Assembly (NCBI GenBank): GCA_965218795.1
Contig: OZ244653.1
Coordinates: 1,344,001 to 1,408,000, forward strand
Source: a bacterium
GTDB taxonomy: Bacteria; UBA8248; JACPRG01; G963555815
Reading direction: 5' to 3'
Length of the DNA: 64,000 bases
The position numbers were made by a program, and so were the translations under genes. Positions 1 to 64,000 of the stretch are shown here, one piece after another (positions within the stretch are counted from its first letter, which is position 1; every line of letters begins with the position of its first letter). The notes below the pieces were generated by a model. It was not told the origin of the DNA. It was given only the letters and a program-made list of their open reading frames with translations, and searched no databases.

Positions 1-903
1 CCCGAGCTGGGAGCGCTTGTCCGGGTCCAGACCGCGCTCGAACAGAGTGCCCAGAATGGAAGGGTCGATCTCGGACCAGTCGAGGGCGGCCGCCGCAAGG
101 GTTGTCTCGATACCGGCCCGGTCCAGGGGCAGGGCCGCGTCGTCGTCGAACAGGCCGCCGTTGAACCACGCCACCGTCTCGAAACCGACACGGCCGCCAA
201 AGGACATGGCACCGAACAGGTCCCGGGCCAGGACGGAGAACTCCCCGGGCCGCTGCCGCGCCTGCTCCAGCATCCGGGTGAACATCCGGTTCGGAAGAAG
301 ACCCGCGTCCTCGGCGAACATGCAGAACACCAGACGGTTGATGAAATGAGCCACGGCCTGGGGGGCGTGGCCGCCCTCCCGCAGGGACTGCGCCAGGGAG
401 GCGAAGGTTTGCGCGGCCCGCTCGGTGACTTCCTGACGGCTCTCGCCCGGACGAAGGCGCCCGGGCTCGGACATGGCCCATTTGAGCCTGTCGCGGTTGG
501 CCGCGTTGGCCAGACCCTCCAGGGCGAACTCGTGGGTCTCGCTTACGCTGTTGGTCCAGTTGGTGCGGATGCGGAACCGCCCCATGTCCGAGACGATCAG
601 AAGCGGCGGGTTCTCAAGGGCGAGGGCGTATTGTCGAAGCTGGTTGAAGGCGGCGTCCAGGTCGGCGTGACGGCCCTTGTACTCCCAGGCGAAGTGGTGG
701 CGCTTCCACACGTCGGCCCAGCCGTCGCCGCCGGTGTCCTTGCGGGCCCCGCGCTCGAAGCAGTAATGCTCGCCGGTCGGATCGGCCTCGGCAGGCGTGG
801 ACTCGCCCAGGAGGCGGCACAGGTCGATGAAGTGCTCCTGAGAAGCGGAGCGCTCCTTCAGTTCCGACGCCCGCCACTTGGCGATGAACTCACCCGGCGT
901 CAT
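1..903 (-). CDS. MmeI/YeeA-like Type IIL restriction-modification DNA methyltransferase, N-terminal part (runs off window start)
   Basis: Not in ORF track. Minus-strand ATG at 903 reads MTPGEFIAKWRASELKERSASQEHFIDLCRLLGE...GDGWADVWKRHHFAWEYKG...FINRLVFCMFAEDAGLLP...WFNGGLFDD, the typical MmeI N-terminal nuclease and helical domains. Confidence 0.88.
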   Translation of the reverse strand, partial: MTPGEFIAKWRASELKERSASQEHFIDLCRLLGESTPAEADPTGEHYCFERGARKDTGGDGWADVWKRHHFAWEYKGRHADLDAAFNQLRQYALALENPPLLIVSDMGRFRIRTNWTNSVSETHEFALEGLANAANRDRLKWAMSEPGRLRPGESRQEVTERAAQTFASLAQSLREGGHAPQAVAHFINRLVFCMFAEDAGLLPNRMFTRMLEQARQRPGEFSVLARDLFGAMSFGGRVGFETVAWFNGGLFDDDAALPLDRAGIETTLAAAALDWSEIDPSILGTLFERGLDPDKRSQLG

Positions 904-1143
904 GGCATCGGCCGCAAGGGCGCATCGCAGCCGGGGCGCCTGTCCGCCGGCCAGGCAGGCTGTCCGTCCATCGCGAACCCACGGCCTGTCGACCCCTCAT
1001 GTGGTTACAAAGCCCCCGGAAAAGCCGCTTGTTACGCTGTTTCCAGGCTACCAAGGCCAGAAAGCGGCGGTCGGATTTGTGACGAGAAAGCAGCATTTGA
1101 AACGCATCCTTGCAGCGCGCGCCGACGGCACCCACCGCCACTT

Positions 1144-1195
1144 TTCCACGGTATTCCACGGTATTCCACGGTATTCCACGGATAACCACGGTATT
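1144..1195. repeat. 10-bp tandem repeat (TTCCACGGTA), 5 copies of the CCACGG core
   Basis: CCACGG at 1146, 1156, 1166, 1176 and 1186; exact 10-bp period. Confidence 0.95.
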
Positions 1196-1301
1196 TTCGG
1201 CCCTACAGTTGTTTATCTACCTCTTCACCGATCCTGCTGACGGTTTTCGCAACGGACGAAGTCCCCGGACATCAGGGTACTGAAACCCAAAGGGCGTCCG
1301 C

Positions 1302-2315
1302 TCAGAGTCCCAGCAAGCCCTTTGCCGTGCCGCCCAGGATCATGGCCTTGTCGTCCGCGGACAGGGAGGTGGCTTCGATGCTGGAGACGGCGCGGGAGAG
1401 ATCTCCGCTCAGAAACGGGTAGTCGCTCCCCAGCAGCAAATGGTCGGCGCCCGCAAAGGCGTGTGCGCACTCGACCGCCGGGGGATAGAACGACACGGTA
1501 TCCCAATAGAGGAGCTTGAAGTACTCGCCGGGCTTTTTGGGGATGCTCTTCTGAACCTCGGGGAATCGGCATCCCCGCTCCAGCCGATCAGCCAGGAACG
1601 GAACGGCCCCGCCCAGATGATTGAAGATCAGTTTCAGGTTCGGGTGCTCCTCGAGGAGCCCGTCGAAGACGAGGGTCGTCGCCACCAGGGTCGTTTCGAA
1701 CATGAAGCCGACCAGGGCCGCCAGGTGGAACCGCTCCAGGGCGGGATTGGGCTCCGCGTTGAGCGGGTGGATGAAGACGGGCCGGTCGAGCGCCTCCGCC
1801 TCGGCAAAGAAGGGCCGGAAACGACGGTCGCTCAGGTTGACGCCGTCAACGTTGGTGAAGGTCGAAAACCCCTTCAGTCCGAGCTCACCGACCGAGCGGC
1901 GCATCTCCTCCCGGGCGGCGTCCATGTCCTTCAGGAAAACCGAACCGAATCCCGCGAAGCGGTCGGGTCGCCGCCGGACCATCTCGGCGATATCGTCGTT
2001 GATGGCCCGCATGAGGGGAACGCCGTCCTCCGGCTCGAAGAGGTCGATGCTGGGATTGCCCATCGTCAACACCTGGAGGTCGAAGTTCGCCGCGTCCATG
2101 TGGGCCAGGCGGGGGCCCGGATCAATCCCCGTGGCCGAGATGGGGCCGAAGTCGAACCCTCGGTGGTAAAAACGGATGCGGCCGTCATCATCCTCTTCCA
2201 GGCGAAGACCGTAGCGCTCCTGCTTGTTTTTGAGCGTTTCCAAATAGACCATCGGATAGACGTGGGAGTGGAAATCGATATTCACGGTCAAGCTCCGTTC
2301 AAGTGTCTCTGTCAT
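1302..2315 (-). CDS. Amidohydrolase_2 family protein (ACMSD/decarboxylase-like)
   Basis: IDFHSH metal motif, PVFIHP, HLGG, LLGSDYP. Confidence 0.9.
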   Translation of the reverse strand: MTETLERSLTVNIDFHSHVYPMVYLETLKNKQERYGLRLEEDDDGRIRFYHRGFDFGPISATGIDPGPRLAHMDAANFDLQVLTMGNPSIDLFEPEDGVPLMRAINDDIAEMVRRRPDRFAGFGSVFLKDMDAAREEMRRSVGELGLKGFSTFTNVDGVNLSDRRFRPFFAEAEALDRPVFIHPLNAEPNPALERFHLAALVGFMFETTLVATTLVFDGLLEEHPNLKLIFNHLGGAVPFLADRLERGCRFPEVQKSIPKKPGEYFKLLYWDTVSFYPPAVECAHAFAGADHLLLGSDYPFLSGDLSRAVSSIEATSLSADDKAMILGGTAKGLLGL

Positions 2316-2389
2316 TTCATGGCGATCGGATCGAAATCATCCTTCGGGGCCAGGAACGAATTGTCAACCAGGAGAACCATCCTGAAATC

Positions 2390-3244
2390 TCACTTCACGG
2401 CACCGACTGTAAACCCCGCGATGAAACGGTCCACGAAAAAATTGTACAGAATCGCTATCGGCACGCTGGCGATGAAGCAGGCCGCCATGAGCGACCCCCA
2501 GAAATACACGTCCCCCCGGACGAGAAACGTCGGCACCCCCACGCTCACGGTGAACGAGGAGGAAGACGTGATGAACGTCAGGCCGTACACGAATTCCTGC
2601 ATCACCAGGGTCAGCGAAAAGATCACCACCGTGAGAATCCCGGAGGAGGAGACGGGAACCGCAATCCGCATGAACGCGCCGAAGCGGCTGTGGCCATCCA
2701 CCATCGCCGCCTCTTCCAGGTCCTTGGGAATCGCTTTGAAGAAACCCATCAACAGCCAGGTGGAGAAGGGGACCGTAATGCTCGGGTAAACCAGAACCAG
2801 GGACCACAGGGAGTCCTGCAATCCCAGCGTGGCAACGACCCGCGAGAGAGGGATGAACAAAAGGGTTGGCGGTACCAGGTAGGTCAGGAAGATTCCGATG
2901 CCCATCCGCTCCCCCCATCGGCCTGAGAGCCGGGCCAGGCTGTAACCCGCGGGGACGGCCAGGAGCAGCGTGATGACCACCACGGCGCCGCCCACAAGAC
3001 CCGTGTTCAACAGCCAGTTTCCGTAGAGGGTGTCGAAAAACAGGAGCTTCAGGTGCTCCAGCGTCGGCGGAGCGTTATACAGAAAAGGGTTGTTTTGGGG
3101 ATTGAGGAGATCCCGGGTTTCCTTGAAGGTGGTGATCAGCATCCACAGGAAGGGGAAAGCCGCGAAAACGGCGAACAGGGTCAGCAGGGCGTAATGGCCC
3201 ACGCCGCCCACCCATCTTCCGAGCCGGGACCGGCCGCCGGCCAT
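2390..3244 (-). CDS. Carbohydrate ABC transporter permease (MalG-like)
   Basis: TM helices, EAA loop LEEAAMVDG. Confidence 0.92.
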   Translation of the reverse strand: MAGGRSRLGRWVGGVGHYALLTLFAVFAAFPFLWMLITTFKETRDLLNPQNNPFLYNAPPTLEHLKLLFFDTLYGNWLLNTGLVGGAVVVITLLLAVPAGYSLARLSGRWGERMGIGIFLTYLVPPTLLFIPLSRVVATLGLQDSLWSLVLVYPSITVPFSTWLLMGFFKAIPKDLEEAAMVDGHSRFGAFMRIAVPVSSSGILTVVIFSLTLVMQEFVYGLTFITSSSSFTVSVGVPTFLVRGDVYFWGSLMAACFIASVPIAILYNFFVDRFIAGFTVGAVK

Positions 3245-3245
3245 C

Positions 3246-4163
3246 TCAGGTCACCTCCGCCCGCCGGGCAATCCGCAGCATCAGGAAAGCGACGGCCACC
3301 AACAGGGGAAAGAGGAACAGGGCGATGGCCGCGCCTTCGGCCAGATCCCCCCCGTCAATTCCCGTGTAAAAGGCCAGGCTCGCCAGAACCTGGGTCGAAT
3401 CGTAGGGGCCGCCGCCGGTCAGCACATAGATGACGATCATGTCCGTGAACGCGAAGACGATGCCGAACAGAGCGGCGACGCCGAGGATCGGGAGCACCAT
3501 CGGGATGGTGATTTCAAGCTCGCGCCGCCAAAACCCGGCCCCGTCCACCGAAGCGGCGTCATGGATGTCCTGGGGGATGGAGCTGAGCCCCGCCAGCAGG
3601 ATCACCGTGGCCAGCGGGAGAAGCCGCCAAACGTGGATGGCGATAATGGAGGACATGGCCAGACGGGGAAAGCCCAGCCACATGGGCCAGGTTTCCGGGC
3701 CGAAGATTCCAATGGCGCGAAGCGTCCAATTGATCACGCTGTAAATGGAATCCAGGATCCACATCCAGCCGATGGCCCCCAATGAGACCGGCGCCACCCA
3801 AGGCAGGAGAATGAGCCCCCGAACGATCCACTTCCCCCTGAAGTCTTTCAGCAGGGCCAGCGCCAGAATCTTGGCCAGCACGAGAACAATCGCCTGGGAA
3901 CCGAAAGCGAAGATGAAGGTGTTCTTCACGGCGACCCGGAATGCGGGAGTCTCGAAGCTCTCTCTGAAGTTCTCAAGACCGACGAATTTGAAGCCCAGGC
4001 TGCCGACGGTGATGTCGCTCACGCTGTAGAACAAGGCCAGAAAGAAGGGGAAGCCGATCAGCGCTGCAATGTAGAGGATGGCCGGGGCGATCATCAACCG
4101 GGCAAGCCAATCCTCCCGGTCCAGGAGGTCACCGTATCGGCCCGTCCGCGCTCTGGCCGCCAA
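3246..4163 (-). CDS. Carbohydrate ABC transporter permease (MalF-like)
   Basis: FVGLENF, IHDAASVDGA loop, LTGGGP. Confidence 0.92.
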   Translation of the reverse strand: MAARARTGRYGDLLDREDWLARLMIAPAILYIAALIGFPFFLALFYSVSDITVGSLGFKFVGLENFRESFETPAFRVAVKNTFIFAFGSQAIVLVLAKILALALLKDFRGKWIVRGLILLPWVAPVSLGAIGWMWILDSIYSVINWTLRAIGIFGPETWPMWLGFPRLAMSSIIAIHVWRLLPLATVILLAGLSSIPQDIHDAASVDGAGFWRRELEITIPMVLPILGVAALFGIVFAFTDMIVIYVLTGGGPYDSTQVLASLAFYTGIDGGDLAEGAAIALFLFPLLVAVAFLMLRIARRAEVT

Positions 4164-4196
4164 GGGGGGTTCTCCTTCTTCTCCATCGTTCCGGTT

Positions 4197-5226
4197 TCAG
4201 ATGGGCTTTTCACCCGTGCGAAGCCCGGTTTCCTGATCGAAAAACCGCACGTCCTTCCTCGCGACGGCGAACTCACGGATATCATCGGCCCGAAAGTCGA
4301 ACGGAAGGTTCGAGGAAAGCCGGGCGATGGCCTTCTGGTCCCGGAAGGGTCCTCCCACGACGCCGTAAATCAACGGTCCGCGCCCAGGGACTCCACGCGG
4401 TTCAGCCGAAACGGCAGACGGAATCCGTTTTCTCCTGCGTGGGAGCCTTCACCCGGGAGAAAGGTCTCCGGCCGGAATCCCACAATGGCGCCCTCCCCTT
4501 TCAGGAGATTCATCGGAGGGGAACCCAGAAATCCGGCGACGAATGTATCTGCGGGGTCGTCGTATATTTCCTGGGGGAAGCCGAGTTGCCGGAGCTTGCC
4601 CGAGTCCATGACAGCAATCCGGTCGCCCATTTCCATCGCCTCGACCTGGTCGTGGGTTACGTAAATGGTTGTGGTGCCGATTCGCCGCTGAAACTGGAGG
4701 AGCTCGTCTCTCGCGGACGCCCGCAGCTTGGCATCCAGGTTCGACAACGGCTCGTCCAGAAGGAAAAGGTTCGGCTCCCGGACGACCGCCCGGGCCAACG
4801 CGACGCGCTGGCGCTCGCCGCCTGAAAGCGCCCGCGGTTTCCGATCCAACAGGCGCTCGATGTCGAAAATCCCCGCGGCCCACTCCACCCGCTTGTTCCG
4901 CTCTTCCCTCGGCATGCCGGAGGCTTTCAACGGAAACGCGTGTTCTGGAAGACCGATTTGTGGGGGTAGAGGGCATAGCTTTGGAAAACCATGGCGATCC
5001 CCCGGGTCCGCGGCGGAAGGTGGTTCACCACGACTCCCCCGATCACGATATCTCCGTCGGTGGGCTGCTCCAATCCCGCGATCATTCGAAGGAGTGTGGT
5101 TTTACCGCAGCCGGAGGGTCCTAGAAAAACGAGGAACTCGCCTTCCTCGCTCTTCAGATCAACGCCGTCGACCGCCTTCACGTCTCCGAAGTATTTCTTG
5201 ATGCCAATCGTTTCGACCGTGGCCAT
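4197..5226 (-). pseudogene. MalK-like ABC ATPase with two single-base-deletion frameshifts
   Basis: Walker A GPSGCGKT in 4927-5226; LSGGERQR and LLDEPLSNLD in 4370-4930; C-terminal tail LIYGVVG...FFDQETG ends at TGA 4197-4199; shifts near 4941 and 4374. Confidence 0.85.
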
Positions 5227-5368
5227 CTATGGCTCCCGTGCGAATCCCGTATCCGGCCTCGTCTCCGGTGGCTTCCCGGTCCGGGTAAAGAGAGAGGGAG
5301 ACCGCAACGGGCGGTCCCCCTCTTCCGTCTTCACTGAGCGCCCCGAACGCTCATCCGTAGGGCGCGTC

Positions 5369-6718
5369 TCAAACCTTTCCTTTGGTCCGCCACTTCTTGA
5401 AGATGCGGTCAACCGCCTTGGCCGCCTCATTGACGGCGGCCTCCGGGGAGAGAGCGCCCTGCGCGGCCTTGGCGAACATCGTCGAGACAATCCATGTACT
5501 GAAGATCTCATCGATGGCCGCGTTGGCGTAGCCCGGGTAACCGACATTGGTCGCCCAGTCCAGCACGTCTTCCAGGACCTTGTACTTGTCGGGCGGATTC
5601 GCCTTCGCGTCGTTGGCGAGCAGCTTCTTGAAATCGGGCACCGTATCCGGGAAACATGGGAAATTGTAATACTCGCTCGCCATGAATCCCCGCTTGAAGT
5701 TGCCGATGTAGTCGACCAGGAACTGCTTGGCGCCGTCGATGTTCTTGGCGAATTTTCAGATGACGTAGACGTCCATGACGTGCTCAAGGCCGATCCGCCG
5801 CACAGGACCCGCCGCGGCCTTGGCCAGCCAGATGTTGTCGGTCACGGGAATCTTCTTGTTCTCGCCCGTCCGTGTGATGGAGATGGCGTTCAGGGACAGC
5901 GACCCCTTCCCCGCCAGCATGAACCGGTTGTTCGAGGCGGCGTTCCAGGTGAACACCTCGGGCGTCATTGTTTCCTCGTAGAGGGCCTTGACGAACTTGA
6001 CGGCCTCGACCGTATGCCTGGACTTCAGGACGGGATTTCCGTCGGCGTCCTGCACGGAGCTCCCGAAGGAGTACATGATGGACCGCAGGGCCATGTTGGT
6101 GTCGATTTCCGATGCGAGGCCGATCCCCACGGGATTGCCGTACTTCTTCTTGATCTTGGCCCCGCCGACCCGGATATCGTCCCAGGTGTTGGGGCTCATG
6201 CCCACGCCGTCCCAAAGGTCTTTCCGGTAATTCACCGGATCCGGAACATAACTGTCCGAGAACCCGTAGTACTTTTTGGTTTTGGGGTTATAGGTGCTCC
6301 GGATGGCGAGCGGGATGGCCTTGCCGTATTTGCGCTGGCACTCTTCGTAGATCTCCTTGTGATCGATGACCTGATCCTCGTGGACCGGCGGCGGCCACAG
6401 GAACATGAACAGGTCGTGACCCTGCTGGGCCCCAACCTCCGCTGCCGCTCGGGCGTTCAGCCCCGCCAGTCCGATGTTGTCCACGATCACCTTCGTATCG
6501 TTCTTCTGCCCCCACTCTTTGATGTACTGGTTGTTGAACCACTTGTCATACCCTGGGACAAAGTGGTTCCATTGAAGAATCTTCAACGTCTTCCGTTGGG
6601 CCTCGGATCAGCCGGGGATGATGATTCCCGGTTCGAGACCAGCCGCTACGGCGCCTGCGCCGGCTACCTTCAATACGGTACGGCGGGAGATTCCTTGATT
6701 GTTCCCCTTTTTTGCCAT
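5369..6718 (-). pseudogene. Tat-exported sugar ABC substrate-binding protein with two in-frame TGA codons
   Basis: ATG 6718 MAKKGNNQGISRRTVLK (twin-Arg). One continuous frame of 450 codons interrupted by TGA at 6608-6610 (PG*SEAQ) and 5756-5758 (YVI*KFAKN). Confidence 0.85.
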
Positions 6719-6938
6719 CACCCTTCTCCTCCGGATTCACAACAGTTCGGCCAAGGGGCCGCTCCTGGGACATCGTAGAAGGAACCAAACAGCAATCCGT
6801 TCCAGCCGACGAGGCTGAAAGGTACAGGAATCATTCGTCAAGGAGTCAATACGCAGTTCGCAGCAAGATCTTAACGCAATCGATTCTCCAGTCTCAAGGC
6901 TCCGGGATTCGGAAATGAGCGCAATTCTCATCATTGAA

Positions 6939-7445
6939 TCACCGCGGGGCCAGAATGATTTCGAATTCATACCAAGCCGCGCCGGGCTGAAAATCGTCGA
7001 TTTCAACGACAGGCCTGAAGCCGTTTCCAATACCCGGGGACTCTACAGTCCGGATTTTCCCCCTCCCCTCCAACTCCTTGAGATCAACCCAAACGGGCCG
7101 CGGCGGGACGACGAAGCCCTTCAGTTCCAATCCCGATGAATCACACCGGCAGTGAAGGCCCTCGTCTTCGCCGAAGGGCCATTCCGGGAACCAGGGCGAG
7201 CCATCGACCGTCGTAGGAAGATTTCGGTCGGTCCATCTTCCCGGCGCCACCCAATCCAGATGACGAATCCAGAGACGGCTGTCCTGAACGGCGAACCAGC
7301 TTCTCCCGTCGATGAAGCTTCGGATTCGCAGCGTAGCGGAAGAGCGGACGAGCTTCTTCTCGCCCTGGAACGCATTCTGCGCGCCGGCTGGAACGTTCCA
7401 TAAACAAAGCGCGGATGTGAGTGCCAACACCAAGACCGTCCGCAT
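6939..7445 (-). CDS. Hypothetical secreted protein
   Basis: Signal peptide MRTVLVLALTSALCLWNVPAGAQ; beta-rich body ending GAAWYEFEI. Confidence 0.7.
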   Translation of the reverse strand: MRTVLVLALTSALCLWNVPAGAQNAFQGEKKLVRSSATLRIRSFIDGRSWFAVQDSRLWIRHLDWVAPGRWTDRNLPTTVDGSPWFPEWPFGEDEGLHCRCDSSGLELKGFVVPPRPVWVDLKELEGRGKIRTVESPGIGNGFRPVVEIDDFQPGAAWYEFEIILAPR

Positions 7446-7637
7446 ACTATCCCCCGGGCTGGAGGCCCTCATGGCTTCGCCCCGATTCCCATCGTTGAAT
7501 GAAAAGAAAAGGGAAAGATAAGTGCCGGGCCGTCGGCGAACTTAACCCTCAACCTGATCCAGTAGAAGGTAGAAGAATAATACCGAAAAAACAGCGGGGC
7601 GCGTGAACGAGCCCCCGGACGTCGCCGGCCATTTGTT

Positions 7638-8600
7638 TCAGTCGCCTTCGTCGATCTGGTGGATCTGTCCGGCCACCAGTTCGTTGGGGAGCTGGAACAC
7701 GACATTCTCATCCGGCCCTTCGAGCTCCTCGACCTCTGCGATGCCCCGCCCCTTCAGAAACTCGACCAGCTCCCTGACCAGAAATTCGGGAGTGGACGCG
7801 CCCGCGGTCACGCCGATCCGATCGGCCTCGTCGAACCAGGACATCTCAAGGTCGGAAACCCCGTCGATCAGGTGCGCCCGGATGCCAGATGATTCTCCCA
7901 CCTCTTTGAGCCGCATGGAGTTCGAGCTGTTTTGGGAACCCAGGACGAGAAGGAGACCGACCTTTCCGGTCATCTCCTTGACCGCGAACTGGCGGTTCGT
8001 CGTCGCATAGCAGATGTCCTCCTTGGCCGGCAGGGTCAGATCCGGAAACTTTTGCTTGAGCGCGGAGATGACCTCCGCCGTATCGTCAACGCTCAAGGTC
8101 GTCTGCGTGAGGCAGACCACCTTCTTCGGATCGGGTACCGTGACGCCATCGACCTCCTCCACTTCGCTGATGACTGTAATATCGTCAGGGGCCTCTCCGT
8201 AGGTGCCGATGACCTCGTCGTGGTCCATGTGTCCCACCAGAATGATGTGGAACCCGTTCCGAACGTACCGGCGGACCTCGCTGTGAACCTTGGTCACCAG
8301 CGGACAGGTGGCGTCCAGGGCCTTCAATTTCCGTCTTGTCGCCTCCCCCACGACGGTTGGGGCGATGCCGTGCGCGCTGAAAATGATGATTGCGCCTTCG
8401 GGGACCTCATCCAGCTCCTCGACAAAGATGGCGCCCTTCTTTCTCAGGTTCTCCACAACGTGCTTGTTGTGAACGATCTCCTTTCGGACATAAATCGGCG
8501 ACCCGTACTGTCCCAACGCGTGTTCGACCACCTCGATGGCTCGGTCGACGCCCGCGCAGAAACCCCTCGGTTTCGCCAGAATCAACTCATGGAAAGACAT
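7638..8600 (-). CDS. ispH: 4-hydroxy-3-methylbut-2-enyl diphosphate reductase
   Basis: PRGFCAGV, DATCPLV, DICYATTNRQ, SSNS, TAGASTP motifs. Confidence 0.97.
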   Translation of the reverse strand: MSFHELILAKPRGFCAGVDRAIEVVEHALGQYGSPIYVRKEIVHNKHVVENLRKKGAIFVEELDEVPEGAIIIFSAHGIAPTVVGEATRRKLKALDATCPLVTKVHSEVRRYVRNGFHIILVGHMDHDEVIGTYGEAPDDITVISEVEEVDGVTVPDPKKVVCLTQTTLSVDDTAEVISALKQKFPDLTLPAKEDICYATTNRQFAVKEMTGKVGLLLVLGSQNSSNSMRLKEVGESSGIRAHLIDGVSDLEMSWFDEADRIGVTAGASTPEFLVRELVEFLKGRGIAEVEELEGPDENVVFQLPNELVAGQIHQIDEGD

Positions 8601-8716
8601 CGTCCCCCCTCTGCTGACGAAGGTCCCCGCCCAGATCCGCTTTCTTCAGCAGCCATTTTACCATAAGGGCCGCGCAGGATGCGGATGACGGCCGAAAAGC
8701 CGGGTCGGCTTGCGGG

Positions 8717-9325
8717 TCAACCGGAAAAAGTGATGCGGAAGAGGACCTCAAATCCTTCCTCCCAACGCTCGATGAAGAGCCCGTCGGCATCCAAGGTCGC
8801 GAAGGTCTCTGTAATGTTCATTGGTCCCGTGTCGTGTCGGTCGCCGAACTCGCCGTGCACCTCATTCAACATCTCCAGACCCGCCGGGTTCACGTCGGCC
8901 ACGACGAGACGGCCACCGGGTTTACAGACGCGCAGCATCTCCCGGACGGACTCGGCAGGCTTTTCCAGATGATGGATCAAATTGGCCGAGGCCACCAGAT
9001 CAAAGGTACCGTCCGCGAAGGGCAGGCGCGCGGCATCGCCGCGGAGAAACCGAATTCGATCCGCCACGCCTGCATCCGCCGCATTCTTGCGCGCCGTGTC
9101 GACCCCTTCGGCTTCGAATTCCAGCGTTGCAACCCCCGCCTCTTCCTTGGCCAGCAAGATCGCGAAGCGTCCCGGTCCGGTTCCGACATCCAGCACCCGC
9201 CCCGCAATCGGACGGGCGCCCTCCACCACGCGGGCGCACATCTCGCCCACGTCGTAGCCCCGCTCTTTCAGAACATGGTGGCGGTCCTGATATTCCCGGA
9301 TTCCTTTTTCGCCGGTATCGCTCAT
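8717..9325 (-). CDS. Class I SAM-dependent methyltransferase (type 11)
   Basis: VLDVGTGPG, LPFADGTFDLV, LRVCKPGGRL. Confidence 0.9.
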   Translation of the reverse strand: MSDTGEKGIREYQDRHHVLKERGYDVGEMCARVVEGARPIAGRVLDVGTGPGRFAILLAKEEAGVATLEFEAEGVDTARKNAADAGVADRIRFLRGDAARLPFADGTFDLVASANLIHHLEKPAESVREMLRVCKPGGRLVVADVNPAGLEMLNEVHGEFGDRHDTGPMNITETFATLDADGLFIERWEEGFEVLFRITFSG

Positions 9326-9598
9326 CCGATTCCGATCCTGTTTTCACCGAAGGATTATTGACGAACGACCCCGCACCCCAGTACGGTGAGCGGTCGGATT
9401 CATCCCGGATCGAACCAACCCAATGTCAGTTTATGGTACAGGATAGAGAAAGGCTCATCAAATCCCAGCCCCAGGCACGTCGCTCCCCAAGTGGATTTGG
9501 ATGCCTCTTTTGAATCGACGACATGAAACTTTGATTCCAGCCGCCTTCGAGATTTCAGAATTCGTCGAATTCACATTTCAACCGGGACGACGTTTTTC

Positions 9599-10465
9599 AT
9601 GAACCCAATCTTCGAAGTGCCCCTCGCGCTCGCCCTGTTAGGGTTCATTTTTCAGGGGTTCAGCGATTTCCTGCTGAAGCGTGGAGTGGATCAGGAGGGA
9701 AACCCTTTCTCCATCATCGCGATGTCGGTTCCCACCTTCTTCACGACCTCATTCCTCTCCGGGTTTCTCTTGGGCGAACTGGAGTTCAAGACAGAAACCA
9801 TCGGTTTTGGAATCATCGCCGGCATTCTCTCCGTCGTGGCCTTGAACCTCTTCATGATCAGCCTGAAGGATGGCGAGGTGTCCGTTACTTCCACGCTGTT
9901 CAGGCTGAATTTCGTCGTGACTTCTCTCCTGGCCATTTTCATTCTGGAGGAATCGGCGACCTGGTCCAAATGGGTAGGGCTCGCGCTCGCGGGGGGCGCC
10001 ATCTATTCGATATCCTGGGGCGGTCATCCACACCGAAAGGGAATGGCGCGCGCGACCGCCCTGGCCATCGCGGCGCTTCTCACCTATGGCATCAACAGCT
10101 TCTTTTTCAAAATTGCGACTCTCTACGAAGTGAGCGTGCCCGCTTACACAGTCGCCACATCGTTCACATTCGGCACCTTGTCCGTTGCCGTCCATTTTTC
10201 ACCTTGGAAAGCCGTACGCCTTCGAGTGAATCGGGTGGTCCTCCGATACGGCCTGATATCGGGCTTCATCATCGGGGTGGGGTTCAACGCCATGATCTGG
10301 TCGTTGCGCCTTGGCGGTGAGGCAAGCGTTGTCGTCCCCATTGTTCAGCTCAGTTTCGTCTTGACCGCCGCCTTAGGCGTCATCAGGCTGAACGAGCCCA
10401 TGACACCCCGAAAAGGGGTTGGCTTTGGCTTAGCCATTGGAGCCATTATCGTCCTGGCGCTGTGA
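9599..10465 (+). CDS. EamA/DMT family transporter
   Basis: About 10 TM segments in two repeats; GEASVVVPIVQLS. Confidence 0.88.
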   Translation: MNPIFEVPLALALLGFIFQGFSDFLLKRGVDQEGNPFSIIAMSVPTFFTTSFLSGFLLGELEFKTETIGFGIIAGILSVVALNLFMISLKDGEVSVTSTLFRLNFVVTSLLAIFILEESATWSKWVGLALAGGAIYSISWGGHPHRKGMARATALAIAALLTYGINSFFFKIATLYEVSVPAYTVATSFTFGTLSVAVHFSPWKAVRLRVNRVVLRYGLISGFIIGVGFNAMIWSLRLGGEASVVVPIVQLSFVLTAALGVIRLNEPMTPRKGVGFGLAIGAIIVLAL

Positions 10466-10475
10466 AAGGCCTTTT

Positions 10476-11636
10476 GTGAACCGGCACCTTTTCATCTCGG
10501 TTTCTTGCCAAACCGCGGTCGGAGGCCTGTTCCTCAACCTTGCTCCGGTTACATCGGATCTCGTCCGCGAGTTCGGCGTTTCCTACGCCGATGTCGGTCT
10601 GGTGACTACGTCGTTCATCGTGGGCCAAGCCCTGATCTCCATGCCGGCCGGATATCTTTCAGATCGCTTCGGCGTGAAACGGATCTATCTGACCGCGAAT
10701 ATCTGCGTGGTATTCGTCGCCCTCTTGCTGGCTCTTTCGACGAGCATGGTCCAGATCACCATTCTCCGCTTCTTCCTGGGCGTGGTGATGGGCACGCAGT
10801 TCGTCGTCGGGAGCAGTTACTTGGCGTATTGGAGCCCGCCCGAGCGGGCCACGCTGTATCAGGGCCTGTATGGAAGCGGGTTCAATATCGGGATCACCTT
10901 ATCTTTCCTGCTGGCCGGACCCCAGGTCGGGCTACTCGGGTGGCGGGGCGTTTTTCTGGTTCCGGGGGTATTGACGGTATTGGCGACACTGGTCCTTGGA
11001 ATCAGCGGCATCGAGCCCAGGGATAAACCCGCGGGTCCGTCGGTCACCCTGGGGAGGCTTTTGGAGCTTCCGGTCCTGAGGCTGACCCTCCTCGGCGTCT
11101 GCATGTCCACGGCTTGGGCGACATTCGTCGTTTTGGGCGCTTGGCTGACAGAATACTTGATGGTCGAGCGGCAGGGCATCTTCTGGCTGAGCGCCGTCCT
11201 GGCGGGGATCAACATGGCGGGAAGCGGGATCGGGCGGGCGATGGGAGGCGTGGCGGCCAAACCCGGGAATGAAGGCCGGGCCCTGGTCTGGGTCTACGGG
11301 GCGGTGCTCCTGGCGGCGGCGGGGCTCCTGGTTCCGGCTCCGTTGCTGGTGACGCTGTTGTTGGCGTTTCTTGTGGTCACCCTTTCCTCCATGGGATTTG
11401 CGCCTACGATCCGTCTGGCCGTGCAGGACAGCCGGCCGGGTCTTCAAGGAACGGCGGTGGGATACGTGCTGGCGCTGGGGATGATCCTTGGATCGCCCCA
11501 ACCCTCGATTTTCGGGTGGCTGGTGGGGGTTTCGGGGTCCTTCACCGTGGGATTCCTCCTGATCCTGGCCTCTCCTCTGGCCGGCATCCTGGCCATCATC
11601 GGGTTTCGGGGGAAGAAAGCGGGGATTGCGGCGTAA
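10476..11636 (+). CDS. MFS transporter
   Basis: Motif A GYLSDRFGVKR; about 12 TM segments; GTG start chosen after the EamA stop. Confidence 0.88.
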   Translation: MNRHLFISVSCQTAVGGLFLNLAPVTSDLVREFGVSYADVGLVTTSFIVGQALISMPAGYLSDRFGVKRIYLTANICVVFVALLLALSTSMVQITILRFFLGVVMGTQFVVGSSYLAYWSPPERATLYQGLYGSGFNIGITLSFLLAGPQVGLLGWRGVFLVPGVLTVLATLVLGISGIEPRDKPAGPSVTLGRLLELPVLRLTLLGVCMSTAWATFVVLGAWLTEYLMVERQGIFWLSAVLAGINMAGSGIGRAMGGVAAKPGNEGRALVWVYGAVLLAAAGLLVPAPLLVTLLLAFLVVTLSSMGFAPTIRLAVQDSRPGLQGTAVGYVLALGMILGSPQPSIFGWLVGVSGSFTVGFLLILASPLAGILAIIGFRGKKAGIAA

Positions 11637-11794
11637 GCGTCAAGGAGGAGACGCAAGAATTACCAACGCCGAGGCGATTCCCTCGCGTTGTTCAGTCTGG
11701 GAGAAATAAGCGTCAGTCTTCCTTCCGGATGCCGGAAGGGCCGAACAAGCCCCGCATCCGGTTGGCCGGTCCTGCTTGAGCTCTTCGTAGGGAG

Positions 11795-12256
11795 TCACAT
11801 CTCCTTCAGTTTCTCCGCGAGCCTCTCCACAAATTCACGCAGTTCAGACAACTTCACTGTGGCACGGAACCCGCTAGCGTCATCGAACCGGAAAGCCGTG
11901 ACTTCGCCGCGCTCCGGTACCGGTTTAAAGCGGAAATGTGCGACTGCATTTCTTAGATGCCTCACCAAGTCGCGAAGAGTAGCCCGGTCATTTTTGAAGA
12001 GCGTGCCACAATACTCACATCGTGATTTCCTCCCGTATTTACCCCAATTCTGAATCGCATCGGGTGAGATTCCCCACTTCCGTCGGTCATCAATCGGGTC
12101 TGTTGGGATCGAATCCAGGCAGCTCTCACTCGGCACCAACAACAGACCGAGCAAGCAGTTCAACAGCAGAGTGGCATCGTAAGGTGTCTGGCAGTCTTTT
12201 ACGAGCTTAAGGCTCCTCTGTATAAATGCACTCTCGAAGTCAGAATTGAAGCTCAT
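11795..12256 (-). CDS. Stand-alone HEPN-domain nuclease (pEK499_p136-like)
   Basis: YDATLLLNCLLGLLLVP and RxxxxH motif RNAVAH; lower GC than flanks. Confidence 0.78.
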   Translation of the reverse strand: MSFNSDFESAFIQRSLKLVKDCQTPYDATLLLNCLLGLLLVPSESCLDSIPTDPIDDRRKWGISPDAIQNWGKYGRKSRCEYCGTLFKNDRATLRDLVRHLRNAVAHFRFKPVPERGEVTAFRFDDASGFRATVKLSELREFVERLAEKLKEM

Positions 12257-12284
12257 CGACTCATTACCTCCCAACTACAGAAGC

Positions 12285-12660
12285 TCAACCGCTCACAGTC
12301 TTCCGCTGGTAACCTGGCTGGTACAACTCAACCGTGAACCCGCCGGGGACCTTGATGGGGGTCGCCATGCCATATCCCGCGTCGGTCACCGCGTCCGTGA
12401 ACTCCACGCCTCGCTCCTTCAACTCGGAAACCGCCCTGTTGATGTCGTCGCAGTGAAAAGAGATGGACGAGGGACCGGAAGCAACGGACTGACCGCCCTC
12501 CATCTCTGATGGGCTGACAACCCATCTCCGCGTCAGGGAGGTCGAAGATCAGCCAGCCATGACCGACGTCCGTGGAGGGCAAGCCGAGCTTGTCGCGGAA
12601 AAACGCTCGGAGCGCTTCCGGCTCCGAGCCGTAGAACATGGCGTGTACTCCGGCCATCAT
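12285..12660 (-). pseudogene. VOC/glyoxalase-bleomycin resistance family protein, frameshifted
   Basis: MMAGVHAMFYGSEPEALRAFFRDKLGL...GWLIFDLP continues after an extra base near 12514 as ...ISFHCDDINRAVSELKERGVEF...VELYQP. Confidence 0.8.
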
Positions 12661-12850
12661 CGGAACCTCCTCCAATCGCATTGCGCTCCGTCTCGGCAGC
12701 GCGCAGAGAGTCCGTTGAACAGAGTCCGGGTCAGAGACCCGGTTCATGGCCAAGAGTGGAATCGTGTTCAGGTCGAAGGGGTCGCGCGGCGAGGAGGGCG
12801 GAGATGCTTCGGTCACAGGGGTTCGCCCAAGGCGTGACGCCCCGCCCCTC

Positions 12851-13789
12851 CTACTCGCCGAGCGCGGCGTGGGCCTGTTTCTGGCGATTGGCGGCAATGA
12901 GGTTGTCGGGATCGAAATCGGGGTCCAGCATGCGCCAGCTCTGCATCCACTCGTAAGTGCGTTGGAGCTCTTCCTCAGGGACCGGCGACGGCTCGATCAC
13001 CTGAAGCCGGCTTAGCGGGAAGTCGTCCACCGTCAGCGCGGCGAGCCCCGGGTGTTGGCCCTCGTGATAGTCCAGGAAGTAACGGAGGTACTTGCGCTTG
13101 TCGGCGTTGATCCGGTGGACGGCTTCGCTGACGGCGCGGTTGAACGCTGCATAGGTTTCAACGTCGACTTTTTCCGACGCCACCTCGGTTCCATGGTACG
13201 GCGCGAGAACCATGACGCGGCAGCCTTCCTTTTCGGCAAGCGTGAGAAAGGGCTCGGTCAGGGTGGTCGCCGCGATCTCACCCTTCATCAGCGAGTCGTA
13301 TCGTCTGCCCGAACCATTGGGCGCGCGGCAGGTCTTGATCGCCTCACGGGGCAGGAATCCCTCGATCATCAGCAGCGCAAGATAGTGGGTGCCGAAATAA
13401 TAGGGAATGCCGATCAGCTTGCCTGCGAGCTGCTGCGGGGTGTAGACATCCGAGCCCGGCGGGACGACGAGTCCGGCATAGACGATGATCGCCCGCCGGC
13501 CGATCTGGCGCCCCTTGACCGATGTGTCCTGAACGCGGCGGTAATTTCCCCATTCGCAGGCGTTGTACATATCGGCGCCGCCGGTCTCGAACGCCGCGCC
13601 GTGACTCGTGAAGGCGCTCAAACCGTCCGGCGTATTGATATCGACTTCGGTGGCCTTCGGCGCCTTTTTGTCGCGCTCCACCCATTCGATCTCCAGACCT
13701 TCCGCCTCGAACAGACCTTCATCACAGGCAACCAGTTCCGGCAGTCCCTGGAACGGCGCGGTCGTTTCCAGCGCAAGCTTGCGTTTCAT
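12851..13789 (-). CDS. ABC substrate-binding protein, NMT1/SsuA-like, no obvious signal peptide
   Basis: GLFEAEGLEIEWV, TPQQLAGKLIG; start at MKRKLALETT. Confidence 0.8.
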   Translation of the reverse strand: MKRKLALETTAPFQGLPELVACDEGLFEAEGLEIEWVERDKKAPKATEVDINTPDGLSAFTSHGAAFETGGADMYNACEWGNYRRVQDTSVKGRQIGRRAIIVYAGLVVPPGSDVYTPQQLAGKLIGIPYYFGTHYLALLMIEGFLPREAIKTCRAPNGSGRRYDSLMKGEIAATTLTEPFLTLAEKEGCRVMVLAPYHGTEVASEKVDVETYAAFNRAVSEAVHRINADKRKYLRYFLDYHEGQHPGLAALTVDDFPLSRLQVIEPSPVPEEELQRTYEWMQSWRMLDPDFDPDNLIAANRQKQAHAALGE

Positions 13790-14156
13790 CAGCAACCCCC
13801 TTTTCGGGCACATCAAACCCGGGTCAATACCCGCAATATAGCAGATTTCGGCGCCCGTTGGACGTTCCTGCTTGATCGGAAGTTCGCCCTGGCATGCGGG
13901 GTCATGGCTTCTTCCCCGTACTGAAGACAGAATCCAGCCGCTGGAGCCTGAACCGTCCTCAACGGGTCGTATGAGGTGTTGGGACTGATCCTGGGCGGCC
14001 ATGAAATCCCGATCGAGCAAACGCGCCCGCAAAGATGCCCTGAATTATTGATAAAGTAAGGTACTCTGATGACACACTGGGTGTGCGGCATTCCCAATCT
14101 GGCGTCACCCGGGCAATTCCGGTTCGAGGATTCCCCTTGGGTGAAGGGAAAGAGAA

Positions 14157-15155
14157 ATGGCTCAAGCGCAGGTCCAAAAGACCCTTCGGCGGGAAGGCTC
14201 CCTCTGGCCCGCTCTGCGGGATTACTGGCATGTGGTCGCCTGGTCGGAGGATGTGCGGGAGAACGGGATATTTCCAGCCACCCTGTTGGACGAAGATATC
14301 GTCGTGTGCAGGATCGAGGGCGAAGTCGTCGCGTTTTCCGATTTGTGCGTCCACCGGGGAACGCCCCTGTCCCTCGGGACCGTCGAAAACGGGCGGATCG
14401 TGTGCTGTTACCACGGCTGGGAGTATGACCCCGAGGGAAAGTGCACGCGGATTCCATCAATTCCTGACGAACACCCCATCCCCAAGAGGGCCTGCCTCGC
14501 GAAGTATCAGGCGGCGGAGCGTTACGGGATGGTCTGGGTCTGCATGTCCGACGAGCCGAGAACACCCATACCCGATTGCCCTCTGGCCGAGGATCCCGAT
14601 TTTCACATCTTTTTCCGGAACCATTGGCTTTGGAAGGCCGGAGCGGCCCGCGCGACGGAGAATTTCTTCGACCAGGCCCACTTCGCCTTTATCCATCGGG
14701 GGATCTTGGGAAGCCCCGACCATCCCCTCGTGACTGAAGCGCGGATTGACCGGGACGGGGAGGTTCTCCATTTCCAGGTGGATGCCCCGGCCACCATGAC
14801 CGCCGCCGATCCGCACGTCCGGAACTACAGCGTCTTCCGGCCTTTCCTGATCTATCACCGCAAGGAAATGCCCAACGGCGAGAAGGAGGTCTTCCTGAAT
14901 TACTCCAGCCCAAAATCCGCCAAGGAGACCATGCGGTTCATGACCGTCTACCGGAACTTCGAACTCGATCCAACCAAGGTGACGAATACCGAAGAATTGC
15001 AGGAGCTCATCATCGAGCAGGACCGGGTGGTCGTCGAGCGCCAAAGACCGGAGGAGCTGCCGCTGGACCTTTCGGAGGAGCTACATATCAAGTCGCCGGA
15101 CGCCATCGCTGTCCAGTACCGGAAATTTCTGCACGAGTTGGGCGTCGATACCTGA
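14157..15155 (+). CDS. Rieske non-heme iron oxygenase alpha subunit (VanA/demethylase-like)
   Basis: CVHRG...CCYHGW Rieske motif; ENFFDQAHFAFIH mononuclear Fe motif; EQDRVVVE. Confidence 0.93.
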   Translation: MAQAQVQKTLRREGSLWPALRDYWHVVAWSEDVRENGIFPATLLDEDIVVCRIEGEVVAFSDLCVHRGTPLSLGTVENGRIVCCYHGWEYDPEGKCTRIPSIPDEHPIPKRACLAKYQAAERYGMVWVCMSDEPRTPIPDCPLAEDPDFHIFFRNHWLWKAGAARATENFFDQAHFAFIHRGILGSPDHPLVTEARIDRDGEVLHFQVDAPATMTAADPHVRNYSVFRPFLIYHRKEMPNGEKEVFLNYSSPKSAKETMRFMTVYRNFELDPTKVTNTEELQELIIEQDRVVVERQRPEELPLDLSEELHIKSPDAIAVQYRKFLHELGVDT

Positions 15156-15230
15156 GGCTGTGCGTCCTGTCCCTCCAGCCCCGGGGAGGCGGACTTCCAG
15201 CCCGTCTTCAACAGACGCTCGGGGCCAAAG

Positions 15231-15286
15231 AGCCGGGGAGACGTTTTGAAAACTGTCCTCCCGATACCCTCTCCCCAAAAACTTTT
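15231..15286 (+). repeat. Palindromic interspersed repeat (GGGG-TTTTGAAAA-CCCC...ACTTT type), left copy
   Basis: Similar degenerate copy in inverted orientation at 16175-16236. Confidence 0.5.
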
Positions 15287-15313
15287 GCAGGCCAAGCCGG
15301 AGGCTTGGCCTGC
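15287..15313. terminator. Perfect 12-bp hairpin between the convergent Rieske oxygenase and hicB
   Basis: GCAGGCCAAGCC-GGA-GGCTTGGCCTGC. Confidence 0.5.
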
Positions 15314-15462
15314 TCGCGGTGTGAGGAGTGGGTCCGTTGACCGCCGGTGCAGCCAGGGCGGAAGGGTGATCCCGTACATGAACAGAGGGAGGGGAAAAAA
15401 CATGAAAACAAGGAAAAGAGGAGGATGCCCCGCCTCCCGGTTGTCTCAGGACTTGGGCTATA

Positions 15463-15783
15463 TTATTTCACCAATCGCGCGCTCACGAGCCGGTTTAGAC
15501 TCACGCCTTCTTCCGCTGCCTGGATAGCCAGTTCGCGGTGCATTTCAGGCGGTATGCGTACCACGAACTTTCCGCTATAGAAGCGGTCGGACAGCGGTTT
15601 GGGCACTGTCTCTCCGGTGGCGCGCATGTCCGCGACGACGCTACGAACCAGCCTTTGGATCCCTGATAGAGCCTTATCGGGAGTAGGCGCCAGCCAGCTC
15701 AGCGATGGGAATTCAGCGCACAGGCCAACGTTCTCGTTGTCTTCGGCAGACCATGTGATGCGGTAGGTGTAACGGTCGTCCAT
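15463..15783 (-). CDS. hicB: HicB family antitoxin
   Basis: YTYRITWSAED..VGLCAEFPSLSWLA; C-terminal YSGKFVVRIPPEMHRELAIQAAEEGVSLNRL. Confidence 0.9.
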   Translation of the reverse strand: MDDRYTYRITWSAEDNENVGLCAEFPSLSWLAPTPDKALSGIQRLVRSVVADMRATGETVPKPLSDRFYSGKFVVRIPPEMHRELAIQAAEEGVSLNRLVSARLVK

Positions 15784-16031
15784 TCCATGCTCTCCAATTT
15801 CTCGATTGCCTTGATGACTCGGCGGACTTGATATGGTTTTGCCATGCCTTTGGCATTCTGAATATTCACTCTGGGGTCGCCCGGCCACGGAGTGCGGTAA
15901 ACCCGATGGCTTGCGCCTTTCTGGCGTGGTTTTCCGAAGAATTTGTCACATGTTTCAGCCAGGTCGGAGAACCGGACACCCTTCGGGTTGCGACGAAGCG
16001 CTTTAAGAATTGTCTCAGCATCCTTACCCCT
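15699..16031 (-). CDS. hicA: HicA family toxin; start codon unclear, C-terminus extended into hicB
   Basis: NPKGVRFSDL..CDKFFGKPRQKGASHRVYRTPWPGDPRVNIQ..GMAKPYQVR. Confidence 0.8.
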   Translation of the reverse strand, partial: RGKDAETILKALRRNPKGVRFSDLAETCDKFFGKPRQKGASHRVYRTPWPGDPRVNIQNAKGMAKPYQVRRVIKAIEKLESMEWTTVTPTASHGLPKTTRTLACALNSHR

Positions 16032-16174
16032 TATAATAGTATCGTTAATAGTATTAAACTGTAGCGATATCAATACATTTCTTTCATTTTTCTCAAAAAA
16101 TTTCAAAAGGCTTTAGAACGGAAATTTCCTCGGCCGGATGCCGGCTTTTGTGCGGACGCGCAAGGCGCGCCGTC

Positions 16175-16236
16175 ACGAATGGAAAGTATCGCTTGGGGGT
16201 ACGGGGGGGGGGCGGCTTTTTAAAAAGCGCCCCCGC
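16175..16236 (-). repeat. Palindromic interspersed repeat, right (inverted) copy
   Basis: Reverse complement GGGGGCGCTTTTTAAAAAGCCGCCCC...GTACCCCC...ACTTT resembles 15231-15286. Confidence 0.5.
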
Positions 16237-16378
16237 TTGCAATGAGCACGACCTGCACCAATCTTCACCGGACACAAGGGTTCATGATTTTCGATTTCAC
16301 TCTTCAGCCCGGCTGCGGCGCCCGATGGGCGCCGCGAGATCGCGGAGGCACGTTGTCTCCCGGACGGGAACTGTTGAC

Positions 16379-18079
16379 TCAGTGCGTGTTGAAGACGGCT
16401 TGATAGGCCTTGAGCTTCTCTCGGATTGCCGCCAATTCCTTCTCGGTCGGGTTGTCGGGGTCCGCCGCCGGAGGCAGGCTGCCGAACTTCATCTGGCAGG
16501 CCATCAACAGCAGCCGCGCTTTGGTGGAAGTCAGGTTCGAGCCGCTGACAAAAAATTCGTAACGGGGCGGAAACCCTTCCGTGTTGCCGCGACCAACGCG
16601 CACCACCGGCATCCCGCAGTGTACGGCTTTGAGCATGAGCCGTTCGCGCGCCATGGAGGTCATCAATCCGTAAGGCGATAGACCTTCCACGGCAAACCCC
16701 GCCAGCGGCGCATGATCCAGGTTGTATTCGATGAGAGCAATCAGATCGACTTCCCGGCTGGGATCAACCTCAAAGTCGTCGGCAATATAGCTGCCGTCTT
16801 TGACGATCGAGACCTTCGGGATGGCGTCCTCAACAAGTTCACCGTCAGGCGTCTTGATCGCCACGGGAACCGTCGTGAGGCCTCCATCCGTACGTCTCAC
16901 ACCCATGACCTGATCCGGCAACCCGGAGATATTGACTTCCGATAGATGCGTGTGGCGCGTAGCCGGGAGGTAATGCAGCACCGGTGAGCCGTCATGACCG
17001 GCCGCACCGAGGATACCGCCATGCCCGCCGGTTGCCACATAGCCGCCCGGACGCGCATCGGCCTTCATCACTTCCCGGGCGGCAAAGACCCGCTGCTCCT
17101 GGATGAGAACCATTCCCGCGCGGTTGCGGCCGTTGTCATCGGCCCAGACCCGCGAGCAGATATAATCAACGGAATCAACAATGTTCTTCGGCCCATCATT
17201 GCTGATCTGGCCCTGAGGGCGCTGTGCGGCATTACCGCAGATCGGCAAGGTCGTATCGAGCAGCAAGTTGAACCAGTAGATCGTTTCTTCGATACGCGGA
17301 CTTCCCTGGGTCCAGATCGCCCCATCATAGTCGCCGCTGGAAAGGACCCGTTGCACGATGTTTGTCATGCGGGCCAGGCTCGGACGGGGCGGCGCTGCGC
17401 CGAGGTGGAACGGTTTGTATGGGAAGAAATCCTTGCCACGGCGTTCAGGGGCGATGTCGCCCGTCCCGACATCCGTTCGGCGAGCAGCAGAAAGGCCTTT
17501 CGTATAGCCCGAGGGAGGGAGCACCCGGAAGTAATCAACATCCGCTTTGGAGGAGATCGTGTTCCCTACGCCCTCTTTACTCACATTCAGCCGGTCGATT
17601 TCCTCGAAACTGCGAGAGCCGTCAGGAAAGAACGGCTGCCGGGCTTTTTCCATCGGGGCTTTGGGAGCCGCGCACTCCTCCTCCCAGGCTTGGCCATCAG
17701 CCTGACGGGCCATATACGGCAGGGGGTACAGCCCATCCTCCGGCTCAATCAGGACCTCGTAGACGGGCGTGTCGCTTTCACTTTGCGGTTCCTTATGGAA
17801 GTCCCCTTTTTCATCAATGTAGCCGTCCGGAGGGCCGTATAGTTCAGCGGCATCCGCTTCAAGCGGGTGGGCGCTGAATTGTTCGACGTAGACGGTGGCG
17901 GACTTGGCCAGGCGCTGCGGCCGAAGCACGTCGAAACGTACCGGCGAGTTGTCGGGATGGGTCATCTCCGGAAGATCATACTTTTTTCGCGCCTTACTGC
18001 TCGTCACAAGGGGGGGAGTGTTCTGGATCGTGGCGTTCGGACCGGACAGATGTGCAATACGGGGTCTGGAAGTGTTCAT
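16379..18079 (-). CDS. Divergent asparaginase/glutaminase-superfamily protein
   Basis: LSGPNATIQN N-terminal motif, WTQGSPRIEET, AAQRP..SNDGPKNI, NLTSTKARLLL..FNTH C-terminus. Confidence 0.78.
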   Translation of the reverse strand: MNTSRPRIAHLSGPNATIQNTPPLVTSSKARKKYDLPEMTHPDNSPVRFDVLRPQRLAKSATVYVEQFSAHPLEADAAELYGPPDGYIDEKGDFHKEPQSESDTPVYEVLIEPEDGLYPLPYMARQADGQAWEEECAAPKAPMEKARQPFFPDGSRSFEEIDRLNVSKEGVGNTISSKADVDYFRVLPPSGYTKGLSAARRTDVGTGDIAPERRGKDFFPYKPFHLGAAPPRPSLARMTNIVQRVLSSGDYDGAIWTQGSPRIEETIYWFNLLLDTTLPICGNAAQRPQGQISNDGPKNIVDSVDYICSRVWADDNGRNRAGMVLIQEQRVFAAREVMKADARPGGYVATGGHGGILGAAGHDGSPVLHYLPATRHTHLSEVNISGLPDQVMGVRRTDGGLTTVPVAIKTPDGELVEDAIPKVSIVKDGSYIADDFEVDPSREVDLIALIEYNLDHAPLAGFAVEGLSPYGLMTSMARERLMLKAVHCGMPVVRVGRGNTEGFPPRYEFFVSGSNLTSTKARLLLMACQMKFGSLPPAADPDNPTEKELAAIREKLKAYQAVFNTH

Positions 18080-18779
18080 AGGACCACCTGTTCCCTTCGC
18101 GATAAGAAATCTCTATGTAGGATTGTCATCATGGGTCAGTATGTACCAAAGCGGCACAAACTGTTTTCAATGGAAAATGCCCATTTCAAGTGTCGGACAG
18201 GCTTGTACCCATCACTCGTTACTGTTCAGCCAGATTAGACTTCTCTCTACTGAACCTGTCAACGCCTTCTCGAGCGCCCGAAACCGTCATCGGAGCGGTG
18301 TATTTGATTGAATACGGCGCCACCCCTCAGGGTAGCCGAGCCTTGCCCGCAGACCCACCGAAGACAAAATGCTGAATGACCGGAATTCCCCATATTGCCC
18401 TGTAAGATTCGCCTTCCGGTCCATCTTGCCGATGGAATCAAATTGAAACCATCCCCTTCCTCCTCTGAAAGTTCTCCAACCCGACGGAATGGTAGCCTGA
18501 TGGGCTTTGCGCGTGCGGAAATAACTGCCCCTCGACTCTCGGTCGCCTTGGCCCGCAATCCAACCCGATAAACATACAACTTTCTGCCAGCGAGTAACCC
18601 TATGGGAGGGAGAACGTCCATCCGGGCACCCGAGCCTTCAATGCCTGACCCTTCTTTGCGCTTCAGCCAAGATGCTGGAATATAATGCCTGATGTATTTT
18701 CGCCCCCCCTTGGTGGAGCGGAAATCTCTGGCTGACATCTTGGCATTCAGAGTGGCTTACCCGGAAGGCTCCCGGACAA

Positions 18780-21119
18780 GTGCCGGCGGAGACACCCGGG
18801 AAGGAATTTCCAAAGGCGCTCCAGATGGTTACCGATGACACGGTCGTCTCTCTAATCGGGCAATCGCCTACAAGAGCCGATGCCGTTGAGAAGGCCGCCG
18901 GTGTGACCCGGTTCAGCGATGACGTGTCGCTGCCGGGTATGCTTTGGGGCCGCGTCCTCAGAAGTCCGATGGCCAACGCCCGCATCCGCAAACTGGACGT
19001 TCGCGCGGCGGCCGGCCTGCCCGGCGTCCGCGCTGTCATCACCGCGAGCGACATCCCCGGTGTCAATCTGCGCGGCAACCTCCTCGGGGGTCGCGACGAC
19101 CAGCCCGTTCTTGCCGAGGATTGTGTTCGGGCGGTCGGGGACCCGGTAGCCCTCGTCGCCGCGGAGTCGATGGAGGCCGCCGAAGAAGCCCTCTCGCGCA
19201 TCGACGTTGAATACGAACCCCTTCCCTTGATGGTGGACCCGCTGGAGGCGGCGCAGGCGGATGCTCCCCTCGTCGATGAGCGCGGCAACCTGCTGGCGCA
19301 TTACGGGTTCCGGCGCGGGGACGTTGAGGCGGGCTTCGCCGAGGCCGCAGCTATCGTTGAAGAAACCTACCGTACCCAGTGCGTAGAGCATGCTTATCTG
19401 GAGGCGGAGGTCGGGACGGCATGGCTCGACCCGGGAGACGTCGTGCACATCCGCTGCGGGACCCAGATGATCGAAAACTTCCGATTCGTCGCACGGACAC
19501 TGGGCGTACCGCACAGCAAGGTGCGTATTGAATGCCCGGAGCTGGGCGGAGGGTTCGGCGGGAAGATCATGATCACCATCGAGCCCTTTCTGGGCCTCCT
19601 GGTGCAGGCCACCGGCCGGCCGGTGCGCATGTGCCTCACGCGGGAGGAGTCCATCCTGTCCTCCACGAAGCGCCACCCGTATGTCCTGCGATACAAGGCG
19701 GGCGCGGGAGAGGACGGGCGGCTGACCGCCCTCGTCGCGGATATCGTCGGGGATGCCGGCGCGTATGCGGACGTGAGCGGAATTATCTGCAAATACTCGA
19801 TGGTCCAGGCCTCGGGGCCCTATCGCTGTCCCAACGTTCAGGTGGACATGCGGATGGTCCTGACCCACAACCCGACGGCCACCGCCATGCGCGGCGTGGG
19901 ATCGCCCCAGATTACGCTCGCCCTGGAAGGTCTCATGGACAACCTGTCCGAACGGCTGGCAATGGACCCCTTCGAGTTCCGCAGGCGGAACTACGTCTCC
20001 AAGGGTGATGCGCTCGCGACGGGACAGCCCCTCAAGTACGACGTCCGCCTGCCCGAAACCTATGAGCGGGCGAGTCAGGCGCTGGAGAGAGCCGTTTTCG
20101 GTAACGGTCAATCATTGGAAGAAAATCGAGAGCCCAACCGGCGGCTTCGGGCCAGAGGCATGGCTTCGAATATGACCGGCTACGGGCGACATGGGACTTT
20201 GGCGGAAGCGTATGTTGCGGTGCAGCTGGACGGGAGCGCCGTTGTCGCGGCGGGCGCGCCCGATCTGGGCGCCGGGCAGGGAGCGGCCTACCGGCAGGTT
20301 GCCGCCTCCCTGCTGGGTCTTCCGGTGGACAAGGTCACCGTCCTCCTGTCCGACTCCCATACCACCCCTCTGGTGGGGATGACGGCGGGCAGCCGGCAGT
20401 TTCTCAATACCGGCAGCGCCATCACATGCGCCGCCGAGCCCATCGTGCGCGGTCTGAAGGAGGCGGCGGCCGATCTCCTGGAAGCCCCGGCCGGCGACAT
20501 CATTCTGGCTGAAGGAACGGCATCCGTTCGAGGGGCGCCGGAGCGAAATGCAGCCCACCCGGAGCTGATCGCCGCGTGCACAGCCGCCGGGACTTCTCTC
20601 ACGAATCTGGGGACCTTCAAAATCGAGCCTGAACCCTATCCGGGCTCGGACACGGCCCATGAGGCCGGGTGGGTGGACTACACGTTCGGCGGGGCTGCGG
20701 CGGACGTCTCCGTCGACACCGAAACCGGTGAGGTCACCCTCCACGGCCTCGGCGTGTCGCACGACGTCGGAACGGCCGTGAACCCTCAGTCCGTGACGGG
20801 TCAGTTCGAGGGAGGCGCCTCCTATGGCATGGGACTGGCGCTCTTTGAAGATTGCTGCGTGAAGCAAGGAAAGGCCGGGGCCCACGATTTCGCGGATTAC
20901 ATCCTCTCCACACCGATGGATGCCCCGGAAATCGGTACGGGTGTGATCGAGTCCGGCGAGGGGGCGGGACCCTTCGGCGCACGGGGCATCGGTGAAGCGG
21001 CCAACAACACCTCCGCCGCGGCCATTGCCAACGCCGTCTCCCGGGCCATCGGAGTTCGCGTCACCACGCTCCCGATCACGCCCGAGAAGGTCCTCTTCGC
21101 CTTGCGCGAGGGAATTTAG
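18780..21119 (+). CDS. Xanthine dehydrogenase/aldehyde oxidoreductase family molybdopterin-binding subunit (XDH1)
   Basis: GGGFGGK, AMRGVGSPQ, AGSRQ, QFEGG, GARGIGE, LPITPEKVL; real start may be slightly downstream. Confidence 0.95.
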   Translation: MPAETPGKEFPKALQMVTDDTVVSLIGQSPTRADAVEKAAGVTRFSDDVSLPGMLWGRVLRSPMANARIRKLDVRAAAGLPGVRAVITASDIPGVNLRGNLLGGRDDQPVLAEDCVRAVGDPVALVAAESMEAAEEALSRIDVEYEPLPLMVDPLEAAQADAPLVDERGNLLAHYGFRRGDVEAGFAEAAAIVEETYRTQCVEHAYLEAEVGTAWLDPGDVVHIRCGTQMIENFRFVARTLGVPHSKVRIECPELGGGFGGKIMITIEPFLGLLVQATGRPVRMCLTREESILSSTKRHPYVLRYKAGAGEDGRLTALVADIVGDAGAYADVSGIICKYSMVQASGPYRCPNVQVDMRMVLTHNPTATAMRGVGSPQITLALEGLMDNLSERLAMDPFEFRRRNYVSKGDALATGQPLKYDVRLPETYERASQALERAVFGNGQSLEENREPNRRLRARGMASNMTGYGRHGTLAEAYVAVQLDGSAVVAAGAPDLGAGQGAAYRQVAASLLGLPVDKVTVLLSDSHTTPLVGMTAGSRQFLNTGSAITCAAEPIVRGLKEAAADLLEAPAGDIILAEGTASVRGAPERNAAHPELIAACTAAGTSLTNLGTFKIEPEPYPGSDTAHEAGWVDYTFGGAAADVSVDTETGEVTLHGLGVSHDVGTAVNPQSVTGQFEGGASYGMGLALFEDCCVKQGKAGAHDFADYILSTPMDAPEIGTGVIESGEGAGPFGARGIGEAANNTSAAAIANAVSRAIGVRVTTLPITPEKVLFALREGI

Positions 21120-21136
21120 CCTTCGTAGCTTCCTTA

Positions 21137-21161
21137 GTAGGGCGGGGCTCCGTACCCGCCC
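21137..21161 (+). repeat. GTAG-type REP-like hairpin
   Basis: GTAG-GGCGGG-gctccgta-CCCGCC directly after the XDH1 repeat. Confidence 0.55.
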
Positions 21162-21282
21162 AAAGGCCAGGGCCGCGCCGCGGGATGCCCCCCGAACAGG
21201 ATCATCACGCGGAGAAGTGGATAACAACGGGAAATGTAGCCCCCCCTTGCTTATCGGATCCTGATAGGCGAAAACTGAAAAC

Positions 21283-24200
21283 ATGAGCGGAACGGACACG
21301 AAACTGACGGCCGCGGTGGAGACCTACTTCACCGATCTCGGACGGGTGCGCGCGTCGGGCGGCGCGACCGGGGAGCGGTCGAGCTACGGGCCGCTCGCCA
21401 ACCTGCTCAACGCCGTGGGCGCGACGCTCAAGCCAAAAGTGTTCTGCGTGGGCGAGTTGGTCGATCAGGGCGCGGGCCACCCCGACTTCGGCCTCTATGC
21501 GGCGAAGCAGGTGCAGAAGGGCCGGCCCCGGGAAGGCCAGATCCCCGAACGCGGCGTCGTCGAGGTGAAGTCCGCGGATGACGACGCCTGGCTCACGGCA
21601 ACGGGCGATCAGGTGAGCAAGTATTGGAACCGCTACCACCTCGTGCTGGTCACCAACACGCGCGACTTCGTTCTGGTGGGCGAGGACGCGGCGGGCCGCC
21701 CTTCGAGGCTGGAGACCTTCCGGCTGGCGGACAGCACGGACGACTTCTGGCGCAAGCTGGAGAAGCCGCGCGTCTTCACCCGCGAAGTCGGCGCAGGTTT
21801 GGGCGAGTATCTTTGCCGGGCCCTCTCACACCGGGCCGCGCTCGCCGAACCCAAGGACCTGGCCTGGCTCCTCGCTTCCTACGCGAGAGACGCCCTCTTT
21901 CGTGTCGAGGCCGCAGGCGATGCGCCGTCGCTCGAGACGGTGCGCTCTTCCCTTGAGGAAGCCCTGGGCGTCCGCTTCGAGGGCGAGCGTGGCGCGGCCT
22001 TCTTCCGTTCGACCCTGGTGCAGACCCTTTTCTACGGCGTGTTCTCCGCCTGGGTGCTCTGGGCGCGGCAATTGCTGCCGCCTAAAGGCGATTTCAACTG
22101 GCATGAAGCGGTCTGGCACCTGCGCGCGCCGGTCCTGCGGGCGCTGTTCCAGCAACTGTCCGATCCCGGCCGCTTGCAACCGCTGGGCCTCGTCGAAGTC
22201 CTGGACTGGACTTCTGCCGCGCTCGACCGCGTGGACCGGGCCGCCTTCTTCGCCCGTTTCAACGAGGGGGAGGCGGTGCCCTATTTCTACGAGCCGTTCC
22301 TGGAAGCCTTCGACCCCGAGCTCCGCAAGCAGCTCGGCGTCTGGTACACCCCAACGGAAGTGGTGCGCTACATGGTCGCCCGCGTGGACAAGGCGCTGAA
22401 GGACGACCTCGACATACCGGACGGGCTCGCCGCGGAGAACGTCTACGTCCTCGATCCCTGCTGCGGCACCGGGGCCTATCTCGCAGAAGTCCTGCGCCGA
22501 ATCGCCGCCAATCTGCAAGGCCGGGGCATGGGCGCGCTCGCCGGCGCGCGGGTGAAGCAGGCGGCCTTGAAGCGCGTGTTCGGCTTCGAGATCATGCCCG
22601 CGCCGTTCGTCGTGGCCCACTTGCAGGTCGGCTTGACCATGCAGGACCTCGACGCCCGGCTGGCCGAGGATGAACGCCCCGGCGTCTTCCTCACCAACGC
22701 GCTCACCGGCTGGGAGCCGCGAACGACCAAGCCCTTGCCCTTCCCCGAGTTGGAGGAAGAACGCGACCGGGCGGAGCAAGTGAAGCAGGAGACGCCCATC
22801 CTCGTGATCCTCGGCAACCCGCCCTACAACAGTTTCGCCGGCATGGCGGTGGGCGAGGAGCGGGAGCTTTCGGAAGCCTACCGGACGACAAGACGGGTAC
22901 GCCGTCCCGAAGGCCAGGGGCTGAACGATCTCTACGTCCGTTTCTTCCGCATGGCGGAGCGGCGCATTGCGGAGAAGACGGGCCGAGGCGTGGTCTGCTT
23001 CATCTCCAACTACTCCTGGCTCGACGGCCTGTCCTTCACCGGGATGCGGGAGCGGTATCTTGAGGCGTTCGACGCGGTGCGGATCGACAATCTGCACGGC
23101 GACCGTATCGTCTCGGAATACGCGCCCGACGGGCGGACCAGCGAAACGGTCTTCGCGCTTCGGGGACAATCGCCGGGTATCAAGGTCGGTACAAGCATCG
23201 CCCTATTTTCGAGATCCGGGACCGTCGCGGATATATCGACGGGCGGGCGCATCCTGTACCGCGATTTCCATCAGGCAAGAGCCGATGAAAGACGGCAAGC
23301 GCTGTTGGACAGTCTCGACGCTCCCGCAATCGATGCGGGCTACTCGGCATTGGAGCCCAATCTTCGCCTCGGCTTGCCGTTCAAGCCAACCGCGGTGAGC
23401 GAGGGCTGGTTCGACTGGCCGGCCCTGCCTGAGTTGTTCCCGGTGTCGTTTCCCGGAGTTCAGACCAGCCGCGACGGGTTCCTCGTGGATGTCGATCTCG
23501 ACCGGCTGCGAAAGCGTGTAAGCGACTACTTTGACGCTGGCCTGAGCCATGAGGAAATCGCGAGACGCTATCCGGCGGTAATGAAGGCGACGGCGCGGTT
23601 CGACGCCCGAACGGTGCGGGACGTGCTGCTGAAACGCGGTGGACCGGATGAATCCGGCTTCGTCCGCTTCGCTTACCGGCCATTCGATTGCCGTTGGCTC
23701 TATTGGGAGCAGGACACGAAACTTCTCGATGAGAAGCGCGCCGACTACAGGCCCCATGTGTTCGAGGGGAATATGTGGCTGTCCGCCGCGCAGCACCTGC
23801 GGAAGGGCGCGGGAGAACCGCAATCGTGTTTCACGCAGCATATCGGTGCGCGGCATCTGATCGAGCGCGGCGCCAATTGGTTCCCCGCTTGGCTTCGCGC
23901 AGACGCCCTGGACGCGCCGGACTCCGGCCGTCGCCCGAATCTTTCGGAAGCCGCGCAACGCTGGCTCAACCGTTTGGGGCTCAACGTGGAAGACCTGTTC
24001 CATCACGTCCTTGCCGTGCTCCACGATCCCGCCTACCGAGAGGCCAACGCCAGCGCGCTCCGCATGGAATGGCCGCGCATCCCCCTTCCCGGCTGGCCCG
24101 ACGGCGAGGCCGACGGCGGGGCCGGCGACGCGCTTGGGACGGAAGGACCGCTCCCCCGCTTCCGGGCTCTCTCTCCCTCTGGAGGGAGGGAAAATGAGAA

Positions 24201-24816
24201 CCCCTCTCCCGATGGGAGAGGGGAAGGGGTGAGGGCTCGTGAGGAGCGGCATAGGGAGCGCCAGCCCCTCCCGGAGAGAGGGGCTGCTGCGTCTGACAGC
24301 GCGGCGGAAGCGCTCTCCCGATCGGCGGCGCGGGGACGCGAGCTCGCCCGGCTGCTCGACCCCGACACGCCCGTTCCGGGCGTCACGGCAGCCCCATTGC
24401 GGCCTGAGATCGCCGCTGTCGCCGTACCCGCCACGACGGAGGGGCGCAACATGAGGGATGACGACTTCGCCCTCACCGCCGGATGGGGTCATTACGGAAC
24501 AGGCGATGCCGTGATGCCCGGCCAGGGCCGGGTTGTCGAGCGGGCCTATACGCCGGACGAACGCGCCGCCCTGGGCGAAGCCTTGCCCGCTCTCGGCAAG
24601 ACCACCTTCGACATCCACCTGAACGCCCGCGCCTTCTGGCGCAACGTCCCCGCCGCGGTCTGGGGCTACAGGCTCGGCGGCTACCAGGTCCTCAAGAAAT
24701 GGCTCTCCTACCGGGAGCGCGGCATCCTCGACCGGCCCCTCGCGCCCGAGGAAGTCCAGCACTTCACGGACACGGCGAGGCGGATTGGGGCGATCCTGTT
24801 GAGGACCGTTCGATGA
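21283..24816 (+). CDS. Type ISP/IIG-like restriction-modification fusion (nuclease + N6-adenine MTase + LlaBIII-like specificity domain)
   Basis: PD-(D/E)xK-like GHPDFGL..VVEVK; GVWYTP; motif I VLDPCCGTG; motif IV GNPPY; FAYRPFD; C-terminal GGYQVLKKWLSYR. Confidence 0.9.
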   Translation: MSGTDTKLTAAVETYFTDLGRVRASGGATGERSSYGPLANLLNAVGATLKPKVFCVGELVDQGAGHPDFGLYAAKQVQKGRPREGQIPERGVVEVKSADDDAWLTATGDQVSKYWNRYHLVLVTNTRDFVLVGEDAAGRPSRLETFRLADSTDDFWRKLEKPRVFTREVGAGLGEYLCRALSHRAALAEPKDLAWLLASYARDALFRVEAAGDAPSLETVRSSLEEALGVRFEGERGAAFFRSTLVQTLFYGVFSAWVLWARQLLPPKGDFNWHEAVWHLRAPVLRALFQQLSDPGRLQPLGLVEVLDWTSAALDRVDRAAFFARFNEGEAVPYFYEPFLEAFDPELRKQLGVWYTPTEVVRYMVARVDKALKDDLDIPDGLAAENVYVLDPCCGTGAYLAEVLRRIAANLQGRGMGALAGARVKQAALKRVFGFEIMPAPFVVAHLQVGLTMQDLDARLAEDERPGVFLTNALTGWEPRTTKPLPFPELEEERDRAEQVKQETPILVILGNPPYNSFAGMAVGEERELSEAYRTTRRVRRPEGQGLNDLYVRFFRMAERRIAEKTGRGVVCFISNYSWLDGLSFTGMRERYLEAFDAVRIDNLHGDRIVSEYAPDGRTSETVFALRGQSPGIKVGTSIALFSRSGTVADISTGGRILYRDFHQARADERRQALLDSLDAPAIDAGYSALEPNLRLGLPFKPTAVSEGWFDWPALPELFPVSFPGVQTSRDGFLVDVDLDRLRKRVSDYFDAGLSHEEIARRYPAVMKATARFDARTVRDVLLKRGGPDESGFVRFAYRPFDCRWLYWEQDTKLLDEKRADYRPHVFEGNMWLSAAQHLRKGAGEPQSCFTQHIGARHLIERGANWFPAWLRADALDAPDSGRRPNLSEAAQRWLNRLGLNVEDLFHHVLAVLHDPAYREANASALRMEWPRIPLPGWPDGEADGGAGDALGTEGPLPRFRALSPSGGRENENPSPDGRGEGVRAREERHRERQPLPERGAAASDSAAEALSRSAARGRELARLLDPDTPVPGVTAAPLRPEIAAVAVPATTEGRNMRDDDFALTAGWGHYGTGDAVMPGQGRVVERAYTPDERAALGEALPALGKTTFDIHLNARAFWRNVPAAVWGYRLGGYQVLKKWLSYRERGILDRPLAPEEVQHFTDTARRIGAILLRTVR
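24151..24284. repeat. CCCTCTCCC/GGGAGAGGG palindromic repeat units inserted in frame in the RM gene
   Basis: CCCCTCTCCCgatGGGAGAGGGG-aaggggtgaggg at 24201-24235 plus two degenerate units; related unit at 52726-52763. Confidence 0.75.
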
Positions 24817-25806
24817 AATTCAAGGATTGGTTGCGCCTGCCGCTGCTCATCCGCCGCGTGACCGGTCGGGATGCGTTCCGGTGGATGACCGGGATAGCGA
24901 TCGTACTGGCGACCGGCATCTTTTTCTCCTGGCGTTATTGGGGAGAGTTGCACGGGGATCAGGAATCGCTCAGCACGACTGTCCGCAATGTGGGCGTCGT
25001 GATCGGTGGCGTCATTGCAATACTGCTCGCTGTCTGGCGCGGCACGGTGGCGGACCGTCAGGCGAAGGCGGGGCAGCGGCAGTCCGAAACAGCGCAGCAG
25101 GGCCTGTCGAACGAACGCTACCAGAAGGGCGCGGAGATGATCGGCAGCGGCGTTCTCTCGGTCCGTCTGGGCGGCGTCTACGCCCTGCAACGTCTGGCCG
25201 AGGAGCATCCCAAGCAATACCACGTCCAGATCATGCGTCTGTTCTGCGCCTTCGCGCGCCACCCAACCGAGGACAGCGAGGAAAAAACCAAACAAGTCGG
25301 ACAGCCTGACTCCGAAACAAAACCGCTGCCCCGCCCGGATATTCAGGCGATCATGGAGGCTATTAGAGACCGCAGAGAGGCAGCCGTTGCTCTTGAAAAG
25401 CAAGATGGCTTTAAGTGGAATCTTGTGTCGGTCAATTTGAGTGGATCGCACCTCGCAAACATAGACTTTAGTCTGGGCGCGGCTTTGGAAAGCGAACCTA
25501 TCCGACGCGGTCCTCATAGCGGCAGACATGTCCGGTGCGGTTCTCAATGGAGCAAACCTATCCAACGCAAACCTCGTGAGTGCAAACCTGAATCTTGCGC
25601 GCCTTGATGGAGCAAACCTATCCAGGGCGTGGATTATAGACGCTAACCTGACCGGTGCGAACCTGTCCAACGTAACCGGACTGATGCAGCAGCAACTCAA
25701 TGAAGCCCGCGCCTATCCCGATTAACCGCCCAGGTTGGACGGCGCTCTTGCCGCCGAGACTGGCAAACCGCTGGTCTGGCGCGGCAAGCCGCCCGACGAC
25801 GAATAG
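24813..25806 (+). pseudogene. Membrane-anchored pentapeptide-repeat protein, frameshifted, with in-frame stop
   Basis: ATGA overlap with RM stop; two TMs; NERYQKGAEMIGS..VRLGGVYALQRLA; A(N/D)LxG repeats after a shift near 25480; TAA at 25723-25725, then tail PPRLDGALAAETGKPLVWRG to TAG 25806. Confidence 0.8.
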
Positions 25807-25842
25807 ACGCGCGGGGCGACGCATTTTGATTGATGCGATGTT

Positions 25843-25914
25843 CGCCATCACCCCCGCGATAACCCTCTCCACACGCTCGGCCGCCTCGACGAGGTGGCCG
25901 TCGGCGTAGCGGAT
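25843..25914 (-). pseudogene. C-terminal remnant of a tyrosine integrase
   Basis: IRYADGHLVEAAERVERVIAGVMA resembles the RYAHL...EAA.RV tail of the integrases at 55456-57861. Confidence 0.55.
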
Positions 25915-26243
25915 CAAAAACAGTTGAGAATGGCCTGGAAAATCCGGGGGATTTCCGGGGCGAAACGGCCCGGGAATCGCCCCTGAGAGGGGGCGTGCAT
26001 CGACGTTGCTCGATGCCGGCGGTGGCCGATCTGCTGTATCGAACCAGGGGCGAGTTCTCGCCCATTAGGGGGGAAAGCCCGGATATCCTGACGCGGAATC
26101 CGTACTCAATCAATATGTTTCAATGGGTTCGTTTCATGTATAAAGTCTGAATCCATGCGGATTGCGTCCATCTCCGACAACCTGGCGAGAGGACTCCCCT
26201 TCTGTCGCCGCCTCGGCCGGGGTGACTCAGAGAGAACCCATTC

Positions 26244-27113
26244 TTGATCGACTCGCCTATCCCGCTCGCCCTTTGCGCGGCCGCGGCCCTGGCTTTTTCC
26301 GACTTCGCCATCCGCCCCGGCGCCCGCCACACGACCGCCTTCACCGGATCTTTCGTGCTTGCGGCTGTCCACTTCATCCTGTTCGCGCCGCTGGCCCTGT
26401 GGCGGTTTCCACAAATGGACATCTGGAACCCGGGATTCTGGTGGTACGTCGCCTCAGGCGTGATGGACCCCGGGCTCGGGCCCCTTTGTTATTTCATTGG
26501 GGTCTCCCGCGTGGGCATAGCGAGGGGGTCGAGCATCATCGCGACGTATCCGATCTTCAGCACCGCGGGGGCCATTCTGCTGGTGGGCGAACACCCAAAC
26601 CCATGGGTGTGGGTGGGGACGGTCGCCATTGTCGCAGGCGTCGCCTCGCTCGCCTATGAACGGCGCGCACAGACCGTCGATCGATCGGGCTTCGTCTTTT
26701 TGATACTCGCCGCTTTGTTTCTGGGACTGGCTCACCCCTTCCGGAAAATCGGGTTGACGTACATCCCATCGGCCATCGTGGGACTGGCCATTGCGCCGGC
26801 GGGATGCTTTGTCACTCTGTTCCTGATCGCCCCGTTGCTGCAGGCAGACGCCCGTTTCAATCTGAACCGAAAGGGGGTGGCTTACTATTCTCTGCACGCA
26901 GCGGGAAACGGACTGGCCCTCTTTCTGATCCTGACTGCCTTGCGGCTGGGACAGGTCAGCGTCGTCATACCGCTGACCCGCACGTTTCCCCTGATCGTCA
27001 TCTTTCTGGCCTGGCTCTTCCTGAGAAAAAAAGAGCCCATCACCGTTCGGCTTCTCTTTGGGGCAACCCTGATCGTACTCGGAGCGGCCGTTATCGCCGG
27101 GTTGGGAAAATAG
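26244..27113 (+). CDS. EamA/DMT family transporter
   Basis: Two EamA repeats; GQVSVVIPL..FLRKKEPIT. Confidence 0.88.
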   Translation: MIDSPIPLALCAAAALAFSDFAIRPGARHTTAFTGSFVLAAVHFILFAPLALWRFPQMDIWNPGFWWYVASGVMDPGLGPLCYFIGVSRVGIARGSSIIATYPIFSTAGAILLVGEHPNPWVWVGTVAIVAGVASLAYERRAQTVDRSGFVFLILAALFLGLAHPFRKIGLTYIPSAIVGLAIAPAGCFVTLFLIAPLLQADARFNLNRKGVAYYSLHAAGNGLALFLILTALRLGQVSVVIPLTRTFPLIVIFLAWLFLRKKEPITVRLLFGATLIVLGAAVIAGLGK

Positions 27114-27446
27114 AAGGCATGCCATCCAAGGTCAGTCCGCCGCTCTCATGGACTCTGCAAAGGCCGTGGGATTGCCGTGCGATGGTCGGTCGTCGCACCA
27201 GAAAGAAAGGAGAGGGAGCGTCATGGGCGGTCCAGTCGCCCGAACCTCGGGGGTTTGTCCGAATTCGACAGTTGATTGTTGACGCCATCTTGTCTTCTAT
27301 GCGAAAGTGCCTTGAATTCCATTGAGCCAATTCCAAAGGAACGGGACTGAAGCGGCGTGGTTGTTTGGATATCTCGCCTGGCTGGGGGACGGCGCCGGAA
27401 TTTCCAGCCCATGGTTCAACGAATCCAAGCCTTGGAGGAAAAAACG

Positions 27447-28487
27447 ATGACCTGGAAACACTGGCTCACCCTGGTTCTGCTCCTCACCCTCTTTGTCTCC
27501 CTTTCGGTCTCATCCTCTCAGGCCCAGATGAAAAAAAAGGTGACGTTAACCGAGGATTGGATCCTGTACGGAGCGCAGTTGCCTGAATTTCTGGCGAGGG
27601 AGAAAGGGTTTTATGCGGCCGAAGGGTTGGATGTCAATATCGTCCGGGGCTACGGTCCGGGCGACACCGTGAAGAAAGTCGCCGCAGGGGCTTCCGAGTT
27701 CGGTCGTTCGGCGGGCATCAGCGACATCCTGGGGCGGGCCGGCGGAGCCAAAATCAAGATCGTTGCCGTGCCCATGCTGACGCCTCCGTTCGGAGTGGTT
27801 TTTCTCAAGAGCAGCGGAATCCGAAACCCCAAGGATCTCGAAGGGAAAAAGCTCGGAGCGCCCGCCGCCTCTTCCGCCTTTCGCATGTTCCCGGCCTTCG
27901 CTCAAGAGACGGGAATCAACCAGTCCAAGATCACGGTTGTCAATATGGACCCCGCGGGCCTGGTCGGGAGCCTGGTGGTCAAAAGCGTGGACATATGCAT
28001 CTTTTGGCCCACCGAGATGCCCGCGTACGCCAAGGCCGCCAAACAACGGGGCGAAGAGGTGTCCTACATGCTCTATGCCGATTACGGGGTGAGGGACATG
28101 TACGGAAACACCTTTATCACCGCAGATAACATCATCGCGAAGAGCCCGAAAGTAGTCCGGGGCTTTGTCCGGGCGTCCCTGCGGGGGCTTTCGTACACCA
28201 TTGAACATCCGGACGAGGCGGTGAAGGCTTTCATGAAGCACAGCGCGGCCTCGGACCCGGCCGTCATCAAGGGAGAATGGCTCGAGACCGCAAAGCTGGC
28301 CTTTGATGACCTGTACGAAAAGAACGGGCTCGGTTTTGCAGATCCCGGAAAAATGAAGGCCTCTCTTCAGCTCGTGAGGAAATACTTCGACGCCAAAGCA
28401 ACGATCAAACCCGAGGACGTCTATACGAACGAATTCGTCCTGGCGACTCCGCGAGAGTGGCGAACCGCCAAGCGGCCGGCCAAATAA
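27447..28487 (+). CDS. ABC substrate-binding protein, NMT1/THI5-like
   Basis: Signal peptide; KGFYAAEGLDVNI; PKDLEGKKLG; EDVYTNEF; RBS GGAGG. Confidence 0.88.
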   Translation: MTWKHWLTLVLLLTLFVSLSVSSSQAQMKKKVTLTEDWILYGAQLPEFLAREKGFYAAEGLDVNIVRGYGPGDTVKKVAAGASEFGRSAGISDILGRAGGAKIKIVAVPMLTPPFGVVFLKSSGIRNPKDLEGKKLGAPAASSAFRMFPAFAQETGINQSKITVVNMDPAGLVGSLVVKSVDICIFWPTEMPAYAKAAKQRGEEVSYMLYADYGVRDMYGNTFITADNIIAKSPKVVRGFVRASLRGLSYTIEHPDEAVKAFMKHSAASDPAVIKGEWLETAKLAFDDLYEKNGLGFADPGKMKASLQLVRKYFDAKATIKPEDVYTNEFVLATPREWRTAKRPAK

Positions 28488-28693
28488 TCCGGCCGCCGGT
28501 TTTGCTGAAACTGTCAAAGGCTCCCGGAACCCGGTGCGCCGTCCGACCGGTGCGGGCGAAAGCCTGCATTGGAGTTCCCGACCGCTTCCCAGCGTCGTGA
28601 CGAATCGCGCGATGTGAAACGAATCTGAGCGACAGCGGGCCGGCCATTCGTCGGGAGAAGGCGCTGCGGCCCATGCCCCGAAGGAGGGCTATC

Positions 28694-29965
28694 GTGAAAA
28701 CCAAACGGGTTCGATCCGGTGCGCCCCAGCCGGTGGCCTACTATTCCGAGGCCATGACAGCCGGTCCCCTGGTATTCGCCGCCGGACAGATCGCCAGCGA
28801 TTTTACAACCGGCATTCCTCCGGAAGCCCGTGTAGATCCCGCCTTTCCCTACTACGGCTCCGACATCAAGCGACAGACCGAATACATCCTCAAGACCGTG
28901 TCGAAAACCTTCGAGGCGGCCGGGACATCCCTCGACAACGTGATCAAAGCCCAGGTCTTCCTCCCCGACCTCAACCATTTCTTCGCCTTCGACGAGGTCT
29001 GGAAAGAATTCTTCAAAATGCCGCCCCCGCGCACGACGGTCGGGACAACGGGCCTCCTCGCGCCGGGTTGTCTCGTCGAGATCGATCTTATCGCCTATCG
29101 TCCCCGTCCAGGGTGGAAGCACGAGGTGGTTCGATCGAAAGCGCCCCGGCCCCTCGCCAACTACTCCGAGGCCTTCCGGGTGGGAGACTTCGTCTTCGCC
29201 GCGGGGCAGGTCGCCAGCGACTACCGGACCGGCATCCCGCCCGAAGCCGGGGTAGACCCCGCCTTTCCCTACTACGGCTCCGACATCAAGCGGCAGACCG
29301 AATACATCCTCAACAACCTCTCCAAGACCTTCGAGGCGGCCGGGACCTCGCTCGACCATGTGGTCAAGGCCCAGGTCTTCCTCACCGACCTCGACCATTT
29401 CTTCGCCTTCGACGAGGTCTGGAAAGAATTCTTCAAAATGCCGCCCCCGCGCACGACGGTCGGGACGACAGGCCTTTTGGTGCCGGGCTGTCTGGTCGAA
29501 ATCGACCTCATCGCTTACGTTCCTCGAAAGGGGTTAAAACGCGAGGTGGTTCGATCGAAAGCGCCCCGGCCCCTCGCCAACTACTCCGAGGCCTTCCGGG
29601 TGGGAGACTTCGTCTTCGCCGCGGGGCAGGTCGCCAGCGACTACCAGACCGGCATCCCGCCCGAAGCCGGGGTAGACCCCGCCTTTCCCTACTACGGCTC
29701 CGACATCAAGCGTCAGACCGAATACATCTTCAACAACCTCTCCAAGACCTTCGAAGCGGCCGGGACCTCGCTCGACCATGTAGTCAAGGCCCAGGTCTTC
29801 CTGGCCGACGACGAGTTGGAGGGGCTTTACTCGAAGGCGGCCGCCCGGGATGAGGTTTGGCGAAGCTTCTTCAAGACACCGCCCCCGCGCACGACGGTCG
29901 GGACGACGGGTCTGCTGGTGCCCGGGAGCTTGATCGAGATCGACCTGATCGGCGTTATGGGTTGA
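28694..29965 (+). CDS. Triple-domain Rid (RidA/YjgF/UK114) family protein
   Basis: Three ~140-aa units, each with YSEA..VFAAGQ..LD.V(V/I)KAQVFL..PPPRTTV..EIDLI; GTG start after AAGGAGGG. Confidence 0.92.
   Translation: MKTKRVRSGAPQPVAYYSEAMTAGPLVFAAGQIASDFTTGIPPEARVDPAFPYYGSDIKRQTEYILKTVSKTFEAAGTSLDNVIKAQVFLPDLNHFFAFDEVWKEFFKMPPPRTTVGTTGLLAPGCLVEIDLIAYRPRPGWKHEVVRSKAPRPLANYSEAFRVGDFVFAAGQVASDYRTGIPPEAGVDPAFPYYGSDIKRQTEYILNNLSKTFEAAGTSLDHVVKAQVFLTDLDHFFAFDEVWKEFFKMPPPRTTVGTTGLLVPGCLVEIDLIAYVPRKGLKREVVRSKAPRPLANYSEAFRVGDFVFAAGQVASDYQTGIPPEAGVDPAFPYYGSDIKRQTEYIFNNLSKTFEAAGTSLDHVVKAQVFLADDELEGLYSKAAARDEVWRSFFKTPPPRTTVGTTGLLVPGSLIEIDLIGVMG
28710..29950 (+). repeat. Intragenic tandem repeat, 420-bp period, 3 copies
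   Basis: Lines 29161/29581, 29221/29641 and 28981/29401 are nearly identical. Confidence 0.95.
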
Positions 29966-29993
29966 GAAGAGATTCTCTCTTCGCTCGATCCTG

Positions 29994-30245
29994 CTACGGA
30001 TTCGCGGGTTTCCTTGGCTCGACGATTTCCAAGACCTTCTCGGGCGTGAACGGAAGAGTTTTGAGTAGGCGCCCGAGGGCCGGGAAGGTTCTCTTCACCT
30101 TGCGCGAGGGAATTTGGCCCTCGTAGCTTCCTTCAGTCGGCCGTTGACCGGATTGCGAATCGTCTCGAACGGTTCTCATCCTGAAGGCAGGTAGGAGGCT
30201 GGTGACCTTTTCCATGACATTTTCCGGCGTGAACGGGAGGAGTCT
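29994..30245. other. Cluster of three orphan XDH C-terminal tails in alternating orientation
   Basis: Minus 30059-29994 TLPFTPEKVLEIVEPRKPANP*; plus 30085-30126 KVLFTLREGIWPS*; minus from ~30243 LLPFTPENVMEKV. Confidence 0.8.
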
Positions 30246-30312
30246 CCCGCGAGTCGGACAAGAATCAGTGGAAGGAGGAGGAACGGCTATCCTCGGCAGT
30301 GGGCCGCGAATC

Positions 30313-31251
30313 TCACCCCGCTCCCTTCCGGTAGGGAATGCCGATGGCCGCCGGTCCCTGGGTGCGGCCGCCGAAAAGCACCAGGATGACGAGTGTGAGG
30401 ACGTACGGAAACATCAGCATGAACTGGTGCGGGATATCGAACCCGAGGCCCTGCGCCCGGAACTGGAGCGCGTCGGCCCCGCCGAAAATCAGGCAGGCGA
30501 TCAGTCCCCCAACCGGATCCCATCGGCCGAAAATCAACGCGGCCAGGGCGATGAACCCCCGTCCGCCCACCATCTCGTCCATGAAGAAATGAAGCTGGCC
30601 GAGGGACATGAAAGCCCCGCCCGCGCCCACGAGCACGCCTGAGATCACAACGCAGACGTACCGCACCCGCTCGGGATTGATCCCCACGGTGTCGGCGGCG
30701 CGGGGGTGCTCCCCGGTCGAGAGGACCATGAGTCCCCACCGGGTCCGGTACAGGATGACGGAGAACAGGGGGACCAGCAGGAGGGCGACATAGACCAGGA
30801 GGTGTTGATGGAACAGGATCGCCCCCACGTAGGGGATGTCTCCCAAAAGAGGGACCTTGACGGGATTGAAGTGGGGAACGATGCGCTGCTGGTCCTTGAG
30901 GCCGAAGAGGATCCGGATCAGAAAGCTGCTCATGCCCAGGCCGATAATGTTGATGGCGGCACCCGAGACAATCTGATTGGCCTTGAGGGATACCGAGACA
31001 AAGGCATGGACCCAGGCGATCAGCCCGCCGGCGAGAACTCCGCAGAGGAAACCAATCCAGGGACTGTGCAGGTACCACGCGCCGAGCACGCCCGTGAGCG
31101 CGGCCATGAGCATGATGCCTTCCAAGCCGATGTTGATCACGCCGGCCCGTTCGTTCAGGATTCCGCCCAGCGTAGCGAACAGAATGGGCGTCGACAGGCG
31201 GACCGTCGCCCCGACAAAGTCGGCGTCAAAGAGCTGGAGGAAGGCTTCCAC
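30313..31251 (-). CDS. Nucleoside/purine ABC transporter permease
   Basis: ERAGVINIGLEG, GEHPRAADTVG, GRGFIALAA. Confidence 0.93.
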   Translation of the reverse strand: MEAFLQLFDADFVGATVRLSTPILFATLGGILNERAGVINIGLEGIMLMAALTGVLGAWYLHSPWIGFLCGVLAGGLIAWVHAFVSVSLKANQIVSGAAINIIGLGMSSFLIRILFGLKDQQRIVPHFNPVKVPLLGDIPYVGAILFHQHLLVYVALLLVPLFSVILYRTRWGLMVLSTGEHPRAADTVGINPERVRYVCVVISGVLVGAGGAFMSLGQLHFFMDEMVGGRGFIALAALIFGRWDPVGGLIACLIFGGADALQFRAQGLGFDIPHQFMLMFPYVLTLVILVLFGGRTQGPAAIGIPYRKGAG

Positions 31252-31275
31252 CCGAAGGTCTCCTCGCCAAGCCGT

Positions 31276-32331
31276 CTAACGCTTCCGAGCCTGCAGCCAC
31301 TCACGGACCGCTACGCCCAGCATGAACAGAATGACCATTCCCTGAATGACCATCACCAGGGAGGTCGGAAGCCCGGTCTGCCGCTGCATTTGATTCGCGC
31401 CCACCCGAAGCGCCCCGAAGAGAAAGGCGGCGAAAATCACGCCGATGGGATCCGAACGGCCCAGGAAGGCCACGGCGATCCCGTCGAACCCATATCCCGG
31501 GGAGAAGAAATCCAGAAGCCGGTATTGTCCCCCCTGGATCTCCGTCGCGCCCGCCAGACCCGCCAGCCCTCCGCTGATTCCCATGGCCGCGAAGACGAAC
31601 CGGCGCACGGAAATCCCTGCGAACCGGGCCGCTTCCGGCCCCAGGCCGACCGCCCTGAGCTCCATGCCGAAGGGGGTTCTCCAGATCAGGTAGGAAAGAA
31701 TCATGGCGCACGCCACCGCCAGGAGGACCGCGACCGAAAGGTCCGTGCTCGCCTGGAGAATGGGAAGCCGGGCCGAGGGCTCGATTTGAGCCGTCTGATG
31801 GTAAAACCCGGGCGGCTCCGCAAGGGGACCCTGGACCAGATAGCTCACAAGATAGATGGCAACGAAATTCAGCATGATAGTCGTGATGATTTCGTTGATC
31901 CCCCGGGACGCGCGAAGATAGCCTGCGACCCCGCCCCAGAAAGCGCCGGCCAGAAACCCCGACAACAGACAAAGGGGGATATGCAGGAAAGACGGCAGGC
32001 CGCGGACGTAAATGCCGACCAGGACGGCGGCCAGGGCGCCGGCGTACAATTGCCCCTCGGCCCCGATGTTGAGCAGATTGCAGCGGAAGGCGAAGGCGAC
32101 GCTGAGGCCGGTCAGGATGAGCGGGGTCGTCTTCGTCAGTGTGACGCCGAGGCTGTACAGGTTCCCGAATGCGCCGTCGAGGAGCGCCAGATATGCAGTG
32201 ATGGGGTTCACCCCGGCCAGGAGGATCAGCACCGCGCTCAGGGCGAGGGCCAGAGCAATCGCGGCGAGGGAGATGGACGTCGTCCGCAGCGCGGCAAACG
32301 CACGGGGCGCGGGCGCCGAAGTGGCGGTCAT
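31276..32331 (-). CDS. Nucleoside/purine ABC transporter permease
   Basis: LLNIGAEGQ, INEIITTIMLNF, GYGFDGIAVA. Confidence 0.93.
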   Translation of the reverse strand: MTATSAPAPRAFAALRTTSISLAAIALALALSAVLILLAGVNPITAYLALLDGAFGNLYSLGVTLTKTTPLILTGLSVAFAFRCNLLNIGAEGQLYAGALAAVLVGIYVRGLPSFLHIPLCLLSGFLAGAFWGGVAGYLRASRGINEIITTIMLNFVAIYLVSYLVQGPLAEPPGFYHQTAQIEPSARLPILQASTDLSVAVLLAVACAMILSYLIWRTPFGMELRAVGLGPEAARFAGISVRRFVFAAMGISGGLAGLAGATEIQGGQYRLLDFFSPGYGFDGIAVAFLGRSDPIGVIFAAFLFGALRVGANQMQRQTGLPTSLVMVIQGMVILFMLGVAVREWLQARKR

Positions 32332-33857
32332 TCGCCCCGCTCCCTTGCTTCCTGCAGCGGCGTCCCGGCCATCATCAGTCCCACCTCCTCCCGCGATGTC
32401 TCCTCCGAGTCGACAAGTCCCATAATCTCCCCTTCGTAGAGGACCATGACGCGATCGCTCAGGGCCAGGATTTCCTCCAGCTCCGTGGAGACCAGCAGGA
32501 TGGCCATCCCCTGATCCCGGGCTTCAATGAGCTGCTGCTGAACGTATTCGGCGGCCCCCACGTCGAGACCCCGAGTGGGTTGGGCCGCCAGGAGCAGCGG
32601 AGGCTGCAGGCCCAGCTCTCTCGCCAGGATCAGCTTTTGCTGGTTTCCGCCGGACAGCGTGGAGGCCAGGACGTTGGGGCCTGGCGCGCGGACGTCGAAT
32701 TTCCGCATGGACGCCTCCGCGTTCTCTCTTATGGCGGCGGGGTTCAACCGCATCCAGCTTCCGAGGGGCGGACGGCCGCAGGATTTGAGCACCAGGTTTT
32801 CCGCCACCGTGAATTGCAGCACGAGGCCCGTGTGATGCCGGTCCTCGGTGACGTGACCGATGGAGCGGAACCGGTCCCTTCCGGAGGCCGGGATCCCTGC
32901 GATGGATACTTCGCCGCGCTCGATTGGACGGACCCCGGCGATAGCTTCGACCAGCTCCTTTTGTCCGTTACCGTCCACCCCGGCGATTCCCAGGATCTCC
33001 CCCTCGGCCAGGGAGAAACGGACCCCCTTGACGGACGGCAGACTCCGGTCGTCTCTGACCTGCAGGTCTTTCACGCTCAGTATGGTCTTCCCCCTCCTGG
33101 CCGATTCCCCTCGGGGCGGGGCGACCTGCCGTCCCACCATCATCTCGGCCAATTGGGCGGGCGTGGATTCGGCCACGTCCATGTCCTCGATGCGCCGGCC
33201 GGCCCTGAGCACCGTGACGCGGTCCGCAACGGCCTTCACCTCGTTGAGCTTGTGGGTAATGAAGATGATCGAGCGTCCGCTGTCGGCCAGATTCTGGAGA
33301 ATCTTGATCATCTCTCTGACTTCCCCGGGCGTGAGGACGGCGGTGGGTTCGTCCAGGATCAGAAGCTCCGCTTCCCGGTAGAGCGCCTTCAGGATCTCCA
33401 CGCGCTGCTGGGCCCCCACGGGCAGTTGCCAGACCCGGGCCTTCAGGTCCACATCCAGCCCGTAGTCGGCGGCGAGCTTTCCGATCCGGGCCTCAGCGGC
33501 CTTCAGGTCCAGTAGGGGATTCCTGCGTCCGGGGGGAGAGCGGAGGCCGAGGACGATGTTCTGGGTCACGGTGAGGGGCGGAACCAGCATGAAGTGCTGG
33601 TGGACCATCCCGATTCCCATCTCGATCGCGTCCCGCGGCGAGCGGAAGCTGACTTCCTGGTCGCGAAAGAGGATTCTCCCCGAATCCGGCCGGTAGATGC
33701 CGTACAGCGTGTTCATCAAGGTGGTCTTGCCGGAGCCGTTCTCCCCCAGCAGCGCGCGAATCTCGCCCCGCTTCACCTCGAAGTCGATCCGATCATTGGC
33801 CAGAACGCCGGGGAACCTCTTGGATATCCCCTCCATACGGAGAAGAGGCGCGCGCAT
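32328..33857 (-). CDS. Nucleoside ABC transporter ATPase (dual NBD)
   Basis: GENGSGKT, LILDEPTAVLTP, LSGGNQQK, QPTRGLD. Confidence 0.95.
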   Translation of the reverse strand: MRAPLLRMEGISKRFPGVLANDRIDFEVKRGEIRALLGENGSGKTTLMNTLYGIYRPDSGRILFRDQEVSFRSPRDAIEMGIGMVHQHFMLVPPLTVTQNIVLGLRSPPGRRNPLLDLKAAEARIGKLAADYGLDVDLKARVWQLPVGAQQRVEILKALYREAELLILDEPTAVLTPGEVREMIKILQNLADSGRSIIFITHKLNEVKAVADRVTVLRAGRRIEDMDVAESTPAQLAEMMVGRQVAPPRGESARRGKTILSVKDLQVRDDRSLPSVKGVRFSLAEGEILGIAGVDGNGQKELVEAIAGVRPIERGEVSIAGIPASGRDRFRSIGHVTEDRHHTGLVLQFTVAENLVLKSCGRPPLGSWMRLNPAAIRENAEASMRKFDVRAPGPNVLASTLSGGNQQKLILARELGLQPPLLLAAQPTRGLDVGAAEYVQQQLIEARDQGMAILLVSTELEEILALSDRVMVLYEGEIMGLVDSEETSREEVGLMMAGTPLQEARERGE

Positions 33858-33893
33858 GCCGCAGTCTTTCGCTCGGATTCAGGCGGAAAAGGG

Positions 33894-33922
33894 TCCGCCC
33901 CCCGTCAAGGACGGGGGGCGGA
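33894..33922. other. Intra-operon 13-bp perfect hairpin (probable mRNA stabiliser after the binding-protein gene)
   Basis: TCCGCCCCCCGTC-AAG-GACGGGGGGCGGA. Confidence 0.6.
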
Positions 33923-33940
33923 AGGAGGTGCAAAGAATTT

Positions 33941-34957
33941 TCAGATCTTCTTGATCTTCTGCTTCATCAGCTTCTTGAGATTCGGCGCGGGGATATTGAT
34001 CTCGCCCGATTTGATCTTCTTGACCAGGGTGCTGATATCGTCCTTCACCTTCTGGGGCACCATGGGACCGTAGGGACCCACTTCCAGAACGCCTGATTTC
34101 AGGCCGAACATGTTGATTCCAGATTTGAAATTGCCCTCGGTCACAGCCTTGACGGACTTGTAGAGCATTTCGCCCGTCTTGATAACCGCAGACGAGACAA
34201 CATGCTTCGGGGCGAGCTTCCGCTGATCGGCGAAGTAACCCATGGTCAGGACGTTCTTCTCCCGTGCCGCCTCGATCACGCCCAGCCCGCTGGCGTCCGC
34301 CAGATGAGCGACAATGTCGGCCCCTTGAGAGATGAGCGCTTTGGCGGCCTCTTTCCCTTTGACCGGGTCATAGAAAGTCCCCGTCCATATGACGTTCACT
34401 GTCGCGTTGGGTTTTGCCTTGCGCACGCCCTTCTCGAACGCGTCCACCTGGATGCGGATCGGCGGGATTTCCCAGCCGCCCACGGCCCCCACATTTCCCT
34501 TCTTGCTCATCTTGACCGCGAGTTGTCCCATCACGTGGAAGAGCTCCTGGTGGGCGACATGCAGGTTCGCCAGGTTCGGAGCCTTACCGAATCCGTAGGT
34601 GTTGATGAAGTGTTTTTTGGGGAACTGCTTCGCCACTTTGGACATGGCGTCGCCCCATTGGAACCCGTGCGAGATGATCACATCGTAGCCCCGGTTGGCA
34701 TAATCCCGGAGGGTAGACACAAAGTCGGGCCGTTGGACGTTCTCGGAGAAGGCGACCTCCGCTCCCATCCTCTCCTTGGCGATCATCAGTCCCACGTGGG
34801 CGCTCGCGTTGAACCCCTTATCGCTGACGGCGCCCGGAAGGCACAGGGCGACCTTCAACTTGCTCGCCGCGGGGGCGCTCCCGGGAAGCGCCAACAGCAG
34901 GAACAAGGCGCTCAGGAACAGAGATTGGACAGCCCGGAAAAACATCTTGCTTTTCAT
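33941..34957 (-). CDS. BMP family ABC substrate-binding protein
   Basis: Signal peptide; PGAVSDKGFN; GTFYDPVKGKEAA; QGADIV. Confidence 0.92.
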   Translation of the reverse strand: MKSKMFFRAVQSLFLSALFLLLALPGSAPAASKLKVALCLPGAVSDKGFNASAHVGLMIAKERMGAEVAFSENVQRPDFVSTLRDYANRGYDVIISHGFQWGDAMSKVAKQFPKKHFINTYGFGKAPNLANLHVAHQELFHVMGQLAVKMSKKGNVGAVGGWEIPPIRIQVDAFEKGVRKAKPNATVNVIWTGTFYDPVKGKEAAKALISQGADIVAHLADASGLGVIEAAREKNVLTMGYFADQRKLAPKHVVSSAVIKTGEMLYKSVKAVTEGNFKSGINMFGLKSGVLEVGPYGPMVPQKVKDDISTLVKKIKSGEINIPAPNLKKLMKQKIKKI

Positions 34958-35482
34958 TCCTTTACCCCCGTTTTTCATGTTGTGTTTGAGGTTCCCGATT
35001 CCTTCGGCCGGGGGACTCGGGGAAGCATGTGAAACCGCGTCTCCGGTCCCCATTGAACCCGATTCGAAATCTCCCTTCTTCACGGTTCGGCGTTCAGGTG
35101 TTTCGCCTGATAGTCCGTCAAGGGACGGCGATTGATGTGCGGCAGGTTACGTCGGCAGTGGATCCCGTCCTTCTGATACCGGGTGACGAGTTCGGGAACA
35201 TTCACCGCCGCTTCCTCGAGCCTTTTGGCGTGCGCAATTAGGAACTGAACTATCCCTGATCCCCGTGCTGAATGTAAAGGGTCTCTCAGACTTCGAGAGA
35301 AGACTTGCGCGCCCCGGGCTGGAATTGAATACCGCGGATATTGTGCCGAGCGTCCACGGAGCGTCGAAGACGCGGGAAACCCTCTCAATCAATCGGAACC
35401 CGGAATCTTACCAAACAAGGGCTCTGCCGAAAAGTCCGACCGATGCGTGAACACGACCTCGATTCGACCTTCCGATATTTCA

Positions 35483-36157
35483 TCAAAGAATCCTGGCCAC
35501 GGCCCGTGCGGCGCCGCCGTCCCCCTGGTAAATCTTGATGGGCAGGGCGAAGATCTCGAACTCTCTGCCGACCAATTTGCTCAGGTTCGTGAGATTCTCA
35601 ATCAGCGGAATCATCTTCGGCAGGACGATTCGGTGGATGGGACAGTCCCCATCCTGCGGCGGCTGGCCGGGCGGCAGCTTGTCAACGGTGAAGTCGACGG
35701 CAATGGCCCGCACCCGGGCCTCAACGAAATACTCCGCCACATCGACAGCCATATACGGGTTGTCCACGTATGCCCGCTCCGTTCCAAAGGCGCGTTCCAC
35801 CCATCCTGTGTACAGGACGACGATCTTGTCGCGGATACGCCCGGGCGTCAGGTCGAAGGGCTTCAGCACCTCCAGCGTGACGGGCTCGTTATCCTTCACC
35901 TCCTCGCGCAGGTCGACCAGGAGGCCCGACCCCATGTACCGATCCAGCGGCATTTCATCGATCGTCGTTCCCCCGTCCACGAAATGCCGCGGACAGTCCA
36001 CGTGCGTGCCGCAGTGGATGCTCATCTTCATGTACGTATTCGAGCGGAAATGCTCCTTGTGGGTGTTGATCGGCTCGAACGCCACCTGTGGATGACCCGG
36101 CACCACGGACATTCGCGGCCCGCCCAAGGTCAACGAAAGGTCTACCCATTCGCTCAT
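35483..36157 (-). CDS. Cyclase/kynurenine formamidase family metal hydrolase
   Basis: HCGTHVDCPRHF, IENLTNL, GDGGAARAVA. Confidence 0.93.
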   Translation of the reverse strand: MSEWVDLSLTLGGPRMSVVPGHPQVAFEPINTHKEHFRSNTYMKMSIHCGTHVDCPRHFVDGGTTIDEMPLDRYMGSGLLVDLREEVKDNEPVTLEVLKPFDLTPGRIRDKIVVLYTGWVERAFGTERAYVDNPYMAVDVAEYFVEARVRAIAVDFTVDKLPPGQPPQDGDCPIHRIVLPKMIPLIENLTNLSKLVGREFEIFALPIKIYQGDGGAARAVARIL

Positions 36158-36403
36158 CGATCCGCCTCCACTGCGTCGGGTTTCGATCCGTATTGACTCA
36201 ATTGATTCATTCGGGTTTGACGGAGGGGATGCTAGCGGGCGGCCCTCGGATTGTCAATTTCATCCGTCCATGGGGCGACTCGTTGAGATTTCCCAATCGC
36301 CGGTCCACCCCAAGGAAAGGAATGGTATGGTGGACGTATCAAGTCCGGGCGTTCCCTTCCTCATCGACCGTCGCTCCCACAAGAACCGAAAGGAAATCCG
36401 CCA

Positions 36404-36922
36404 ATGCAAATGGACATTCCTCACAAGGTGTTCGGCGACGATCTGCCGAAGACCACCATGCGAAAAACCTTGACGGTCGATATCACGAACCTTGAAAAGC
36501 AGCTCCATGAAGCCCGCCAGGCCAAGTTCGCTTGGGCCTCCGATGAGCCGCCGTCTCTGGGAGGAGACGACAATCACCCCCAACCGCTGACGTACGTTAC
36601 GGCCGGCATCGGGCAGTGACTGCTGACCCAAGTGAAGCGGTACGCTTCCATCATGAAGATTCCCCTGAAGTCGGCGAAGGTGCGCATGGAATCAGACATT
36701 TTCCTGGGAGGCTCGGTGATCAAGGGGACGGTGTTCAGCGGGTTCAGTGAGGTCCGCTCGCATTTCGAGCTTGAGTCGGACGCGCCTCACGAGGATTTGC
36801 TGCGCCTGGTCAAGACCGCCAAAAAGGGCTGTTTCGCCGAGAACATGGTGCAGACGGCGGTACCCGTGAAGAGCTCTTATTCGGTGAACGGAGAGGACGC
36901 GCAGATCGATTTGAAGGATTGA
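36404..36922 (+). CDS. OsmC-like selenoprotein (Sec at TGA 36617-36619)
   Basis: ORFs 36404-36619 and 36632-36922 are one frame: SDEPPSLGGDDNHPQPLTYVTAGIGQ-U-LLTQVKRYA...KKGCFAE; TGA is at the first OsmC Cys position. Confidence 0.85.
36634..36648 (+). promoter_or_regulatory. Putative bacterial SECIS hairpin
   Basis: GAAGCG-GTA-CGCTTC; G-initiated loop at +21 from UGA. Confidence 0.7.
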
Positions 36923-36988
36923 ATGGCCCGGTGGAACAAGTCTATTTTCGGTGCATGGGATTTCAATCCGGGGTCTCCGACCCCGCCA

Positions 36989-37509
36989 TCATGAATCCCA
37001 ACGGGCCGGGAGACGCATCGGCCGCCCGGCAAGGGCTCCGCCCTTGCCGGTTTGAGTCACCCATCCGGCCAGCGCGCCCGCCGTGAATCCTCCATCCTGG
37101 ATCATGGTGTGATAGGAGACGAGGTTGGATTTGTTCCTGTCGATAGCGTGTATCACAACGAATTTCGTCTTGGGAAACACCTTGGCTACGCGCGCAGCGG
37201 CCTTGGAATAGAACGAACATGGGGGAGAATACAAAATCGTAGCCTTCTCCCCGTATTGCCGAAGAGCGGCCTCGGCTTTGGGCAGGGTCACGCTCTCCTG
37301 TGGCTGGCCTGAAACCACCCATATTGCTTTGCGGCCCCCTGAAGCGCCTGGTAAACCGGCGACGTTTCATCCGCGGTCTCCGATGGGGCCGGGTAAGGAT
37401 CCATCCCTCTTACTTCAAGTCACCCGCAACTGCCAGCCCCGTTACGAACGAAACGGCGAGGACGCAAGCAAACCATTCGATGACAACTCCAAGCCTCTCC
37501 TTCATTCAT
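36989..37509 (-). pseudogene. Degenerate BMP family binding protein
   Basis: Fragments LPGPIGDRG*N, ESVTLPKAEAALRQYG, VAKVFPKTKFVV, GFTAGALAGWVTQTGK with stops and frameshifts; truncated. Confidence 0.7.
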
Positions 37510-37610
37510 TCAATCTTCCTCCCTCGAACGGATTAACGATCGAATACCGATAACGAATCCGGACCTGGAATATGGCGCGCCGATTTCTTCGCAGAAGATG
37601 ATGGGTTGTT

Positions 37611-37624
37611 TATTGAATACAATA
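37611..37624. promoter_or_regulatory. Possible GntR-type operator palindrome
   Basis: TATTGAATACAATA (imperfect palindrome) in the divergent intergenic region. Confidence 0.35.
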
Positions 37625-37794
37625 CGACGACGCTGTCGCGCGCCTCTTTCCATGCCCATTGATGAAAACAGCGTCAACGGAAGACCATTCCTCTGGACAC
37701 CGGTTCCACGCAATCCTGCCGACAGGTGGTCGTCTCCCGGATTCGCCGCTATAATGAGTCCTCTTTGTCGCCGGATTCCACTGGAGCCTACGAG

Positions 37795-40083
37795 ATGACC
37801 GATTATGCCGTATTGGGAAAAAACCTGCCTAGAGTAGACGGCTTGCCGAAAGCCACCGGCGAGTCGGAATACGCGGCCGACCGTGCCGTTCCGGGATGTC
37901 TGACGGGGAAAATCCTTCGAAGCCCCTATCCGCACGCCCGGATCCTGAACATCGACACCTCCGAAGCGGAGAAGGTGAAAGGGGTCAAGCTTGTCGTTTC
38001 GGGCAAGGACTTCCCCAACATTCATTATGGAATGTGGATTCTCGACGAAGTCCTCTTCGCCCGCGACAAGGTCCGATATGTCGGTGACGAGGTGGCGGGG
38101 GTGGCCGCCGTTGATGAGGACGCCGCGCAGGAGGCGCTGGATCTCATCCGGGTGGAATATGAGGAGCTTCCGGCCGTTTTCGACCCGGGGGAAGCCCTCC
38201 AGCAGGGCGCCCCCCTGGTCCACGAAGATTTTGCCGATACCAAGGCCATCTTCAACGTCGTCGGACGGGAGGGGAACCAGGCGTGCAAGGTTCGGTTCCA
38301 TCATGGGGACGTGGAGGAAGGACTCCACGAAGCGGACGAGGTCATTGAAAACCGGTTCACCACGCACCCTCAGCATCCAACCTACCTGGAAACCCATTCC
38401 GCCCTGGCCGAATGCGATTCCTCCATGAACCTGACCCTCTGGCTGACGACTCAGTCGGTCTTCAAAGCGCAGGAGCTTGTCAGCAAGCTCCTCGATCTGC
38501 CTCTCAGCAAGGTGCGGGTCATCGGCTCGACCGTCGGGGGCGGATTCGGCGGGAAGAAGCCGCGCGTCGAACAGTTTGCGGCCGCCATGGCATTGAAGAC
38601 CCGTAGCCCCGTCCGCATCACCCTCACGAGGGAAGAGGACCTGGCGACCACCTTCCAGCGGCACCCGACCATCGTCGATATCAAGACCGGCATCAAAAAA
38701 GACGGCACCCTGACGGCCTGGGACTTCCAGATGCTGATGGACACGGGGGCCTATTCCGACCACGGCCCTTCCATCATGGCGATGGGCGCGTTTCACGCGC
38801 GCGGGCCTTATCGGACGCCGCACGTCAACGTCGAAGGCCGCCTGGCCTACACCAACAAGACAATCAGCGGGGCCTTCCGGGGCTATGGCAATCCGCAGGT
38901 CGCCTGGGCCACCGAATCACAGATGGACATCATCGCGCAAACCTTGGGCATCGACCCGCTGGAACTGCGTCACAAGAACGCCATGCATCAGGGCGACCCG
39001 ATGGTGAACGGTCAGAAGTACCCCGAAGTGCGTCTTGTGGAGACCTTGGACCAGGCCGCCGAGGCCTTCGGCTGGAGGAAGGACGGGCAGCGGTCCAACA
39101 ACGGCAAGAAGCGCGGCATCGGCGTGGCATGCGGCTCCCACCCTTCGGGGGGAATGAGCTCATCGGCCTTGGTCAAGGTGATGGCAGACGGGACCATCCA
39201 GGTGTTGAGCGGCGTGATCGATATCGGACCCGGTCAGTACACCGTCGCCGCACAGATGGCGGCTGAGGCCCTCGGCGTGCCCTATGAGAAGGTGCGGATG
39301 GTCACCGCCGATACCGACGGCACCCCGTACGAGAACATCACTGCCGCCTCCCGGGTGACCTTCAACATGGGCCACTCCGTACGCCTGGCCGCCGAGGACG
39401 CTCGCAAGGAACTGATAACGCGAGCCGCGGAGATGCTGGAAGCGGACGTAGAAGATATAAAGACCGAAAGCGAGCGGGTCTTCATCGCCTCCACGCCCGA
39501 GCGCGGGCTGAGTTATTCCGACGTCGCCCGGGCCGCCAATATCTTCAAGGGCGGACCCATCGTGGGCAAAGGCTCTTTCAGCGCGTCACAACCGCCTCCG
39601 GTCATGGACAACATCGAAGGATCCACCATGATCGGATTCCCGACCCACGGCTTCGTTACGCATATGGCCGAAGTGGAAGTGGACGAAGAAACGGGGGAGG
39701 TCGAGGTGCTCCGGCTGGTCTGCTCTCACGACATCGGCCAGATTGTCAACGTCGGCGGCCTGGAGGGACAGATTGAGGGAGGAGTCACGCAGGGATTCGG
39801 TTTCGCCCTCGTGGAAGAAATGGTCTTCGAGGGGGGGACGCTCGCCAACGGGACCATGGTGGATTACAAGATCCCGAACATCCTGGACGTCCCGCCCATC
39901 GAACCACACTTCGTGGAAAAACCGGATCCCGCAGGGCCATTCGGCGCGAAAGGAGTCGCCGAGGCCGTCCTCGTTCCGACTGCTCCAGCCATCGCGAGCG
40001 CCGTGTTTGACGCCGTGGGGGCTCGTATCACCGACCTTCCGATAACACCCGACAAGGTGCTGCAAGCCTTGAAGAAACCCTGA
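37795..40083 (+). CDS. Xanthine dehydrogenase family molybdopterin-binding subunit (XDH2)
   Basis: GGGFGGK, AFRGYGNPQ, AASR, QIEGG, GAKGVAE, LPITPDKVL. Confidence 0.95.
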   Translation: MTDYAVLGKNLPRVDGLPKATGESEYAADRAVPGCLTGKILRSPYPHARILNIDTSEAEKVKGVKLVVSGKDFPNIHYGMWILDEVLFARDKVRYVGDEVAGVAAVDEDAAQEALDLIRVEYEELPAVFDPGEALQQGAPLVHEDFADTKAIFNVVGREGNQACKVRFHHGDVEEGLHEADEVIENRFTTHPQHPTYLETHSALAECDSSMNLTLWLTTQSVFKAQELVSKLLDLPLSKVRVIGSTVGGGFGGKKPRVEQFAAAMALKTRSPVRITLTREEDLATTFQRHPTIVDIKTGIKKDGTLTAWDFQMLMDTGAYSDHGPSIMAMGAFHARGPYRTPHVNVEGRLAYTNKTISGAFRGYGNPQVAWATESQMDIIAQTLGIDPLELRHKNAMHQGDPMVNGQKYPEVRLVETLDQAAEAFGWRKDGQRSNNGKKRGIGVACGSHPSGGMSSSALVKVMADGTIQVLSGVIDIGPGQYTVAAQMAAEALGVPYEKVRMVTADTDGTPYENITAASRVTFNMGHSVRLAAEDARKELITRAAEMLEADVEDIKTESERVFIASTPERGLSYSDVARAANIFKGGPIVGKGSFSASQPPPVMDNIEGSTMIGFPTHGFVTHMAEVEVDEETGEVEVLRLVCSHDIGQIVNVGGLEGQIEGGVTQGFGFALVEEMVFEGGTLANGTMVDYKIPNILDVPPIEPHFVEKPDPAGPFGAKGVAEAVLVPTAPAIASAVFDAVGARITDLPITPDKVLQALKKP

Positions 40084-40217
40084 TCTGCTCGTCCATGCTC
40101 CCTTTTCAATCCGGGAGGGGGGGGGCCGGATGTCGCCGGCGGTTCCGGTCGTGTTCCGGTCCCCTTTTTTCGTTCCGACGGGCCGGGGGCGATACGGGCC
40201 CGGACATTGATCCCGTC

Positions 40218-41456
40218 ATGACCGCTCAACGCCTCTCCATCTGGGTACTCGCAGGGATCAACCTGTGCATCATGTTGGGACTCGGACTCGTCGGCCCGGT
40301 CCTGCCACTGTATGCGGAGAGCTTTGGAGTCAGCTATTCCACGGTCGGGCTCCTGATTGCGCTTTTTCCCACCGTTCGGCTGTTCACGAACCTTCCAAGC
40401 GGAATCTGGGGGGCGCGCTACGGGGAGAGACGGGTCTGCACCGCCGGGGCCTCCCTGGTTGCCTGCGGGGCATTCATCTCCGGCTCCGCACCGAACTTCG
40501 GTTGGCTGATTCTGGGCCAGGCGCTCCAGGGAATGGGCTCCTCCCTCCTTGTCACCAACGTCATGAGCTTCATCATCCGCACCACTCCCAACGAGCGGAT
40601 GGGGAAAACCATGAGTGTCTATCACGCCTCTTTTTCAACGGGCGTTTCCATTGGCCCGATTGTCGGCGGCCTGCTGGGCGGGTTGGGCGGGTTCCGGCTT
40701 CCATTCCTCGCATACGGATTGCTTGCGGCAACCAGCGCCATCCTGACCTGGCTGTTCGTGCAGGACGCCCCGAGCGAAAGAGAAGCCCATCGAGAAGTAG
40801 GGTTTTTCAAGCAGAAGGACGAGATCAAGCGGCTGTTCCGAAATTTTGAATACGTCCTCGCCCTCCTGTTGACGATGGTGCTCTTTTGGGTGAGATCCGG
40901 TGCTCGGCACACGACGCTTCCCTTGTATGCGCGGGACGCGGCGGGGCTGGACACCCTGCATACGGGCTTCCTGCTGACCATCATCCAAGTGACCAGTCTG
41001 ATCGTCCTGTGGCCCGCCGGGCGCGCGGTGGATCGCAGCCGAAAGGCAGTGGCCATCAGCGCCAATCTGGCGGTCGCCCTGTCGGTGATGTCGCTCGGGT
41101 GGGTCGATACCTTCAGCGGCCTGGTCCTGGTGACCATCCTCTTTGGAATCACAATGGGGTTTTGCGGCATGCCCCCTTCGGTGATCGCTTCCGACGTCAT
41201 GCCGGCCAAGGTGCGCGGCGCCGGTCTCGGCCTGTTTCGAATGGCCGGCGATATCGGGTTCATCATCGGCCCGATCATGAGCGGTCTGGCAATCTCCTAC
41301 CTGGGGTATCAATGGACATTCATGGTCCTTGCCATGGCAGCCTTGATCGCCGGGTTGCTGGCCTTCAGAATGACAGAGACATTGAAGCCATCCGGGTCCG
41401 GGAAGGAAAGAGACGAATCCTTTGTAGCGGAGCGGGCGGGCGGGATTCCCCCTTGA
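40218..41456 (+). CDS. MFS transporter
   Basis: About 12 TM segments; PVLPLYA; GFIIGP. Confidence 0.9.
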   Translation: MTAQRLSIWVLAGINLCIMLGLGLVGPVLPLYAESFGVSYSTVGLLIALFPTVRLFTNLPSGIWGARYGERRVCTAGASLVACGAFISGSAPNFGWLILGQALQGMGSSLLVTNVMSFIIRTTPNERMGKTMSVYHASFSTGVSIGPIVGGLLGGLGGFRLPFLAYGLLAATSAILTWLFVQDAPSEREAHREVGFFKQKDEIKRLFRNFEYVLALLLTMVLFWVRSGARHTTLPLYARDAAGLDTLHTGFLLTIIQVTSLIVLWPAGRAVDRSRKAVAISANLAVALSVMSLGWVDTFSGLVLVTILFGITMGFCGMPPSVIASDVMPAKVRGAGLGLFRMAGDIGFIIGPIMSGLAISYLGYQWTFMVLAMAALIAGLLAFRMTETLKPSGSGKERDESFVAERAGGIPP

Positions 41457-41482
41457 CCCCATTGCGCTCAATGAGAGGACGC

Positions 41483-41806
41483 ATGTCACATTTCGTCAAG
41501 ATTGGCGCTATCGACGAATTTCCAGAGGGAAAGGGAAGAATTGTCAGTGCCGCTCGAAAACCGGTGGCCGTTTTCAAGATCGACGGAGAGATTTACGCGG
41601 TCAACAATATCTGTCCTCACCTTGGGGGCCCCATTGGCGGCGGCGAGATTGAAGGGACGGTTGTTTCCTGCCCCTACCACGCCATGCGTTTTGATATCAG
41701 GAGCGGACACTCGACGGATTCCTTCGGGCATTCACTGCAGACTTATTCGGTGAAGATAGAAGATGACGAGGTCTGGGTGGATGCCTGGTGGGCCAAAAAA
41801 GAATAA
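41483..41806 (+). CDS. Rieske [2Fe-2S] ferredoxin (NirD/BphF-like)
   Basis: CPHLGG...CPYH motif. Confidence 0.92.
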   Translation: MSHFVKIGAIDEFPEGKGRIVSAARKPVAVFKIDGEIYAVNNICPHLGGPIGGGEIEGTVVSCPYHAMRFDIRSGHSTDSFGHSLQTYSVKIEDDEVWVDAWWAKKE

Positions 41807-41809
41807 CCG

Positions 41810-42030
41810 ATGGTGTCTATCCCCATCGGGGGGAAAAGTCTCGGCAGCGGCACCAGACAGGATGTCCGCGTGGTCTGCCCTTCACACCGGGAGCGGTTCG
41901 ACCTGCGAACCGGAAAATCCGCCGATGAATTCGGACATGAAGTTCAGACTGGTGAGATCATCACGGACGAGGATGATGTCTATCTGGAAGTCTGGCAGGT
42001 GCCCGAGAAGGCCACGCCGTTCAAGCCCGA
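41810..42030 (+). pseudogene. Degenerate tandem copy of the Rieske ferredoxin
   Basis: VVCPSHRERFDLRTGKSADEFGHEVQT..DEDDVYLEVW aligns with the upstream gene's VSCPYHAMRFDIRSGHSTDSFGHSLQT..EDDEVWVDAW; first CxH lost. Confidence 0.65.
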
Positions 42031-42125
42031 ACCGGCGCCGGGCCGCACATCAGCGAAACGGGGAGTTCTCTCAACTCCACGTAAAGGCCGAACAGGCGGA
42101 ACCCGTCGAAGTGGAAAGCAAGCCT

Positions 42126-43844
42126 TCATTCCTGACGGTCGTGAACGGCCGGGGCGTATGAGTCTTGACTCGCCCTGTTTTGCGGAGCGGCCGGCCGAAA
42201 CGGACGATTCCTCAGCAAAACGGTCCGATGACGGTCACCAAAGCGTATGTCCCGCCGGACCACCTCCATCATGGACCGGAGGTCTTCAGGCATCGAACGA
42301 TAGTCCTTCACCAGCATGAAGATGTACGCCGTTCCCTGGAAATCCTTCAAGAAGTATCTCAGCCGCCAGGGCTGCCGAAAAAAGTAGAACTCTCCCGCCT
42401 TCTTGCCGTCCTCGAGACCCTTTGGCCCATATAGGGCCAAGGACGCCTTCCCCAGCCTGTAGGAAACGATGTGCGCCCCGTCGGCCGTGCGAACGACATC
42501 CCGGGCGGCACCAGCGGTGGAAAGACGGCTGTTGATGTAGGGCACCACCGTCCACTGCGCCGCCACCTGGACGACCAGGATTCCCGCCAGGAAGACCCCC
42601 ACCGCCCGATTCAAATGGCCGCTTTTCAGCAGCCAGAGCGCGACGGCTCCCGCGGCCGCGAAGAGCGCCCCGATGGCGGCCGCGGAAGTCAGCAATTCGG
42701 GCTCCGCGAGGCCGGCCCAGATGGGAAATCCCACCCCGCCGAAGATCATTCCGGCAAACGTAACCGCGAAAAGCCAGAATCCCAATCGCCCCCAGATCGT
42801 CCAATCCCCGTTCTCTTTGCCGAAGACCTCGTAGGCCAGGAAATGACCCGTCAGCAGAGCGGCGGGCGGCAATGCGGGAAGAATGTAGGAGGGCCGCTTG
42901 GAGGTGGACAGGCTGAAAAAGAGGAAGACGCACGCCCACCACAGAAAAATCAGGGTCTCCGAGTCCCGGGTTCGCCAGTTTCGCGAAGCGCCGTATCCCA
43001 GGGCCGCCAGCACCAGCCCCATCCAGGGGATAGAGTTGGGCGGAAAGTATCCCGCGTAAAAGTATACGGGGTTTTTGTGGTCGAATGCGCTCAGGTACCG
43101 GGTGACATTTTGCCGGAACAGCATCTCCCAAAGATGCTCGCCACCCGCAGCCCGGGCGTAGACCCAATACCACGGAAGAATGATCACCAAGAGGATCAGG
43201 ACTCCCGCGGCATAAGACCATCCGGGGAACTGCGACCACCGTGTGCGCAGCGTCAGATAAAGAAAACCCGTCAGCGCCGGCAGAACGGTCCCGACCGGTC
43301 CTTTGCTCATCGTGCCGAGAGCGGCCGCGACGAATGCACCAACCATCCAGGCCCCCGCTCCCCGTTCCTCTTCCGCTCCCAGGATGATGAATCCAATGGA
43401 GAGGGTCATGAAGAACGTCAGAAGCATGTCGGAACGGGCGAACCGAGCGCTGTCCCAAAAAAGAAAGGCCGTGCTGAGGATCAAGGCGCCAAGAAATCCC
43501 GCCGGGCTTCCAAATAAACGGTTGCCCACGAAAAAGAGGAAAAGAACGGTTCCCAGCGCGGCCAGGGCCGAAGGGAGACGTGCCGTCCACTCGCTCACGC
43601 CGCCTGCCACCTTGGAGAGAGCAGCAACCGTCCAAGTAAACAGCGGAGGCTTGGTGCCGTGAGGCCGGTACGACCAACGGGGGACCACCCAATCCCCGGT
43701 TTCGATCATCGTCCGGGCCTGGAGCGCAAAACGCGACTCTTCATTGTCCATCAGATGCTTCGAGTCCAGCCGCAGGAAGAACATGACCGCCGACACGAAC
43801 AGCAGAATGAGGATCTGGACCTTTTTCGATTGAGCGATCATCAT
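42126..43844 (-). CDS. ArnT/PMT_2 family glycosyltransferase
   Basis: ESRFALQARTM..GDWVVP..KPPL; KGPVG; SKRPSYILP. Confidence 0.9.
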   Translation of the reverse strand: MMIAQSKKVQILILLFVSAVMFFLRLDSKHLMDNEESRFALQARTMIETGDWVVPRWSYRPHGTKPPLFTWTVAALSKVAGGVSEWTARLPSALAALGTVLFLFFVGNRLFGSPAGFLGALILSTAFLFWDSARFARSDMLLTFFMTLSIGFIILGAEEERGAGAWMVGAFVAAALGTMSKGPVGTVLPALTGFLYLTLRTRWSQFPGWSYAAGVLILLVIILPWYWVYARAAGGEHLWEMLFRQNVTRYLSAFDHKNPVYFYAGYFPPNSIPWMGLVLAALGYGASRNWRTRDSETLIFLWWACVFLFFSLSTSKRPSYILPALPPAALLTGHFLAYEVFGKENGDWTIWGRLGFWLFAVTFAGMIFGGVGFPIWAGLAEPELLTSAAAIGALFAAAGAVALWLLKSGHLNRAVGVFLAGILVVQVAAQWTVVPYINSRLSTAGAARDVVRTADGAHIVSYRLGKASLALYGPKGLEDGKKAGEFYFFRQPWRLRYFLKDFQGTAYIFMLVKDYRSMPEDLRSMMEVVRRDIRFGDRHRTVLLRNRPFRPAAPQNRASQDSYAPAVHDRQE

Positions 43845-45574
43845 CCGGAGGCGGGCCCGGCTCCGTTATATTCCGGGGGATCATGGGGAGGGAACGGTCG
43901 GTTGGTCAGGAGAACAAGGGACTCTTTCCGATATCTGAGGTTTCCGCTGAGAACGTGTGATCCCACCAACGCTTCCGGCCGCATGGATTCATAATTCTTC
44001 CGGCTCATCAAGACGAAGACCGGGTCCTGATGATATTGAAAGAAGTATCGCAGCTTCCCCCAATCGTAGATGTAATACACCTCACCCATCCCGGCGGGCT
44101 TGTAAAAGTCGAGGGACGCCTTCGAGAACCGATAGCTGACAAGATGATGCGGGCCGACCAGGGCCGCTACTCGCTGGGCATGGGGACGGGGAGATTTCCT
44201 CCGTTCCAAATAAGGGGCCGCAATCGGCTGAACGATGAGATGGACAATCAAGAAACCCATGGGGATGATCAGCGTGACCCGGCCCAGCGTGGCCCGGAAG
44301 CTGTCGCGCAGCAGCCATCCGCCCAGGATGAGCAGAGGGAGTGCCACCGCAATCGCGGGCACCAGATACATCCGAGTCTTCAGGGCGACAACGATCGGTC
44401 CCACCACGGCAAGGGCCAGGGCGGCGACAGCCAAGCCGCGGAACACTCCGATGCCGACTTTCCGCCATCCGGCCAGATAGCGACCGACCGGCGCGACCGC
44501 CGTCGAAAGAAAAGCGGCCGTGATGAACGCGGCGGCGGGATACAGGGCCAGGATGTATTGGTTTCTCTTGGACGAGGACAGGCTGAAGAAAATGAAGATG
44601 ACGGCGAACCAAATGACTGCCGTTCCGTAATCCGCCGTCTGGGACTTACGTCTGACCCACGCCCACGCGGCCCCCACCAGGAAGATCGGCGTCCACGGCA
44701 TGAAATCCCCCGCGAAAACAATGGCAAAGTAATAGAAGGGTTGGCGATGGTCGAAGGCGGCAAAAAAGCGCTGCCAATTCTCGCGGACGATCACCTCGCG
44801 GGCCACGGTCTCCCCCGCAGCTTGCTGATACAGCCAATACCAAGAGCCGTAAACGGCCATCGCGACCACCAGTCCGACAATGTGGGCCCCGTAGGGGACA
44901 TCCCCCCAGTTCCGCCGCGACAGGGTGACGCTCAGGAGGATGAATCCCAGCAGGAGCAGACCCACCGGTCCCTTGGTCAACATTGCCAATCCCGCCGAGG
45001 CATACCCTCCCGCGGTCCATAGGTAGCGAACGAAACCCTCCCGGGATTGGCCTCTCAGCACCCATGCCGCCGCGAGCAGGACGAAGAACAAGAGCAACAT
45101 GTCCGTCTGGGTGATCCTTGCACTTCGGTAGAAGATGACGTTGGTGCAGACGACCAATCCCGCGATGAAGGGGACCGGATACGGGAAGAACTGTCTCCCG
45201 AGAAAATATGTGAGGACGACCACTCCCACTCCGGCCAGCGCCGAAGGCATCCGGGCGGACCAGGCGTTCACATCTCCGGCGAGCTTCGAAAAACCGGCGA
45301 TGGCCAAGGGCAAGAACGGCGGCTTGGTCGCCTGCGGGCGGTGAGACCAGCGCGGGACGACCCAGTCGCCGGTTTCGGCCATGTTTCTGGCGATCAGCCC
45401 GAATCGGGTTTCAGCGTTATCCACGAGGCTGGTGGAGCCGAGCCCATACAGGGTGATGACCGCGGCGAACAGGGCCAACGCGATGGCTTCACCCCAGACC
45501 GTGGCGAGCAGGAAAGGTTTTTTCTGATGTCCAGATTCTTGATCGATCGAAGGCCCGGTACCGGAGAACGTCAT
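43841..45574 (-). CDS. ArnT/PMT_2 family glycosyltransferase (tandem paralog)
   Basis: ETRFGLIARNM..GDWVVP..KPPF; TKGPVG; SKRNQYIL. Confidence 0.9.
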   Translation of the reverse strand: MTFSGTGPSIDQESGHQKKPFLLATVWGEAIALALFAAVITLYGLGSTSLVDNAETRFGLIARNMAETGDWVVPRWSHRPQATKPPFLPLAIAGFSKLAGDVNAWSARMPSALAGVGVVVLTYFLGRQFFPYPVPFIAGLVVCTNVIFYRSARITQTDMLLLFFVLLAAAWVLRGQSREGFVRYLWTAGGYASAGLAMLTKGPVGLLLLGFILLSVTLSRRNWGDVPYGAHIVGLVVAMAVYGSWYWLYQQAAGETVAREVIVRENWQRFFAAFDHRQPFYYFAIVFAGDFMPWTPIFLVGAAWAWVRRKSQTADYGTAVIWFAVIFIFFSLSSSKRNQYILALYPAAAFITAAFLSTAVAPVGRYLAGWRKVGIGVFRGLAVAALALAVVGPIVVALKTRMYLVPAIAVALPLLILGGWLLRDSFRATLGRVTLIIPMGFLIVHLIVQPIAAPYLERRKSPRPHAQRVAALVGPHHLVSYRFSKASLDFYKPAGMGEVYYIYDWGKLRYFFQYHQDPVFVLMSRKNYESMRPEALVGSHVLSGNLRYRKESLVLLTNRPFPPHDPPEYNGAGPASG

Positions 45575-45699
45575 GGAAGGACGATAACAGATTTCCGAAG
45601 CCAGCCAAAGGCCGCCCGGGAATTCGGTCGGGAGGGCGGAATCCATCGAATCACCACACAGAGAAGTTTCCGTTCATCCCGAAGATTGTTGGGAAGCCT

Positions 45700-46516
45700 A
45701 GGGCCTGTTCACACTAGCGCAGTGCATCGACGATGAGCGCGAACAGGATGAAGCCGAGGTACAGGGCGTCGAGTTTCTCGAAGCGGGTAAAGATCCGGCG
45801 GAAGCCCTTCAATCGCCGGAACAGACGCTCGATCTCGTTGCGCCTCTTGTACGTCTCCCGGTCGTATGCCCAGGGATCGTGCCGGGTCCTAAGAGGCGGA
45901 ACCACGGGCGTGTACCCCAGCGCCAAGGCCAGTTGGCGTGTCTCGCTGCCCTCGTATGCGCGATCCATCACCAGGGACGGGTTGCCCGACCGCCGACCCA
46001 GGCGGTTCAGCAGCTTGCGCCCTTCCGGCGCATCGTGTGCCTGTCCGGGCGACAGCGAGAACGTCAAGGCCGTTCGAGCATCCGCGGCAACCAGATGAAT
46101 CTTGGTGGTCCAGCCGCCCCGCGACTTGCCGATGGACTGGGGGCCGTTTTTTGTAGCGCCCCGGTTCCATCGGGATGGACCTTGACGAGGGTGCTGTCCA
46201 GCGACACCGCTTCGAGCTTGATGCGCACGATCCGTTCCCGCTGCAACTGCTCGAAGACCCGGTCGAGCACCCCGTTCTTGGACCAGCGGTTCATCCGGGT
46301 GTAGATGGTGTGCCAGTTGCCGAACCGGGTCGGCAGCCCCCGCCACTTGCAGCCATGCTCGGCGACGTACAGGATGGCGTTGAGCACTTGCAGGTTCGAC
46401 ACGCTGACGTTGCCGCGCTGCACCGGCAGGGAGGGCGCAATGCGTTCGTACTGAGCTTGGGTGATCTCCATCCGCAAAGGATAACATAACCCCACCCATT
46501 AGTGCTAACAGGCCCT
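45700..46516 (-). mobile_element. IS5 family insertion sequence (IS427-like group)
   Basis: Terminal inverted repeats AGGGCCTGTTCACACT (45700) and AGTGCTAACAGGCCCT (46501-46516). Confidence 0.9.
45714..46471 (-). CDS. IS5 transposase, two ORFs joined by a probable programmed -1 frameshift
   Basis: orfA LNAILYV..GCKWRGLP..WHTIYTR; orfB GKSRGGWTTKIH..DRAY..YKRRNEIERLF; A6 slippery run at 46147-46152. Confidence 0.9.
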
Positions 46517-46523
46517 GGTTGGA

Positions 46524-46973
46524 TCACACCAGGACTATTTCCTCGGTGATATCCACCGCCTGGGCGAACGTCCGGTGGACGGGGCAGCGGGACCGGAAGG
46601 CTTCCACGAGCCTCTCCACACCGGCACGATCCGCGCCCGCGCCCGGTTTCACCCGATATGTCAGCCGGACGGCATCGAGGATCGGGTCCGCGGCTTCGCC
46701 TTTCACGCCTCTTGGGTCAAAATCCCCCTCGACTTCGGCCGAGATGTCTTCAACGGGGACTTCCATCGTTCGGGCCAGATACTGAACGAACAAAACCGCG
46801 CAGGCGGCGAGCGGGCCGATCAGCGCCTCGACGGGGTTCACTGCCTCGTTGGGCCCGTCGATCAATGGGGGCGCATCGAGCCTGTACTCGTGACCCCGGA
46901 CCTGACACACCGCCTGTCCGGTACCGACGAGCCTCGAACCAGCCTTCACCGTAGCCATTTTCACATCCGCCAT
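46524..46973 (-). CDS. OsmC family protein (Cys form)
   Basis: DAPPLIDGPNEAVNPVEALIGPLAAC...RCPVHRT. Confidence 0.85.
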   Translation of the reverse strand: MADVKMATVKAGSRLVGTGQAVCQVRGHEYRLDAPPLIDGPNEAVNPVEALIGPLAACAVLFVQYLARTMEVPVEDISAEVEGDFDPRGVKGEAADPILDAVRLTYRVKPGAGADRAGVERLVEAFRSRCPVHRTFAQAVDITEEIVLV

Positions 46974-47019
46974 CTGAATTCTCCTCCCGGTCGATTCAGA
47001 GCTGATGGGTCCTCCGCCG

Positions 47020-48300
47020 TCAATCTTGCGCTCCAGGACTGGAAGGACCTGAAGAGCCGAGTTTCTCGAAAGCTTCAAAGGCCTCAGTAAAGCATCTCAT
47101 GGGAGGGTGGGCAATACCTGCCCCCACCTGGCCGACGCCCGCGTCACGGTGGGCGATGCCCGTGTTGATCACGGGGCGGATGCCCGTCTCCACGACGCGA
47201 CACACATCAATCCCCGTTGGCGTCCCCTCAAAATTCATGGCGGGGATTGGAAAGGCAGGATGATTTCCGATGGTGATTCGGTCCATTTCCCGGGTATGGC
47301 GGAAGGCGTCTTCGACCTCCCCCGCGCCAACGAAACCTACGACCGCGGGCGCGGCCGCCATGGCAAACCCGCCGACACCGAGGGTCTCGATGATTGCGCT
47401 GTCTCCGATGTCGGGATTGGCGTCCTCCGGCCGGTACCCCGGGAAGTAGAGGCCCCGAGGCATCTCCACCGGCGCCGTGAACCACCGATCGCCCAACCCC
47501 GAGACGCGGATTCCGAAATCGGTGCCGTTCCGGCTCATGCAGGTCACAAGGGTCGAGCCCTCCACGTCGCGCGCCGGGTCCATCGAGGCTTTTCCAGCAG
47601 CCATGGCCAGGTTCAGGAAAAACTGATCATTGCCCGTCAGGAACCGGACCGCGCGCACCAGAGCCGGTTTACGAATCGGCTGGGCCGCCACGGTTGGAAG
47701 AACCTTTCGGGCGAAGATGGCCGTCGCCGCTACGTTTCGCTGGTGCATCTCATCGCCCATGGAGAGCGCCTGCGCCATGATGGGACGCAGAGAAATCGGT
47801 CCTTCGGCGCGCAGAACCTCCCGGAGGAGAGGACCGAAATCCCGCTCCAGCCACCTCAGACGGGCGATCACGCTTCGGTCGTTCGCTCCGAACCGCATGA
47901 CCTTCCCCAGTCCCTCATTGATCGTGCAGAAGGCGCGGTTGCCGGATTCCCGGTTCTCCACGACGAAGACAGGCATGGATTCCGTGATGATACCCGTCAT
48001 GGGACCCACCGCGTTGTAGTGGTGATTGGGATGAAAGTTGAGCTTGCCGGCCTCGGCCAACCCGCGGGCCTCGCGGTCCGTACGCGCCCACCCCTCATAG
48101 CGGCATGCGCCCAGGACCGCCCCCTGAAGCGGGCCACACATGGACTGCCACTCCACGGGAGGTCCCGCATGGAGAACGACGTGAGCCTCGAGGGCCGGGA
48201 TCACTTCCCGGGCGGGAACCACATCCTCCAGGACGGGGTCCGCCGCCAAGACAAGCGCCAGCGCTTGCTCGTTGGCAAGGTCTCTTTTGGATACGGGCAT
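47020..48300 (-). CDS. DUF1116 (YlbE/YahG, AllG-like) protein
   Basis: LHAGPP, AVGPMTG, NEGLGKVMRFGA, MGDEMHQRN, PDIGDSAI, INTGIAH..GQVGAG. Confidence 0.9.
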   Translation of the reverse strand: MPVSKRDLANEQALALVLAADPVLEDVVPAREVIPALEAHVVLHAGPPVEWQSMCGPLQGAVLGACRYEGWARTDREARGLAEAGKLNFHPNHHYNAVGPMTGIITESMPVFVVENRESGNRAFCTINEGLGKVMRFGANDRSVIARLRWLERDFGPLLREVLRAEGPISLRPIMAQALSMGDEMHQRNVAATAIFARKVLPTVAAQPIRKPALVRAVRFLTGNDQFFLNLAMAAGKASMDPARDVEGSTLVTCMSRNGTDFGIRVSGLGDRWFTAPVEMPRGLYFPGYRPEDANPDIGDSAIIETLGVGGFAMAAAPAVVGFVGAGEVEDAFRHTREMDRITIGNHPAFPIPAMNFEGTPTGIDVCRVVETGIRPVINTGIAHRDAGVGQVGAGIAHPPMRCFTEAFEAFEKLGSSGPSSPGAQD

Positions 48301-48392
48301 AGAGAGGATCAACCGGTCAGGCAATGGCCGATTCGTCGCAAGCCTGTCGAATTCGCCCGGCCTGGAGATCGGAAACCATCCGGGACGACCGA

Positions 48393-49031
48393 TTACGGCT
48401 CGTAGACCTGCACCTGAAACGGCCGGCCGGTGGAGGGACAGGCGCTGAGCCCACAGAGGGTATCCATCTTGGCCTCGAAAACGATGTAATCACCCGGCTT
48501 GCTCTTGCCGTCTTCGATGCCGCATTCCCCCGTTTCCATATCGAACCACACCGTCTGGAAAAGGTTCAGGGGGTCCGGGATGTCTTCCGGCTCTATGGGG
48601 TAATCCTTGAGCGCTTCCTGAAGAACCTCATAACACCCGAACGGGGGCACCCCCATGGGGCCTCCAACCGTAAACCGGTCCGTGAATCCGTGGTACATCC
48701 CATCCGCTTTTTTCTGATGGAACTGCTCGAACACCCAGGCGCTGCACATCCCGTACTGCATATCGTGAATACCGTAAGTGTCCTCAATAATCGTCAGCAG
48801 AATATTGTTGTCGCGGGTGTAGAGGTGATCCCCTACGGAAATGAGAAACTTGCCGTTGTCGGCCTTGGTCCGCCCCTGATCGAATCGCTCCTTCAGGTTA
48901 TTGGCATTGAACGTAACAAAGTCACCAATGGCGCCGCCCTCCAAATCGATCACCTTCATAGACTGGCCTTTTTTGACGACCCAGGCGCCGCCTTCCCGTC
49001 CCGGGATGTGATCATCATGAATCATGTTCAT
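48393..49031 (-). CDS. DUF1989 / urea-carboxylase-associated family protein
   Basis: IDLEGG..D; HDMQYGMCS; PDPLNLF; SKPGDY; GLSACP. Confidence 0.85.
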   Translation of the reverse strand: MNMIHDDHIPGREGGAWVVKKGQSMKVIDLEGGAIGDFVTFNANNLKERFDQGRTKADNGKFLISVGDHLYTRDNNILLTIIEDTYGIHDMQYGMCSAWVFEQFHQKKADGMYHGFTDRFTVGGPMGVPPFGCYEVLQEALKDYPIEPEDIPDPLNLFQTVWFDMETGECGIEDGKSKPGDYIVFEAKMDTLCGLSACPSTGRPFQVQVYEP

Positions 49032-49080
49032 TCCATATCTCCTTATTCATGGAATCTGCTTACTTCATGGACCGGGATGA

Positions 49081-49827
49081 CTAAACGAAGTATGAACCCC
49101 CGCTGACAGGGAGGGTGACCCCGGTAACAAAATCGCTTTCCGAGGAGGTCAGGAACATCACGGCCCCGACGACATCATCAGGATCCATGTGACGTTGGAA
49201 AACACGGGAGTTCAAAACGCTCTCCGCATAAGGCGGCGGGTTGTCCTTGTCGGGTCCCAGCGGGATCCAGTCCGGGGCGACCGCATTGACGTTCACGCCC
49301 AGCGGGCCCAATTCCTTGGAGAGGGAACGGGTCATGGCGATAACCGCTCCCTTGGAGGCGACGTAGGCCAGCATTCCAGGATGTCCCTTGTAAAAGCTGT
49401 CGGACGCGATGTTGACAATCCTGCCCCGCCCCGCCTTCTCGAAGGCGGGGACGACGGCACGAACACAGAGCATCGTTCCCCGGACGTTGACCCGGAAGAC
49501 TTCGTCCCAATCGTCAAGGGCAATTTCCATCAAGGGCCAACGGGCGGTACGCCCAGCGCGGGCAGCGTTATTGATCAGGACATCGATTCGACCGAACCGG
49601 TCCAGCGCGGCGTCTGCCATCGAGAGCGTGGATGCTTCCTCCCGGATGTCCGTTTCTACGAAGACACAGTCGGCCTGGTCGAATTGTCCCAAAAAGTCGC
49701 CAGGGTCGGCAATATCAGCGATGAGGACCCTTGCCCCCTCCTCAATAAAGGCGCGGACGTATGCCTGGCCGATTCCCTGAGAACCGCCCGTTACAATCAC
49801 CACCTGGTCCTGAAAGCGCACAACCAC
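49081..49827 (-). CDS. SDR family oxidoreductase
   Basis: TGGSQGIG, INNA, YVASK, NAVAP. Confidence 0.93.
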   Translation of the reverse strand: MVVRFQDQVVIVTGGSQGIGQAYVRAFIEEGARVLIADIADPGDFLGQFDQADCVFVETDIREEASTLSMADAALDRFGRIDVLINNAARAGRTARWPLMEIALDDWDEVFRVNVRGTMLCVRAVVPAFEKAGRGRIVNIASDSFYKGHPGMLAYVASKGAVIAMTRSLSKELGPLGVNVNAVAPDWIPLGPDKDNPPPYAESVLNSRVFQRHMDPDDVVGAVMFLTSSESDFVTGVTLPVSGGSYFV

Positions 49828-49942
49828 CTCTCTTTTTGGGCTTTCCCCGTTTGCAGATCTACAAGAACCATTTTACTTTACCACATACCAGGAGAATCCA
49901 TCAGGAGGGGTTCAATTCCAGGGAATTCGGCCCGGTTCCGGC

Positions 49943-50761
49943 TCAACCGGGCGTCAGGCGGAACGTCATCTCATGCGGCGGAGCATCCATCAGGGCTGCG
50001 CGCAGAGCACTGTCCCGCTTGAATTCCTTTTGGGATAGTCGGCGGCTGCGGACGGTTGCCTCCATTGAATCGACGGAGAACGGCCAAGGGGAAATCCGAA
50101 GATGAAACGGGTCTACGAGATCGAGCGCGATGTCGGACGAACCATCTTCTTCGGATGGCCCTCTAGGTACTTCCTGAAGGCGATTCCGGTGGTTCCATCC
50201 GTTACATAAAACCAGTGATATGGTATCCATTGCGGTGACAAACTTGCCGTTCCGGAAAACGCTTTCGAGGGTGACGGTGCTCGGCTCACCAGCCCGTTCA
50301 TTGATCTCGTCGCAGATTTCGGCTTGGTACCCTTCCTGCTCGGCGACGTAATCCTGGAGGTCGGCTTGCTCATCGGGCGTGACCGGCCGAACCCAGCCCC
50401 GCAGAATTCCAGCGTATACGTTGGACGCGTGCCGGCTGATCAATGCCGCGGCATATAAACGGTCTCGATCATAGACCTTCCTCGCGCCGCGCCGGAAAAT
50501 CTCGAAATTGACCTTCAGAGGAGTTTCCGTGAAATGGGTTGGAGCGCCTTCAGGGTTGAGTGTGGGCTTCTCCTCCCACTCCGTCCACCCGCCATCGTGC
50601 TCGCATGTGGCCAGAAGGACGTCATCCCAAGGCTCGGGACGGAAAAAGTCCTCCGATCCCCAACGCTCGGCGACAAGCCCTGACAGCCGGGCATGCTCCG
50701 GCTGCCCGAAGATCAACCAATCGCCTTCCCACTCTCTCCGGATCACTTCAGGTTCTCCCAT
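49943..50761 (-). CDS. DUF3891 family protein
   Basis: QPEHARLSG..W; HDGGW..WE..P; YAAALISRH; ISPWPF. Confidence 0.8.
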   Translation of the reverse strand: MGEPEVIRREWEGDWLIFGQPEHARLSGLVAERWGSEDFFRPEPWDDVLLATCEHDGGWTEWEEKPTLNPEGAPTHFTETPLKVNFEIFRRGARKVYDRDRLYAAALISRHASNVYAGILRGWVRPVTPDEQADLQDYVAEQEGYQAEICDEINERAGEPSTVTLESVFRNGKFVTAMDTISLVLCNGWNHRNRLQEVPRGPSEEDGSSDIALDLVDPFHLRISPWPFSVDSMEATVRSRRLSQKEFKRDSALRAALMDAPPHEMTFRLTPG

Positions 50762-50782
50762 CGACGAGAGCGCCCGTTGGGG

Positions 50783-51343
50783 CTAAGAGACCGGCCCTGC
50801 CGCTTTCTGGAGTTCCCGCAACACGTCCTTCGCCGGCGGACGTTTCAGATAACTTTCCGCGCGAAACACCCACCGCACCTTGCCATCCTTGTCCAGAATC
50901 ATCGTCAAGGGATGGGCCAGCCCATTGTTCGAATTATACGTGCCGTAAAGCCGGATGATCTTCTTCTGAGGGTCGGGCAATAGGGGGAAGCTCAGTTTCC
51001 ACCCCTTGACGGTTCCCCGAACCGTGGGCGGAGGATCCGAGCTGATGGCGATCACCTCGCCGCCCAGCGATTTAATCTCTTGATATCTCTTTTCCAGCTG
51101 CACGAGCTGTTGTTCGCAAGAAGGTCAGAAATATCCCCGATAGAAAACCAGGACGACCGGACCCTTCCCCCGGTAGGAGGCCAGATCGATAGTTTTCCCC
51201 CGTGCGTCCGGAACTGCGAACGTGGGCGCCTCTTGTCCCACCGCCGGCGGCCCGGCCGCGGCGCCCGTACCCAGCTGAACGGCCGCCAGGACGCCAAGAG
51301 GAATCATCCATACAAGCCAACGTGCCCGGCACAAAGATATCAT
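50783..51343 (-). CDS. Peroxiredoxin-like (AhpC/TSA) selenoprotein with UxxC motif and signal peptide
   Basis: One frame: VGQEAPTF..GKGPVVLVFYRGYF-U-PSCEQQL...AISSDP..FPLLPDP; TGA at 51125-51127. Confidence 0.88.
51095..51109 (-). promoter_or_regulatory. Putative bacterial SECIS hairpin
   Basis: CAGCU-CGUGC-AGCUG; loop starts at +21 from UGA with G at the second position. Confidence 0.6.
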
Positions 51344-51609
51344 CCTTCTTGACCTCCTTCATCGCTTTCCATGTGGACCGGAGTTACTTATTCTTCCACA
51401 CTTTCCTGCGCCGTATCAAAACCACGTATCCTTTTCACTCAGGACAACGAGCCTGCGGGACCAATATTCCCCGATGACCGTGGCCGCGAGGTGGGGAATC
51501 AATCCGGGAGTATGACAGAACCATCTTATCGGTTTACAATCAATGAAAAGGTAAAGAGAGCGATTCCGAGATTTTCGCCACCATCCGCTCCAGTCAGGAG
51601 GAGAAGACC

Positions 51610-52686
51610 TTGTCTGCGCTTCCTCAAACCATGAAGGCCGCCGTGACGCGCGGCGCGAATGATATCAAGGTAGAGGACGTTCCACTTCCGGAATACGAGC
51701 CCAACGACGTGTTGGTCCGCGTGGAAGCATGCGGGATCTGCGGGACCGATCTCCATATCCTCTCGGGTCACATGCGTCCCATGTGGCCCCCGCATTACCC
51801 GTTTATCCAAGGACACGAATGGTGCGGCGAGGTCGTCGCATTAGGGAAGAACGTCACGAGGGACCTTAAGCTGGGCGACAGGGTCATCGTGGAACCGACC
51901 ATCGGCTGCTACCAGTGCACGCGCTGCATCCGGGGCGACTACCACCTTTGCGAGACGGCTGAAAAGGCCGTCGAGGGCGGCTACCGGCTGCTGGGCCATA
52001 CATTCAACGGCGCGTTCAGCGAATACGGCGTCGCGCCGCCGAGAAACCTCCACCGGGTCCCCGATGCAATGGGTTGGCAGGAGGGGGTCATTGTCAACCA
52101 GGTGGTCATCGCCATGCACGCTCTCGACCGGGGCAACCGCGTGGCACCCGCCGACAAGGTCGCCATTACCGGCCCGGGACTCCTCGGTCTCTGCGTCATG
52201 GGACTGGCCAAGCACTATGGAGCGTCCAAAATCTACATCACCGGACGGGGTCCGAGACTGGAGGTCGCCAAAGAACTGGGGGCCGAGGTTGCCATCGACA
52301 TCACCAAGGATGATCCCATACAGGTGGTCATGGACGACACGGACGGTATCGGAGCGGACCTCGTGGTGGAGTGCGCCGGCGCGCCCGAGGCGGTCGGGCA
52401 CGCCATCGGGATGGTGAAACGCGGCGGACGCGTCGTCATGGAAGGGCTCAACGGGGGTCAGGAGATCCCCATCAAGACGGACCGGATCGTCCTGGATGAA
52501 ATCAGCCTGCTCGGAGCCCGGGGCTCGCCCAACTGCTATCCTCCTGCGATTCAGATCGTCGCGGACGGGGCGGTGAACGCGCGGCGCATGCTCACGCACG
52601 AATACCCTCTGTCCGAGATCAACGAGGCGATGGAAATGTTCGAAAAGCGTAAAGGGAATCCCCTTCGCGTGGCCATCAAGCCGTAA
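51610..52686 (+). CDS. Zn-dependent alcohol/polyol dehydrogenase (MDR)
   Basis: CGICGTDLH, GHEW, CYQCTRCIRGDYHLC, GPGLLG. Confidence 0.93.
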   Translation: MSALPQTMKAAVTRGANDIKVEDVPLPEYEPNDVLVRVEACGICGTDLHILSGHMRPMWPPHYPFIQGHEWCGEVVALGKNVTRDLKLGDRVIVEPTIGCYQCTRCIRGDYHLCETAEKAVEGGYRLLGHTFNGAFSEYGVAPPRNLHRVPDAMGWQEGVIVNQVVIAMHALDRGNRVAPADKVAITGPGLLGLCVMGLAKHYGASKIYITGRGPRLEVAKELGAEVAIDITKDDPIQVVMDDTDGIGADLVVECAGAPEAVGHAIGMVKRGGRVVMEGLNGGQEIPIKTDRIVLDEISLLGARGSPNCYPPAIQIVADGAVNARRMLTHEYPLSEINEAMEMFEKRKGNPLRVAIKP

Positions 52687-52725
52687 ACCGATACGCATCA
52701 TGTTGGTCCATTGAGACCACAGATG

Positions 52726-52763
52726 CCCCCTCCCCAACCCTCTCCCTCAAGGGGGGAGGGAGA
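52726..52763. repeat. CCCTCTCCC/GGGAGGGAG palindromic repeat, intergenic copy
   Basis: CCCCTCCCCAACCCTCTCCCTCAAGGGGGGAGGGAGA. Confidence 0.65.
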
Positions 52764-52770
52764 ACAAAGG

Positions 52771-52803
52771 GGCGGCTCGAACGAACTCGGGCCGCCTTTT
52801 TTT
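52771..52803 (+). terminator. Rho-independent terminator
   Basis: GGCGGCTCGA-acgaac-TCGGGCCGCC followed by T7. Confidence 0.8.
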
Positions 52804-52924
52804 GCAATCATCCAAATTCTTTCGGATTTCCGCTGTCTGATCTCAACATCAAGCGATCCCCTCCGAAACAGATGACGGCGAACAGGGCGAACAGAAGGGT
52901 CCGTCGATTAGGAAATTACCGATA

Positions 52925-53430
52925 TTACAGGCCCCTCTCGGTCAATCCGGAGGGGATGGAGCTGCGCTTTCGCCTGCCTCGGAACATGTGAACACCAGCC
53001 AGGGGCTGCAAGAGATATCCTCTTCCTTCCGCCGGATTCGCCTGAGATGATCCCTCCCTAACGCTGCAGTATCTCAAGCGTCCCCAGGATGCCGCGGCCG
53101 TCATGCCCCCTACGGCGAGCACGCTCGCGCCAATCACTCCCGCCGCCAGCCCTGAACAAGGGGCCGGGAGCACAGGTGAAATCCGCCACCCGCCGACGAG
53201 ATACAACTTTCCGTTGATGGCCGCCATCGCGCCCCCGTAGCGATCCGTATTGCCGCTGTCTGCACGGGGAATTGCGGGGAGACGCCCCCACGCGCGCTTC
53301 ACTAAATCGTAAACCTCGAAGACGAAAAGGTCTTTTCTTCCGCCAAACCCGCCGGCGACATAAAGCCCCCCTACCGAGGACCGCTGTCATGGACGTCGAG
53401 CGGGGCGTCGGCATCGGCGGCCCGGGTTTC
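52925..53430 (-). pseudogene. Kelch-repeat protein remnant
   Basis: MPTPRS..AVL/GLYVAGGFGG..FEVYDLVKRAWGRLP; AAINGKLYLVGG; VLAVGG, across frameshifts. Confidence 0.7.
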
Positions 53431-53841
53431 CATCCTCATTGCGACCGGTACAACCGCAGGTGAACTCCCGGCTCCCGGCTGACTGTTGAGCCGGCGGAAG
53501 GGCGCTGGGATGAAACATGGTCGTGAAGGGGCGGTTCGTGGTTGACACCGGCTGTTCCAAGGGGGGCACGGCCTCCACAGAATGGGAATTCATGGCCGAA
53601 ATGGCCCTCGCAATCTCGCCCACCGCAAACTACTCATTCGAGATCGCCTCCAAGGGCCTTGGATTTGATAGAATAAGCACTCCATTGTTGCATTCTGCGC
53701 CCTTGAGTTTGAATTTACGCTCGGGAAGAGCGTTTTCCGGTCGGGTCGTTTTAACATGATGGGGGCAGCAATCAGGGTCTTTCGCCGCATGATTCGTTAA
53801 AGCGCGGCTTCATTGATCCGTGGACCAGTGAAGGAGATATC

Positions 53842-55227
53842 ATGAACCAGGACCTGCGGAGCTTCGTCAGAGAGTTTGAAGACCGGTCCCCCGAGGATGT
53901 GATCCGGGTCAGCGAACCCGTCGACTTGGAGTACGACATCATGGCCCTGGTCCTCGAATATGAACGCCGCAAACAATTTCCCATCCTCTTCTTTGACAAC
54001 GTCCGCGGACACGAAGTCCCCATTATCTGTAACCTCGTGGCGGGGCGTCGCTCGCTGGCCAGGGCACTGGAAGTGCCGGAAGAGGAATTGGCCGAGGCGT
54101 ATTCCACCCGCCTGAAAAACTATATCGACCCCGTCCTGGCGGAAGATCCGCCTTTTCGCGAGGTCGTGCAAGAGAGTGATGAGGCGGACCTGGGCCGCCT
54201 TCCCATCCCCACGTACTTCCCCGGCGATGGAGGTCCCTACCTGACGGCGGGAATGCTCGTCGCCAAACACCCGGAAACGGGTGTCGTGACGGAAGGCTAC
54301 CACCGGTTTCAGGTCAAAGGACCGCGTAAAATGGGCTGCAGTCTCCACTCCCGGAGACGAATGTTCGAATACCTCCGTCTCTACGAAGAGCGGGGAGAGA
54401 ACATGCCGGCGGCCATCTGCCTGGGCCTGCATCCTATCGTGGCCATGGGGTCGCTATCCTATCCTCCCCCCGAAGTGAGCAAATTTCAGGCCGTTGGGGG
54501 TCTATTTGGCGAACCGATGGAAATCGCCAAGTGTTCCACAATCGATCTGCACGTGCCCGCGTGGTCGGAAATCGTCATTGAGGGCGAGTTTTTAGCCGGT
54601 GTTCGGGAGCCGGAGGGGCCATTCGGCGAATTTACCGGCTACTTTTCCGCCCGCAGCACGGAAAACGTCTTTCGGGTGACCGCCATTTGCATGCGGGAGG
54701 ATGCTTGGTTTCAGAGCATCGCCTCGGGCATGGCCGGGGATCATCTCACCACCGTCGGCTGCTTGCGGGAAATGGAGGTCCGAAACGCGCTGAAAAAAAC
54801 CATCCCCGGTGTCAAGGATGTGCATTTGCCCAATTCGGGCTGCGCGGCATTTACGGCGTTTATTTCTATGCGCCAGACACGGCCGGGTGAGGCCAAACAC
54901 GCCATCAACATCGCTTTTGGCGTCGACCATTACCTGAAGTTCGTCGTCATCGTCGATGATGACGTGGATGTCTACAACGAGGCGGACGTCGTCTGGGCCA
55001 TGACGACCCGGGTGCAGGCAGACCGGGATTTAGTGGTCATTCAAGGCGCGTTGGGCGCGATTCTGGACCCCTCCGCCGATGAAAACGGCATCACGGCAAA
55101 GTTGGGGATGGATGCGACCAAGCCCATCGGCGACCCCTTTGCCGAGCGGTTGGTCATGGACACGGACAAAATGGCCTGGGCCCGTGAACTGGCGGACCGG
55201 CTCAGGGAAACCTCTAAAGTGGTCTGA
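53842..55227 (+). CDS. UbiD family prFMN-dependent decarboxylase
   Basis: DGGPYLT, EIVIEG, EGPFGEFTGY, VDDDVD, KLGMDAT. Confidence 0.94.
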   Translation: MNQDLRSFVREFEDRSPEDVIRVSEPVDLEYDIMALVLEYERRKQFPILFFDNVRGHEVPIICNLVAGRRSLARALEVPEEELAEAYSTRLKNYIDPVLAEDPPFREVVQESDEADLGRLPIPTYFPGDGGPYLTAGMLVAKHPETGVVTEGYHRFQVKGPRKMGCSLHSRRRMFEYLRLYEERGENMPAAICLGLHPIVAMGSLSYPPPEVSKFQAVGGLFGEPMEIAKCSTIDLHVPAWSEIVIEGEFLAGVREPEGPFGEFTGYFSARSTENVFRVTAICMREDAWFQSIASGMAGDHLTTVGCLREMEVRNALKKTIPGVKDVHLPNSGCAAFTAFISMRQTRPGEAKHAINIAFGVDHYLKFVVIVDDDVDVYNEADVVWAMTTRVQADRDLVVIQGALGAILDPSADENGITAKLGMDATKPIGDPFAERLVMDTDKMAWARELADRLRETSKVV

Positions 55228-55455
55228 AAACAGGGTTAAAAATCCATCGCACTGTCAATGATGCGCCTGAATGCGTTCGAGTACGATAACTGTCTGTTTT
55301 CATTAGTTTATTTCTGTTATTCTCCCATCTCCTGACTCTTGCGTCCCCGTCACGTTTGTGTTCAAATACGCAGCGATTTGATGCCGTGTCGTGTGCTTTT
55401 TGATTACGGATTGTTCGCACCCTCCGGCACAGGAAACGAGTTGTCGGGAGCGACC

Positions 55456-56624
55456 ATGCCCAGAAGAAGCGAGCTCAGGATCTCCAAGCTCACCGTCGAT
55501 GCACTCACCGTCGAAGCCGAGGATGCCGTCTTCTGGGATCGGGACCTGGCGGGCTTCGGGGTGCGGGTCCATGCCACGGGCCGCAAGGTCTACGTGGTCC
55601 AGTCCCGGGGGCTGACCGGACCGAAGCGAGTGACCCTCGGGCGGCATGGGGACATGTCGACCGATGAGGCGAGGAAACGGGCGGCCGTGGTCATCGACCG
55701 CATCAAGCGGGGCGAGGACCCCGTGCCCGCGCCGCCCGAACCGGAGCTCACCGTGGCCGAACTGGTCGAACGCTTCATGCGCGTCCATGTCATGGCGCAT
55801 TGCAAGCCGAGCACCGCCGCAACGTATCGGTTCATGCTCGACAAGCACATCTTGCCGGTGTTGGGCGGGAAGGCGATCGGCGAGGTCGGACGACGGGAGA
55901 TTTCGGCGCTGCATCACCTTCTGCGTGACACGCCCAACACGGCCAACCGGGTAGTCAAGATTCTGTCGAAAATGTTCTCGCTGGCCGAGGCGTGGGAAAG
56001 AATACCGCCCGGACGGAACCCGTGCCGGTCGGTGCGCCGCTACAAGACGCGGTCGCGCGAACGATTTCTGACGCCGGAGGAGTTCCGGCGGCTGGGCCGG
56101 GTATTGCAGGAGGCGGAGGCGGACGGCTCGGTGTGGCCGCCGGCGATTGCGGCGCTTCGCCTGCTGATGCTGACCGGATGCCGGAAGAGCGAGAGCCTGA
56201 CCCTGCGTTGGGACGACGTGGACCGCACGGCGGGCGAGCTGAGGCTCAGGGACGCCAAGGCGGGTCCGCGCATGGTGCCCCTGACCGCGCCTGTGCTGGC
56301 GGTGCTCGACGGCATTCCCCGTATCGACGGCACACTCCCTGGGTGCTTGCCGGACAAAGGCCGGGGACCGGTCTGACGAAGCTCGATAACTACTGGCAAT
56401 CCATCCGGGCGCTGGCCGGGCTTGATGACGTTCGGATTCACGACATCCGGCACAGCTATGCATCGAGGGCCCTGGCGCTGGGCGAGAGCCTGCCCACGAT
56501 CGGGAAGCTGCTCGGTCACAGGAAGGTGGGGACCACGGCGCGGTACGCGCACCTGATGCGGGATGCAGAGAAGGAGGCCGCGACCCGGGTGGGCGACAGC
56601 ATCGGGACCCACATCGGGCCGTAG
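55456..56624 (+). pseudogene. Tyrosine integrase with Arm-binding domain, frameshifted
   Basis: FWDRDLAGFGVRV; LTGCRKSE; shift near 56330; IHDIRHSYAS..LLGH..TTARYAHL. Confidence 0.88.
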
Positions 56625-56656
56625 AGCACCGAGGCGGCATGAGGCTGGATCCGGAC

Positions 56657-57861
56657 ATGGCGAAGCTGGAATACAAGACACTCTCGAACCGTACGGTCGA
56701 GAAGCTGAAGGTCCAAAAGGACACTGTGTTCTGGGATCACAAGCTCACCGGCTTCGGGGTGCGGGTCTATCCCGCGGGCGGCAAGGTCTATATCGCCCAG
56801 GCCCGGGGACCGGGGGGGCCGAAGCGGGTCACGGTGGGCCGGCACGGGGTGCTCGGCGCGGAGCAGGCGCGTCAGAGGGCGGCCTTGATCATCGCCCGGG
56901 TCAAGGCGGGCGAGGAGCCGGTACCCGAGCCTATGGCGGTGAAGCTGTCCGGGGGGCCGACCGTGGGCGAGCTTGCGAGGCGGTTTCTCGAAGAGCATGC
57001 GACGGTGCGCTACAAGCCGCGTACCGCAGCGTCAACCCGCACGGTGGTGAATCGTCATATCGTGCCCGCCCTGGGCAGGCTGCCCCTGGCAACGGTCGAA
57101 CGCGCGCAGGTCACGGCTCTGCATCAACGACTGTGCGAGACGCCTTCCATTGCGAACATGGTGGTCCGCACCCTGTCGCTGATGTACAGGCTGGCCGAGG
57201 GCTGGGGACTCGTTCCGGAGGGATGCAATCCCTGCCGCTCTGTCGTCAAGTACCCCGCGCGCAAGCGGGAACGGTTCCTGACCGATGGGGAGTTCACCCG
57301 CCTGGGGCAGGTATTGGATGAGGTCGAGGCCCGGAGCGGCGCGTCGGCATCCGCGGTGACCGCTCTTCGGCTGCTCATGCTGACCGGGTGCCGGAAGAAG
57401 GAGATCCTGACCCTGCGCTGGGAGGACGTGGCGCTGGATCAGAACGAATTGAGGCTGCCCGACGCCAAGACGGGCGCAAGGGTGGGTTTCACTGTCGCCG
57501 TCGGCGGTGAAGCTTCTTTCCGGTCTGCCGCGCATGGAGGGCAACCCCTGGGTCATTCCGGGCCGGAAGCCGGGCACGCATATAAGCGCCCTCGATGATG
57601 CCTGGCAGGTCATCCGGGCGCGGGCCGGCCTGGAGGACGTCCGGATTCATGACCTGCGTCACAGCTTCGCGTCCAGGGCCCTGCCGTTGGGGGAGAGTTT
57701 GCCGGTAATCGGAAAGCTGTTGGGCCACACGCAGGTCGAGACTACGGCGCGCTATGCCCATCTGGCGCGGGACTCGGTGCAGGAGGCCGCGAACCCGTAT
57801 CGCCGACAGCATCGCGACCGACATCCTGGGCGAAGGCTGGAGGCAGGCTTTCGGTTCATGA
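56657..57861 (+). pseudogene. Second tandem tyrosine integrase, two frameshifts
   Basis: FWDHKLTGFGVRV; LTGCRKKE; shifts near 57485 and 57792; IHDLRHSFAS..LLGH..TTARYAHL. Confidence 0.88.
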
Positions 57862-58393
57862 TCTTTGCCATTCGTTTCCGTCAAGGGCGCTCGACGAGAG
57901 CCTGCCGATGCTCGGCGAGCAGGCGGCGCTGAGCCACCGGGAGGCGCAGAGCTGGAGTGACCAAGCGGCCGAGGTGCGCAGCCAAGCTCAGGCCATCGAC
58001 CGGGAACTCCGTCAGCCCTTCTTCGCATGGCTGACGGAACGCCTGGGATCTTGCCGTGCCCTTGCGCCATCCTCGCGGCGGAAAGGCCGGGCTTGAAGCA
58101 GCCCGCGGGTAAAACGGGACGTGACGCTCGAATTCCGCCAGCTTGAAGCCGGTTGCGGTGCACGCCGATTGTGCGACCTGGCTCCGGCCAAGCTCTCTGA
58201 CCGTGGCCTGTCAGCCTTTCGGACGTCGCGGCCACTATCGGGTCGAGAGACTCATCAAGACCTATGAAGCCCGCGCGGGCCTGCCGGACCTGCTTCGCGC
58301 GTTTTCGGGCCGGGGCAAGTGTCATTGCTCCGTGCCCCCCCCTGGTGCCGTGTCAGGCCATGTTCGAACGACCGTGACGATGGGAGCCGGAAG

Positions 58394-59098
58394 ATGTGCG
58401 GCCGCTTTACCCAGAGCTATACCTGGCAGGAGGTGTATGCGTTTCTCAACCTGTTCGGGGAACCGCAAAACCTCGAGTCCAGATACAACATAGCGCCCAA
58501 CCAGAATGTCGCCGTGGTGCGGGCGGAAAAACAGCAGCGTCGGCTGTCGATGCTGCGCTGGGGTCTGCTGCCGGCCTGGACCAAGGACGTCAAGATGGGC
58601 GCGCGGCTGATCAACGCACGATGCGAAACCGCGCACGCGAAGCCGTCCTTTCGGGCGGCATTCAAGGCCCACCACTGCCTGGTTCCGGTCGATGGCTTTT
58701 ATGAATGGAAACGCGTGGACGGGACCAGGCAGCCCTACCGAATCCACATGCGGGACGGCGGCGTGTTCGCCTTCGCCGGACTGTGGGAGCGCTGGCGGGT
58801 CCCGGAGGGCTTGACGCTGACCGGCAATCTCGCCGACAAGCGGCCGGGAGACACGATCGAGAGTTTCACCATCCTTACGACAGCGGCGAACGAAGCTCTG
58901 GCGCCCATCCATGATCGCATGCCCGTGATTCTCGCTCCGGATGCGTTCGACGCCTGGCTTGCGGGCGACGCAATGCCGCTCGGGCCGTATTCCTCCGAGC
59001 GGATGACGGCGTATCCGGTAAGCACACATGTCAACAGCCCGCGGAACGACGATGCGCGTTGTGTGGAACCTGTGACCGCGCCGGATGCAACGACGTGA
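58394..59098 (+). CDS. SRAP family abasic-site processing protein (YedK/HMCES-like)
   Basis: N-terminal MCGRF, YNIAP, WGL, INARCET, GFYEW, IHDRMP. Confidence 0.95.
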   Translation: MCGRFTQSYTWQEVYAFLNLFGEPQNLESRYNIAPNQNVAVVRAEKQQRRLSMLRWGLLPAWTKDVKMGARLINARCETAHAKPSFRAAFKAHHCLVPVDGFYEWKRVDGTRQPYRIHMRDGGVFAFAGLWERWRVPEGLTLTGNLADKRPGDTIESFTILTTAANEALAPIHDRMPVILAPDAFDAWLAGDAMPLGPYSSERMTAYPVSTHVNSPRNDDARCVEPVTAPDATT

Positions 59099-59154
59099 TG
59101 GCATCCAGCGTTGAAGCTGCCCTGCCCCCTCCATGGTCCCAGCAGCCGGCAGGC

Positions 59155-59490
59155 GTGCCGTTCTGACAGACCCAGTTGCGAATCGCCGAAGCGGAGCACT
59201 CGAACTCGCGGGCCAACTCCCCGGGCGTGCGGCCCGCAAAGACCAGTTCGACCATCTGGCGCCGGTACGCCGGCGCGTAAGGCGGATGAGTCGTCGGCAT
59301 CTGAACACCTCCTGCGAACAGTCTGAAAGTGTCCACCGAAACGGGGCAAATCCACCGGGCGTACGGCCCGAGCGAACCAGCTCAACCATCTGGCGCCGGT
59401 ATTCCGGCGCGTAGGGTGAATGAGTTCTCGGCATCTGAACACCTCCTGCCCACAGTCTGAAGGTGTCCACAAAAACGGGGCAAATCCACA
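59155..59490 (-). mobile_element. Two stacked IS3-family left ends with truncated orfA
   Basis: (T/G)GTGGATTTGCCCCGTTT starting at 59490 and 59356; MPRTHSPYAPEYRRQMVELV and MPTTHPPYAPAYRRQMVELV. Confidence 0.8.
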
Positions 59491-59644
59491 CAAAACCGCG
59501 CCTGGACGCGCAGTGAACCGCCCGGGGTATCGGAACCTGTCAACAACTTTGGGACAGCGGCGCTTGGCATGTACTGAGCAGGCCCTGGCGTCGTAGCCGT
59601 GGCTGGCGGGTTGATCCAGACCTCTTTGGGAAAAGAGGCCGGGG

Positions 59645-60170
59645 TTAGGGGGTTCCGTGAACGAATCGTTTAGGGTAGCGGTTCCAGGCCGAGGCGAAGA
59701 GTGTGTTCCCGTTGTCCAACACGCTCTGTGCTCGACTGTGATGGACCTCCTTGGGGGTGAGCATCGCGCGATCCCGGCATGGCGATGCTCGTTGTTGTAC
59801 TAGGGGAAGAACGACCGGCAGAAGGCGATCGCCTCGGTGATGTCTTCGAAGCGTCCAGGGAAGCCGGGATGGTCCTTCAGGGTCTTGAACTGCGCTCGGA
59901 GAAGGAGTTGTCATCGCTGACATGTGGGCGGCTCATCAAGCGGGTCACCCCGAGGCCGGCGAGTCGTTGCACGGTACACTTGCTGGTCATGGGCGCGCCG
60001 CGGTCGGAGTGCGGGGTAAGCACCTGGGGCTTGAGCCTTGCTTGAGGCAGGTCTGTTCGATCCGCCTACCGGCGAGCGCGGCGTTCTCCCGGTCGGCGAC
60101 CATCCAGCCCACCGCTAGCGGCTGAAGATGTCGAGCACGACGTACAGGAAGAAGTACGTCCAGCGCCTCG
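59645..60170 (-). pseudogene. IS3-family transposase core remnant
   Basis: YFFLYVVLDIFS, VGWMVADRENAALA, HSDRGAPMTSK, SEAQFKTLK-like fragments across frameshifts. Confidence 0.75.
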
Positions 60171-60303
60171 GCACAGCAACCGCGTGGTAATATCTCAGGA
60201 CTGAGTGAGGTGCAACGGGCCGACAGGGACTCGCCTGGATGCGCGGGCGTTGTAACGAATCCGCTTTCATTTTGATTACACACTACGCAAGGTGAGTTCC
60301 GGG

Positions 60304-60335
60304 CAAGAGCAGGAATAATATATATTATCCAATAA
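60304..60335. other. dif-like AT-rich palindrome
   Basis: ATAATATATATTAT (60315-60328), i.e. ATAA-N6-TTAT core as in XerCD dif sites. Confidence 0.4.
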
Positions 60336-60496
60336 TATCAATAGGATACTAGGACTTCACGGCCGATGAAAACGGCGGTATTAACTTAAGTGGTCTGAAA
60401 AGGCAGTCCATCGAGGCGAAAACGAAGGCTCCCCAATGGATCCGACAGACGCTCTTCATTCTCCGCTGCGGCATCAAACTCTGGAGGACATGAAAC

Positions 60497-60934
60497 TTGA
60501 CGGACAAAAAATCAGAAGGCAATTCCACGGGCTCCAAGCGCCCGGTCCACGCCGATGTGGGGACGGGGAATTTTCCGCCCGCGGTCGAAAGCCACGGACT
60601 CACCTTGACCGCGGCCATTGGCGGAACCGATGAGACGGGAAAGGTCATCAGCCGATTGAGCCTTGAACAGGCCCAGCGGGCCTTTGAGAACCTTCAGACA
60701 GTCCTGGAGGCGAACGGTCAGGGGATAGAGGACGTGCTGCGGTGTACCGTGTATCTCACCGACATGCGGGACATCATCTATGTCGACCGGGCGATGGAGA
60801 GAATCTTTTCGGGCACCCTCCCCGCAGTCTCAATTATACAGGTTCAGGGACTCCGGGACGAACAGAAGGTCGCCGTCGAGGCCGTCGCGGTTCGGCGCGG
60901 GGCGGAGAAAGATATCGTCGATTTTATGGGATAG
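60497..60934 (+). CDS. Rid (RidA/YjgF) family protein lacking the conserved Arg
   Basis: QAQRAFENLQTVLEANG..DVLRCTVYLTD..LPAVSIIQV..VAVEAVA. Confidence 0.8.
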   Translation: MTDKKSEGNSTGSKRPVHADVGTGNFPPAVESHGLTLTAAIGGTDETGKVISRLSLEQAQRAFENLQTVLEANGQGIEDVLRCTVYLTDMRDIIYVDRAMERIFSGTLPAVSIIQVQGLRDEQKVAVEAVAVRRGAEKDIVDFMG

Positions 60935-60995
60935 GCGAGGGAGAGGCTGATTCGGACGAGGGCGGCGGGGGCCCGCCGCTCCCCGACCCGCCGGG

Positions 60996-61991
60996 CTACA
61001 GCTTACGGGCGAGAGACAGAGAAAACAGATCGTCCGGATCGGTCATCCAATCGATCATTTCGAATCCGCTCTCCTTCAATAAGACCCCCACCCTGCCTCG
61101 ATCGTATTTCGAGCTGATCTCGGTGAGAATCTCTTCCCCTTGCTGTAATTCCATCTCCAGATCGATTCCGTTCAGTCGAACGCGCTGCCGCCGGGTCGAC
61201 CGAAGACGCATTTCTATCCAATCGGTCTCTTTTGAATAGAATGCCCGATGCTCGAAGGCGCCGGGGTCGAAATCCGAATCCACCAACCCGTTCAGCACGC
61301 GAAGGATGTTCAAGTTGAATTCAGCGGTAACGCCCTGCGAGTCGTTATAGGCGGCTTCGAGGCGATTTACATCCTTGATGAGATCGGCCCCGAGCAGAAA
61401 CAACTCTCCCGGACGAAGCTTCTCGCACACCCCGGACAGTATCGATATGGCCTTAGAAGGCCGGAAATTTCCGATGGTTCCGCCGAGGAAGATCACCAGG
61501 CGGCGGCCGCCGTCCGGGACGTACTCTACATGTTGGGTGAAATCTCCCGCGACACCGTGGACCCGAAGCCCGGGGTAACCCACGGTCAGATCGACGGCCA
61601 CCCTCTGAACGAAGGATTCATTGACATCGATCGGGGCATACACGGCGAGGCGCCCGGCACGCTCCATGGCATCCAAAAGAATCCGCGTCTTCGTCGATGA
61701 ACCCGAGCCGAGCTCTACAAGGACGTCCGCGCCGCTGGCCTCCACGATTCGATCCGCATTCCGTTCGAGCAACGCCCGCTCTGTCCGGGTTGGGTAATAC
61801 TCCGGAAGCTCGCAAATGCGCTCAAAAAGAGCGGATCCCCGGTCATCGTAAAAGAACCTGGAAGAAATCTCCCGCGGAGTCTTCAAAAGGCCGGCCCGAA
61901 TCTGCGAAGCCGTATCTTCCCTTTCCAGCGGCTCGAGGACTTCTACCAGAATTCTCCGTTCGATATCGCCCTCTGGCCTGTTCGCGTTCAT
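60996..61991 (-). CDS. egtD: L-histidine N-alpha-methyltransferase
   Basis: FFYDDRGSALFERICELPEYYPTRTE; ELGSGSSTKT; FLGGTIGN; AYNDSQGVTAEFN; TEISSK. Confidence 0.93.
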   Translation of the reverse strand: MNANRPEGDIERRILVEVLEPLEREDTASQIRAGLLKTPREISSRFFYDDRGSALFERICELPEYYPTRTERALLERNADRIVEASGADVLVELGSGSSTKTRILLDAMERAGRLAVYAPIDVNESFVQRVAVDLTVGYPGLRVHGVAGDFTQHVEYVPDGGRRLVIFLGGTIGNFRPSKAISILSGVCEKLRPGELFLLGADLIKDVNRLEAAYNDSQGVTAEFNLNILRVLNGLVDSDFDPGAFEHRAFYSKETDWIEMRLRSTRRQRVRLNGIDLEMELQQGEEILTEISSKYDRGRVGVLLKESGFEMIDWMTDPDDLFSLSLARKL

Positions 61992-62451
61992 TCCGGCTTA
62001 TCCAATACCGTTCGTGGAAACCCGACGGCCGTCCCTGCCCGCTAGATTCGAGAGTCTTGTCAGATATCCATTCGCATCTTCATCGCCGGACAGGAGGCGC
62101 AGAAACTGCAACCTCATTCCGAATTGGCGCGAGCATCGGTTCACCCTGGGATGGATTTCGTGTGCACGGGGAGACTCAAACGTCCATGCAGCGTCCGGCT
62201 CAGTCTAGCAAATACCCGGATGAGAATGCCACCGGCCTGTGGGCGGACTCAGGAAAAGCGTGGCGGCCCAACCGCGTAGTGCGAAAATACACGTGACTTT
62301 GGGCGGGTCATGAGGGGATGAGCCTGTGCAGGCATCCAGTTTGGAAATGGTTCTCTATTTGGCGGCTTATGGAGTCCCTTCGATTGTCACGAACCGCTTG
62401 CTCTGAAGTGCGGAGCATCGGTCTTACGAGGTCGTTGGTCCGGCCCGCCCT

Positions 62452-63648
62452 TCAATCCTGGCGCAGGGATAACCGAATGGTTTCCTTCGCCGTGTTCCGC
62501 CCAAACCAGCCGCAGGGATGAAGAGGGCCGGAGGACGACTCGGCCTTGATTCGCACCGGACCCCGACGAGGGAGGGGTTTTTGTTCTGCCTCCCGATCCC
62601 GTATCTTGAGGGTTTTGGCTGCGGGGCGGCCCGCCTGAAGCGCTCGGCTCAGCCGCTCTTTCAGGTCATCTGCACGCCGGGCCGTCCTTTCCCAGGAAAC
62701 CTGGAGCAGGCGAATGCGATTCAAGGGGACGCGGCCGGCGGGGGGCTCCACATCCGCGCGCGCGGCATAGAAGCCATCCGCGGCGAAGATCCGCTGAGCG
62801 TCCAGGGAGAGGAGATAGTTCAGGAACAGAGCGCCCGCATTCGGATGCGGCGAACCGGTCAGCAGCGCGGTCCCGGCCGGTATGGCCGGTATCCCTTCTT
62901 CGGGGATAACGGGAGCCACCGGACGGCCGGCCCGCCTGGCCCGCCACACGTCCTCCCCCGACAAACCGCCCGAGAAGACCGCCCCGCCCGCAAGCAGCCG
63001 CATGGCTGCGTCTCCATAAGGAACCACGGCCGCGTTCTTTCCAATCGCCTCCATATACTCCCACCCGTAAAGTCTGGCCAAAGACGCGCCCCAATAGAAG
63101 GCCGGCCCGCCCGCGGAAGGATCCGGGACGATCAGCCGATGCCGGAACCGGGTGTCCCTCAAATCCTGCCAGCGGATAGGCGGCTTGCCCTTCGGTCCCT
63201 TGTCCGTCCGGTAGGCCATGACGGCGGTCTCGACGTAAGGGGCCACCCAGGCCGCATCCGAATCCGCCAGCCAGGGGGATACGCGAAGCCGGTTTGGGAT
63301 CTCGGCCGGCCGAAGCAGCCCGACGCCTTTGAGCTCGACGAGAACCCCGGGGTCGGTTGATTGAAATACGTCAGGCCGCGGCTGTCCCGGCTCCGCGCTC
63401 AGGAGCTTCGCCCGCAGTTCTGCATCCGTCCCGTACGTCGGCTCCACGCGGATCGAGATTTTTCCCTGGAAATCCTGGATGATTTTCTCCGCCGTCTCTT
63501 TTCGAAGGGAGGTGTGCCAAATCACCACCCCCTCCGCCTGCCCGAGCTTTGCGTCCGGTGCCTTCGGGAGACGAACCAGTGGACCGGCAGGCGCGCAACA
63601 ACCCGCCAGGGAGAGGAACAACAAGGGGATCAACCAACGGGAAGGCAT
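62452..63648 (-). CDS. Fe3+/thiamine-type ABC substrate-binding lipoprotein
   Basis: Lipobox LAGC; WQDL.D; PEEG; SPHPNAGALFLNYLLS..AQ. Confidence 0.85.
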   Translation of the reverse strand: MPSRWLIPLLFLSLAGCCAPAGPLVRLPKAPDAKLGQAEGVVIWHTSLRKETAEKIIQDFQGKISIRVEPTYGTDAELRAKLLSAEPGQPRPDVFQSTDPGVLVELKGVGLLRPAEIPNRLRVSPWLADSDAAWVAPYVETAVMAYRTDKGPKGKPPIRWQDLRDTRFRHRLIVPDPSAGGPAFYWGASLARLYGWEYMEAIGKNAAVVPYGDAAMRLLAGGAVFSGGLSGEDVWRARRAGRPVAPVIPEEGIPAIPAGTALLTGSPHPNAGALFLNYLLSLDAQRIFAADGFYAARADVEPPAGRVPLNRIRLLQVSWERTARRADDLKERLSRALQAGRPAAKTLKIRDREAEQKPLPRRGPVRIKAESSSGPLHPCGWFGRNTAKETIRLSLRQD

Positions 63649-63692
63649 GGCGAGATCAGAGTCTCCATTCCGGGTCGACAAAAGGTCTTCGT

Positions 63693-63727
63693 CTCATTTT
63701 CAAGAAATGAATTGCCATTTCAGAAAA
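63693..63727. promoter_or_regulatory. Putative Fur/Zur-family operator
   Basis: GAAATG-N6-CATTTC inverted repeat (63704-63721) in an AT-rich patch upstream of the binding-protein gene. Confidence 0.4.
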
Positions 63728-64000
63728 TCCGGGCCGGCGCGTTTCAAACCGTCCGGCGTAAAATTTCTGAAGAGTATTCAGTTTATCCTCCTCCAACCGA
63801 TTTCGCTAACAAGTTTTGCATGCTGATGTCGAGTATGGGGATCCACCGGCAACCTGGAAATCGCTGGACCAGTCCCGCCTCAGCCGGACATTTTCCATCT
63901 CGGCGCGACCGAAGCCGGGAACGCTCAGGACACCCGAGCAAATCTATCGTGATCTCTCGCCCCGCGTCGTCTTGATCGAGAAAAAGCAGGACCCGCCTGG

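Follow-up and report, generated by a model that had tools for sequence, protein, structure and literature searches.

Genomic islands can integrate at the 3′ ends of tRNA or protein genes, which then serve as their att sites. In the R64/IncI shufflon, the invertase Rci acts at sfx sites and thereby varies the C-termini of PilV, according to excerpts of two sources (10.1101/2024.10.25.620183 and PMC5430464). Restriction-modification genes have been described as inserting with long target duplications, and the excerpts available from Furuta, Abe & Kobayashi 2010 (PMC2853133) give as criteria that R and M functions lie inside, that the insert is shorter than 20 kb and that the repeat is longer than 30 bp. 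The same excerpts describe 46-bp repeats that overlap gene 3′ ends, include table rows with repeat identities of 91-100% (93-100% arm-to-arm) and cite an earlier H. pylori report as ref. 37.

The locus described here lies in a window (the whole stretch of DNA that was analysed, 64,000 nucleotides long) that corresponds to bases 1344001-1408000 of a single-contig genome of 5.17 Mb with 60.5% G+C; coordinates below are those of the window unless stated otherwise. It contains a 250-base intergenic patch, on one side of which a triple RidA-domain gene has its stop (29965) and on the other an ABC permease gene of the opposite strand (30313). An earlier note on this DNA had recognized three orphan 3′ ends of xanthine dehydrogenase (XDH)-family Mo-subunit genes in the patch, here called relics A, B and C, and six-frame reading confirmed them. 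Relic B is a duplicate of the 3′ end of XDH1, the XDH gene of the same lineage located 9 kb away. Together, the two copies (DR-L and DR-R) bracket an 8.9-kb block whose first gene encodes a Type IIG restriction-methylase and which contains no mobility gene. We propose that the patch represents fixed rearrangement scars and that B fits a restriction-modification-linked insertion that duplicated a long piece of its target, a reading to which we give about an even chance of being correct. The note had already considered scars, in the form of repeated integration by a recombinase; the scars themselves are supported for B, which is the arm of a direct repeat, and plausible for A and C, and the recombinase-driven integration found no support.

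The patch is best read as non-coding DNA where three synteny blocks meet. Its reading as RNA gave one sub-threshold Rfam match, located outside the patch, its fold had a z of -0.95, and no promoter-like or terminator-like sites were found in it. Directly 3′ of the RidA stop, at 29969-29985, we observed a perfect 7-bp hairpin (GAAGAGA, 3-nt loop, TCTCTTC). The hairpin region through 29983 is kept in two relatives (G004 and G006), and a 23-mer at this hairpin resembles, at 19 of 23 positions, sequence close to the end of a dispersed 2.6-kb element described below.

Relic B (30080-30133, plus strand; stop at 30124-30126) reads ...GKVLFTLREGIWPS up to its stop and coincides with DR-R. Its counterpart, DR-L (21082-21135, plus strand), consists of the last 38 nt of XDH1 and 16 nt past the stop. 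The two arms form a 54-nt direct repeat with 49 of 54 positions identical, which the earlier note had not reported; 8,998 nt separate the arm starts, and the interval enclosed by the arms is 8,944 nt long. Across the whole genome, B matched the XDH1 end with a blastn E value of 6e-12, and the repeat was unique. Among the 72 XDH tails tested (150 nt each), an orphan copy exists for XDH1 only, and the remaining cross-matches of tails fell in other full genes or dispersed intergenic repeats. XDH1 itself (18780-21119, plus strand; 779 aa) encodes a full-length Mo-binding subunit with the Pfam domains Ald_Xan_dh_C, MoCoBD_1 and MoCoBD_2 and ends ...TTLPITPEKVLFALREGI before its stop; its NCBIfam matches lie below the equivalog cut-offs, which gives a family-level assignment with no substrate call. 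The XDH1 orthologs, at 78-80% DNA identity, end ...WPL (G001), ...WPS (G003) and ...WPG (G004), each followed by the stop. In XDH1, TGG has changed to TAG at 21117-21119, and the protein is three residues shorter than the ancestral form, whereas relic B retains the ancestral ...IWPS ending with the Trp codon TGG. When the five differences between the arms were polarised against G001, three were derived in DR-L and two in DR-R; thus, both arms descend from one sequence of the XDH1 lineage and have since drifted. Moreover, the repeat includes post-stop untranslated bases that are absent from the same-genus ortholog, and B therefore derives from XDH1 of this lineage.

Between the XDH1 end (21119) and the patch start (29994) lie five intact genes and one broken gene. 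A REP-like GC hairpin (21140-21161) stands exactly at the edge of DR-L, abutting its end, and blurs the true end of the repeat; this 22-mer has 16 genome sites at up to 3 mismatches, four of them exact (including 21140-21161 itself), and a 28-nt exact copy elsewhere. The first gene of the block encodes a Type IIG restriction enzyme-methyltransferase (21283-24816, plus strand; 1177 aa) with Pfam matches to N6_Mtase, Eco57I and Type_ISP_C, for which PADLOC reported REase_MTase_IIG at 7e-91 over residues 90-517 and at 9e-76 over residues 285-935. The adjoining membrane/pentapeptide-repeat gene (24810-25725, plus strand) consists of two overlapping ORF pieces and is apparently frameshifted; its second piece matches pentapeptide models and its first piece has no Pfam match. 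A MITE-like dispersed repeat (25845-26035), with about 20 blastn matches of 77-92% genome-wide, precedes three plus-strand genes assigned by Pfam and NCBIfam, which encode an EamA transporter (26244-27113), an NMT1/SsuA-type binding protein (27357-28487) and the triple RidA-domain protein (28673-29965). From the other side, a Bmp/PnrA-type ABC transporter operon (30313-35083, minus strand; Pfam) ends at the patch. The interval between the arms also takes in relic A, and no transposase or integrase Pfam match was found within 21136-30079.

The family to which the restriction-methylase belongs is clearly mobile. The genome has a paralog of the restriction gene at 80%, which adjoins two tandem tyrosine recombinases, and short fragments of the gene at five other places, two of which are probably one broken copy; one of the fragments is next to another recombinase pair. 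The summed contig depth of the restriction gene was 100-1000x that of its flanks in four runs. Over the restriction ORF (21362-24901), depth reached hundreds to about 10,000 in X15, X19 and X1, compared with about 5-25 over the flanking genes, which indicates that close (at least 90%) copies of the restriction gene are very abundant in these samples. No XDH was found within 1.5 kb of the restriction-gene homologs in five other genomes. We also looked at a possible second flanking repeat at the restriction-gene paralog and rejected it: the match (39 nt, 92%) corresponds to the terminus of a dispersed element of ~2.6 kb and not to a target duplication. This element (G000:C1:1882408-1884984) has about nine copies at 92-97% and is probably an insertion sequence; a partial copy of its end is located on the far side of the paralog and its two tandem tyrosine recombinases. 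Further defence or mobile genes in the window are an MmeI-like N-terminal part, a HEPN protein, a HicB antitoxin and a DDE transposase (1-903, 11798-12274, 15466-15888 and 45717-46499, respectively).

Relic A (29994-30086, minus strand; codons from 30086 to 29997, stop at 29996-29994) translates as FPALGRLLKTLPFTPEKVLEIVEPRKPANP followed by the stop, that is, the last 30 codons of a gene, with ten codons upstream of LPFTPEKV included. Relic C (30204-30257, minus strand) contains ..GRLLPFTPENVMEKV.. and has the motif LPFTPENV (30239 to 30216), about five XDH-like codons upstream of it and no stop of its own. A thus extends further than in the earlier description, which had each tail starting at or within LP(F/I)TPEKV. 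The best extant tail for A is that of a paralog whose end lies at genome position 1621345 (BLOSUM 71), and A shares 62% DNA identity with XDH1 over 66 nt, the mean for the family being 49%. A repeat search additionally showed that A and C, which are in direct orientation to each other, are 81% identical over 36 nt, a match unreported by the note. C is identical to the XDH1 motif DNA at 20 of 24 positions, and no extant tail is a better donor for it than A at 81%. The search for the source paralogs of the tails, which the note had proposed, led to the XDH1 end for B and to no close source for A and C. Judged by their sequences, A and C are not recent copies of any extant tail, and A is plausibly the end of a lost XDH paralog. 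The readings of A and B have 7 nt in common (30080-30086), possibly a microhomology joint.

A strict tail-motif regex run over six frames of the 5.17-Mb genome returned 31 matches, comprising 23 full-length XDH ends, one pseudogene fragment, A and C, and five unrelated sequences. The A and C matches are 183 nt apart, beside B, and this cluster is not due to chance. A 73-codon open frame (29997-30215, minus strand) runs from C through the antisense of B into A and is probably not a gene. It has no NCBIfam match, and no other family members were found among 1.84 billion representatives except for a weak repeat-protein match; with one residue changed, it was also called on another contig of 13.8 kb (P0001). 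When an A-type tail on another XDH was sought in the protein collection with a 41-aa query, the only match among four candidates was the 73-codon ORF itself. A HMMER scan of the 1.84 billion representatives returned only this ORF and the weak repeat-protein match (P0002), and a degenerate 11-codon pattern found one unrelated locus (L032) in species-representative genomes. A decayed A-like relic 3′ of RidA in G004 and G006 was considered and rejected, as its DNA alignment score was equalled by 133, 86 and 96 of 300 shuffles.

The whole genome carries 70 full-length XDH-family Mo-subunit genes plus two broken copies, where full length means at least 700 of the 779 residues (70 of 77 tblastn segments). 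The 14-mers common to the paralogs peak 60-120 nt before the stop, with 715 in this bin and 16-568 in the other in-gene bins (the next being 568 and 523), and each of the three relics has its break at this most DNA-conserved stretch or just upstream of it. The tail that follows the motif is short and unconserved among paralogs. For recent tail exchange, none of 1596 paralog pairs gave a sign (top motif-region identity 0.82, z at most 3.5); this test covered the 57 of 70 genes that could be anchored, the other 13 having been omitted because the anchor regex failed. Many of the 70 XDH/CoxL-family genes have no adjacent small- or medium-subunit genes in the scanned ORFs, such as XDH1 and the copy at 37726-40083. 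Further short gene relics are present elsewhere in the genome. The XDH gene at genome positions 1137813-1140098 has orphan copies of two of its internal segments, at 1140136-1140219 (84 nt, 95%) and 1141999-1142047 (49 nt, 98%), the 84-nt fragment sitting 38 nt upstream of the start of its parent gene. About 145 residues from the C-terminal part of an XDH are preserved as a pseudogene fragment (G000:C1:2542348-2542775), with the tail motif intact. Additionally, a paralogous triple-RidA gene (69% aa; G000:C1:4479258-4483075) is directly followed by an XDH gene (65% to the second XDH of the window), and RidA-then-XDH may be an ancestral module.

We compared the window with 40 relatives. Homology ends at 21104-21130 in the XDH1 orthologs, at 29983 and at 30315, with different neighbours each time, and the patch thus lies where three synteny blocks join. 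G004 and G006 share synteny over the NMT1-RidA pair, and in them homology of 87-88% extends from 27274 (G004) or 27431 (G006) to 29983. In G001, homology begins at 30315, in the permease operon, with a different gene downstream, and the XDH1 orthologs of G001, G003 and G004 are followed by unrelated DNA. Apart from the match of B to the XDH1 end of G001, the 40 relatives contain no match to A, B or C; no empty site was found among them either, the relatives being too rearranged and the same-genus genome only about 78% identical. A metagenome scan with the RidA protein yielded five loci, one with a G006-like copy ending 198 nt past the gene and four with other neighbours.

The patch arrangement is stable and contiguous in two other assemblies, and the strain run X1 differs from it over 30055-30283. 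Contigs from X15, possibly the source sample, span 20300-21369 and 29683-30900 with zero differences. A contig from X19 covers A and ends at 30079, the boundary between A and B, with depth continuing past this point. X1 represents a 98-99% strain, in which one contig spans 20300-21379 with the DR-L-to-restriction-gene junction as in the reference. A second X1 contig of 1,297 nt matches 29879-30054 and continues with 1,121 unlike bases, and a third of 3,552 nt matches from 30284 on, after 223 unlike bases; the X1 depth over 30055-30211 is wholly explained by contigs stopping at 30054. These contig breaks and depths indicate that B and most of C are missing from the X1 strain, which instead contains at least 1.3 kb of different sequence. 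The X1 break (30054/30055) falls at the upstream edge of the motif of A. A contig joint from 29233 to 30693 with 38 other letters was also seen in X1, X15 and X19 at a depth of 59-78, far above the local depth, and probably belongs to another organism.

On the reading that we favour, the block would have entered or been joined at the XDH1 end while a long piece of the target was duplicated, as has been described for restriction-modification units, and the two repeat copies would then have diverged by drift. Relic A may have arrived as the truncated right end of the block, and C may already have stood in the old spacer between XDH1 and the transporter operon, left over from a further paralog that was lost. 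The breaks may cluster at the LP(I/F)TPEKV DNA because this stretch is the most alike among the 70 paralogs, which would favour short-homology joining. Several observations count against an insertion, however. No empty site was found in the relatives. X1 is without B and C and yet has the junction between DR-L and the restriction gene, and no XDH lies within 1.5 kb of the homologs of the restriction gene in five other genomes. Additionally, the synteny of the NMT1-RidA pair in another genus means that part of the supposed insert may be resident DNA, and insertion by itself leaves A and C unexplained. If the favoured reading is true, the patch would be an ordinary scar and a worked example, in an uncultured-type genome, of restriction-modification-linked insertion in which a long piece of the target is duplicated.

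The apparent residence of the NMT1-RidA pair also speaks for a different history, in which the 9-kb interval was never inserted. Here, A would be the end of an XDH that was once convergent with RidA and whose body was lost, and the break would have been healed by template switching at motif homologies, in an MMBIR-like mechanism that copied 54-64 nt from the XDH1 end (B) and a tail-like piece (C). Such a repair would account for short pieces of alternating orientation that each start at the most conserved paralog DNA, as well as for the 7-nt overlap of A and B. It is also consistent with X1, which retains A to 30054 and then has at least 1.3 kb of other sequence in place of the B and C seen here, and with the second known parent-proximal fragment (84 nt, 95%, 38 nt upstream of its own XDH start). 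However, it offers no donor for C better than A at 81%, and the searches of the protein collection, the 1.84 billion representatives and the species-representative genomes revealed no XDH with an A-type tail. The 9% divergence of B from its source would furthermore require age or error-prone copying, and we consider this history unlikely, though the likeliest of the rivals.

A broader proposal is that the ~60 nt of conserved DNA before the stop is a place where short-homology recombination or template switching has recurrently caused breaks among the 70 paralogs, whose ends would be shed, copied and occasionally exchanged. The patch and the X1 difference would then be a live example, possibly including an in-frame replacement of the XDH1 tail through a 17-nt inverted core. 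We regard this as rather improbable. One conserved 3′ stretch of a 70-member family marks all three breakpoints at the patch and one strain difference, which would make paralog-driven genome instability testable in this organism.

That direct repeats of att size lie at both ends of the block and overlap the 3′ end of a gene that is kept intact could also reflect a decayed integrative island. In this case, a tyrosine-recombinase element would have entered the XDH1 3′ end with its own tail copy, making DR-L and DR-R its attL and attR, and would later have lost its integrase, with A and C as older att remnants. The restriction-gene paralog beside two tandem tyrosine recombinases and the fragment beside another pair agree with such an origin. 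A whole-genome search for PF00589 (Phage_integrase) gave 38 matches, the nearest at 56065-57767 (fragments, 26 kb downstream) and 59 kb upstream; according to this search and the Pfam scans of the window ORFs, no tyrosine recombinase lies within 26 kb of the patch, and there is none in the block or at either of its ends, which argues against the island. The fragments at 56065-57767 recur with identical scores at G000:C1:4772042-4773744 and look like a duplicated broken element. Against an island, moreover, the arm differences resemble two-sided drift from one sequence and not a foreign attP, A and C are wrongly oriented for accretion at XDH1, and an orphan copy exists for just 1 of the 72 tails. 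We therefore judge this origin improbable.

The earlier note had suggested an active, shufflon-like inversion, in which the C-terminal tail of XDH1 is exchanged with that of A, and several of its observations were correct. The octamers CTCGGGCG (30039-30046) and CGCCCGAG (30070-30077) are at the positions claimed, and the 17-mer inverted match between XDH1 (21076-21092) and A (30049-30033) is exact and in the same codon phase, and so an inversion would give XDH1 the tail of A in frame. A strain-level structural difference also maps to the patch. However, a recombinase targeting the TPEKV-coding DNA, as the note supposed, is not supported, there being no recombinase nearby and no resolvase match in the genome, and three of the four shufflon features tested were absent. 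Repeated inverted site pairs bounding cassettes were not found, and the XDH1 body lies 9 kb from the patch instead of abutting it. The motif 21-mer, at up to 3 mismatches, has seven genome matches, with XDH1, A and C as the only ones in the region and no intact copy in B. Only the reference junction was seen at 20300-21379 (X15 and X1) and across the patch (X15), and no strand-changing joint was present among the 15 listed of 75 contig joints, contigs being prone to drop rare variants. Since the post-motif tail is short and unconserved, its exchange has no evident selective value, and no paralog pair exceeded 82% identity in the motif region. Altogether, an active inversion seems very improbable, and the locus serves as a caution that clusters of short C-terminal fragments in paralog-rich genomes can mimic phase-variation cassettes. 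Least credible of all is an assembly chimera of paralog ends: 70 paralogs might confuse an assembler, but no exact run common to a relic and a paralog exceeds 18 nt, the X15 contigs span the patch, another assembly has the same C-to-A frame with one change, and X19 covers A to 30079 with depth continuing beyond.

Compared with known systems, the locus resembles the R64/IncI shufflon in having partial C-terminal pieces that face either way and a short inverted repeat through which a tail could be exchanged in frame. Unlike the shufflon, it has no Rci-like recombinase and no set of sfx-like sites bounding cassettes, its constant gene body is 9 kb off, and no structural heterogeneity was seen within an assembly. 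It shares with genomic islands at gene 3′ ends the duplication of the target 3′ end as direct repeats and a gene left functional, and differs from them in having neither integrase nor excisionase and in repeat differences that fit drift from a single sequence. With respect to the restriction-modification-linked insertions, as far as the excerpts of PMC2853133 describe them, the arms here are 9% diverged, against identities of 91-100% (93-100% arm-to-arm) in the table rows, and no empty-site genome was found. Unlike those cases, genes for transport and metabolism are also present in the block, including a pair that shows synteny in another genus, and the junction contains two additional, unrelated tail relics. 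Nonetheless, the block combines R and M functions with an insert of 8,944 nt and a repeat of 54 nt, in line with the three sequence criteria given in those excerpts, and also has no mobility gene. Like the insertions described there, it contains no transposase or integrase, and it is bounded by a repeat that is found nowhere else in the genome and that overlaps the 3′ end of a gene.
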